A stretch of DNA of 34,824 bases from a virus (taxonomy: Duplodnaviria > Caudoviricetes), in the IMG/VR virus record IMGVR_UViG_3300048589_001426, positions 1-34,824 of that record; one strand, given 5' to 3'. Position 1 is the first letter of the stretch. Each line of letters starts with the position of its first letter. This document shows positions 1-34,824 of this stretch, one piece after another. Both the position numbers and the translations under genes were made by a program. The notes under the pieces were generated by a model, which was not told the DNA's origin, made no database searches, and saw only the letters and a program-made list of their open reading frames with translations.

Positions 1-1026
1 GCGGGGCCCCCCCCCCCCCCACGCGGTAGGGTTCTCTGCTCGGTCAGTTCGATCAAGAGACCCGAGCTGGTTGAGGACGGGGAGCGTAACGCGTGGCTGA
101 CGTCGCTTGCCCTTGCTTACAAGTGGCATGGCTACTCTCGGGAAGAGGCTCAGGCGAAGATTCAGCTGCGCATGGTCGAGGTTCCTGGCTGCGAGTATTC
201 GCGCAACTGCCGCCAGGTTCGCTCGATCGTGAAGGCGATTTATCGCAACCTCCCCCACATGGTGGGGCGCTTTTCGGACCGCGAGCTTCCCGCGTGGTTG
301 GCCGACGATATGCTTTTTGATAACTCACCAAAACAAGGCGGAATAGATCTAAGAAGGGGGTTATACCCCCTGGGGCTGGGGTTTTTGGTTCCAGAGGGAA
401 GGGAGCCAGAGGCGACTCTGCCTAAGCTCACCCTTGTTCACGCTTCTCTTCAAAGCCTTCTTGCCGACGGCATTGGCGAAGATGACGGCGAGGCTGCCGG
501 GGCTGACCGGGAGTCAAGCCGCGCAGCTCAAATGCCGCTTTCTAGCCTCGGCAGGGAGGTTTCCCTGGCAGCGATTCGCTGGCGGCAGCGGGTAGGGATT
601 TTCGACGGGAGGCGGCTGGTGGTGTGCTTCACCAAACGGCACTACCGGGCGCAAGCGGCTCTGGAGTTTTTGTCCGGGAGGCCTGAGTACCAGGGCGTAC
701 GGCTCAAGGTCTATACGCCGCACAGCAGCCGGCAGCTAGGCTATCGCGATGCGATCGAGTCTTGCCCCGACGTCTTGCAGGCCGGGCTGGTGCTTGGAGA
801 GCGGAAGACCTACGCCGAGAAGCTCTCGGCGTGGCGGGCCGCGAAGGGGCTTTCGAGGGCGTGCGCTCTAGATGATCTTGTCGAGGAGAGCGTAGACCCA
901 GTTGAAGATCTTCATTCCGGCGCCAATGCCGATGCCGGCTGGGATGGCCGTCCAGACGTTTCGAAACATGTCGTTGATGTCCAGTCGCATGACAGTGCTC
1001 TCGATTTTTTCGAACTGCTTCCCTGA
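1..1026 (+). CDS. 5'-truncated replication initiator/replicase with a PriCT-1-like helical domain
   Basis: Frame 1 is open from base 1, upstream of the ATG at 172. It reads GERNAWLTSLALAYKWHGYSREEA...QVRSIVKAIY, matching the G-x-R-N...E-V-x-x-I-x-x-S/A-x-Y pattern of primase C-terminal 1 domains in plasmid Rep proteins. Confidence 0.55.
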   Translation, partial: AGPPPPPRGRVLCSVSSIKRPELVEDGERNAWLTSLALAYKWHGYSREEAQAKIQLRMVEVPGCEYSRNCRQVRSIVKAIYRNLPHMVGRFSDRELPAWLADDMLFDNSPKQGGIDLRRGLYPLGLGFLVPEGREPEATLPKLTLVHASLQSLLADGIGEDDGEAAGADRESSRAAQMPLSSLGREVSLAAIRWRQRVGIFDGRRLVVCFTKRHYRAQAALEFLSGRPEYQGVRLKVYTPHSSRQLGYRDAIESCPDVLQAGLVLGERKTYAEKLSAWRAAKGLSRACALDDLVEESVDPVEDLHSGANADAGWDGRPDVSKHVVDVQSHDSALDFFELLP

Positions 1027-1133
1027 TTTTTCAGGTGTTTGCTGACGACGCCACGTCGCCGACGAGACAAAGAGCAAGGAATGTTCCAAAATCTTGGTGA
1101 TCACACGAAATCGTCGGCTCTGGGAGAGGCTCG

Positions 1134-1613
1134 GTGCAATTTCGTAAGGCCGTCTCGATCATTTTGAAGCTGGAAGGCGGCCTGGTCGACGACCCGCGCG
1201 ACCCCGGCGGGCTTACGAAATTTGGCATCTCGCTTGCGGCCTATCCCAAGCTCGGTCGACAGGGGATCATGAAGCTGACGCTCGATGAGGCGCGGGCGAT
1301 CTACCGGCGGGACTTCTGGGATGCGGCGCGTTGCAGCGAGCTGCCGGCCGAGTTGCGGCTTGTCGTGTTTGACGCTGCCATCAATCAAGGCGCCAAGACG
1401 GCAATTCGTATCCTCCAAAAGGTTTTAGGCGTCACGGTCGACGGCGTCATCGGCCCTCAGACGCTTGGCGCTGCCGCCAAGGCTGACTGTGAGCAGCTGG
1501 TCGTCGACTTCATGGCTGAGCGCGCCGAGCGCTATGCGGGCCTTGCGACCTTCAAGACCTTTGGACGAGGCTGGATGCGGCGGCTTTTCCACGTGACTCG
1601 GCAGTCGGCTTGA
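1134..1613 (+). CDS. Glycoside hydrolase family 108 lysozyme (endolysin) with a C-terminal peptidoglycan-binding region
   Basis: Motifs EGGLVDDPRDPGGLTKFGIS, FDAAINQG, DGVIGPQT and FGRGWMRR. GTG start with GGGAG upstream. Confidence 0.9.
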   Translation: MQFRKAVSIILKLEGGLVDDPRDPGGLTKFGISLAAYPKLGRQGIMKLTLDEARAIYRRDFWDAARCSELPAELRLVVFDAAINQGAKTAIRILQKVLGVTVDGVIGPQTLGAAAKADCEQLVVDFMAERAERYAGLATFKTFGRGWMRRLFHVTRQSA

Positions 1614-1657
1614 AGGGCTCGACCTTACGGTACAAACCATAACCCGGGGTCATATCG

Positions 1658-2587
1658 ATGCGGCTTGAGCCTCGCATGAAGCCCTATCGGATCTTGTCGC
1701 TCGATGGCGGCGGGGTGCGAGGAGCTTACCAGGCTGTGCTCCTTGCTCGACTTGCCGAAGCCGTGCCTGCGTTTCTGCCATCGGTGCGCCTTTTTGCGGG
1801 CACCTCGATTGGCTCTGTTAACGCCCTGTCTCTGGCCTCGGGGAGGGCGGCAGCCGAGCTTGTCTCCTTCTTCGAACAGCATGGGGCCAAGGTCTTTGAC
1901 GACTCTTGGTGCGACAACCTCCAGGACATGGGCAAAGTCATAGGCGCTGACTATGACCAGGGCTACCTCAAGCGCCTTCTCGAGCGGACCTTCGGCGAGC
2001 AGCAGCTCTCAGATCTAAGGCGGCGCGTGCTCGTTCCGAGCTTCGACCTCGACAACGAGGGTTCCCCGAGGACGTGGAAAATGAAGTTCTTCCACAACTA
2101 CCCCGGGGCCGATTCAGACGGGACGGAACGGATGGTCGACGTAGCCTTGCGCTCGAGCGCGGCGCCGACCTACTTTCCAAGCTACCAGGGCTACGTCGAC
2201 GGTGGAGTAGGGTGCAACAACCCGGCGATGGCGGCCGTGGCTCTGGCCATCAACCCGGACATCGGCCGCCAGGATCTCCGCTCGCTGCGCGTCTTCTCGC
2301 TTTCGAGCGGAAGCAGTCCACAGTGGATCTCCGGCAAGACTCTCGACTGGGGCTTTGCCCAGTGGGCTCAGCCGATGGCAAGCCTGATGATCGACGCCAA
2401 CGTCGGGATCGCCGACTACCAGTGCCGACAGATTCTCGGGCGAAATGCCTATTTTCGCTTTGATGAGGTGCTTCCGCGCCACGTCGGAACAGATGAAACA
2501 GCCGCGCTGGGAGAACTCATGCAGTGGGCTCAAAGCGCGGATCTCACCGCAGCAGTGTCTTGGCTCGAGGAAAAATACCTAGGCTGA
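1658..2587 (+). CDS. Patatin-like phospholipase (start may be 1676)
   Basis: Oxyanion loop LSLDGGGVRG, nucleophile elbow GTSIG, SSAAPTYF and catalytic DGG are all intact. Confidence 0.93.
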   Translation: MRLEPRMKPYRILSLDGGGVRGAYQAVLLARLAEAVPAFLPSVRLFAGTSIGSVNALSLASGRAAAELVSFFEQHGAKVFDDSWCDNLQDMGKVIGADYDQGYLKRLLERTFGEQQLSDLRRRVLVPSFDLDNEGSPRTWKMKFFHNYPGADSDGTERMVDVALRSSAAPTYFPSYQGYVDGGVGCNNPAMAAVALAINPDIGRQDLRSLRVFSLSSGSSPQWISGKTLDWGFAQWAQPMASLMIDANVGIADYQCRQILGRNAYFRFDEVLPRHVGTDETAALGELMQWAQSADLTAAVSWLEEKYLG

Positions 2588-2827
2588 CACGCAAACGGCT
2601 TTGCCTTGGCAGGGCAAAAGCTCGAGGACCACTGGCGCGCTAGCGACCGGGCGGCCGAGCGCGTACAGAGGCCAAGGGAACCGAGCCGGCCCAGCACAAG
2701 AAGAGCCAGAGTGAAGGCGCCGAAGGTTGAGCGTTCCCGCGGTTATGAGCTGGGCTCTGAGCTTTTAAGGGCTACGCCTGAAGCTATGGACGATTAATTT
2801 CAATGATAATGGTTACATATTGCCTGC

Positions 2828-2855
2828 TCAAGCTTCTGGACAAAGACGCCGATAA
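2828..2855 (+). promoter_or_regulatory. Sigma28 (FliA)-like promoter for TA operon 1
   Basis: TCAA(G)-N16-GCCGATAA. The -10 element at 2848-2855 matches the sigma28 consensus exactly. Confidence 0.55.
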
Positions 2856-2860
2856 GCCTT

Positions 2861-2892
2861 AGGATCTGAAAATGGATCTTTAAACAGATCCT
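2861..2892. promoter_or_regulatory. Putative antitoxin operator
   Basis: Inverted repeat AGGATCTG...CAGATCCT, with GATC cores at 2863, 2875 and 2887 (12-bp period), between the promoter and the antitoxin start. Confidence 0.55.
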
Positions 2893-2909
2893 GAAAGGCA
2901 AAGGACGTT

Positions 2910-3260
2910 ATGAGACCAGAACCCCAACCGGCTCCCGCCAAAGAGCTTACGGTTCCGGCCGCCAAAGCGCGTAGCCAACAGCCACTTTTTGCCGGCACCG
3001 TTACGGTGAGCAAGATACGAAGCCCCGAAGGTAACGCCCTTCTCGGCGACGTGACAGACGACAAGGCCCTGCGCATCGTCCACCGCGGCCATCCCATCAA
3101 GGTCGTTGTGACCGAAGAACGCTACTTGGAGCTGCTGACCTTCTGGCAGCTCTTCGAGCACCAGGAGCCCCTGCCGACTACGACAGCAGCTGAGGAGCTC
3201 GCCGCGGCCGAACAGGAAGATGTCGAGCTCGACGCGCTGGAGGCCGAAGACCGTGACTGA
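2910..3260 (+). CDS. Phd/YefM-like type II antitoxin
   Basis: LRIVHRGHPIKVVVTEERYLELL fits the Phd/YefM pattern. It has an acidic C-terminal tail and overlaps the next gene. Confidence 0.6.
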   Translation: MRPEPQPAPAKELTVPAAKARSQQPLFAGTVTVSKIRSPEGNALLGDVTDDKALRIVHRGHPIKVVVTEERYLELLTFWQLFEHQEPLPTTTAAEELAAAEQEDVELDALEAEDRD

Positions 3261-3579
3261 GCGCGCCGCCTTGCCATGGCGGTGGGCCTCCGAAGGTGCG
3301 CGACGGCGATTTCGTGGCCGTGCTCGTGCGATGGCTGCCTTTCAGCCGTTTCCGTTAGAGACCAGGCGCCGCTATCGTGAGCACGTCCTCGCGGCAATCG
3401 AGGAACTTGCGCGTTATCCCGAGGCGGCGCCGCTGACTGCGGACAAAGCGTACCGCGTGAAGACGATCGCATCGACCGGCACAGCTCAGGGCGACGTAAT
3501 TCTTTATTCGTACAGTTCGGCTGGCGTCATGATTCATGGTGTGTTTCCGTATCTACCGCCGAAGTTCTTTGGGAGCTGA
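3253..3579 (+). CDS. RelE/ParE-superfamily toxin (divergent)
   Basis: The GTG at 3253 overlaps the end of the antitoxin gene. AAIEELARYPE...YRVK...VILYS...VMIHGVF is a RelE/ParE-like layout. Confidence 0.5.
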   Translation: MTERAALPWRWASEGARRRFRGRARAMAAFQPFPLETRRRYREHVLAAIEELARYPEAAPLTADKAYRVKTIASTGTAQGDVILYSYSSAGVMIHGVFPYLPPKFFGS

Positions 3580-3600
3580 CAGGTGATATCGATTCGGACC

Positions 3601-3634
3601 CCGAGCTGGGGGCGGTTTCCCCCCCTCAGCTCGG
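3601..3634. terminator. GC-rich stem-loop between the convergent TA operon and DGR cassette (terminator or DGR RNA structure)
   Basis: CCGAGCTG-GGGG...CCCCCC-T-CAGCTCGG inverted repeat. There is no poly-U tail. Confidence 0.4.
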
Positions 3635-3767
3635 TCAGCCACAGGTGTCTGGCTCGAAGTGCCTTGGGACAAACATCAGAAGGCTCAGCGTGGTCTTCTC
3701 ATCGCTGAAAAGACTTCCCTCACGCAGACAGCGAACCCCCAAGTCTCACGGCCGCCGGGCGAACGAC

Positions 3768-3881
3768 AAGGCGCAGCGAAAGCCCACGTTGCTGTTGACG
3801 TTCGACGGCCCATTGTTCAGATTGGCGGCGAACACGCCGGCGTTCGTGCCATTGTTCCAGTTGCCGCCGCGGAGCAGGGCA
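3768..3881 (-). repeat. DGR template repeat (TR)
   Basis: 114-bp ungapped match to 6257-6370 with 13 mismatches, all at TR adenines on the minus strand. It reads ALLRGGNWNNGTNAGVFAANLNNGPSNVNSNVGFRCA (10 AAY codons). Confidence 0.97.
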
Positions 3882-3934
3882 CCTTCGGACAACGCTGAAC
3901 GGCAGGCGCGGCCATTCTGAGCCCGACACCTTTT

Positions 3935-4888
3935 TCATAGCAAATTCTCGAAAGAACGAAACGACAGCTCGCTCTGCGCCATCCGGCTCGGGCGGGCTCC
4001 CGAGCGTTCCAGGCGCCCTATCCGCTTGGCAAACCTCCTCTTGTTGCGGCTTAGAATCCGATAGCCGCCGTGATCGAGCACATATCCTAAAAACGGCACG
4101 GGCGCGTTACCGAGCGGCATCCGCTTGAAGTGGGGAATCGAAAGTCTCAGCTCGCTTTCGACGTGCTGGGTCACGGCGTCGGCCGCGTCGAGGACCACCG
4201 ACTTATTGCGGCCCCCGAGGACCATGTCGTCCATGTAACGGAAGTAGAAGCCGCCTTTGAGCTGCTCGGTGGCGACACGGTCGGCGGAGACGAGATAAAA
4301 GTTGGCAAACACCTGGGACGTCAGGTTTCCGATCGGGATGCCGTAGCCGCGAGAGGCATACTCGGCATGGCTTTGCAGGAGTGAAGCCAGAAGAGGCTCG
4401 AGACTCCGGTCTGGCAGCGCCTCGAAAAGCTTGGCGAGCAGCACGTCATGCCGGATCGAGGCAAAGTATTGCGCGACGTCGAGCTTGATGACGAAGCGGT
4501 CTTTGCCATGCTCGCGAAGCACCGCAAGAAGATCCGTCGCGGCCTTCCGGTTGCCTTTGCCGTGACGGCAGGCATACACGCTCTCCGGTACCAGGGGATC
4601 GAGGATCGGCTCGATGATCTCGTGGATGGCTGTATGGACGACGCGGTCCATAAAGGGAGCCGCCAAGACGCGACGCGACTTGGGGTCTCTCACCAAGAGT
4701 TCCCGGTAGCGTCCCCAGCGATACTGGCCTGCTAGGATCTTGCCGCGCATGGCGACGAGCTTCTCGCCGTGGGCAAACATGGCGCGCTGATAGCCGGTCG
4801 AGGCACGCTTGCCGCGTGCGCAGAGCTGGAAAGCCCGTGCAAGGTTCTCGAACGCCGCCACCTCGTCAAGGAGCGTGGTCACGGGCAT
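3935..4888 (-). CDS. DGR reverse transcriptase (317 aa from ATG 4888)
   Basis: Motifs RDPKSRRVLAAPFMDRVVH, KLDVAQYFASIRH, the DGR-type GIPIGNLTSQ, catalytic RYMDD and FLGY. It has no maturase or endonuclease domain. Confidence 0.96.
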   Translation of the reverse strand: MPVTTLLDEVAAFENLARAFQLCARGKRASTGYQRAMFAHGEKLVAMRGKILAGQYRWGRYRELLVRDPKSRRVLAAPFMDRVVHTAIHEIIEPILDPLVPESVYACRHGKGNRKAATDLLAVLREHGKDRFVIKLDVAQYFASIRHDVLLAKLFEALPDRSLEPLLASLLQSHAEYASRGYGIPIGNLTSQVFANFYLVSADRVATEQLKGGFYFRYMDDMVLGGRNKSVVLDAADAVTQHVESELRLSIPHFKRMPLGNAPVPFLGYVLDHGGYRILSRNKRRFAKRIGRLERSGARPSRMAQSELSFRSFENLL

Positions 4889-5243
4889 CCGCCTCGAACT
4901 TCCCAAAGCCACCGATCTGCCGACCGACCTCGGCGGTCAGCTCGCTCAGCTCGGCATAGCCGGTGGTCGGAATGATCTGCATGTCATGCGAAAGCTGAAG
5001 CAGAATCCGGATCTCGTCCAAGTGCTCCGAGGCGCTCTCCAAGGAGGCGGACCGCCGCGAGTCTTTGCCGCCACTTTTGGCAAGGCTAGCGACGCGGACG
5101 GCTGACGTCAGGTCGATCGCCCGGTCCTCCAGGCGGCGGCCAAGTGTCGGGCGGTAGTGTTTGGGAAAGCTGCGTGTTCTTCCAAATACCATGACGGTCA
5201 ATTGGTAGCTGTCGGCGAGGATCTTGGGGCTTCTAGCGCTCAT
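4866..5243 (-). CDS. avd: DGR accessory variability determinant (Avd, four-helix bundle)
   Basis: 125 aa with FPKHYRPTLGRRL, LDEIRILLQLSHDM and EVGRQIGGF (Avd E-x-G-R/K-x-x-G-G motif). It overlaps the RT start. Confidence 0.9.
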   Translation of the reverse strand: MSARSPKILADSYQLTVMVFGRTRSFPKHYRPTLGRRLEDRAIDLTSAVRVASLAKSGGKDSRRSASLESASEHLDEIRILLQLSHDMQIIPTTGYAELSELTAEVGRQIGGFGKFEADARDHAP

Positions 5244-5952
5244 GGCGTCGCCCCCGGCCGTCGCGGTCCTGACCACGCTCGATTTTCTTGATCAAAGACG
5301 CAAACGCGGGCAGCACATCGCCCTCCAGAAAGGCGACGTCGCTGGCCCAACGCAGCCTCGCATCAGGATCACTGTAAACGAGCGCCAACGCCGCACCGAT
5401 CAGTCCTCGGGAGCGGTCATAGTAGGCGCGCTTTTCTGCGCCATACGAATAGAACCCGGAGCCGAGCTGCTCGAGAATCGCGCCCTGCAGATCACGCAGT
5501 CGATGGCCGTAGCGGAGCTTGTCGGCGTCCCCCCACATCGGCATCCGGAAAGCCTCCAGGCACAGCCGGTAGCAGGCAAGCCCGTCGAGGTTCTTCCCAG
5601 AGGAGGCCCGCCTGGGGCGCGGCGGGCGTTCGCTGCCTGTGGCCTCCGGCGACTTCGGAAGCGTTTCCGAAATTTCCGAAATTTCCGAAATTTCCGAAGT
5701 TTCGGAAATGGCCTGAGGCTCCCTTTCCGTGAGACCGCTGGCCTGCCGAAAGGCCTCCAGCGAGGCGAGGTCGACATACCAGCGCTTGCCGACACGCAGC
5801 GCCTTGATCTGTCTGGCCTTGATGTAGTTGAGGACCATGCGCTCAGAAACACCGAGAGATTTCGCGGCAGTATCGACGCTTACCTCGAGCTGGGATTGGG
5901 GCTGGCTGCGGCGTGGCATCGCGGGCGGCATGATCCTTGATTGGGAGCGCAA
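5233..5952 (-). CDS. Excisionase-like HTH fused through a repeat linker to a four-helix-bundle (IVP/Avd-like) domain; start may be an ATG near 5931 or 5919
   Basis: N-terminus VSVDTAAKSLGVSERMVLNYIKARQIKALRVGKRWYV is HTH_17-like. The linker is ISETSEISEISEISE. C-terminus LDGLACYRL...LRDLQGAILEQLGSG...EKRAYYDRSRG resembles 23S-IVP four-helix bundles. It overlaps the avd start. Confidence 0.7.
   Translation of the reverse strand: MRSQSRIMPPAMPRRSQPQSQLEVSVDTAAKSLGVSERMVLNYIKARQIKALRVGKRWYVDLASLEAFRQASGLTEREPQAISETSEISEISEISETLPKSPEATGSERPPRPRRASSGKNLDGLACYRLCLEAFRMPMWGDADKLRYGHRLRDLQGAILEQLGSGFYSYGAEKRAYYDRSRGLIGAALALVYSDPDARLRWASDVAFLEGDVLPAFASLIKKIERGQDRDGRGRRHER
5664..5708. repeat. 9-bp repeat array 1 (intragenic)
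   Basis: TTTCCGAAA x3, then TTTCCGAAG and TTTCGGAAA. Confidence 0.9.
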
Positions 5953-6008
5953 AGCACCCTAGCAGGGGATATCCTCACTCAAAAGGAGAAAATTCCTGAC
6001 TGGCATAA

Positions 6009-6076
6009 TTTCCGAAATTTCGGAAATTTCCGAAGTTGCGGAAGTTGCGGAAGTGACGTTTCCGAAGTTTCGGAAA
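6009..6076. repeat. 9-bp repeat array 2 (intergenic)
   Basis: TTTCCGAAA TTTCGGAAA TTTCCGAAG TTGCGGAAG TTGCGGAAG tgacg TTTCCGAAG TTTCGGAAA. Confidence 0.9.
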
Positions 6077-6147
6077 TGCTGCCTGATGGAGAAATAGACA
6101 TAATAAATTAAATCAACAACTTACGCGAATGTGCTGTTTCGGCACAA

Positions 6148-6174
6148 TTTCCGAAATTTCGGAAATTTCCGAAA
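6148..6174. repeat. 9-bp repeat array 3 (intergenic, next to the VR hairpin)
   Basis: TTTCCGAAA TTTCGGAAA TTTCCGAAA. Confidence 0.9.
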
Positions 6175-6182
6175 TGGAGCCG

Positions 6183-6201
6183 CTGGGGGCTACGCCCCCA
6201 G
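6183..6201 (-). promoter_or_regulatory. DGR target-recognition hairpin/cruciform downstream of the VR
   Basis: Perfect 8-bp stem CTGGGGGC/GCCCCCAG with a 3-nt loop (GTA on the coding strand), about 40 bp after the target stop codon. Confidence 0.8.
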
Positions 6202-6240
6202 ACCCCAAAACCAAGGACCAAGGTCCAAGAAACCAAGGAC

Positions 6241-9200
6241 TTAGTGGGCATTGGAGAAGGCGCAGCGAAAGCCCACGGAGCTGCTGACGTCCGACGGCCC
6301 ATAGTACAGAGTGGCGGCGAACACGCCGGCGATCGGGCCATAGTACCAGAGGCCGCCGCGGAGCAGGGCATTGCCACTTGCGCTGCATCCATAATACTGA
6401 CCGGCCCCGTTTGAGGAGGTCAGAGAGCCGCTTGGGCCAGCGACTAGTTTCTCCCAGTCGGTGACGTTGGCGTTGTTCCACTCGACCCATCCGGTGGTGT
6501 ACCAGCTCGTCGTATCGCATTGCGCATCCGTCCACTCCCAGACGTTGCCGGCCATGTCCCAGATGACATTGCCGTTGCTGAGGACGTGGGTGCGCATTTG
6601 CGACTTGTTGGCACCACCAGCCGAGTAGGCTGTGCTGTAGCCGTTGCTGGTACCGTAGTAGCCGTAGTCGGTGCTGTTGTTGGCGTAGGTGCCGGGGCCA
6701 CGCAGGGCGCAGGAGTTGTTGCTGGCATCGGAGAGTGCAAGGGTCAGCGTGCAGCTCGCAAGCGAGGGGTCCGCCACCGCGGCCAAGGCGCTAGCCGGAG
6801 AGTTGTCGGAGTGGCCGGTGGCAAGCTGGATGCCGGCTGCAGAGTCGATGTCGTTGATGGCGGTTGCCTCGATGTTGCGAGCGATGGTCATCCACTCGCC
6901 TTCGTTGACAAGGTGGCCGCCGACCCGCTTGCAGGCGCTTTGAGCCTCATACCAGGAGACGTTGACCCAGGGGGTGCCCGTGGCGGTCGAGACGGCCTGG
7001 CCGGTGGCGCCATCCTTCTTAGCCTCGTACTTCATGACGCAGAAGCTTGCGTTGGTGAAGCTCGCATTGCCCGGCACCAGGATATAGCCCGTGGGGCAGG
7101 TGAGACTGGCTGCCGGCAAATTGGTGAGCTGCGAGCCGTCGACGGCCGGAAGCCGGGCACTACCGTCGAGCTGGACGACTTTGTTGGCGGTGGTGCCGAC
7201 ATCGAGTGTCGCGCTGGTGCCAAGGCCGAGGCTGGTGCGCGCGGTCGCGGCGACCAGGCCGGTGGCACCGCCGTCCCATTTCATGCGGTCCGTGTAGGCG
7301 GTGTCCCAGTTGGCGGAGTTATCGGTCACGACGCTGTAGGTCCCCGCACCGGTGCGGGCCATCAGGCCGTTTGAGCCGAAGTCGCCGTTCATCACGGCAC
7401 CGGCGCTGTCGACCGTCGCTGTCGTGACGACGCTCGTGAGCTGCGAGCCGTCGACGGCGGGCAGCTTGGCAGTGCCGTCGAGTTGCACGACCTTGTTGGC
7501 AGTGGTGCCGACGTCCAACGTGGCGGCCGTGCCGAGGCCTAGGCTGGTGCGGGCCGTCGCAGCGACAAGGCCGGTAGAGCCGCCGTCCCACTGCAGACGC
7601 TCACTGTAGGCTGTATTCCAGTTGCTGGTGCTGAGAGCAAGCCACGACGTCGTGCTGCCGTCGGTCGTGAGCACCTTGCCGGAGTTGCCCGTCTGTGCGG
7701 GCAGAAGATTCGTCAGAGCTCCATCGGCCGTCGTCGCGCCGGTGCCGCCCTTGGCTACGGCCACGGCCGCACTGAGGTTGGCGGGGCTGAGGCTGGTAAG
7801 GGCCGAGCCGTCGACGGCTGGCAGCTTGCCCGTGCCATCGAGCTGCACCAGTTGATTGGCGGCGGTGCCGGCATCGAGCGTAGCCGATGTGCCGAGGCCG
7901 AGGCTCGTTCGGCCGGTGGCGGCGACGAGGCCGGCAGAGCCGCCGTCCCACTTCAGGCGGTCGGTGTGCGCCGTGTCCCAGTTGGCCGCGTTGAGAGCAC
8001 TCCACGAGGCCGCCGTGCCGTCGGTCGAGAGAACCTTGCCGGAGTTGCCGGTCTGGGCGGGTAGCAGGTTGGTGAGTGCCGCGCTGGCGGTGGCGGCCCC
8101 GGTGCCGCCGCGGGAGATCGAAAGCTGCGCCTCGGAGCTCATCACGCCGCTGCCGTCGTTGACGAGCACGTGGGAAGCCGTGCCGGAAGCCAGCTTGGCG
8201 CGGGCGATACCCGCGCCTGTTTTGATCTCCGAGTCGTCGATGCCCGTGATCGTGTTGTCGTCGGCGCTGATCGTCTTGTTGGTCAGGGTGTCTCCCGAGC
8301 TGGCGGTGGTTGCTGTCACCCAAGACAAGGCGCCCGAGCCATTTGTGCTGAGCAGCTGGCCGGCCGTGCCGTCTGCGGCTGGCAGAGTCCAGATCTGATT
8401 GCTTGCGACCGCGTCGGGCGCCTTGAGGCCGACGTAGTTGCTCTCGAGCCCGTCACGCTCGGTAAAGCGCAGCTCGCCGGTTTGTCCCGCGCCGCTGCCA
8501 TAGCCGCCGAGCGTCACGGCGGCCTGCAGGTCCGTGGTGAGCGAGCCGACCGGCAGGACGGTGGCGGCCGTGATGGTCGACTGCTTGGCGTTGAGCTGGG
8601 CTTGCGGGTCTGAGGTCAGGCCCGCCAAATAGTTGAAGTGCGTGTTGTCGACTGCTCCCGTGCCGATCTTGCCGGCATCGATGTTGGCCGAGGCGCTGAT
8701 GTCGGCGTTTGCGATGGTGCCGTCGGCTATGGTGGTCGACGTGACGTCGCCAGCGTTCAGGCCGCCGCTGGCAATGTCGTTCATGAGCTTGAAGCTGCCG
8801 GTGGCGTTGTCCCACTTGACGACCTTCTGGTCATTGCTGGCATCGAGCGCATCCGTGAAGGCCTTGCCGCGGATCTTGGTGACCACTGTGGCATTCTGCG
8901 TGCCGCTGACGTCACCGCTCAGCGTGCCGGAGAAGCTCTGTGCTTGTTTGATGGCGGTGATGTCACCCCCTGCGTCGACTTCGACGAAGGCGCCGGTCGC
9001 TTTGATCACGCCGGGCGTATTGGCCGCGGCGGCCGGAAGAGTGGCCTTGAGGCGGCCGTTGTCGTCAAACGTCACGGTGCTGCCGTCGACCGGCACCCGG
9101 GCTGCCAGCGGTACGACAGTAAAGCGCTGCCGGGGATAGGTGCGCGCGTTGGTCTGGTCGGTGATCTCGATATAGGCGGTCGTTTCGGCCGAGGGGAAAA

Positions 9201-9483
9201 TCGTCGTGTAGTCGTCGACCGGCAGATCGAGAGTAAGCTGGAAAACTCCGTCCTGAAGGGTCTCGGAGGGGGCGACGACCGGCTCGCCGAGCAGCGGATT
9301 GCCGCCGGTCTCGCTTCGGAAGAAATTCACGGCAAGATCGACCGGCCCCGACAACGGTGCACCGGTCGCATCAGTCAGGCGTCCGCCGTAGGACAACGGG
9401 AACGGGCCTGCGCTAGCAGCCAGCGGCGCCAGGGCGAGCCACAGCCCGGTCAGAGCCGAGGAGAGTTGGTGGTGCTTGGGCAT
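6241..9483 (-). CDS. DGR target: secreted fibre/adhesin-like protein with a C-terminal CLec (FGE-sulfatase-like) variable domain
   Basis: Signal peptide ending ASA-G, then LSYGGRLTDATGAPL. The stalk is G/T/A/S-rich with long repeats. The C-terminal domain has CPTGYILVPG, FCVMKYEAK, PWVNVSWYEAQSAC, DMAGNVWEW and RGG.W...GFRC. Confidence 0.9.
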   Translation of the reverse strand: MPKHHQLSSALTGLWLALAPLAASAGPFPLSYGGRLTDATGAPLSGPVDLAVNFFRSETGGNPLLGEPVVAPSETLQDGVFQLTLDLPVDDYTTIFPSAETTAYIEITDQTNARTYPRQRFTVVPLAARVPVDGSTVTFDDNGRLKATLPAAAANTPGVIKATGAFVEVDAGGDITAIKQAQSFSGTLSGDVSGTQNATVVTKIRGKAFTDALDASNDQKVVKWDNATGSFKLMNDIASGGLNAGDVTSTTIADGTIANADISASANIDAGKIGTGAVDNTHFNYLAGLTSDPQAQLNAKQSTITAATVLPVGSLTTDLQAAVTLGGYGSGAGQTGELRFTERDGLESNYVGLKAPDAVASNQIWTLPAADGTAGQLLSTNGSGALSWVTATTASSGDTLTNKTISADDNTITGIDDSEIKTGAGIARAKLASGTASHVLVNDGSGVMSSEAQLSISRGGTGAATASAALTNLLPAQTGNSGKVLSTDGTAASWSALNAANWDTAHTDRLKWDGGSAGLVAATGRTSLGLGTSATLDAGTAANQLVQLDGTGKLPAVDGSALTSLSPANLSAAVAVAKGGTGATTADGALTNLLPAQTGNSGKVLTTDGSTTSWLALSTSNWNTAYSERLQWDGGSTGLVAATARTSLGLGTAATLDVGTTANKVVQLDGTAKLPAVDGSQLTSVVTTATVDSAGAVMNGDFGSNGLMARTGAGTYSVVTDNSANWDTAYTDRMKWDGGATGLVAATARTSLGLGTSATLDVGTTANKVVQLDGSARLPAVDGSQLTNLPAASLTCPTGYILVPGNASFTNASFCVMKYEAKKDGATGQAVSTATGTPWVNVSWYEAQSACKRVGGHLVNEGEWMTIARNIEATAINDIDSAAGIQLATGHSDNSPASALAAVADPSLASCTLTLALSDASNNSCALRGPGTYANNSTDYGYYGTSNGYSTAYSAGGANKSQMRTHVLSNGNVIWDMAGNVWEWTDAQCDTTSWYTTGWVEWNNANVTDWEKLVAGPSGSLTSSNGAGQYYGCSASGNALLRGGLWYYGPIAGVFAATLYYGPSDVSSSVGFRCAFSNAH
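6257..6370 (-). repeat. DGR variable repeat (VR) at the 3' end of the target gene
   Basis: Encodes ALLRGGLWYYGPIAGVFAATLYYGPSDVSSSVGFRCA. 101 of 114 bases are identical to the TR. Confidence 0.97.
7125..8110 (-). repeat. Three imperfect intragenic repeats in the fibre stalk
   Basis: The unit NW(D/N)TA...WDGG..GLVAAT.RTSLGLGT.ATLD.GT.AN..VQLDG...LPAVDGS occurs three times. The anchor GCCGTCGACGGC lies at 7135, 7447 and 7807 (spacing 312 and 360 bp). Confidence 0.85.
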
Positions 9484-9532
9484 TCGGGCAACTCCGAGCA
9501 GGCACGGATTCCTCTAGGCGGCTTGTAGGAGG

Positions 9533-9560
9533 AGGTCGGACTTTTGCCTCAAAGTCTTTA
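9533..9560 (-). promoter_or_regulatory. Sigma28-like promoter upstream of the DGR target gene
   Basis: Minus strand TAAA(G)-N16-TCCGACCT, with the same spacing as the site at 2828. Confidence 0.4.
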
Positions 9561-9649
9561 GGGAAAGTGAGAATCTGGCTCAACAGCTCGACTTTTATGG
9601 AGGGAGTAGAGGGGCTTGGGATGACGTCGGATAGGGCGGCTAGAGTTTG

Positions 9650-9677
9650 TACTTTATGACAAATTTTTCATATAGTA
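9650..9677. promoter_or_regulatory. 28-bp imperfect palindrome, a putative operator of the XRE antitoxin
   Basis: TACTTTATGACAAA|TTTTTCATATAGTA, with 12 of 14 positions pairing. It overlaps TATA(G)-N16-TCCGATAA at 9671-9698. Confidence 0.55.
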
Positions 9678-9698
9678 AAATCAAAGGAGATCCGATAA

Positions 9699-9794
9699 GA
9701 GAAGGACGGGGCCATCCTGCTCGTCGGTGATGACAAGGGATCGCAAGCATCCGACATCGAAACTGCTCAAAAACGGCTGCAGGACAAGGAGTAG
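9699..9794 (+). pseudogene. 3' remnant of a HigB/RelE-like addiction-module toxin
   Basis: Reads EKDGAILLVGDDKGSQASDIETAQKRLQDKE*, matching the LL-x-GGDK-x-x-Q-x-x-DI-x-x-A toxin C-terminus. It follows an in-frame TAA, has no start codon and ends 3 bp before the HTH gene. Confidence 0.65.
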
Positions 9795-9797
9795 GCT

Positions 9798-10148
9798 GTG
9801 GCTCGCTTTACCAAAGAGCGACTTGAACAATTCCAGGACGTCGACGAGCTGCTGAATGCGCGCCTGACGCCAGAGGAGCGAGCGGAAAGCAGGCTCGAAG
9901 CTTTGCAAGAGCTTGCCGATTTGAAGGCGATGCAGGAAGAGCTGAGCAAGACTGTGGTTGAGTTCATGGCGACTGAAAAAATCGGGGTCCCCATGCTCAC
10001 CTCGAGACTTGGAACAAGTACTCGGCAGGCTTATAAGATCGTCAATGCGGAGGCGAATCTCACGCTAGCCAGTCTTGTGGAGCTGGGGCGTGTGTTAGGC
10101 AGGCGTCCCCGGATTGTTTGGGATCGGCGCGAGGATGAACAAGAGTAA
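9798..10148 (+). CDS. XRE-family HTH protein (HigA-like antitoxin)
   Basis: LTSRLGTSTRQAYKIVNAEANLTLASLVELGRVLG. RBS AAGGAG upstream of the GTG start. Confidence 0.75.
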   Translation: MARFTKERLEQFQDVDELLNARLTPEERAESRLEALQELADLKAMQEELSKTVVEFMATEKIGVPMLTSRLGTSTRQAYKIVNAEANLTLASLVELGRVLGRRPRIVWDRREDEQE

Positions 10149-10227
10149 GCAAGCGGCTCCCTGCGTCCGACCCCCGTCTTTCTCTGCAAAAAGACGCCGC
10201 ACCCAGCTGGTTAGATTGCGACAAAGA

Positions 10228-10518
10228 CTAACGATTTGACGACCGCTGCGCTGCTGTCGATGACCTTCGGTTTTCCGCGTTTTCTTGCCGTCTGCTGCCT
10301 GGCTGCTGCCTACGCGCTCGGGCGGTTCGACCGCTTGAGCCGCTTGCTTTGAGCAGCGGCGCGAGTTGGCTCAATGCTAGCACTTCGATCCCAAGCACCT
10401 GGCCGTTCTTGTCAAGGTCGAACAAGATGCCCGGGCGCAGCTCGACCGTGGATGCGACCTTGCCGGTGCGGAGCTTGATGTATGCGACGTCTAGCTTGGC
10501 GTCTTTCGTCACCTTCAC
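10228..10518 (-). CDS. DUF2283-family protein (putative antitoxin)
   Basis: DVAYIKL...TVEL...ILFDLDKNGQVLGIEVL is the DUF2283 signature. Confidence 0.8.
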   Translation of the reverse strand: MKVTKDAKLDVAYIKLRTGKVASTVELRPGILFDLDKNGQVLGIEVLALSQLAPLLKASGSSGRTARARRQQPGSRRQENAENRRSSTAAQRSSNR

Positions 10519-10733
10519 GGGCTCAGTCCTTCCAGTAAGCTGCGACGCACCTCAGTGCGCGAGCTGCGACGCTCCTTGAGGCGGAGTGCAGCGTGCGGGG
10601 AGACTTCAAGAGGTGCTGGAGTCATTGCCTAAAAACTCCACCAGCAAGAAATGGGGAAGCGCGCTCTGCGTCGGCAGAACGTCTACGGCGAGCGCACCTG
10701 TGTGCCGACCTTTGGCTAAGCACCCCTTTGTCT

Positions 10734-11294
10734 TTAAAGAGCGAGGCGGTTGAAGAGGTCATTGCTTTCGATCCGCTGTGGCAGATGGACGGTCTGATCA
10801 GGGTCGAGATGATCAGCGATACGTGCCAGCTCATTCAGATCGAGCCCTAGACGGCGGGCATAGATCACCCGGAGACGAAACTGCCGGTCGATGCTGAGAT
10901 GGCGGGTCGCGTTGTTGACTGATTCAAACTTGTTGTATTCCTTGACGTCCATGTTGAGGGCACTGGCGGTTTCTTGCTGGGTCATGCCGGCAACGATGCG
11001 AAGAAACCTCAGTTGCCGCTTGTCGAGAGCGTGCGCATCGTTGATGAGCTGTGTGGCAATGCCGAGCCTGAGATTCTGCTCGAGCCCTGGGTAGAAATAG
11101 AGCGCCTCACAGGTGTCGCACTCGACAAAGGGCGCTTTCACCAGGAGGACCATGCCGAGCCCTTCGATGGTGTGGGGGATGTTTTCTCGGGTCGTGACCT
11201 TCCACTTGCCTTTGCAGTCACACGTGGCGTGGGCGTCTTCGAACTCATCCTGGAGACGGCGTTGGTCTAGGCGCTGCAGGTTACCAAAAGTCAT
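10734..11294 (-). CDS. MqsA/YgiT-like zinc-finger plus XRE HTH antitoxin
   Basis: CDC...ECDTCE cysteine pairs followed by LRFLRIVAGMTQQETASALNM. Confidence 0.75.
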   Translation of the reverse strand: MTFGNLQRLDQRRLQDEFEDAHATCDCKGKWKVTTRENIPHTIEGLGMVLLVKAPFVECDTCEALYFYPGLEQNLRLGIATQLINDAHALDKRQLRFLRIVAGMTQQETASALNMDVKEYNKFESVNNATRHLSIDRQFRLRVIYARRLGLDLNELARIADHLDPDQTVHLPQRIESNDLFNRLAL

Positions 11295-11730
11295 ATGTCA
11301 CCTCCGGAAGCAGATCGGGATTTATGATTTCCCGCCATGGTCGATAGGCGGTGACGACGATGTGCTTTCTTGCTCCTTGGCGGACAACAACTCTCACGAC
11401 CACGAGCGGCTCAATATGGTCGACTGCTTTATCGCCCCCTGTCGTGTCGAGCTCGGTCCAGGGGAAGTCTCTAAATTTTCCCTCGAGGGCAATCTCAGGC
11501 AGGGTGCCGTTCATGCGTGACTGGTCTTCGTTGAGTTGACCGGTGGCGATGACGGCTGCGATTTGCTCGTCGCCGAGGTTGAGTCGGATCATGTTGGGAT
11601 CCTTCTCGGCGCTCTTCACAAGATGGTTTCGCCTGACGAGAAAGCTGTCGTGAAAACTCTTCTCCGTGTGACAGCGGGGCTTGAGAGCTTCGTGGAAGTC
11701 TTTGAGCCTTCTCTTGGTGAAGTCACTCAT
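11281..11730 (-). CDS. DUF4258-like putative toxin
   Basis: Lies upstream of and overlaps the MqsA-like gene. C-terminus PLVVVRVV...HIVVTAYRP. ATG at 11730 is preferred. Confidence 0.5.
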   Translation of the reverse strand: MSDFTKRRLKDFHEALKPRCHTEKSFHDSFLVRRNHLVKSAEKDPNMIRLNLGDEQIAAVIATGQLNEDQSRMNGTLPEIALEGKFRDFPWTELDTTGGDKAVDHIEPLVVVRVVVRQGARKHIVVTAYRPWREIINPDLLPEVTYDFW

Positions 11731-11774
11731 GCAGCTGATCGTTCCTCTCTTCACGCAAGCCTTCCGTATTATAC

Positions 11775-11790
11775 TCACACTAATGTGTGA
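11775..11790. promoter_or_regulatory. Palindromic operator candidate
   Basis: TCACAC-TAAT-GTGTGA in AT-rich DNA upstream of the 11730 start. Confidence 0.4.
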
Positions 11791-11969
11791 AGTACACACC
11801 TTATCGTCAGAATAACGAGTAACTTAACCGCGTATATATATGCCTGAATTAACAGATATTTTTAGGCTATCGGGGCATGGCTTCTGATGTTCGCCATCGC
11901 CAGCTCGGCCGCCCAGCCTGGCAGCCAGACCGATCCCTCCGAAGAAGCGTCTCGAGCAGGGCGTTGGTA

Positions 11970-12503
11970 TCAGCGGCGCTCTCTGGGGAGGCCTCCCCGC
12001 ATGTCGTCGATCACCTCGTCGACGGATTGGCCGGGATCGAGGGGCTCGACCTTTCCCGCCCACTCGGCGAGGCGGTCGTTCTTTGCGGCCTCGATCTCCT
12101 CTGCGAGCGTGTACTTGTCGCCGAGCTGGGCTGTTTCGCGCTCTCTGGCGCGTCTTAGACGGATGTACTCGGTGACGGCCATCTTGATGAAGCTCTGGTA
12201 GCCGATGTTGAGGCGCCTTGCCTCTTCCTTGGCGTTGGCAAGCAGCGACTCTGGCCACTTCATGTAGACGGCCACCAGGGGCTCGTCGCTTTTGGGCCGG
12301 CCGCCGCCGTGACGCTTGGCGAGGTTTTCTTTCACCTGTCGGTCGATCTCGTGGATCTCAGAGCGCTCGTCGCCTTGGGGGGCCACCCAATCGGCTTGTC
12401 GATGGGCTCGAAAGTCCTCCTCAAGGGTTTGGGCCTCACTGAGGTCCGCTTTTTTCTGGTTAACGTCGTTTACCATCATCTCTCCAGCGGGCTCTATAGG
12501 CAC
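11970..12503 (-). CDS. CopG/BrnA-like ribbon-helix-helix protein (putative orphan antitoxin)
   Basis: GGRPKSDEPLVAVYMKWPESLLANAKEEARRLNIGYQSFIKMAV. Confidence 0.6.
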   Translation of the reverse strand: MPIEPAGEMMVNDVNQKKADLSEAQTLEEDFRAHRQADWVAPQGDERSEIHEIDRQVKENLAKRHGGGRPKSDEPLVAVYMKWPESLLANAKEEARRLNIGYQSFIKMAVTEYIRLRRARERETAQLGDKYTLAEEIEAAKNDRLAEWAGKVEPLDPGQSVDEVIDDMRGGLPRERR

Positions 12504-12563
12504 CGACGCTGACTTGTTTGGGTGGTAGCTGCGTAGCGCCGTCGGCCCCTCTTGGGGGAGGGG

Positions 12564-12908
12564 TTAGTCGTCGGCGTTGTAGGTTGGCAGTCGATTGCTT
12601 GGGTAGACGCGCAGATTGGCTCTCCGGTTGTCGATGACGTGGATCAGGTAGAGGCGCGTTGCCTCAGGCGCCTGCGTGCATTTGAAAAATATGCGGTAGT
12701 GGCCTTTTCCAAAGGGCCAGCTTTGATCTCCCGTGACGGGGTGGACTCCCGGCTTGGTCGGATTGGTCTTGATAAACTCCAGCACCGCCTCCAGCTCGTC
12801 GGCAAACCAGAAGAGCGCGGCGCCGTCTTTGTCTTGCTTATCGAGAAAGTCGAGGATCTCTTCCAGGTCGCTCAGGTAGCTTGGCAGCTCGACGAGCTGA
12901 GTTTTCAC
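12564..12908 (-). CDS. ParE/RelE-family toxin
   Basis: DLEEILDFL...LEFIKTNP...HYRIFF...LYLIHVIDNRR. GTGA overlap with the antitoxin stop. Confidence 0.75.
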   Translation of the reverse strand: MKTQLVELPSYLSDLEEILDFLDKQDKDGAALFWFADELEAVLEFIKTNPTKPGVHPVTGDQSWPFGKGHYRIFFKCTQAPEATRLYLIHVIDNRRANLRVYPSNRLPTYNADD

Positions 12909-13183
12909 GTGGCGGCGTCCTTCTTTGCCCGCGCACGGGCGCGAAGGCGCTCGGCGACCTCGCCGGGCTCGACGGCGCTGCCTTGTCCTTCGAGCGCCTG
13001 CGACATACCGAGCAGCCGGCGTTGCAGGGAGAGGATTTCGTTTTGCATGGAAGCGTAGAGGTCTTCACGCATGAGGATGAAGGCTTCACCGGAGCGACGG
13101 TTGATGCGGATGGGCTCTGTGGCGGCGAGGTCGAGATAGTCTTTCAGCTCGGCTCTGAGCTTTCGGGCGTTGGTTGTTTCCAT
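12905..13183 (-). CDS. Phd/YefM-family antitoxin
   Basis: METTNARKLRAELKDYLDLAATEPIRINRRSGEAFILMREDLY. RBS GGAGG upstream. Confidence 0.85.
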   Translation of the reverse strand: METTNARKLRAELKDYLDLAATEPIRINRRSGEAFILMREDLYASMQNEILSLQRRLLGMSQALEGQGSAVEPGEVAERLRARARAKKDAAT

Positions 13184-13232
13184 GGGTCGGGCACCTCCGG
13201 GGGGCATTTCTTTGCTCTTTGAAGGCTAGCAT

Positions 13233-13302
13233 ATTGTGTACCCAATTGCGTACCTTATTGAGTACACAGATGATGCTTCGGCTATCTCTCGACTGGCACT
13301 GA
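13233..13302 (-). promoter_or_regulatory. Phd/YefM-type operator and sigma28-like promoter
   Basis: ATTGnGTAC occurs three times at an exact 12-bp period (13233, 13245, 13257). The minus strand has TCAG-N16-GCCGAAGC at 13302-13275. Confidence 0.6.
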
Positions 13303-13499
13303 GCATTTCAAAAATTCGCGAGCCTTCGTGGCTGCTTGGGGCTGTGGTTAAGGGGTGGTTGGCGGTGAGAGGAGCGGGCCGCACTTTGTATATACTTGAG
13401 CTCAAGCAAGCTTCTACAAGCAAAGGTATATACGGAACCATCCTTCTTCCCAGCACCGGCCGTAAGTCCGCAAATTTTTTCATTCTCTAGGGAGGTGGC

Positions 13500-13541
13500 G
13501 CGGCGCCGCCGGCACCGCAAAAGGGGGGTGGGAAAGGACCC
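13500..13541 (-). other. Lambda-like cosQ-cosN packaging site candidate
   Basis: Minus strand GGGTCCTTTCC, then CGGCGGCGCCGC 23 nt after GGGTCCT. Lambda, as recalled, has GGGTCCT-N23-GGGCGGCGACCT. Confidence 0.6.
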
Positions 13542-13829
13542 ATTTGCATGCTTTCTGTGCATTGTATCGGAAGCTGTTGCTGCTTTGGTGAAAGCCGTAA
13601 ACCTGCCGCTTTTTGTCTGCTATCTTAGAGTCATAGGTTCATTTACCGACAGAATGCATGGCCGTGCGCGAGGGCTCCTTGTGGCTCAAGGGTTTTGCGT
13701 CTCATCTTCGGTGCCGTCCCGGCCCTTCGGAGTAACCCTGTCTTACCTCCTACTTCTCACGACGAAGAAAGGGGTGGGGCTTGGGCGCTATTTATTCGCA
13801 AAAGCGTGCTGGGGAAGGAGCAGAGTCGG

Positions 13830-15422
13830 GTGCTGACGATCTACTACGTGTCGCTTGGTGGCTCACTGGAGGAGATGAAGCGGCTCTACCGGGCGCAGGA
13901 GGAGAGGCGGCATCCCGGCAAGATGCTGCCGCACCTGGACGAGCGCATGAACAAGGTGCGGGTGGTACTCGAAAAGAATACCTCCTTTCGCTCGCTGATG
14001 CTGACGGCCGAAGACCGCAGTGTGGTGGTGATCGATGGCCTGAACCACCCCAGGCTCGACATCGACCTCTTCGTCGATCTCTACGAGAAGCGCCGGAAAG
14101 ACGGCCTCTACGTGCGGCTGCTTGATGAAAACCTGCTGCTTGATCCCAAAGAGCAGATGACCAGCTCGTTTCTCACCGGGGTCATGAACACTCATCAGAA
14201 AAAGCTCCGCCCCCGACGGCTGCCGAGCATCGCCGAGGCCCACGGCAAAAGCTTTATCTCCGACATGCAGCGCGAGAGGCGAGAGGGCGCAACGCTGGAG
14301 GCCTTGGCAAAGAAGTACGGCGTGTCGGTGAGTGCCGCCCACCGCTACACGCGCGGCCACCAGCGACCGCTTGCGCGCAAGGTGGAGAGCGACAAGTCCG
14401 AGCCGGCCAAAAGCCTAGCAAGGCTTGGAAACCTCGCAGAGACGCCCGAAGAGAGGCTCGAGCAGCTTCTCGAGATCTTTCTTTCCGGCCAAAGAAAGCC
14501 CGCCACCGCCAAGCTCTACCGCAAGCACCTTGGCACCTATCGCGCCTTTGCCAAGGACGTGCTCGAAAGCCCCGCCGACCGTCTCGACAAGTTCACGCTG
14601 GAAAGCGTCGTGGCCTTCAAGCAGTACCGAGCCGAGCTTGGCAAGCAGCCGGCCACCATCGCCAGCGAGCTGTCGGCCGTCAAAGCCTTCATGCAGTTTT
14701 GCGCTGGCGAAGAGGAGATCCCGAAAAACCCGCTTCAAAGGCTCAAGGTTCCAAAGATCGACAGAAAGGTCCAGACCGAGGCGCTCACCCGAGACGAAAC
14801 CGCCAAGGTCATCGCCACGGCCCAGGAGATCTTGAAGTCGACGCCGCCTTTGAACATCCCCCAGCGCTGGAAGGCCCACCGCGACCTCTTGGCCGTCTAC
14901 CTCTTGGCCGGCGTCGGCATGCGCCACAGCGGGCTTCTTTCGCTTAGAAAGTGCGACCTCGTCGAGACACGCCGCGGCAAAAGCCTCGCCATTGAAAGCA
15001 AGGCCAACGCCGATCGCTACACTGTCGGCGTCTCAAAGCCAGTCGCCGACATGGTCGAGGCCTATATCGAGCGCTACTTTCACGACGCCCCTCCCGAGGC
15101 CTACCTTTTCTCGGCCTCTCTCGAGGTCAAGGACAAGCCGCTAGGCATTTCGACCAGCTGTCGCCGCATTAGTGTCCTTTTCGACAAGGCCGGCATCACC
15201 CCGCTTGCTGCCGGGGGAAGCCAAAGAAGAGCCCACAGTCTCAGAGTCTCGTGGGCCAAGTTTGCCTACGAAGACGGCGCCGATATCCGTAGTATCCAGC
15301 TCAAAATGAATCACAGCGCCGTCGACCAGACCTACGCCTATCTAAAAATCGACGACGCCGAGGTCGACACCAGGTGGCTGCCGACTGTCCGTCTGCAAAC
15401 CTCCACCGGAGTGAGGCTTTGA
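13830..15422 (+). CDS. Tyrosine recombinase with an N-terminal degenerate resolvase-like region and HTH (530 aa)
   Basis: GTG 13830 after AAGGAG. Catalytic set R (GMRHS), K (ESKAN), HSLR, NHS and TYAY. Core-binding region PATIASELSAVKAF..F...NPL. N-terminal HTH TLEALAKKYGVSVSAAHRY. Confidence 0.85.
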   Translation: MLTIYYVSLGGSLEEMKRLYRAQEERRHPGKMLPHLDERMNKVRVVLEKNTSFRSLMLTAEDRSVVVIDGLNHPRLDIDLFVDLYEKRRKDGLYVRLLDENLLLDPKEQMTSSFLTGVMNTHQKKLRPRRLPSIAEAHGKSFISDMQRERREGATLEALAKKYGVSVSAAHRYTRGHQRPLARKVESDKSEPAKSLARLGNLAETPEERLEQLLEIFLSGQRKPATAKLYRKHLGTYRAFAKDVLESPADRLDKFTLESVVAFKQYRAELGKQPATIASELSAVKAFMQFCAGEEEIPKNPLQRLKVPKIDRKVQTEALTRDETAKVIATAQEILKSTPPLNIPQRWKAHRDLLAVYLLAGVGMRHSGLLSLRKCDLVETRRGKSLAIESKANADRYTVGVSKPVADMVEAYIERYFHDAPPEAYLFSASLEVKDKPLGISTSCRRISVLFDKAGITPLAAGGSQRRAHSLRVSWAKFAYEDGADIRSIQLKMNHSAVDQTYAYLKIDDAEVDTRWLPTVRLQTSTGVRL

Positions 15423-15715
15423 GGGAAGAACACAAAGGAGGAGCCCTCGAGGTCGAGCAGGTGCGGCTCACCAAGGTGAGAGCCGACAAGCTCGAGCTGG
15501 AGCTGCTCGAGAAAGAGCGCCAGCTCGTGCCAGTCGACGAGGTGAAAAAGCTCTGGAAGGCGGCCGTCATGGCAGCCAAGGCGAGGCTTCTTGCGATCCC
15601 AGCGTCGCTGGCGCCCACCCTGGCTCTCCTTGGTGAGCCAGCCGAGGTCGAAGAGGTGCTCACTCGGGCCATCGACGACGCCTTGGCCGAGCTTTCCAGG
15701 GGAGAGGTCATTTGA
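15419..15715 (+). CDS. Terminase small subunit, Nu1-like C-terminal region only
   Basis: RLTKVRADKLELE..E..RQLVPVDEV...ARLLAIP...AIDDALAELS. TTGA overlaps with both neighbouring genes. Confidence 0.75.
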   Translation: MREEHKGGALEVEQVRLTKVRADKLELELLEKERQLVPVDEVKKLWKAAVMAAKARLLAIPASLAPTLALLGEPAEVEEVLTRAIDDALAELSRGEVI

Positions 15716-17556
15716 GGGCAAAAGGGGAGCTGCTCGAAGTCTTTCGCGAAGCCTTTGCCCCGCCGCCTCGGCTTTCCATCTCGGATTGGGCCGAGCGCTA
15801 CCGTGTCCTTTCAGGCGAGGCCTCGGCCTCGCCAGGCCGCTGGCGCACCGACGCTGTGCCTTATCTTCGAGGCATCATGGAGGCCGTCAAGGCACCAGAG
15901 GTCAAAGAGGTCATCGTCAAGGCTGCAGCCCAGGTCGGAAAGACCGAGTTTCTTCTCAACTGCATCGGCTACTACACCCACCAGGAGCCAAGCCCCCAGC
16001 TGGTGCTTCTGCCGACCCTCGAGCTAGCCGAGATCTGGAGCAAAGACCGCCTGGCCACCATGATTCGCGACGCAAAGGTCCTTGCCAAGATCGTCGAAGA
16101 CCCCAAGGCCAAGGACTCCTCCAACACCATGCTGCACAAGCGCTTTGCCGGCGGTCACATCTCGCTGGCTGGCGCCAACTCGCCAGCCTCGCTCTCCTCT
16201 AGGCCGATTCGCATCGTCTACGCCGACGAGGTCGACCGGATGCCGGATTCAGCCGGCTCGGAGGGAAGCCCGCTCGATCTGGCGCGAAAGAGGTCGTCGA
16301 CCTTCTACAACCGAAAATTTATCGCTACCAGCTCGCCCTCGCGGGAGCGCCGGACCTCCAAGATCAACCGCCTCTACGAGGCCTCCAGACGGCACGTCTT
16401 CGAGCTGCCCTGTCCCCACTGCCGAGCCTTTATCGTCCTTGAATGGGAGGGGGTGGTCTGGGAGGAGGCCAGGACTGAGACAGCCTTCTACCGCTGCCAG
16501 GAGTGTGCGGGGGCGATCTACGACGGCCACAAATTGACAGCCCTCAAGGCCGGTCGCTGGCGCTGCCTTGATCCCGAGAGGCGGGGGGCAAGTGTCGGCT
16601 TTCACATCTCGGCCCTCTACTCGCCGTGGGTCTCCTTTGGCGAGACGGCTGACGAGTACATGGCAGCCCAGCGCGACACCGAGAAAATGAAGGTCTTCTA
16701 CAACACCTTTCTCGGCGAGCCCTACGAGGACGAGGTCGACACGGTGGCCTCGAGTCTGCTTTCCACGAGAGCCGAAAACTACGAGGCCGAGGTGCCAGCC
16801 GGTGTCAGGGTGCTTTGTCTTGGAGTCGACGTCCAAGACGACCGCCTTGAGGCCCACGTCATCGGCTACGGCGAGGACTGGGAGGCCTGGGTGATCGGCT
16901 ACTATGTCTTTTGGGGGGACGTCGCCACAGAGGCGCCGTGGGCAGAGCTCGACGAGCTTCGCTCGCGAGAGTTTCGCCACGAGTGGGGCTTTCCCGTCCG
17001 GGTCGTGGCAACCGCCGTCGACGCGGGCGACAACACCAAGATCGTCTACGACTACGTGCGCGGCAAGACCGGCCAGAGGGTCTTTGCCGTAAAAGGCGTG
17101 CGCGGCACGGGAAGGCCAGTCGTCGGTGCGCCGACCAGACGCAAAAGCCCCTCGGACGGGCGCGAGGTGGTGCTTTATCCGCTTGGCGTCGACGAGGGGA
17201 AGACGCTTCTCTACCAGAGGCTCAAGCTTTCAGATCCTGGCCCCGGCTACATACATTTCCCCATGGCGCTTTCCGGCGATTACTATAAACAGCTTACCTC
17301 AGAACGCGTGAAGATCACTTACCAAAATGGCCACCCCGTCAAGGTGTGGGAGCTGCCGCGGCACCGTCGCAACGAAGCTCTCGACACGGCCGTCTACGCG
17401 CACGCGGCCGCCGTCATCCTCAACCCGCTTTTTCGCGAGATCACCCAGAGGATGGAGCGCCTTCGAGACAGCCACGGCAAGGCGAGCGAGAAAAAAAAGG
17501 TCCTCCTCAAGAAGCGGCCAAGTGGCGTCGGCTTTGTGAACGCCTGGAGAAACTAG
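15712..17556 (+). CDS. Terminase large subunit, lambda gpA family
   Basis: Walker A AAQVGKTE, Walker B YADEVDR, CPHC/CQEC, GFHISALYSPW, GVDVQDDR and RNEALD. Confidence 0.96.
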   Translation: MRAKGELLEVFREAFAPPPRLSISDWAERYRVLSGEASASPGRWRTDAVPYLRGIMEAVKAPEVKEVIVKAAAQVGKTEFLLNCIGYYTHQEPSPQLVLLPTLELAEIWSKDRLATMIRDAKVLAKIVEDPKAKDSSNTMLHKRFAGGHISLAGANSPASLSSRPIRIVYADEVDRMPDSAGSEGSPLDLARKRSSTFYNRKFIATSSPSRERRTSKINRLYEASRRHVFELPCPHCRAFIVLEWEGVVWEEARTETAFYRCQECAGAIYDGHKLTALKAGRWRCLDPERRGASVGFHISALYSPWVSFGETADEYMAAQRDTEKMKVFYNTFLGEPYEDEVDTVASSLLSTRAENYEAEVPAGVRVLCLGVDVQDDRLEAHVIGYGEDWEAWVIGYYVFWGDVATEAPWAELDELRSREFRHEWGFPVRVVATAVDAGDNTKIVYDYVRGKTGQRVFAVKGVRGTGRPVVGAPTRRKSPSDGREVVLYPLGVDEGKTLLYQRLKLSDPGPGYIHFPMALSGDYYKQLTSERVKITYQNGHPVKVWELPRHRRNEALDTAVYAHAAAVILNPLFREITQRMERLRDSHGKASEKKKVLLKKRPSGVGFVNAWRN

Positions 17557-17813
17557 TGGAAGAGGTCAAAGTGGCGCTCGAGCGCGCAAGGTCGATTTCG
17601 GCTGCCATCGACGCTACGATTGCAGGCCGCGTCGGCAGCGACATCTCCTCCTTTGAGATCGAGACCAACCTCGGAAAGCGCCGGCTCGACAAAATCCCGC
17701 TCAAAGAGCTGCTTCAGGCAAAAGACTACTACCAAAAAGAGATTGCTCGCCTTGAGGCACGGCTTAGACGCGGAGACCTGCCGTCTGCCCGCCAAGTCCT
17801 CGTGAGGTTTTAA
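17556..17813 (+). CDS. Head completion protein (lambda gpW position)
   Basis: GTG overlapping the terminase stop. 85 aa between terminase and portal, ending in VRF. Confidence 0.65.
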   Translation: MEEVKVALERARSISAAIDATIAGRVGSDISSFEIETNLGKRRLDKIPLKELLQAKDYYQKEIARLEARLRRGDLPSARQVLVRF

Positions 17814-17819
17814 AGACGC

Positions 17820-19295
17820 GTGGGCTGGTTTGCCAGAGTCTTTCTCGGGCGCAAAGACAAGGTTCAAAAAAGGGTTTTTGACGCTGCCAAGACCTCCCGG
17901 CTGCAGGCAGCTGGCTGGGGGGCTGACACCCCCTACGACAAAGACATCCTCGCCTCGCTGTCTCGTCTTCGGGGTCGCTCGCGCGATCTGGCGCAAAACA
18001 ACGACTACGTGAAGCGCTTTCTGGCGCTCCTCAACACGCACGTGGTCGGCCCCAAGGGCATTCAGCTTAGGTGCTCGTTTAAGGTGCAGGGCGAAATCGA
18101 CCACCAGGTGAACGACGAGATCGAGGAGCAGTTTCGCCGCTGGGGGAAAAAGGGCAGTTGCGACGTTACCGGGAGGCTTTCCTGGCGGGATGTTCAGCGG
18201 CTTGTGCTCCAGGGGGTGGCGCGCGACGGCGAGGCTTTCCTTCGCTTTGTCTACGGCGAGCGCTACCCCTACGGTCTGGCGCTGCAGGTGATCGACCCGG
18301 CCCTGCTTGACGAAAAGCTCTCAGACAGCAAGGGCGAGAGGCTCATCTCGATGGGAGTCGAGCTCGACGAGTGGGGAAAGCCGACTGCCTACTACTTCAA
18401 GTCAGGTCGCGACACGGGCGAGGTGGTGGCAGGCCGGCACTACCGGCGCATCCCGGCCGGCGAGATCCTGCACGTTTTCATGCAGGACATGCCGCAACAA
18501 ACCCGCGGCGTGCCGTGGATTCACACGGCCATGAGTCGCCTCAAGATGCTCGGTGGCTACGAGGAGGCCGAGCTGGTCGCAGCCCGGGTGGCAAGCACCA
18601 AGATGGGCTTTTTCAAGCAGACCGGCGGCGCGGGCTATGTCGGCGACGACCTCAAGCCCGACGAAGAGGGAAACGTCATCCAGAAGGCCGAGCCGGGAGC
18701 CTTCGAGCTTCTGCCGGAAGGGGTCGAGTTTGAGCCCTGGAACCCCGAGCACCCGGCCGGAAACTTCGGCCCCTTCGTGAAGGCCTGTTTGCGCGGCATC
18801 TCGGCAGGCCTCGGCATCTCCTACAACTCGCTTGCCAACGACGTCGAGAGCGTCAGCTACTCGTCTCTCCGATCGAGTCTTCTCGAAGAGCGTGACCACT
18901 ACGTGTGCCTGCAAAACTGGCTGGTTGAGAACCTGTGCGAGGCCGTCTACGCGAAGTGGTTGACGGGAGCGGTGCTTTCCAAGAAATTCACGAAAATCAC
19001 AACGGTCAACATGGACCGCTTTGACTCGCCGCAGTGGGTCGCCAGGCGCTGGGCCTGGGTCGACCCGCTCAAAGACACCAAGGCCAACATCCTGGCGCTC
19101 GAGGCCGGGCTCAAATCGCGCACAGAGATCATCTCCGAGCAGGGGAGGTCACTGGACGACGTCTTTTCAGAAATCGTAGCCGAGAAGGCCAAGGCCGAAA
19201 AATTCGGTCTGAGCTTTGGAGAGGGCAGTGAAGAAGATAGCGGAGACGAGGGTGAGGCAGAGGCTACTGAGTCAGACGAGCAGTATCTCTCATAG
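17820..19295 (+). CDS. Portal protein, lambda family
   Basis: LRGRSRDLAQNNDY, DGEAF, GVELDEWGKPTAY, QTRGVPW and WVDPLKD. Confidence 0.95.
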   Translation: MGWFARVFLGRKDKVQKRVFDAAKTSRLQAAGWGADTPYDKDILASLSRLRGRSRDLAQNNDYVKRFLALLNTHVVGPKGIQLRCSFKVQGEIDHQVNDEIEEQFRRWGKKGSCDVTGRLSWRDVQRLVLQGVARDGEAFLRFVYGERYPYGLALQVIDPALLDEKLSDSKGERLISMGVELDEWGKPTAYYFKSGRDTGEVVAGRHYRRIPAGEILHVFMQDMPQQTRGVPWIHTAMSRLKMLGGYEEAELVAARVASTKMGFFKQTGGAGYVGDDLKPDEEGNVIQKAEPGAFELLPEGVEFEPWNPEHPAGNFGPFVKACLRGISAGLGISYNSLANDVESVSYSSLRSSLLEERDHYVCLQNWLVENLCEAVYAKWLTGAVLSKKFTKITTVNMDRFDSPQWVARRWAWVDPLKDTKANILALEAGLKSRTEIISEQGRSLDDVFSEIVAEKAKAEKFGLSFGEGSEEDSGDEGEAEATESDEQYLS

Positions 19296-21135
19296 GCTCT
19301 CTGACCTTGCCTCGGGCGAGATCAACGACGAGGCCCGCACGGTCGTTTTGACGTTTTCCTCGGAAGCCCCCGTCGACCGGTGGTTTGGAAGAGAGGTTCT
19401 CGACCACGGGGCGCGGGCCGTGCGCCTTGCGAGGATCAACCGCGGCGGAGCTTTTCTCTTAAACCACGACCGTAATCAGCAGATCGGAGTCGTGCTGGAG
19501 GCCACCGTCGAGGGCCGGCGCGGCAAGGCGCTTGTGAAATTTTCCAGAAACCAGCTCGGCGAGGAAGCCTTCCAGGACGTCAAAGACGGCATCAAAAGTA
19601 ACGTGTCGGTCTCCTACCGCTACCACGAGCTAAAGCTCGAGGAGCAAAAAAGCGAGGGACCTGACACCTACCGCGTCACCGACTGGGAGCCGCTCGAGAT
19701 CTCGCTCGAGGCCGTGCCGGCCGACCCGACAGTCGGAGTCGGCCGGGGCAGTCACTTTGAAGACATCAACCAGCTGGGCGGCCCCCAAGAGGAGAGCGCC
19801 GCAGAGCCAAAGAGGGAGGACGTTGCAGTGGTGGTGGCAGCAGGCGCCGAAGACGAACGCAAGCGGGCGCTCGAGATCATCTCGCTTGGAGACAGGTTTC
19901 AAAAACAAGATCTGGCGCGCGCGGCCCTGATGGAAGGCCTGTCGGTCGACGAGTTTTCGCGAAAGCTCCTCTTGGCAATGGAGTCACGCCCTGAGCTGCC
20001 GGCGGCAGCCCCCACCTCGGCGCGCGAGAACATCGGTCTCAGCCGCGACGAGACCAAGCGGTTTTCTTTTCTGAAAGCCATGCGCGCTGCCCTCAACAAC
20101 GACTGGCGGGGGGCCGAGTTTGAGCGCGAGGTGAGCGAGGCCGCAGCGGCGAAGTTTAAGCGCGAGACCAGCGGCTTTCTTGTGCCCTCGGACGTGATGT
20201 TTGCCTCGCGCTTTGAGACGACGACAGCCCCGGGGTCTGCCGGCTCGCTGGTTGCCACCAATATCCCGCCAGGCAGCTTTATCGAGGCGCTTCGGGCACG
20301 GCTTGTGATCCGCCAGCTCGGAGCCAAGATCCTCTCGGGCCTTGAAGGTAACGTGACGCTGCCGCGGATGGCTGGCGGCGCCAAGGCCTTTTGGGTGGCA
20401 GAGACCAAGGACGTCGAGGAGCAGCCCTTTAAGACCGACCAGGTGCCGCTTTCGCCCAAGTCGGTTGGTGCCTTCACCGATATTTCCCGGCGGCTCATCC
20501 TCCAAAGCTCCATCGACGTCGAGGAGGTCGTCAGAGAAGACCTCGCCACGGCCGTGGCAAGCGCCATCGACCTGGCAGCCATCGCCGGCAGCGGCAAGGA
20601 CAACCAGCCCCGGGGCATTCTCTCGACCGAGGGGGTGGCCAATGTGCCGCTCACCGATTTTGACTTTAACGCCGTCGTTATGCTCGAGACGGCGATTGCC
20701 AAGGCCAACGCCAATTTCGGCTCGCTCGCCTATCTCACAAACCCCAGGGTCTCGGGCATGCTGAAAACCACGCTCGTCAACGAGAACAGCAGCACCTTTA
20801 TCTGGGGAAGCGGGTCTAATGGGCGTGGCATCGTCAACGGCTACCCGGCCGAGGTCTCGACCATCGTCCCCGACAACTTGAACAGCGACAAGAGCGCCAT
20901 GATCTTTGGCAACTGGGCCGATCTCGTGATCGGCGAGTGGGGGGTGCTCGACGTCCAGGTGAACCCCTATCTCAAGGGCACCTCGGGGACAGTGCGTATC
21001 CGAGTCATTCAAGACGTCGACATCGCCATCCGCCACCCCGAGTCCTTTGCCTTCTACGACACCATCAAGCCACCCCAGGGGCCAGAGCCTGGACCTGGAC
21101 CAGATCGCGCCCGGTCAAAACGAGGCGAGAGTTGA
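19216..21135 (+). CDS. Fused prohead protease and HK97-fold major capsid protein (start 19216 or 19228)
   Basis: N-terminal protease motifs FSSEAPV, LLNHD, VSVSY and WEPLEISL..VPAD..VGVGR. C-terminal capsid motifs GSLVAT, WVAE and MIFGNWADL. Confidence 0.92.
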   Translation: MERAVKKIAETRVRQRLLSQTSSISHRLSDLASGEINDEARTVVLTFSSEAPVDRWFGREVLDHGARAVRLARINRGGAFLLNHDRNQQIGVVLEATVEGRRGKALVKFSRNQLGEEAFQDVKDGIKSNVSVSYRYHELKLEEQKSEGPDTYRVTDWEPLEISLEAVPADPTVGVGRGSHFEDINQLGGPQEESAAEPKREDVAVVVAAGAEDERKRALEIISLGDRFQKQDLARAALMEGLSVDEFSRKLLLAMESRPELPAAAPTSARENIGLSRDETKRFSFLKAMRAALNNDWRGAEFEREVSEAAAAKFKRETSGFLVPSDVMFASRFETTTAPGSAGSLVATNIPPGSFIEALRARLVIRQLGAKILSGLEGNVTLPRMAGGAKAFWVAETKDVEEQPFKTDQVPLSPKSVGAFTDISRRLILQSSIDVEEVVREDLATAVASAIDLAAIAGSGKDNQPRGILSTEGVANVPLTDFDFNAVVMLETAIAKANANFGSLAYLTNPRVSGMLKTTLVNENSSTFIWGSGSNGRGIVNGYPAEVSTIVPDNLNSDKSAMIFGNWADLVIGEWGVLDVQVNPYLKGTSGTVRIRVIQDVDIAIRHPESFAFYDTIKPPQGPEPGPGPDRARSKRGES

Positions 21136-21479
21136 CACCAAAAGATGCCTTCGGCGAGGGGGACATTACCTTTTTTTTTAGAGGAACAGACCTCGTCCAC
21201 CGGGGGGTGTTTCAAACCGGGAAGCTTTCCGGCAGAGAAGTGACAGGCGTCTTTGACGTGAAATTCTTCGACGAGGCCGTCGGCTCGATGCGCGTTTCGG
21301 CCGAGAACAGCCAGTTTCTCGGCCTGACGAGTGATCTTTCGGGGGCCGAGGCTGGGGATGTCTTTGCCGTTGAGGGCAGGCGCTACCGGGTGGCCGCCTG
21401 CCACGACGATCTGACCGGGATGAGTCAGCTTGATCTTGCCGAAGAGCTCGACACCGAGCTTGGAGAGGACTTCGCTTGA
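21132..21479 (+). CDS. Head-tail joining protein
   Basis: TTGA overlap with the capsid stop. GDVFAVEGRRYRV...DLTGMSQLDL, and position after the capsid gene. Confidence 0.7.
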   Translation: MTPKDAFGEGDITFFFRGTDLVHRGVFQTGKLSGREVTGVFDVKFFDEAVGSMRVSAENSQFLGLTSDLSGAEAGDVFAVEGRRYRVAACHDDLTGMSQLDLAEELDTELGEDFA

Positions 21480-21979
21480 GCCTCGAAAAGGAAATCGAAG
21501 GCCTCGCAGAAGCGGTCCAGATGTCTGAGAAGACTCTCGAGGCGGCCATGGCGCGGGCTCTCTCGCGCACGGTGAGGACTTTTGCACGAGAGCTGGCACA
21601 TGAGACGGCAGACGAGGCGAGAGTGCTGCTAAGGCCCGTGCGCCAGAGGATCAAGACCAGAGGCAGAGGGATGAAAGCCACGCTCTCGATGATCACCCAT
21701 GATCTGCCCTTGATCCTGGCAGGAGCCAGGCAAGGCCGGGCGGGGGTTTCGACTCGCCAGGGAAGGTTTGTCGAAGGGGCCTTTGTCGCTCGCAGCCGGC
21801 TCGGACGGCTGGAAAGAAAGGTCTACCGGAGGGGGTCGAGAGCGCGCCATCCGCTTATTGCTCAGAAGGTGGAGCTGCACAGGGCCGCCGCTGCCGCGGC
21901 GCTCCAGGTGGACGTGCGCGAGGTGTTTCTGAGAAACCTCCTGCACGAGGTCAAATACCGCGGAGGCCTACTCGGGTAG
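21476..21979 (+). CDS. Minor tail/neck protein (lambda gpZ-like)
   Basis: Basic protein with AMARALSRT, GAFVA and VYRR...RHPL. Synteny supports the call. Confidence 0.65.
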   Translation: MSLEKEIEGLAEAVQMSEKTLEAAMARALSRTVRTFARELAHETADEARVLLRPVRQRIKTRGRGMKATLSMITHDLPLILAGARQGRAGVSTRQGRFVEGAFVARSRLGRLERKVYRRGSRARHPLIAQKVELHRAAAAAALQVDVREVFLRNLLHEVKYRGGLLG

Positions 21980-21986
21980 AGACGAG

Positions 21987-22442
21987 ATGTTTGGCGAGAT
22001 CTACCAGAAAGTCGGTGACGAGCTTAGGCGGGTTTTTCCGAAAATCCCCGTCTACGATGCCTATCCCGAGACCAAAAAGATCGAGAAGGTGCCTGCCATC
22101 TTTTTTGAGATGACCGACTTTGAGCCCGAGGGCGACCCGATGACAGGCGAGATGGACTTTGAGACGCGCTGGGAGGCTCTGGCCGTCTTGCCGCCCGCCC
22201 GCGGCCGCCAGCAGGTGACAGCTCGCGACGTCGCAGCAAGGATCGCCCTTGCTGTCCATAACCAGACATTTGTCGACTACGCGCGGCAGGCTCGGGTGCT
22301 TCGCTGCGTCGACTCTCGGTTTGACCTTGCCGTCGCAGGCTACGAGGTGTGGTCTTGCGAGTGGGCGCAGCTGGTGCGCCTTGGCGTCAACGACTGGGAC
22401 ACTCTCGCCATGTACCCAGAGGCAGCAGAGGTGCCGCCGTGA
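21987..22442 (+). CDS. Tail terminator/completion protein
   Basis: PAIFFEM..FEP..DP.TGE and YEVWSCEWAQLVRLG. Synteny supports the call. Confidence 0.6.
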   Translation: MFGEIYQKVGDELRRVFPKIPVYDAYPETKKIEKVPAIFFEMTDFEPEGDPMTGEMDFETRWEALAVLPPARGRQQVTARDVAARIALAVHNQTFVDYARQARVLRCVDSRFDLAVAGYEVWSCEWAQLVRLGVNDWDTLAMYPEAAEVPP

Positions 22443-23095
22443 CCAAAAGAAAGCGCGTGGTGCTTGATTTCACCGAAGAGGCCACCAGGCTCGGCTACCT
22501 GCCGTTTACGGCCTTTGACCCCTTCTCCAAGATGGCTTTTGACGGCTACGTCGGCGATTGGGCCTGGCCGCTGCTTGAAAAAAAGCTCAAAGAGCCCGCT
22601 AAGGCCTCCCCCCTTTGGACCGTCCAGTTTTGCTCGGCCATCCTCAAGCTTGGCCTTGACGTCTGCAGCGGCCAAGACGACCTCTACGAGTTTGTCACAA
22701 GAAGCGAGGCCTTCAAGGCCGCCGCCAAAGCTCGAAGGAGCTGGCAGTTTTGGACCTGGAGGCATTTTGACAAGCTAAGGGCCAAGCTTTTGGACCTGCC
22801 ACCTGAGATTCGCGAGAGGTCGCTCAAGAAGTGCTCCGACTTCGAGCACGGCTTTCGCGGAAAGCACAAGATTCCAAAGCCCAAGAAGCCGCCGCCGCCG
22901 CCGAAGGAAAAGCCCGCTAAGGCAGCGCCCAAGCCAGCGCCCAAGCCGGCAGCCAAACCGGCGCCAAAGCCTGCGCCTCCCCCGGCAAAGCCGCGTCAGG
23001 GGGCTAGCAGAGCACCGGTGGTCGTCGTGCGAAGAAGCACAGCCCCCGCTCCCGTCATCGTGCGCAAGACAAGGCTCACGGAGGACAAGCTGTGA
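22439..23095 (+). CDS. Hypothetical protein with a Pro/Lys/Ala-rich basic tail
   Basis: GTGA overlaps at both ends. C-terminus KPKKPPPPPKEKPAKAAPKPAPKPAAKPAPKPAPPPAKP. Confidence 0.7.
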   Translation: MTKRKRVVLDFTEEATRLGYLPFTAFDPFSKMAFDGYVGDWAWPLLEKKLKEPAKASPLWTVQFCSAILKLGLDVCSGQDDLYEFVTRSEAFKAAAKARRSWQFWTWRHFDKLRAKLLDLPPEIRERSLKKCSDFEHGFRGKHKIPKPKKPPPPPKEKPAKAAPKPAPKPAAKPAPKPAPPPAKPRQGASRAPVVVVRRSTAPAPVIVRKTRLTEDKL

Positions 23096-23649
23096 AGGCG
23101 TTTGAGGCAGCTGAGATGCGGCGCCAGCTTGCAAGCCTTGTGAGCTTTGGCGTCGTCACGGCCACCCAGGACTTCGGGGCAAGGGCAAGGGTCAGGATCG
23201 AAGGGGGGCTTGAGACCCCGCCGCTTTCGACCTTGAAAAGACGCGGGCGGGGCGACCGCGAGAACTGGCCGCTTGAGGTCGGAGAGCAGGTTCTTTGTCT
23301 TTTTCCGTCGGGCTCCCTTGCTCAAGGGGTCATCCTCGGGGCTGTCATGACAAAAGACAGCTTGCCGAAGGAGGATGGCCACCGCCTGAGCTATAGCGAT
23401 GGCGCCAGCGTGTCCTACGACAAGGCGGCCAAAGCCATGCGGGTTGTTTTGCCCGAGGGGGCAAGGCTCGAGGTCCAAGGCGGGGTAAGCATCGTCGTAA
23501 AGGCCAAGGCGGTCGTCGTCGAGGCCGACAGCGTGGCGCTCGGCGGCGCCGACGCGGCCGCAGGCGTCGTGACGACCGAAGCGGTCTGCGCCTTTACCGG
23601 GGGGCCGCACCCGCAGGGCTCTGCCCGCTGCAAGGCCAAGCATGCTTGA
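23092..23649 (+). CDS. Baseplate spike protein (P2 gpV-like)
   Basis: WPLEVGEQVLCLFPSG...GVILGA and YSDGASVSYD. Confidence 0.88.
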   Translation: MKAFEAAEMRRQLASLVSFGVVTATQDFGARARVRIEGGLETPPLSTLKRRGRGDRENWPLEVGEQVLCLFPSGSLAQGVILGAVMTKDSLPKEDGHRLSYSDGASVSYDKAAKAMRVVLPEGARLEVQGGVSIVVKAKAVVVEADSVALGGADAAAGVVTTEAVCAFTGGPHPQGSARCKAKHA

Positions 23650-23827
23650 CCAGGCCGAAGTGAGAGAGAGGATACTCGCCAAGATGAAAGAGCTTGGCTT
23701 CAAGCTCGACGCCGACGGGGCCAGGGGAGGCGTGTTGGCGGATCTGCTCGCCGAGCTGGTCGCCTACATCGTCGAGAAAAACGAGGTCCAGGTCGACCCA
23801 GGCAGTGGGAAGGGAAAGTTTGGATGA
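23642..23827 (+). CDS. Small hypothetical baseplate-region protein
   Basis: 61-aa ORF overlapping both the V and W genes. Confidence 0.6.
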   Translation: MLDQAEVRERILAKMKELGFKLDADGARGGVLADLLAELVAYIVEKNEVQVDPGSGKGKFG

Positions 23828-24168
23828 TGTCGCGTCGCACGGGAAAGAGTCTCTCCCCCGAGGAGCACGTCCGCCAAAGCCTCGAAGACATCCTCACCAC
23901 GCCTAAGGGCTCGCGCGTCATGCTGAGAGACTACGGCTCCAGGCTTTTTGAGCTGCTGGGGAGAGGCATCGACAAGATGTCGATCTTTACGGCCGTCCAC
24001 GAGGCCGTAGCCCGCTGGGAGCCCCGCGTGAGGCTCAGCGCCGTCAAGGTGCTCGATGGGCCAGAGGACGAGAAAAAAGTCGAAGACGGGACAGTCTCCA
24101 TCCTGCTTGACGGCATCATCAAGGTGACAGACACGCCGTTTTCGCTCGCCGTGAGGCTTGAGCGGTGA
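23824..24168 (+). CDS. Baseplate protein W (gp25 family)
   Basis: HVRQSLEDILTTPKGSRVMLRDYGS and WEPRV. Confidence 0.92.
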   Translation: MMSRRTGKSLSPEEHVRQSLEDILTTPKGSRVMLRDYGSRLFELLGRGIDKMSIFTAVHEAVARWEPRVRLSAVKVLDGPEDEKKVEDGTVSILLDGIIKVTDTPFSLAVRLER

Positions 24169-25028
24169 AAGCTGGCGTGATCGATCTTCGCCGCCTGCCG
24201 GCGCCCGAGGTGGTGGAGACCTTGAGCTATGAGGCGATCAAGCGCCAGCTACTCGAAGACTTTCGCGCTCGCTACGGCGAAGCCGTCGACCTTTTCGAGT
24301 CAGACCCCGCCGTCAAGGTGCTCGAGGTGTGTGCTTACCGCGAGCTGCTCCTGCGCGCCCGTGTGAACGAGGCCGCGCGTGCCACCATGCCGGCCTTTGC
24401 CCGGGGGGCAAACCTCGATCACGTCGCAGCACGCCGCGGCTTGACGAGGGCCGCTGGCGAGACAGACGAGAGTCTCCTTGGGCGGTTTTTGGACGAGGAC
24501 GATCTCTTGTCGGCTGCCGGGTCAAAAGTCGGCTACATCGCTCAGGCCAAGGCCGTTCGGCTTTCCGGGGGTGGGTATGTCGTCGACGCCAACTGCGCCG
24601 AGGTTTCTCCGGCGCGGATCAAGCTTTGGGTTCTTTTTGACCCCAAGACAGAAGAGTCGGTGCGCGCGGCCGACCTGGCGCTGCTTCGCGACAAGATGGC
24701 CTACGTGCGCGCGCTGACCGATCAGCTGACTGTCGAGGAGGCAAGCCTGAGGCGCTTTCGCCTCCGTGCGCGTCTTAAGGTTCCCTACGGTGCCGACTGG
24801 CGGATGGTGCAGGGGCAGGCCGAGGCATCGCTTAGAGAGCTTTTTAGGACGCGCTTTCGGGTGGGGGCAAGCCTCGAGCCGTCTGTCCTCTACGCCGCGC
24901 TCCATGCCCAAAACGACGTCACCTCGGCCGAGCTGCTCGAGCCCACGGGCGGCGTCTTGTGCGAGGCCTTTGAGGCGCCGCTTCTTGAGGACGGCGAGGA
25001 CGGCCTCAAGCTGGAGATGTCCTCGTGA
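24165..25028 (+). CDS. Baseplate protein J
   Basis: IDLRRLPAPEVVETLSYE, ESDPAVKVLEVCAYRELLLRARVNEAA and ETDESL. Confidence 0.92.
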   Translation: MKAGVIDLRRLPAPEVVETLSYEAIKRQLLEDFRARYGEAVDLFESDPAVKVLEVCAYRELLLRARVNEAARATMPAFARGANLDHVAARRGLTRAAGETDESLLGRFLDEDDLLSAAGSKVGYIAQAKAVRLSGGGYVVDANCAEVSPARIKLWVLFDPKTEESVRAADLALLRDKMAYVRALTDQLTVEEASLRRFRLRARLKVPYGADWRMVQGQAEASLRELFRTRFRVGASLEPSVLYAALHAQNDVTSAELLEPTGGVLCEAFEAPLLEDGEDGLKLEMSS

Positions 25029-25591
25029 CAAGCCTTCTGCCGAAAAATTCGACGCCGCTTGAGAGGACGCTCGAGGAGGTCGCAGGGCAGAGGCTCGAGG
25101 GCCTCTCCTTTGACTTTGCCTCGCTTTTTGACCCTGACACCTGCCCGCCGGCCTTTCTGCCGTATCTGGCTTGGGAGAGGGGGGTTGAGCTGTGGGACGA
25201 GGACTTTGTCGGGGTGGAGAGCGAAGACGACCTGACGAGGCGGCGCCGTGAGATCATCTCTCGCTTTGAGAAGATCAAAAGGCTGCGCGGCACCCTGGCT
25301 GCCATCGACTTGGCCATGGAGACCCTTGGCGTCAGGGCTAGAATCCGCGAGTGGTGGGACCACCCCGAGCCGAGGGAGCCCTACACCTTCAAGGTCATCC
25401 TTTTCAACAAGGACAACCGCCCCCTTGGCGAGGCCGAAAGACGCCGCATCCTGCGCGTCATCGAGTCGCTAAAGCCGCTTAGAGCCCGCTTTGACCTCGA
25501 CGTCATGTTTGAGGCCGAGGCCACAGTCGGGGCAGCGATGTTTGCGCGCCTGACTCGCATCAAGCGTTTTGCCGCCGTCGTGGGGCGTTGA
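25025..25591 (+). CDS. Tail protein I (P2 gpI-like)
   Basis: SLLPKNSTPLE, PDTCPPAFLPYLAW, RGTLAAI and EWW...PYTF. Confidence 0.92.
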   Translation: MTSLLPKNSTPLERTLEEVAGQRLEGLSFDFASLFDPDTCPPAFLPYLAWERGVELWDEDFVGVESEDDLTRRRREIISRFEKIKRLRGTLAAIDLAMETLGVRARIREWWDHPEPREPYTFKVILFNKDNRPLGEAERRRILRVIESLKPLRARFDLDVMFEAEATVGAAMFARLTRIKRFAAVVGR

Positions 25592-26715
25592 TGGAGCGCC
25601 CTAGGATTACAAGACGCGGGCTCGAGGCCCTGGCCGAGGCCGAGGCCAGGGGCAAGAGGCTTCGCTTTGTCGGCATTGAGCTGGGAAAGGCCTCCTACGA
25701 TCCAGACGGCTCGGAGGAGGCGCTCAAGGAGAGGGTCGAGGCTTCGAGTCTTGCCGACTCAAACCGGGTCTCTGGAAACCGCGTTCACCTCACAGCCGAG
25801 TTTCGCTCTGGGAGAGAAGCCTACGACGTCGGCGAGATGGGCATTGTGGCAAGCCTCGAAGGGGTGGACGGACCGATCCTCTTTGCCGTGCTCTCTAGGG
25901 CAGGCGAGATTCTCGCCAAGCGGATAGCGTCGGAAGACCTGCTTTTTGGCATCGACCTCATTCTCGAAGAGATCCCGGACTCTCTCATTGCAGTCGAAGG
26001 GGTCGGAGAGCGCCTCAACCTCTCCTTGGCACGGGAGCTTGCTGCGGTGGCGCTGTCTCTCACGCAAGGCCAGCGGCACACGCTCGAGCTGATGCGAGAG
26101 CTGGCCGCCACCCGAGGGGAGTTTTTAACCTTCAAGGAGGTCGCCAAGGCCTCGCTGGCGGCTCTGCGGGCCGAGTTTCAGGCCCAAAAGGCCGAGACTG
26201 AGAGGCTTCTGCAGGGGGTCAAAGCGGAGCTTGAGGCCCAAGTGGCCGAGGCTCGAGGTGAGCTTGCCCGCTACAAGGAGCGGCTTGGAGCCCTTCTTGG
26301 CTGGCCTGCTGGGGCGGGGGCTCAAGCTCTTCTGCAGGAGCTCGAGCTCGAGGTGTCGACTCCCGTCCCCGATATGGGGGGGCCTCTCGTGTACGAATTT
26401 ACCAAGAAGACGTCTGGCAGCCTCAAGGTCGGGCTCAGAGACTTCTGGCTTCTGCGCACGGGCGCCTCTTTCCCGCGCGAGCTGACGCTCGAGATCTATC
26501 TCAACGACTTTCAGCGGCGCTTTCGCCTCGAAACAGCCGACTACAGCGAGAAGTATCTTTATCTCGGCAGCGGGCTTGTCGAGTTTGAGTTCTCCGAGGC
26601 AGAGCTTACCTCTCCAGGCCTAAAGGAGGGTCTTTGGGGTCTAAAAATAGTCGAGGCCACTCAGGCGCTTTTTTCTCGCTCGGCGCGAAAGCCTGCCGTT
26701 TTCTTTATGGAGTAG
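25588..26715 (+). CDS. Tail (collar) fibre protein with a central coiled coil
   Basis: N-terminus ITRRGLEALAEA...EMGI...ILFAV is typical of P2 gpH-like baseplate anchors. It follows gene I. Confidence 0.7.
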   Translation: MMERPRITRRGLEALAEAEARGKRLRFVGIELGKASYDPDGSEEALKERVEASSLADSNRVSGNRVHLTAEFRSGREAYDVGEMGIVASLEGVDGPILFAVLSRAGEILAKRIASEDLLFGIDLILEEIPDSLIAVEGVGERLNLSLARELAAVALSLTQGQRHTLELMRELAATRGEFLTFKEVAKASLAALRAEFQAQKAETERLLQGVKAELEAQVAEARGELARYKERLGALLGWPAGAGAQALLQELELEVSTPVPDMGGPLVYEFTKKTSGSLKVGLRDFWLLRTGASFPRELTLEIYLNDFQRRFRLETADYSEKYLYLGSGLVEFEFSEAELTSPGLKEGLWGLKIVEATQALFSRSARKPAVFFME

Positions 26716-26719
26716 GGAC

Positions 26720-26872
26720 GTGACTCTCGAAGAGCAGATAGCGCTTCTGGTCGACGAGACGAGAAGGCTCCAAGAGCTGATGGCAAGTGAGGTGCGAGCC
26801 CTGCAGACGAAAGTCACCGAGCAGGAAGCCAGGATCACGGCACTCGAACAGGGGAGGTCGCCAGGTGGCTGA
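26720..26872 (+). CDS. 50-aa coiled-coil protein (below the ORF-track cut-off)
   Basis: GTG start; MTLEEQIALLVDETRRLQELMASEVRALQTKVTEQEARITALEQGRSPGG*. It fills the gap between fibre and sheath genes. Confidence 0.6.
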   Translation: MTLEEQIALLVDETRRLQELMASEVRALQTKVTEQEARITALEQGRSPGG

Positions 26873-28028
26873 AGGTTTTTGGCATGGAATCGAGGTCGTG
26901 CCGGTCACGACCAGGACGGCCCCCGGGGTGAGAACCCCCGCCACGTCGGTCATTGGGGTCGTTGGGACGTCGGCTCTGTCAGACAAAGTGACTGCCCACA
27001 CGCCCATGCTCGTCAGAGGAGCAAGGGAAGCCAGAGAGCTTTTCGGGGCACTCGATGCGCCAGGGAGTCTGCCAAAGACGCTTGCTGCAATCTACGAGGA
27101 GACGCAGGCCGTTTGCGTGGTCGTCACAGTCGGGCTTGGCGAGGCCGACGCTCTGGCTACCCAGGTGGCGGGCACGCAAGGCGAGCTGACAGGCGTATAC
27201 GGCCTGCTCAAGGCCAAGGCAGCGCTTGGCGCCCAGCCGCGCATTGTGATTGCGCCCGAGTTTTCCGCCGACGAGTCGGTGAGGGCAGCTCTCAGCGTCG
27301 TGGCAGGGCGGCTGCGCGCTGTGGCGCCCCTTGAGAGCCCAGACAGCGGGGATCTGCAAGCGGTGATCGGGAGCTTTGCGAGTCTTCGCAGCTCAAGGCT
27401 CTATCCGGTCTATCCCAACGTCCGGCTGGCCGCTCCGATCGGGGTGGTCGGCGGCTCGGTTCTCGCCGCCGCCTTGATCGCCAAGACCGACGCTGAGCTT
27501 GGGTTTTGGGTGTCGCCGTCCAACCGGCTGTGCTCGTCGGTCGTCGGCCTTACCCATCCGGTCGAGTTTTCGCTCGATCCCTCCTCGGGTGAGTCCGGCG
27601 CCAACCTTTTGAACAAAAACAAAATCGCCACCTTTGTGAACGAGCAGGGCTTTCGCCTGTGGGGCAACCGGACCCTTTACGACGAGGCCGACGCGCTGGA
27701 CAGCCGGCACAAGTTTATCAACGTGCGGCGCCTCAGGGATTTTATCGATGACGCGATCCTGCAGAGCCACCTTTGGGCCGTCGACCGCAACATCACAAGA
27801 AGCTACGTCGCTCAGGTCACAGAGAGCATCAACAACTACCTGCGCGACCTCAAGGCCCAGGAGGCCATCCTCGGCGGCCACTGCTGGATAGACCCCGAGG
27901 CGAACACCGTGTCCCAGATCACCGAAGGCCACGTCACGTTTGACTACGAGTTTACGCCGCCCTACCCGGCCGAGCGGATCACCTTTCGCTCGCTGCTGTC
28001 GGACGACCACGTGAAGGAGATCTTCTAG
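26865..28028 (+). CDS. Contractile tail sheath (P2 FI-like)
   Basis: GTG 26865 after GGGGAGG. Motifs FWHGIEV, TSVIGVVGT, GFWVSPSN, GFRLWGNRT and PPYPAERITF. Confidence 0.95.
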   Translation: MAEGFWHGIEVVPVTTRTAPGVRTPATSVIGVVGTSALSDKVTAHTPMLVRGAREARELFGALDAPGSLPKTLAAIYEETQAVCVVVTVGLGEADALATQVAGTQGELTGVYGLLKAKAALGAQPRIVIAPEFSADESVRAALSVVAGRLRAVAPLESPDSGDLQAVIGSFASLRSSRLYPVYPNVRLAAPIGVVGGSVLAAALIAKTDAELGFWVSPSNRLCSSVVGLTHPVEFSLDPSSGESGANLLNKNKIATFVNEQGFRLWGNRTLYDEADALDSRHKFINVRRLRDFIDDAILQSHLWAVDRNITRSYVAQVTESINNYLRDLKAQEAILGGHCWIDPEANTVSQITEGHVTFDYEFTPPYPAERITFRSLLSDDHVKEIF

Positions 28029-28547
28029 GTGACGCTGCTTAACAACCTCCCGCAGAAGCTCACGCATTTTACGCTCTTTGTCGACGGCCGCGGCTACGCC
28101 GGCATGGTCGACGAGATCGTCCTGCCAAAGCTCACCTACAAGGTCGAAGACTACAGGGCCGGCGGCATGGATCTTCCCATCCCAATCGAGATGGGCATGG
28201 AGAAGCTCGAGGCCGAGTTTACGCTTGGCGAGTACGACCGCTTTGTGATCCAGCAGCTTGGCTTTCAAGAGGGCGGCCCCATTGCCCTTCACGTCCGAGG
28301 TGCCCTCAAGCGCCACACGCTGGCCATTCCCGTGAGCTGCCACATGCGGGGCGTCATCACCGAGATCGACTTTGGCGCCTGGAAGGCTGGCGAGACGACC
28401 GCTATGAAGTTTCGTCTCTACTGCACCTACTACCGCTACGCGCATGCCGAAGAGGTGCTCATCGAGATCGACGCCGACAACATGGTGCGCCGCATCAACG
28501 GCGTCGACCAACTGGCAGCCGTCAAGGCTGCGCTGCTTAGAGGATAA
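28029..28547 (+). CDS. Tail tube (P2 FII-like)
   Basis: LPKLTYKVEDYRAGGM, MGMEKLE and EID..NMVRRINGVDQL. Confidence 0.95.
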   Translation: MTLLNNLPQKLTHFTLFVDGRGYAGMVDEIVLPKLTYKVEDYRAGGMDLPIPIEMGMEKLEAEFTLGEYDRFVIQQLGFQEGGPIALHVRGALKRHTLAIPVSCHMRGVITEIDFGAWKAGETTAMKFRLYCTYYRYAHAEEVLIEIDADNMVRRINGVDQLAAVKAALLRG

Positions 28548-28552
28548 AGGGC

Positions 28553-28807
28553 ATGAAAAAAGAGGTAATCGAGCTTTCCTATCCCGTCGAGCTTTCGGGC
28601 CGGGGGTTGGTGCGGACCATCGAGCTTAGGAGAGCCAAGGTAAAAGACCTCGAGCTGGTCGACCGCTACGACACCGAGGCTGCCAAGACCTTGCATCTGA
28701 TCAGCCACCTGGCCGAGTGGAGCCCAGACGAGGTGAGAGAACTCGACTTTGCCGACTACCGCAGGGTGTCCGACAAGGTGGCTGGTTTTTTAGGGCTTGC
28801 TCCCTAG
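28553..28807 (+). CDS. Tail assembly chaperone (gpE-like)
   Basis: LRRAKVKDL...ELDFADY. It lies between the tube and tape measure genes. Confidence 0.85.
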   Translation: MKKEVIELSYPVELSGRGLVRTIELRRAKVKDLELVDRYDTEAAKTLHLISHLAEWSPDEVRELDFADYRRVSDKVAGFLGLAP

Positions 28808-28974
28808 AGGAGCTGCCGGCGGGAAGGCGGGCACTGCTCGAGGTAAAGGCCGACCTGGCCTTTGTCTTTCACTGGACGATCGAGGCGATTGACGCGCTGG
28901 CGGCCGACGAGCTTTCCCTCTACCACCAGCTAGCGCTTGAGAGGCTCAGGGCGACATGGCCGATTTCAAAATAA
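28786..28974 (+). CDS. gpE' extension read by a -1 frameshift at T TTT TTA (28786-28792)
   Basis: Canonical X XXY YYZ slippery heptamer in frame. The -1 frame encodes ADLAFVFHW...DELSLYHQLA, like P2 gpE'. Confidence 0.8.
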   Translation, partial: FFRACSLEELPAGRRALLEVKADLAFVFHWTIEAIDALAADELSLYHQLALERLRATWPISK

Positions 28975-31124
28975 GGGTAAGCCTTGCCGCCAAGGATCTT
29001 CTCTCCCTTCCGCTCAAGAACCTCTCGGGGGTCACCCGCGGCCTTGGCGGTGAGCTGAGGCGGGCAAGTCTGGCGCTCGACGAGCTGCGCCGCCACGACA
29101 AGCTTGCCGGCCAGATGCGGGGGCAGGCCAAGGCCACGCTCGAGGCTCACTCCCAGTGGAAGACGGCCGAGGGACGGGTGAGGGCGCTTGCCACAGAGAT
29201 CAAGGCTGCCGGCGAGCCGAGTCGGCGCCTTGCCAGAGAGTTTGACGCGGCAAGAGTCTCGGCCTCGCGGCTCAAAGACGCCTTTGAGACAAAGACCACC
29301 CGGCTTCGAGGCCTAAAGCGCGAGGCGCGGGAGGCGGGGCTCTCGATTCGTGGGCTCTCCGAGCGGCTTTCCGAGCAGGAGAAGGTCTTTGACCGGCTGA
29401 GAGCCAAGTCAGACAGGCTGTCTGGTCTGCGGAGGTCGGGCGAGGCCTTGAGCAGCAGGGCCTCTGAGCTTGCCATGATCGGGGGCGCTGCCTCTGGCTT
29501 TGGTCGTGGGGTGCTGAGTAGGGCGTCGCTGCCGCTTCAAACCGCCATGAGCCTTGAGGCCGTCATGGCGCGCGTGCGCTCGCGGGTGTTGTCGGGGCCA
29601 GACTACAAGGACACGGCCCGCCAGGAGAGAGACCTTGCCACCCTGGAGCGCATGGCTGCCCGGGTTTCGACTGAGTTTGGCTACACGGGCGAAGAGGTCG
29701 GCTCGGCGATGATCCAGATGGGGACGGCCGGCCTTCAGTTTAAAGACATCACCGAGGCCAACCTCAAGGCCGTGCTCGCGGTGTCCAAGGTAGGCGACAT
29801 CTTGCCTGAGCAGTCGGTGAGTCTGCTTACCGGGATTGCGCATGCCTTCGAGCTGCCGATCTCGCGGCTCTCGCGCATTGGAGACGTCGTAGGCTACACC
29901 GCCGACGTCTCCGACACCAACCTCACCGAGATCGCAGACGTCCTAAAGCACGTCGGCTCGGTCGCCAACGCCGCCAAGATCCCGCTCGAGACGGTGATGG
30001 CGTCGGTGGCGATGCTGGCTGACGTCGGGGTGAAGGGCTCGGTGGCGGCCACAGCCCTCAAGGGGGCGTTTCTCGACCCACTGGTTCACGACACCCTCGG
30101 CGGCACGCCAAAGACCGAGCAGGCCAAGCTTCTCCGGGCGCTGGGCATTCGGGTCGTAGACCCCAAGACGCGCGGCATGCGGCCTTTCATCTCGGTGATG
30201 GAGGAGCTTGGCGCCAGGCTTGCGTCCATGGGATCCGGTCAGCGGCTCAAAATCCTCGAGAAGCTTTTTGGGCGCGAAGGCCTGGCCGGCATCTCAGAGC
30301 TTGTGAACGTCGCCGTCAAGGCTGCTCGTGGCGACAGCGGGGCAGCGTCCAGGCTGTCGGCCCTGAGAGCGCGCGAGGCTGAGATCAGGACCCTTTCTGA
30401 AGGGACCGCGATGGAGAAGCTTAGGCTCGAGGCCGCCACGGCAAGCGCCTCGCTGCTTAGGCTCAAAGCCTCGCTGTCGGATCTTCTAAACGTGCTCGGA
30501 AAGCCTCTCCTTTCAGACCTCACGCGGCTTGCCGGCACCCTGGCGGGCGTGGTCGACAAAACGCGCGACTGGGCGGTTGCCAATCCAGAGGTCACAAAGG
30601 CTCTTTCTAGCGTGGCACTCGGGGTGGGCGGCGCGGCAGCGGCAATCGGTGCTCTTTTTATTCCGATCTCTACGGCCGTCGGGGCGGTTGCTCTCTTTAA
30701 GGGGGCCTGGATTGGTTTTGGAGCGGCAGCTTCGGGAGCGATGGCGGCCGCGACGGCAGGGATCGGCGCGCTTAAAGTGGCGCTCATTGGCTCAGGCGTT
30801 GGGCTTGCCATCGCAGGGCTCGCTGCCGCCTCCTATCTTGTCTACGAGAACTGGGACAAGATCACGCAAAGCCTCCAGGCGGGCGGCCGGTCGGTGGCAG
30901 ACTTCATGACCCGCATGACCTCGCTCAAGGCAACCGGCACGGTGCCGCTCTCTGTGGCAGGAGCGGCACGGGGGCCGACGCAGTCGATCCTAAACGCCCC
31001 CATCACCGTCAACGTCACAGAGCCCAAGGCCACCACCGCCGAGATCGCAGCCAAGCTCAAGGACGTCTTGCGCGAGGTCAAAGACGAGGAGGCCAAGTCG
31101 TGGAGGGCAAGGCTTTATGACTGA
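28956..31124 (+). CDS. Tail tape measure protein (TP901-family core)
   Basis: 722 aa, Ala-rich and helical, with LADVGVKGSVAATAL, LFGREG and LVYENWDKI. Confidence 0.92.
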   Translation: MADFKIRVSLAAKDLLSLPLKNLSGVTRGLGGELRRASLALDELRRHDKLAGQMRGQAKATLEAHSQWKTAEGRVRALATEIKAAGEPSRRLAREFDAARVSASRLKDAFETKTTRLRGLKREAREAGLSIRGLSERLSEQEKVFDRLRAKSDRLSGLRRSGEALSSRASELAMIGGAASGFGRGVLSRASLPLQTAMSLEAVMARVRSRVLSGPDYKDTARQERDLATLERMAARVSTEFGYTGEEVGSAMIQMGTAGLQFKDITEANLKAVLAVSKVGDILPEQSVSLLTGIAHAFELPISRLSRIGDVVGYTADVSDTNLTEIADVLKHVGSVANAAKIPLETVMASVAMLADVGVKGSVAATALKGAFLDPLVHDTLGGTPKTEQAKLLRALGIRVVDPKTRGMRPFISVMEELGARLASMGSGQRLKILEKLFGREGLAGISELVNVAVKAARGDSGAASRLSALRAREAEIRTLSEGTAMEKLRLEAATASASLLRLKASLSDLLNVLGKPLLSDLTRLAGTLAGVVDKTRDWAVANPEVTKALSSVALGVGGAAAAIGALFIPISTAVGAVALFKGAWIGFGAAASGAMAAATAGIGALKVALIGSGVGLAIAGLAAASYLVYENWDKITQSLQAGGRSVADFMTRMTSLKATGTVPLSVAGAARGPTQSILNAPITVNVTEPKATTAEIAAKLKDVLREVKDEEAKSWRARLYD

Positions 31125-31539
31125 AGGGAAAGCCCTTTTTGCGCTCGGGGCGTTTCGCTTTCTGGCCGGCAGAAGCATGTTTGAGCGCCTGACACGGGGC
31201 GAGAGTTTTATTTGGACCGAGCAGGAGAGGCTTGGCGGCATTTCAACGCTGAGCTACATGGGCCGCAGGGCGCATGAGGTCGAGGTGACAGGCGAGGCCT
31301 ACGTAGAGAGAGCTTCCACCGATGACCCTTTGAAGGCTCTGAAAGACGAGGCTCGCAAGGGGGAGCCGCTTCTTCTTGTCGACTCGGAGGGGAGGTCTCT
31401 TGGCAGCTGGGCGGTCCTCTCCTGCAGCGAGGAGCTTTCGAGCTTTCGCTCTGACGGCAAGGCGCGCAAGGTGGCCTTTCGGCTTTCCCTTCGACGTGTG
31501 ACCTTCGATGACGCTGCCAGTCCGGCCAAGGCCCTATGA
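31117..31539 (+). CDS. Tail protein U (P2 gpU-like)
   Basis: ALGAFRF, GEPLLLVDSEGRSLGSW and DGKARKVAFRLSL. Confidence 0.88.
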   Translation: MTEGKALFALGAFRFLAGRSMFERLTRGESFIWTEQERLGGISTLSYMGRRAHEVEVTGEAYVERASTDDPLKALKDEARKGEPLLLVDSEGRSLGSWAVLSCSEELSSFRSDGKARKVAFRLSLRRVTFDDAASPAKAL

Positions 31540-31745
31540 TCTACGTGACGCGAGGGGGCGAGGTGCTGGACCTCATCTGCCACAGGGTCTTTGGCAGGAC
31601 CGCTGGCGTTGTCGAAGAGGTGCTCGAACTCAACCCACAGCTTGCCGAGCTGCCGGCCACCCTGCCTGAGGGGGTCGAGATCTTTCTGCCGAGTCTCCCG
31701 CAGAGCGCCAGGCCTCTCCGAAAAGAGATCTCGCTTTGGGACTAA
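31536..31745 (+). CDS. Tail protein X (P2 gpX-like)
   Basis: GEVLDLICHRVFG...VLELNPQLA...LPEG...ISLWD. Confidence 0.92.
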   Translation: MIYVTRGGEVLDLICHRVFGRTAGVVEEVLELNPQLAELPATLPEGVEIFLPSLPQSARPLRKEISLWD

Positions 31746-32725
31746 AACCAGGGGTTTCCCTCACAATCGACGGCGAAGAGAAGAAGGGGGTCTACCGCGA
31801 AAGGCTCACGCGGCTTTCTCTCAAAGACGAGCGCGGCCTGCTCTCCGATCAACTCGAGCTCATTTTCGATGACTCAGACGGCAGGCTTGCTGTCCCAGAG
31901 AGAGGTCAACGGGTCAACGTGGCCCTTGGCTGGGGGGGAAGCCTCACCCCCATGGGGAGCTTTTTTGTCGACGAGGTGTCGATCTCAAGCCGCGGCGTCA
32001 TGCGGCTTACCGGCAAGGGCTTTGACACCCTAAAAGACCTCAAAACCGTCTCCTCCAGGCTCTGCGCGGCGCGCGACCTCAAGGGAGTTTTGGACGAGCT
32101 CGGCCGCACCCACTCTCTCAAGGTGAAGGCCTCGGCCGCGCTTTCCGCTGTGGCCGTGTCTGATGTCTCCCAGAGGCACGAGTCGGCCGTTCACTTCCTC
32201 TCGAGGCTTGCAGACGAGCACGCCCTCTCGCTCAAGATCCAAGGCGACACGGTGCTTGTGGTGCCGCAGGGGGCTGGAGAGAGCGTCTCGGGCCAGACGC
32301 TGCCCATTGTCGAGGTCGAGGCCTTGGGCGGCAAGGTTCTCGCCTGGGATTTTGATTTCGTGAGCCGGCCGCTTTACGCCTCGGTTGAGGCCGAGGCCTT
32401 CGATTTGACAACCGCGCAAAGCGAGACGGTCGCCCTTGGCAGCGGAAAGCCCGTTTTTCGCTTTCGCGAGGTGTTTTCCTCTCGCGAGAAGGCCGAGCAG
32501 GCGGCCTCTGCCAAGCTCTCGCTGGCGCAGCGGCAAGGCGCTGCGGGAAGGCTCGAGCTGGAAGGCGACGCAAGGATCTGTGCCGACTCTCGGCTCAGGC
32601 TTTCGGGGTTTCGCGCGGCAGTCGACGGCCTTTGGTGCGTGACGTCAGCGACCCACACGCTGGCGCCCGAGGAGGCCTACGTCGTCAGCCTCGCATGCGA
32701 AAAGCTGCCAGACCAACGGCCATGA
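31736..32725 (+). CDS. Baseplate hub/late control protein D (P2 gpD-like)
   Basis: LKDERGLLSDQLELIFDD.DG, LGW...MGSFFVDEV, QRHES...FLSRLA and GFRAAVDGLW. Confidence 0.9.
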   Translation: MGLKPGVSLTIDGEEKKGVYRERLTRLSLKDERGLLSDQLELIFDDSDGRLAVPERGQRVNVALGWGGSLTPMGSFFVDEVSISSRGVMRLTGKGFDTLKDLKTVSSRLCAARDLKGVLDELGRTHSLKVKASAALSAVAVSDVSQRHESAVHFLSRLADEHALSLKIQGDTVLVVPQGAGESVSGQTLPIVEVEALGGKVLAWDFDFVSRPLYASVEAEAFDLTTAQSETVALGSGKPVFRFREVFSSREKAEQAASAKLSLAQRQGAAGRLELEGDARICADSRLRLSGFRAAVDGLWCVTSATHTLAPEEAYVVSLACEKLPDQRP

Positions 32726-33032
32726 CAAGAATGGTTAGTATAAGGGCCGCCGGAAGCCTCCGGGCTGGAGCTGCCGTGTCCAGCGTGTAGACGGCGCGTG
32801 CGATGGTGACCTTGGTAACCATGACCTGACCTGCGATGAACTTGCGGGAGCGCCTCAGTCTACCACGCACTGCCGATCAGGCATCTGTGTCTCTGGACAT
32901 GGAGTCCAGCGGGATGCGGTTCGCAGATCTGCAGTCTACGAAGAAATTTTCCGCTTGTATCGCGAACAAAGTGGCAAGACAATATTTCGATGTCACATCA
33001 CAAAAAAGTGTCATGACTGATCGGAGGCATCA

Positions 33033-34055
33033 ATGCCGCGTGCTCCGTCGAAGCAGCTCCAGAATTCTCCATTCAAGGATGTTGAATTCAACATGATGCA
33101 ACTATCTGAGTTGCTTGGCATTTCCCGCGCATCACTGTACCAGATGGAGAAGGCAAAGGTCATCGAAGGGCGCACCGTCAGGTCCGGAGCTTCCTCGAAG
33201 AAGGTTTTTGGCTGGTCTGATTTACAGCGAATCGTCAAGCATCAGCCGGACAAGGTGACTCGTCCTCGCGATTTGAAGGTAAAGGTCTTCGCGAATCTTA
33301 AGGGTGGAGTTGGCAAGTCATCTCTTGCGTCTCAAGTGGCAATGCGCGCCTCTGCTTCCGGCACGAGGACCTTGCTTATCGATTTGGATCCTCAGGCGCA
33401 TGCAAGTCTAGCGCTGGGATTTGACAATCTTTCGGAAGAAATTCCTACGATCCTTAATTGCATGTTTGCGCAGAGCAACGGCAAGAAAGCGTCTATCGAC
33501 GACGTCATACAAATGGTGACTCCCTTCTTGGGAATCATTCCGTCCAGCCTAGCCATGTCGTCGCTCGAGGTGAAGCTTCAGCAGGATTACAAGGGAGCGG
33601 AGAAGCTTAAGAAGGTTCTTGAGCAAATAAGAGACGACTGGGATCTGATCGTAATCGACACCAATCCCTCCGCATCTCTCTTGAACATCAATGCACTTCT
33701 CGCTGCTGACGAACTCTGTGTCGTCTGTGCGACTGACTTTCTCTCAGTTTCTGGCCTTCGTCAGTTGTTCCAGATTTTGAAGGATCTCCAAGAGGATTTC
33801 GATGATTTTGGGCCGGAGGTTCGAGTCATTCCGAATCTATTTGATGTGCGGGAGGCGATAGCTCAGGAAGCCTTAGGGGTACTTCGACAGCAGTACGGAA
33901 AGTTTTGTTGCAACACGGTAGTTCGAAAAAATGTTGATCTCAAAGAAGCGCAGAAGCTGGCGCAGGCTGTCTGGCTGTATAAGAAGAGGTCGCCAGCGGC
34001 TGAGGATATCGCGGCTCTTACTCATGAACTGATCGTCGAGGAGATGCGGAAATGA
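33033..34055 (+). CDS. parA: Type Ia plasmid partition ATPase with an N-terminal HTH
   Basis: HTH QLSELLGISRASLYQME, deviant Walker A NLKGGVGKS, LIDLDPQAHAS and IVIDTNPS. RBS GGAGG. Confidence 0.93.
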   Translation: MPRAPSKQLQNSPFKDVEFNMMQLSELLGISRASLYQMEKAKVIEGRTVRSGASSKKVFGWSDLQRIVKHQPDKVTRPRDLKVKVFANLKGGVGKSSLASQVAMRASASGTRTLLIDLDPQAHASLALGFDNLSEEIPTILNCMFAQSNGKKASIDDVIQMVTPFLGIIPSSLAMSSLEVKLQQDYKGAEKLKKVLEQIRDDWDLIVIDTNPSASLLNINALLAADELCVVCATDFLSVSGLRQLFQILKDLQEDFDDFGPEVRVIPNLFDVREAIAQEALGVLRQQYGKFCCNTVVRKNVDLKEAQKLAQAVWLYKKRSPAAEDIAALTHELIVEEMRK

Positions 34056-34660
34056 CGACGATCAAGACCCGGGATCCGAGTCCAGCTTTTTTATCGCAAG
34101 TAAGTGAATTTAAGCCGAAGACGCGCACCGCGAGACCATGGCGTGGTAACGATAAGGCTTCACTGAAAGGTGGGGAAGCACAGCCTCAGCCTCAAAGCTC
34201 AGATGAGGAAATTTCTGATTCATCTGAAAATGCTCCGACCGATTCGGTTGTAAGTGAAGAGCCGGAGAGCCCCTCTGGTGGCATCGACTTGCCTCAAAGG
34301 AAGAGACCGGAGACCGTTGGAAGGCTGAGACATCTACAGCCGCCAAATGATCTCTGCGATCTAAAGCGTGCTGATCAATTTGTAGAGGAATTTCTCTTAG
34401 AGAAGATTGGATCTAGGCACTTTTCTCTCTTTAGAGCGTATCGAGCGATGTACTCGCAAGCGCGCGAGAACGGGGGCCGCACGCTACACTTCAGACGCGC
34501 AGATCTAAATGCTTTGCTTGGCACTTCTTCAAGCGCCACGGTGACTCGAGTCCTTAAAACAGGCATCAAACTGGGGCTCTTCGAGGTTCAGACATTTATG
34601 CTGCGATCCGGAGATCTTGAGGCGGGAACGTATATCCACCTGCGGTCGCCATGGCAATAA
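34052..34660 (+). CDS. ParA-coupled protein with a disordered N-terminus and a C-terminal winged-HTH-like domain
   Basis: ATGA overlap with parA. C-terminus FRRADLNALLGTSSSATVTRVLKTGIKLGLFEV. No ParB GxRR motif. Confidence 0.6.
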   Translation: MTTIKTRDPSPAFLSQVSEFKPKTRTARPWRGNDKASLKGGEAQPQPQSSDEEISDSSENAPTDSVVSEEPESPSGGIDLPQRKRPETVGRLRHLQPPNDLCDLKRADQFVEEFLLEKIGSRHFSLFRAYRAMYSQARENGGRTLHFRRADLNALLGTSSSATVTRVLKTGIKLGLFEVQTFMLRSGDLEAGTYIHLRSPWQ

Positions 34661-34682
34661 ATCCAGTAAAAACAAATGCGTG

Positions 34683-34824
34683 CTCGTTACGGGCCGACTC
34701 GTTACGGGCCGACTCGTTACGGGCCGACTCGTTACGGGCCGACTCGTTACGGGCCGACTCGTTACGGGCCGACTCGTTACGGGCCGACTCGTTACGGGCC
34801 GACTCGTTACGGGCCGACTCGTTA
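34683..34824. repeat. Perfect 15-bp tandem array (centromere or iteron candidate), truncated by the window end
   Basis: CTCGTTACGGGCCGA x9 plus 7 bp, with no spacers. Confidence 0.92.

Follow-up and report, generated by a model that had tools for sequence, protein, structure and literature searches.

Accessory genes of DGRs

Avd is a pentamer that binds the DGR reverse transcriptase (RT) and the spacer RNA. According to the accessible part of the survey by Wu et al. 2018 (PMC5758913), the described DGR accessory genes are Avd, HRDC, MSL, CH1 and four tentative ones, PAG1-4, and include no sequence-specific DNA-binding component; nucleic-acid binding by Avd shows no detectable sequence specificity, and CH1 is an acidic protein of 160-169 residues that occurs only where avd is absent. 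For the BPP-1 DGR, the consulted portions of two reports state that targeting requires only the IMH and a hairpin (PMC3240598), and that the RT is without a DNA-binding subdomain (bioRxiv 10.1101/2023.10.23.563531). Outside DGRs, BldC assembles as cooperative multimers on 9-bp direct repeats, head to tail and beside AATT tracts (PMC5859096, in the excerpts available).

The locus analyzed here carries a gene between its target gene and avd which encodes an N-terminal HTH, a linker and a C-terminal four-helix bundle, and which we call the HTH-bundle gene. It is a real accessory gene with a matching cis-element, which marks a lineage of DGRs and is apparently undescribed so far. The family has no HRDC or MutS-type Pfam match and, judged by the accessible text of Wu et al. 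2018, lies outside their four accessory classes, CH1 being set apart by its description; their supplement (PMC5758913), as far as it was accessible, gave no match for excisionase, Bdellovibrio or Bacteriovorax. An earlier note on this DNA had not recognized the gene as a described DGR component. We found neither an HTH-bundle DGR gene nor such arrays in the open literature searched, which included the available parts of PMC5758913, PMC3240598, PMC12875486 (Unlu et al. 2026), PMC8934634 and PMC8867640; large metagenomic surveys may list them.

Layout of the cassette

The window, by which we mean the whole stretch of 34,824 nucleotides that was analyzed, belongs to a virus record and contains genes for terminase, portal, capsid and integrase. 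Its DGR is real, complete and working, with a DGR-type RT, avd, a lectin-type target and an A-specific pair of template repeat (TR) and variable repeat (VR) (Table 1): 13 of the 14 mismatches between TR and VR fall on TR adenines, and four different VRs are found among five related phage contigs.

Table 1. Features of the DGR cassette in the window
Feature	Positions	Strand	Evidence and remarks
Template repeat (TR)	3765..3881	-	TR/VR comparison
DGR reverse transcriptase (RT)	3935..4888	-	ATG 4888; phrog_1423 E 5e-72; in-frame GTG 4912 is an alternative start
avd	4866..5243	-	start ATG 5243; phrog_3206 Avd match E 1e-16
HTH-linker-four-helix-bundle gene	5233..5931	-	232 aa; in-frame TTG 5952 would give 239 aa
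IVP/Avd-fold four-helix bundle	5263..5601	-	predicted model and structure comparison
In-gene array	5664..5709	.	five 9-bp units in the disordered linker; L002-L004 have one unit less
Xis/BldC-like winged HTH (Pfam HTH_17)	5743..5892	-	Pfam, profile, predicted fold
Intergenic array 2	6007..6078	.	seven 9-bp units
Intergenic array 1	6137..6175	.	three to four 9-bp units; begins 79 nt behind VR
GC-rich hairpin	6183..6201	-	3' of VR; 8-bp stem, 3-nt loop; seen in sequence and fold
Four short CTTGG repeats	6211..6237	-	after the target stop codon, before the hairpin; 7-8 bp period
Target gene	6241..9483	-	1080 aa; C-terminal FGE-sulfatase-type (C-type-lectin) domain
Variable repeat (VR)	6254..6370	-	TR/VR comparison

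The frame of the HTH-bundle gene is open from 5952 to 5233 on the minus strand. Its start is likely the ATG at 5931 rather than the TTG at 5952, since database relatives and the L004 orthologue begin there. The overlaps that the earlier note had pointed out are real, measuring 11 nt between the gene and avd and 23 nt between avd and the RT, and 4-nt gene overlaps are seen in seven relatives; by their arrangement, the three genes may be translationally coupled. A sigma-70 scan found no promoter for the HTH-bundle gene, and the promoter-like hexamers referred to below were located by eye. The CTTGG repeats directly after the target stop codon are found across many family loci, distant members included.

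The target begins with what resembles a signal peptide and contains three long internal repeats (312-360 nt); upstream of the lectin domain it is very different from the L004 copy. From its sequence it looks like a host-type surface adhesin more than a tail fibre, and it may resemble the adhesins of predators. Small toxin-antitoxin-like and HTH genes flank the DGR (2910-3579, 9798-13207); similar small modules are inserted between array and HTH-bundle gene in L027, L085 and L091, and between avd and RT in L029. Elsewhere in the window, a GH108 lysozyme gene followed by a patatin-like phospholipase gene (1134-2587) is a possible lysis pair, and a perfect 15-bp tandem repeat (34683-34824, 9.5 copies), which runs off the window end behind a ParA gene (33033-34055) and a 202-aa gene, might be the partition or replication site of a plasmid-like prophage.

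The HTH domain

That the N-terminus is an excisionase-like HTH, as had been proposed, is confirmed by a match to Pfam HTH_17 (E 1.7e-9; 38.2 bits vs. a cut-off of 27), besides which Pfam found nothing in the window protein. The nearest solved relative is Xis of mycobacteriophage Pukovnik (4j2n; profile E 4.6e-7, rmsd ~1 Å). In the predicted model, a disordered linker separates the winged HTH from the bundle.

The four-helix bundle

The C-terminal 110 residues were modelled as a four-helix bundle with pLDDT >90, using a deep alignment of 70 sequences (mean pLDDT 85.8 overall); this model supersedes an earlier one from four sequences, which was poor and tied with unrelated bundles. Among 48,161 chains, the best structural match was the IVP protein Xcc0516 (2GSC; Z 13.9, rmsd 1.9, 103 aligned residues, 16% identity), followed by Avd (4dwl; Z 12.4, rmsd 1.9, 97 aligned, 7% identity) and by the Avd of the DGR complex 8ub7 (Z 11.9). 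The best unrelated bundle reached Z 11.3, a modest margin, as helical bundles easily score high. The Atlas model of the bundle also agrees with the IVP fold (TM 0.86). The four-helix bundle previously claimed for the C-terminus thus holds in the predicted model, and the check for an unrelated C-terminal fold, which would have told against it, did not do so, as IVP/Avd-like structures took the top three ranks.

A Foldseek search returned no hit with an E value of 0.001 or lower. In sequence, the bundle is remote from both groups; the profiles bAvd (PF22296), NF033474, PF05635 and TIGR02436 did not match the domain, and bAvd and 23S_rRNA_IVP matched neither the window protein nor any of its 109 relatives. 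Nothing was recovered either when the bundle was compared with Avd by pairwise BLAST or when its sequence was searched in the PDB. Comparison of profiles gave a weak link to Avd (E 1.7e-4, probability 49.5) and a weak one to IVP proteins (E 1.2e-3, probability 19, from a six-row alignment). Given top structural matches to IVP and Avd with only weak profile links to both, the modelled bundle is a third family of the IVP/Avd fold, separate from a plain copy of avd. Of the proposal that it is a second Avd, the part concerning the fold is therefore upheld and the part concerning an avd copy is not: the acidic and basic residues of a D-x-x-R pattern common in the Avd of this lineage align with G and L of the bundle. 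Its own invariant or nearly invariant residues are G157, G159, K167, Y171, R175, G179 and L213. Like Avd, the bundle is basic (median pI 9.3 vs. 9.6).

By its modelled fold the bundle may form a ring and may contact Avd or the RT. A complex prediction with four Avd and one bundle domain scored 0.00, which bears neither way on co-assembly.

Distribution and co-inheritance with DGRs

A profile of the C-terminal domain retrieved 109 clusters among 1.84 billion representatives, one of which (P0097) is a clear false match. The HTH is present in 80 of the 109, and in 79 of the 80 clusters in which 60 or more residues precede the bundle. Word-index searches recovered only 3 and 7 relatives, and in one search 14 of the 18 viral matches were to the HTH only and were ignored. 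A GTDB scan yielded six loci, whose records are labelled Oligoflexaceae, Oligoflexales, Bdellovibrionaceae or unclassified proteobacteria; searches by phylum found the domain in 9 of 131 genomes and in 16 of 401, and overlapping samples by class in 18 of 238, 13 of 331 and 8 of 201. The family is one of Oligoflexia/Bdellovibrionota-type DGRs. A similar 205-aa Atlas cluster named mostly Myxococcota is a lead only.

We compared 60 loci, a count that includes the window and omits the near-copies L004 and L030 as well as L191, which was rejected as a false match (E 2e-4, without HTH, avd or RT). The co-occurrence with DGRs that the earlier note had proposed to survey is very high: 58 of the 60 loci have avd on the same strand, no more than 200 nt farther downstream, and an RT is present in 54. 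The two exceptions are L078, a broken copy, and L088, in which avd-RT-TR is inverted beside the gene. The tree distances of bundle, Avd and RT correlate with each other (rho 0.79, 0.77 and 0.88 over 28 loci), and an RT tree separates 33 family RTs from 30 others (support 0.96, root unknown). Five genomes (G378, G585, G001, G532, G684) contain two to four distinct cassettes, every one of which has an HTH-bundle gene of its own, and G585 also has decayed cassette copies. Extra TR/VR-like copies downstream of the RT in L198 and L075 may be a store of old templates; those in L075 are not clean TR/VR pairs, and no arrays were found at its VR-like copies.

HTH_17 being an excisionase family and the window phage having an integrase, the gene could be a passenger of mobile elements, i.e. 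an excisionase or recombination factor without a role in the DGR. This is highly improbable and largely refuted by the company the gene keeps: it stays beside avd-RT in bacterial genome contigs whose RTs are diverse (identity median 44%, lowest 27%), its sole clear copy without avd (L078) is broken, and the broken bundles of L181 and L190 are paired with a truncated avd and an absent RT.

As controls, we fetched 40 of the 80 Avd matches without a bundle match; two proved to be family members, leaving 38. HRDC is present in 19 of these 38 loci, directly before avd in all 17 inspected, and in none of the family loci (0 of 35 in the discovery set, 0 of 25 held out). The HTH-bundle gene fills the slot that HRDC holds in neighboring DGRs, and the two do not co-occur in the sampled loci. 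One control DGR, L164, which carries neither HRDC nor the HTH-bundle gene, has between VR and avd a 160-aa gene without Pfam match, perhaps another accessory gene.

Repeat arrays behind the VR

In the window a near-palindromic 9-mer forms three arrays, of which two lie between VR and HTH-bundle gene and one lies in the linker; a pattern allowing one mismatch found no other clusters of it in the 34.8 kb. The family motif, TT(T/G)C(C/G)G, dominates the upstream region in distant loci too, at spacings mostly of 9, 10 and 20-21 bp. The units vary freely in order and orientation across loci and the half-site is kept; in several lineages arrays also recur within the gene's own linker. Among phage strains, 5 of 91 array columns are variable, compared to 43 of 146 in the neighboring sequence.

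We defined the motif on the discovery set and fetched the held-out loci after it had been fixed. Of the discovery loci with verified TR/VR pairs, 14 of 17 have at least five matches in the 450 nt after the VR, as do 10 of 14 loci of the held-out set and 1 of 27 control DGRs, where palindromes count twice, some loci with an incomplete TR/VR pair are uncounted and related loci are not independent events. These counts support the link between the gene and 9-bp arrays that had been suggested earlier. Arrays were absent from HRDC loci, and in the 20 control loci inspected no other 6-mer was enriched after the VR.

Some loci depart from this arrangement. In L032, L086, L196 and L197 a diversified VR is followed by 0-3 sites, and the array of L072 begins ~540 nt from the VR, closer to the HTH-bundle gene. 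L195 and L199 have five sites in the target coding region within 300 nt before the VR, a weak signal to which codons may contribute; the sites inside the target of L198 belong to the other motif type and may be due to codon chance. Searches with the TR in eight genomes found no remote target, and yielded two extra VRs at contig ends, each followed by an array.

Recognition helix and array motif

In loci with at least five sites and a parsed helix, the motif type follows the recognition helix: the share of TTG is 0.85-1.0 with R-x-x-R-H helices (7 loci) and 0-0.29, i.e. TTT arrays, with other helices (25 loci). The helix pattern missed several loci, including L067, which has a mixed array, and L083 and L085, whose arrays are of the TTG type. 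In L196 and L197 the helix is without the usual arginine, and there are no array sites. Forcing six TTG loci together on the RT tree was rejected (p-AU 0.004, for a group named after earlier trees had been seen), which indicates at least two joint changes of helix and motif, or else that the pair moved as one.

Mainly because the motif type changes with the recognition helix, we consider it quite probable that the HTH reads the arrays. By analogy with BldC, it would bind the half-sites cooperatively, about one protein per 9-10 bp, which we judge to be just as probable.

A different explanation for the arrays is that they are DNA or RNA structures, or repeats travelling with the bundle genes, while the HTH binds elsewhere and the bundle serves as a second Avd-like RNA chaperone. 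Alternating units do make perfect palindromes, array 2 folds at -22.5 kcal/mol as DNA (a raw value, without shuffle control), and the basic character shared with Avd would suit a chaperone. Nevertheless we regard this as improbable, since the array type tracks the recognition helix rather than the bundle or the RT, as exemplified by L077, which has TTG arrays and an R-x-x-R-H helix yet is placed among TTT loci by the bundle tree (support 0.845) as well as by the RT tree, and since a structural role fits poorly with units that vary in order and orientation and retain the half-site.

Possible action at the target or on transcription

Our favored reading is a lineage-wide accessory gene whose HTH would sit on the arrays, where the Avd-like bundle would oligomerize and help the RT-Avd-RNA complex to deliver mutated cDNA. 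Among the points in its favor are the gene's position in the HRDC slot, the Avd fold it carries and, from BPP-1, an RT without a DNA-binding subdomain; we hold it to be evenly poised between right and wrong. If the bundle assembled into a ring, as Avd and IVP proteins do, one array could be gripped by several HTHs on their flexible linkers, and the bound protein would act at the target, either holding the RT-Avd-RNA complex near the VR or bending the DNA beside the hairpin; it would thereby do the job that HRDC may do in neighboring DGRs. A more specific form, in which the sequence-specific HTH on an Avd/IVP ring marks the target as an address in the DNA and brings the RT-Avd-RNA complex to it, is possible and can be put forward only tentatively.

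Alternatively, the protein could be a transcription regulator, which would occupy the arrays upstream of and within the gene, loop the promoter between them via the oligomeric bundle and so set the level of avd-RT-TR RNA and with it the mutation rate. The coupling of HTH and arrays fits this equally well, and the HTH-bundle gene is the first in its operon. In the window, the in-gene array and intergenic array 2 flank a promoter-like stretch, and linkers elsewhere carry arrays as well, as operators might. Across loci, arrays lie 30-150 nt upstream of promoter-like hexamers (by eye), where operators would be expected. There are precedents in the accessible parts of two studies: BldC controls transcription (PMC5859096), and Gp36 of phage D29 represses via direct repeats (PMC12266134). 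All the same, we consider regulation the less likely of the two functions, though a serious contender.

What tells against regulation and for action at the target are mainly natural rearrangements. In L085, L087 and L091, foreign genes separate the target from the HTH-bundle gene, and the array keeps to the target side; in L087, however, the inserted gene ends 31 nt before the HTH-bundle gene, so that the array may still mark the operon promoter and the insert may be co-transcribed. In L088 the gene faces the inverted avd-RT-TR, with no array before avd, and gene and arrays are still next to the VR. The sites within the target just before the VR in L195 and L199 point the same way, weakly. Furthermore, the promoter-like hexamers of L071, L072 and L083 are ~100 nt or more from the array (by eye), and a regulator has no obvious need for an Avd-fold domain or for the slot of HRDC.

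Besides the operator-like positions, several observations speak against a role at the target. L006 has diversified one of two targets (17 of 17 changes at A), and only one site lies behind it. The loci with few or no sites and the displaced array of L072 have been mentioned, as has BPP-1, for whose targeting the IMH and hairpin suffice. The gene is broken in L178, by an insertion sequence in the linker, and in L135, beside avd and RT that look intact.

Both readings, which the earlier note had raised as tethering of the RT-Avd-RNA complex and as regulation of the cassette, concern questions of some reach, namely how DGR cDNA finds its target and gets into it, and what turns DGRs on or off. With a conserved protein, likely sites and two natural specificity variants at hand, targeting and regulation are directly testable. 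If the HTH-bundle protein acts in targeting, it would be the first known protein link between the DGR RT complex and target DNA, and array and protein would form a portable, re-specifiable module with at least two specificities, which could help DGR-based mutagenesis tools by increasing and steering their efficiency. Were it a regulator, it would be a dedicated mutation-rate switch.

Comparison with known systems

The HTH shares its fold with Xis/BldC/RdfS-type winged HTH proteins (Pukovnik Xis, 4J2N; BldC, 6AMA), and the geometry of the window arrays is that of BldC binding to 9-bp repeats, as given in the available text of PMC5859096. It differs from this type in being fused to a bundle and in its array units, which are near-palindromic and occur in both orientations; also, unlike for the proteins of this type, we found no link of the gene to a recombinase.

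The best structural match of the bundle is to 23S rRNA-IVP proteins (Xcc0516, 2GSC; BT_0352, 2RLD; PF05635, TIGR02436), whose NxAEG...R..F..A.GS pattern aligns with LGAG...K...Y..AR of the bundle (probability 19, six-row alignment); unlike these, the bundle is fused to an HTH and has a fixed DGR context. With Avd (BPP-1 bAvd; 4DWL, 8UB7; PF22296) it shares the four-helix fold, the basic character and a DGR gene position beside the RT, but it has a GxGYYS..K...Y..AR motif and the HTH fusion, and it accompanies a normal avd instead of replacing it. The hairpin behind the VR resembles that of the BPP-1 DGR, where it is required according to the accessible part of PMC3240598.

In gene order, the closest counterpart is the HRDC gene of architecture-C DGRs, which, in the consulted part of PMC5758913, occupies the same slot between target and avd-RT-TR in the same phyla and is likewise lineage-specific and a predicted nucleic-acid binder. 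Unlike the HTH-bundle protein, HRDC has an unrelated fold and its loci are without arrays, and in the sampled loci the two are mutually exclusive.

Follow-up and report, generated by a model that had tools for sequence, protein, structure and literature searches.

A phage-borne cargo DGR with an exported host-type fibre as its probable target

By default, a DGR in a phage is interpreted as a means by which the virion varies its host range; the targets of phage DGRs are mostly virion proteins and, according to Benler et al. (PMC6199706), lack signal peptides. The window considered here, i.e., the whole analysed stretch of 34,824 nucleotides of a tailed phage (IMG/VR record IMGVR_UViG_3300048589_001426), carries a DGR whose target gene starts like that of an exported protein. 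Which fibre, then, does this DGR diversify: the tail fibre of the phage or, as an earlier note on this DNA had proposed, a secreted adhesin of host type? The DGR appears to be cargo aimed at a host-type fibre, with sister phages serving as natural controls, and the case bears on the annotation of thousands of viral DGR targets.

The DGR cassette and its target gene

The cassette is encoded on the minus strand in the order target-HTH-avd-RT-TR. The TR (3768-3881, 114 nt) lies downstream of the gene for the DGR reverse transcriptase (RT; 3935..4912), which was assigned by Pfam RVT_1 above the cut-off and by its position in a tree. An avd-like gene (4866..5276) hits Pfam bAvd at E 1e-8 and NCBIfam DivGenRetAVD at E 1e-12, neither of which reaches the curated cut-off of its model; it adjoins the TR together with the RT gene, as in other DGRs. 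Judged by their sequences, avd, RT, and TR are intact. The accessory gene (5233..5952) combines HTH_17 with a conserved helical C-terminal domain and is a cassette member in related loci; the assignment of this C-terminal domain as a second Avd was considered and found unsupported (0.2%, E 0.39). The VR (6257-6370, minus strand, 114 nt, 12 variable codons) lies at the 3' end of gene 6241-9483. TR and VR differ at 13 of 114 positions, and all 13 mismatches fall on the 22 adenines of the TR. When both strands of the window were scanned over a 117-nt span with adenines left free, the VR matched at 94 of 95 non-A positions, the next-best place reached only 50/95, and no second VR was detected. A GC-rich candidate target-recognition hairpin (6183..6201, minus strand; 8 bp, GTA loop) was derived from the centroid structure 55 nt after the VR, with a whole-segment z of only -1.55; it also occurs in the sister contig L004 and, by a strict scan, in two of the six bacterial cassettes. 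Promoter and terminator scans yielded matches at the chance level only. The sister contigs L004 and L005 differ at 12 positions of the 3,243-nt target gene, all 12 of them VR positions at TR adenines, and the DGR of this phage is therefore apparently active. The contigs of four runs held only pieces of relatives and gave no within-population VR counts.

The target gene (6241..9483, minus strand) encodes a protein of 1080 aa with a signal-like start, an N-terminal domain (N-domain), a repeat stalk, and a lectin-fold tip. A Sec signal peptide, which the earlier note had read at this start, is indeed predicted by a hydropathy heuristic for residues 1-25 (9409..9483): the protein begins with MPKHHQ, residues 7-21 are hydrophobic (best 11-residue Kyte-Doolittle mean 1.77), and A-S-A occupies positions 23-25. 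Of 209 N-domain homologues, 16 were too short for testing, and each of the remaining 193 has a hydrophobic segment before the N-domain, versus 372 of 4,201 interior control windows. The N-domain itself (residues 28-150, 9034..9402; alignment A1) is modelled by AlphaFold2 as a beta-sandwich with a mean pLDDT of 89.8. It is followed by a Gly/Ala/Thr-rich, cysteine-free stalk (7111..9033) with three long repeats of about 300 nt each (7117-8088) and by an FGE-type tip with a C-type-lectin (CLec) fold (6241..7110), so that the proposed repeat stalk with a CLec tip was also recovered; the N-domain and stalk motifs quoted at that time were located at residues 30, 337, 350, 365, and 375. The tip, which contains all 8 cysteines of the protein and has the VR at its C-terminus, matches Pfam FGE-sulfatase PF03781 above the cut-off (E 3.6e-6) and the profile of TaqVP (5VF4, E 4e-5), while its structural model is of low confidence (pLDDT 34); the lectin fold is predicted from these sequence profiles. 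The 8 tip cysteines are conserved in the bacterial genomes G003, G006, and G008. G006 also carries a readable 16S gene.

Distribution of the N-domain and of the cassette

Of 131 genomes from one bacterial phylum, 21 encode the N-domain, and 13 of 41 relatives have between 2 and 49 matches each. The same domain stands in front of S74, fibrinogen, RCC1, FGE, and other tips. No match was found among 50,697 INPHARED reference phages or among 72,556 plasmids, and IMG/VR contains only five loci with this domain, all from this phage group. The earlier note had counted homology of the N-terminus to virion proteins as evidence against a host-type fibre; the homologues form a bacterial multi-copy family instead. 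Models of the domain are absent from Pfam, NCBIfam, and PHROGs, and searches of PDB sequences with the whole protein and with the N-domain gave nothing credible. Fold searches with the N-domain in BFVD and PDB returned nothing at E<=0.001, the matches being generic beta-sandwiches (best Z 7.3). Neighbours in the ESM Atlas, very few records, are labelled Myxococcota, Verrucomicrobiota, and Bacteroidota.

Relatives of the RT (46-65%) are encoded at 12 loci in 10 of the 131 bacterial genomes. TR/VR pairs were identified at six of these 12 loci, three of them with a verified N-domain fibre as the target, and the fibre-HTH-avd-RT-TR cassette sits among non-phage genes there; no close terminase match (E<=1e-40) was found in the eight genomes of this set that were searched. 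In the phylogenetic tree, a clade with a support of 100 contains all 12 bacterial RTs and, nested among them, the phage RT; the 17 other viral RTs lie outside it. In the genome G122, the same tip and cassette occur on a protein that does not have this N-domain, and the tip module is therefore not bound to a single way of being displayed.

Among the source labels of the RT relatives are Bdellovibrionales, Bdellovibrio, and Deltaproteobacteria, and these few labels suggest that the host of the phage may be Bdellovibrio-related. That much agrees with the Bdellovibrionota-type host envisaged in the earlier note, whereas the search for a host link, with three candidates scored per genome, did not lead to one: prophage and spacer comparisons with 95 genomes gave only 6 short, imperfect DNA matches and no host assignment by spacers, and terminase relatives in the genomes searched reach only 40-45%.

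Sister phages and alternative explanations

The tail fibre of the phage, of which residues 4-193 hit PHROG 3737 "tail fiber protein" (E 5.7e-28), is encoded by a different gene (25588..26715, plus strand; 375 aa) with no cysteine and no VR; its short product, which we assume to be the receptor binder, has a C-terminal domain matching no assigned family. Since the next-best place of the adenine-free scan reached only about half of the non-A positions, this gene contains no TR-like sequence. It lies on the opposite strand from the DGR target, 16.1 kb away. On both points the initial reading of the locus was accurate.

The cassette occupies an exchangeable cargo slot (3584..10205). The sister phage G042, with a tail fibre identical to that of the window phage at 373 of 375 residues, has in this slot a different signal-plus-N-domain fibre, whose N-domain is only 41% identical, and no DGR. 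In G043, with a tail fibre of the same length, McrBC-like and methylase genes are present in the wider slot region, and no match to the fibre or the RT was found in this genome, which is estimated as 94% complete and whose ends do not overlap, leaving a gap that could hold a fibre gene. The cassette may thus be described as swappable cargo, because sister phages with the same tail swap the fibre or show no match to it, and comparison of these genomes shows its exchange independently of the tail. Tail-fibre tip identity is 98/135 in a cassette carrier versus 134/135 in G042; by these alignments, variation of the tail-fibre tip is independent of cassette type. A tree hints that the fibre of the window and that of G042 were captured separately; a single clade is not rejected (p-AU 0.158). 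Toxin-antitoxin-like genes flank the slot. A likely plasmid-type maintenance module at 33033..34824 (plus strand) consists of ParA, a partner gene of no assigned family, and tandem repeats of 15 bp; searches with ParA and the partner gene gave no informative plasmid relatives.

Because the N-domain belongs to a multi-copy chromosomal family, the cassette has chromosomal copies, the RT groups with bacterial RTs, and the sister phages swap or lack the gene, we conclude that the DGR probably targets an exported fibre of host type, which the phage carries as cargo, and not the tail fibre of the virion; the target is likely a host surface adhesin. The central proposal of the earlier note is well supported on these grounds. 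Weighing against it are the missing prophage or spacer match to a host, the distant terminases of the genomes searched, the mixed labels of the ESM Atlas neighbours, the non-significant direct match of the N-domain to a Bdellovibrio-type set, the gap in G043, the tip of G122 on another kind of protein, and the low confidence of the tip model. An exported fibre could alternatively shield the resident phage from its competitors: it would mask or decoy surface receptors, among them perhaps the fibres of the host itself, and the DGR would keep the tip ahead of competing phages. The McrBC-like and methylase genes of G043 imply that the slot is used for defence-type cargo, and the flanking toxin-antitoxin-like genes also fit such a role. 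However, several bacterial genomes have the cassette in a non-phage context, and the architecture of the target is that of a long adhesin with no tie to a known exclusion system; we consider shielding unlikely.

Alternatively, the secreted fibre could mature in the periplasm and be taken up by virions when the cell lyses; docked on the short tail fibre, it would serve as an additional receptor-binding fibre, much like Mtd in BPP-1. This is quite improbable given that the tail of G043 is unchanged and no such fibre was found with it, that G042 combines a nearly invariant tail fibre with a slot fibre whose N-domain has diverged, and that this bacterial domain is absent from reference phages. In its favour are the shortness of the tail fibre, whose C-terminal domain matches no assigned family, the presence of such a fibre in two sister lineages, the prophage origin of TaqVP as the closest tip of solved structure, and the predominance of structural proteins among viral DGR targets according to Roux et al. 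(10.1101/2020.04.01.020958). Finally, the exchangeable and dispensable slot and the nesting of the RT among bacterial RTs would also be expected of a host DGR module that recently hitch-hiked on the phage and benefits neither phage nor carrier. Such a passenger is very unlikely in view of the full-length target, whose signal, cysteines, and reading frame are kept in variants that are 78-92% identical, and of a second lineage in which this slot contains an intact fibre of another kind.

Relation to known systems and possible role

This system shares with BPP-1 and other phage DGRs an RT, an Avd, and a TR on a phage, a VR that sits C-terminally in a C-type-lectin fold, and changes specific to adenines (PMC6199706; 10.1101/2020.04.01.020958). 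BPP-1-type targets are expected to have no signal peptide and to belong to a tail module kept by sister phages. This target, in contrast, has a signal-like start by the hydropathy heuristic, lies 16 kb outside the tail module, and is dispensable in sister phages, being swapped in G042 and not found in G043; the gene order target-HTH-avd-RT-TR is a further difference. TaqVP from a Thermus aquaticus prophage DGR (PDB 5VF4) is described as a 381-aa monomer without a stalk (PMC6328139), whereas the present tip, with its 8 conserved cysteines, is the end of a fibre of 1080 aa. A parallel is provided by the DGRs of Bacteroides ICEs acting on Type V pilus tips, where a mobile element likewise bears a DGR that is not needed for transfer and that diversifies an adhesin on the host surface (10.1101/2024.11.15.621889); the element there is conjugative and the target a lipoprotein pilin, whereas in the present case the vehicle is a tailed phage whose structural module is complete, and the target is a single-chain fibre. 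Surface-protein DGRs of Legionella and Treponema are grouped with the Bacteroides case as comparable.

The resemblance to MAT fibres of Bdellovibrio bacteriovorus, suggested in the earlier note, holds for the architecture. According to Caulton et al. (PMC10769870), MAT fibres have a signal peptide, a beta-rich N-domain directly behind it, a long stalk, many paralogues, and interchangeable tips (S74, lectin, and others), and an FGE-tipped MAT of Bdellovibrio sp. ArHS is given in their Table S3. The phage fibre similarly has a beta-rich domain of about 130 aa right after the predicted signal, and its family has interchangeable tips and up to 49 N-domain matches per genome. MATs as described there are chromosomal, while this fibre is phage-borne. 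At the level of homology the resemblance is not borne out directly: the N-domain profile has no significant match to a three-sequence Bdellovibrio-type set and is linked to it by way of a wider family, at 99.7% in the first step and at E 0.002 with a colinear match in the second. Kinship to Bdellovibrio MATs is thus architectural, with a putative homology that is weak, remote, and transitive. DGR hypermutation and MAT-like fibres are two lines not joined in the literature that we found; the MAT paper draws no DGR link, and the term DGR appears in it once, in a reference title (PMC10769870).

For the favoured reading, the following route may be proposed. By the established DGR mechanism, RT-Avd would copy the TR RNA with errors at adenines, and the product would home into the VR. 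The fibre would then cross the inner membrane by Sec, form four disulfides in its tip, and trimerise, and the N-domain may anchor it via the host machinery serving its chromosomal paralogues. Given the predicted surface export, the phage would supply its host with a rapidly varying adhesin; as many as about 9e12 tip variants would be open to carriers for cell or surface binding, and the phage would benefit through host fitness, with the cassette spreading between hosts. The tips of MAT-like fibres presumably determine to what Bdellovibrio-type bacteria attach. A tentative extension, which we hold as possible though doubtful, is that plasmid-like phages of Bdellovibrio-related predators run a dedicated fibre slot delivering new and, in this case, hypermutable prey-recognition fibres, so that carriage and the DGR would set prey range. 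The cultured Bdellovibrio sp. HAGR004 carries plasmid DGRs comparable to that of the phage, and the idea of tip mutagenesis affecting prey binding is therefore testable.

DGR layout and target protein

The window (34,824 bases) encodes a lambda-type terminase, portal, capsid, a contractile tail module, endolysin, a tyrosine recombinase, and ParA. On its minus strand, the 1080-aa fibre gene targeted by the DGR (6241-9483) is followed by an HTH gene, avd, the RT gene, and TR. TR (3768-3881, minus strand) differs from VR (6257-6370, minus strand, within the target) at 13 of 114 positions, all 13 at TR adenines, and its capacity is 12 variable codons, or ~9e12 protein variants. No second VR occurs in the window; the tail fibre gene (25588-26715), the N-terminal half of which matches PHROG 3737, also holds none, as the earlier note had claimed for the true tail fibre.

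The target is carried by five IMG/VR loci. With 99.98% identity to the window, L002 does not count as independent, and the L003 and L006 copies are the same. Between L004 and L005, 12 of 3,243 nt differ, all 12 inside VR at TR adenines, a pattern that, judged by sequence, reflects recent mutagenic homing. No within-population VR counts could be obtained from public contigs.

The HTH_17 protein (5233-5952), with a conserved helical C-terminal domain lacking a family, accompanies most RTs of the phage RT clade and is a candidate regulator or accessory factor. Near-palindromic 9-bp units (TTTCCGAAA type), possibly operator sites, are clustered inside and upstream of this gene (5646-5710 and 5991-6176); such clusters recur in the bacterial genomes G008 and G122 and are absent from G010.

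Residues 1-25 of the target are Sec-signal-like by hydropathy, so that the signal peptide claimed previously holds as a prediction. Residues 28-150 form a conserved domain (N-domain), a beta-sandwich in the AlphaFold2 model (pLDDT 89.8) with no clear match among solved or viral structures. A hydrophobic segment directly precedes this domain in 193/193 testable proteins (of 209 carrying the domain), compared to 372 of 4,201 interior control windows; the stalk motif pointed out earlier is present in 47 of the 209. Behind the N-domain, the tips of relatives vary (S74 chaperone, fibrinogen, RCC1, FGE, some without an assigned family). The tip of the target matches Pfam FGE-sulfatase and, by profile, the Thermus aquaticus prophage protein TaqVP (5VF4, E 4e-5), reported as an FGE-type CLec DGR protein (PMC6328139). 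It holds all eight cysteines of the target, which are kept in three bacterial targets; these would form paired disulfides and hence point to an oxidising compartment.

Bacterial relatives of the N-domain and cassette

The N-domain has no match in 50,697 INPHARED phages or 72,556 plasmids. The single genome matched in the collection scan has 13 matches, 13 of the 41 genomes around it have 2-49 each, and the profile is positive in 21 of the 131 genomes of the phylum set. Against 1.84 billion representatives, it gave 890 matches at 1e-10 and 18,878 at 0.001; the weaker matches make up a broad family of fibre proteins with signals (the wide family). By this distribution, the N-domain is bacterial. 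Giant family members occupy open frames of 12,490 (G006:C20) and 9,481 codons (G008:C24).

The DGR cassette is likewise bacterial. RT relatives (46-65% identity) were found at 12 loci in 10 of the 131 genomes. Six loci (G003, G006, G008, G010:C234, G077, and G122) have an adenine-only TR/VR pair; the stretch examined at the other six, several of them short contigs, yielded none. The DGR target is a signal-plus-N-domain fibre in G006, G008, and G010, is truncated at its start by the end of the contig in G003 and G077, and lacks the N-domain in G122. In this last genome (L172, 2696-7096), the protein that bears the window-type tip and cassette is 1466 aa long and begins like a lipoprotein. None of the ORFs flanking the G003, G008, and G010 cassettes match structural genes of the window; judged from their translations, several are presumably housekeeping genes. 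No terminase match at E<=1e-40 was found in the eight RT-bearing genomes examined.

A quickly built tree of 57 RTs, whose root depends on distant outgroups, places the phage RT inside a clade (SH-aLRT 100) containing all 12 bacterial RTs, and 17 other viral RTs outside it, which favours uptake of the RT by the phage from the host side. The G006 cassette (C41, L122/L123) has as neighbours a resolvase, two paired ParA genes, and genes resembling window 2910-3579; the cassette may therefore represent a plasmid-like element that has integrated and is related to the accessory region of the phage.

Sister phages and the role of the fibre

The sister phage G042 is 97% identical to the window over 2-3583 and 94% over 13467-32839, and its tail fibre shares 373/375 residues. 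At the cassette position it carries a 1519-aa signal-plus-N-domain fibre with a 41% identical N-domain and a different tip, and has no RT or TR/VR. In a second sister, G043 (36.7 kb, completeness estimated at 94%), the length of the tail fibre is unchanged. McrBC-like genes and DNA methylase genes occupy its cargo region (L156, 9959-14970), along with small proteins that look exported. The G043 record, in which a gap remains because the ends share no overlap, has no match to N-domain, tip, or RT. The tail-fibre tip matches that of the window at 98/135 residues in a cassette carrier and 134/135 in G042; its variation therefore does not track that of the cargo fibre. These swaps and the lack of co-variation jointly mark the slot as exchangeable cargo.

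The bacterial N-domain, the cassette, and the sister-phage swaps support the proposal that a host-type fibre rather than the tail fibre is diversified, with export predicted from hydropathy; we consider it probable that the target is a host surface adhesin. The same cargo could instead serve exclusion or act as a decoy, which is unlikely. Phage DGR targets are reported to be mostly structural (10.1101/2020.04.01.020958), as a virion accessory fibre would be; however, those described in PMC6199706 are reported to lack signal peptides, whereas the window target has a signal-like start, and this alternative is rated lower again. Lowest of all is the chance that this cassette is a neutral passenger. 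Like adhesins of the MAT type, the target would combine a signal, an N-domain, and variable tips.

ParA, its partner gene, and tandem repeats (window 33033-34824; L157-L159) are also swapped between the sister phages, with 27-30% identity between modules versus >90% for neighbours, as expected of exchangeable plasmid replicons; this suggests a plasmid-like temperate life. A GH108 endolysin and, next after it, a patatin-like phospholipase (1134-2587), possibly a lysis pair, are kept in sister phages.

Host and known systems

Of the at least 120 RT relatives listed, few bear an organism label: Bdellovibrionales (59%), Bdellovibrio sp. (48%), Deltaproteobacteria (49%), Pseudomonadota (50%), Binatia (40%), and "bacterium". 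Strong N-domain matches are labelled Proteobacteria or Deltaproteobacteria; Atlas neighbours are very few records from other phyla. These labels, together with the size of the group (the order counts 95 genomes and the phylum 131), suggest that the host group is Oligoflexia, probably Oligoflexales. The host link sought through prophage or spacer matches did not materialise in the genomes examined. Some Oligoflexales reportedly prey on algae (PMC12865303).

MATs of Bdellovibrio bacteriovorus are described as surface-displayed proteins with a signal peptide, a beta-rich ~130-aa domain, and variable tips, and an FGE tip is listed for a MAT of Bdellovibrio sp. ArHS (PMC10769870 and supplement); there, DGR occurs solely as a cited title. 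The resemblance to the MAT type pointed out earlier is borne out in architecture. Direct comparison with three stand-ins (a protein encoded on a plasmid of Bdellovibrio sp. HAGR004, plus two relatives, all taken as MAT-type from their architecture) was not significant; a remote, transitive link runs through the wide family, at 99.7% in the first step and E 0.002 in the second, with colinearity along the domain. In Bacteroides, DGRs on mobile elements (ICEs) are reported to act on host adhesins, and some pilin-like targets are prophage-encoded (10.1101/2024.11.15.621889); therefore, the principle has precedent. What is new in the window is a DGR fibre carried on a tailed phage, for which sister phages serve as controls. 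The literature covered, mostly titles and the openings of abstracts, yielded no DGR report for Bdellovibrionota or Oligoflex.

The cultured HAGR004 bears a DGR on each of the plasmids pBdHAGR5 (AP029181; L176, 4353-7378) and pBdHAGR4 (AP029180; L177, 8136-11161), with RTs absent from the listed annotation; the RT is only 28% identical to that of the window. The 399-aa targets comprise a signal, a beta-rich N-domain, a short stalk, and a cysteine-rich tip. The TR/VR mismatches, all at adenines, number 15 over 117 nt and 12 over 85 nt, and the two targets differ at 23 nt, all 23 in VR.
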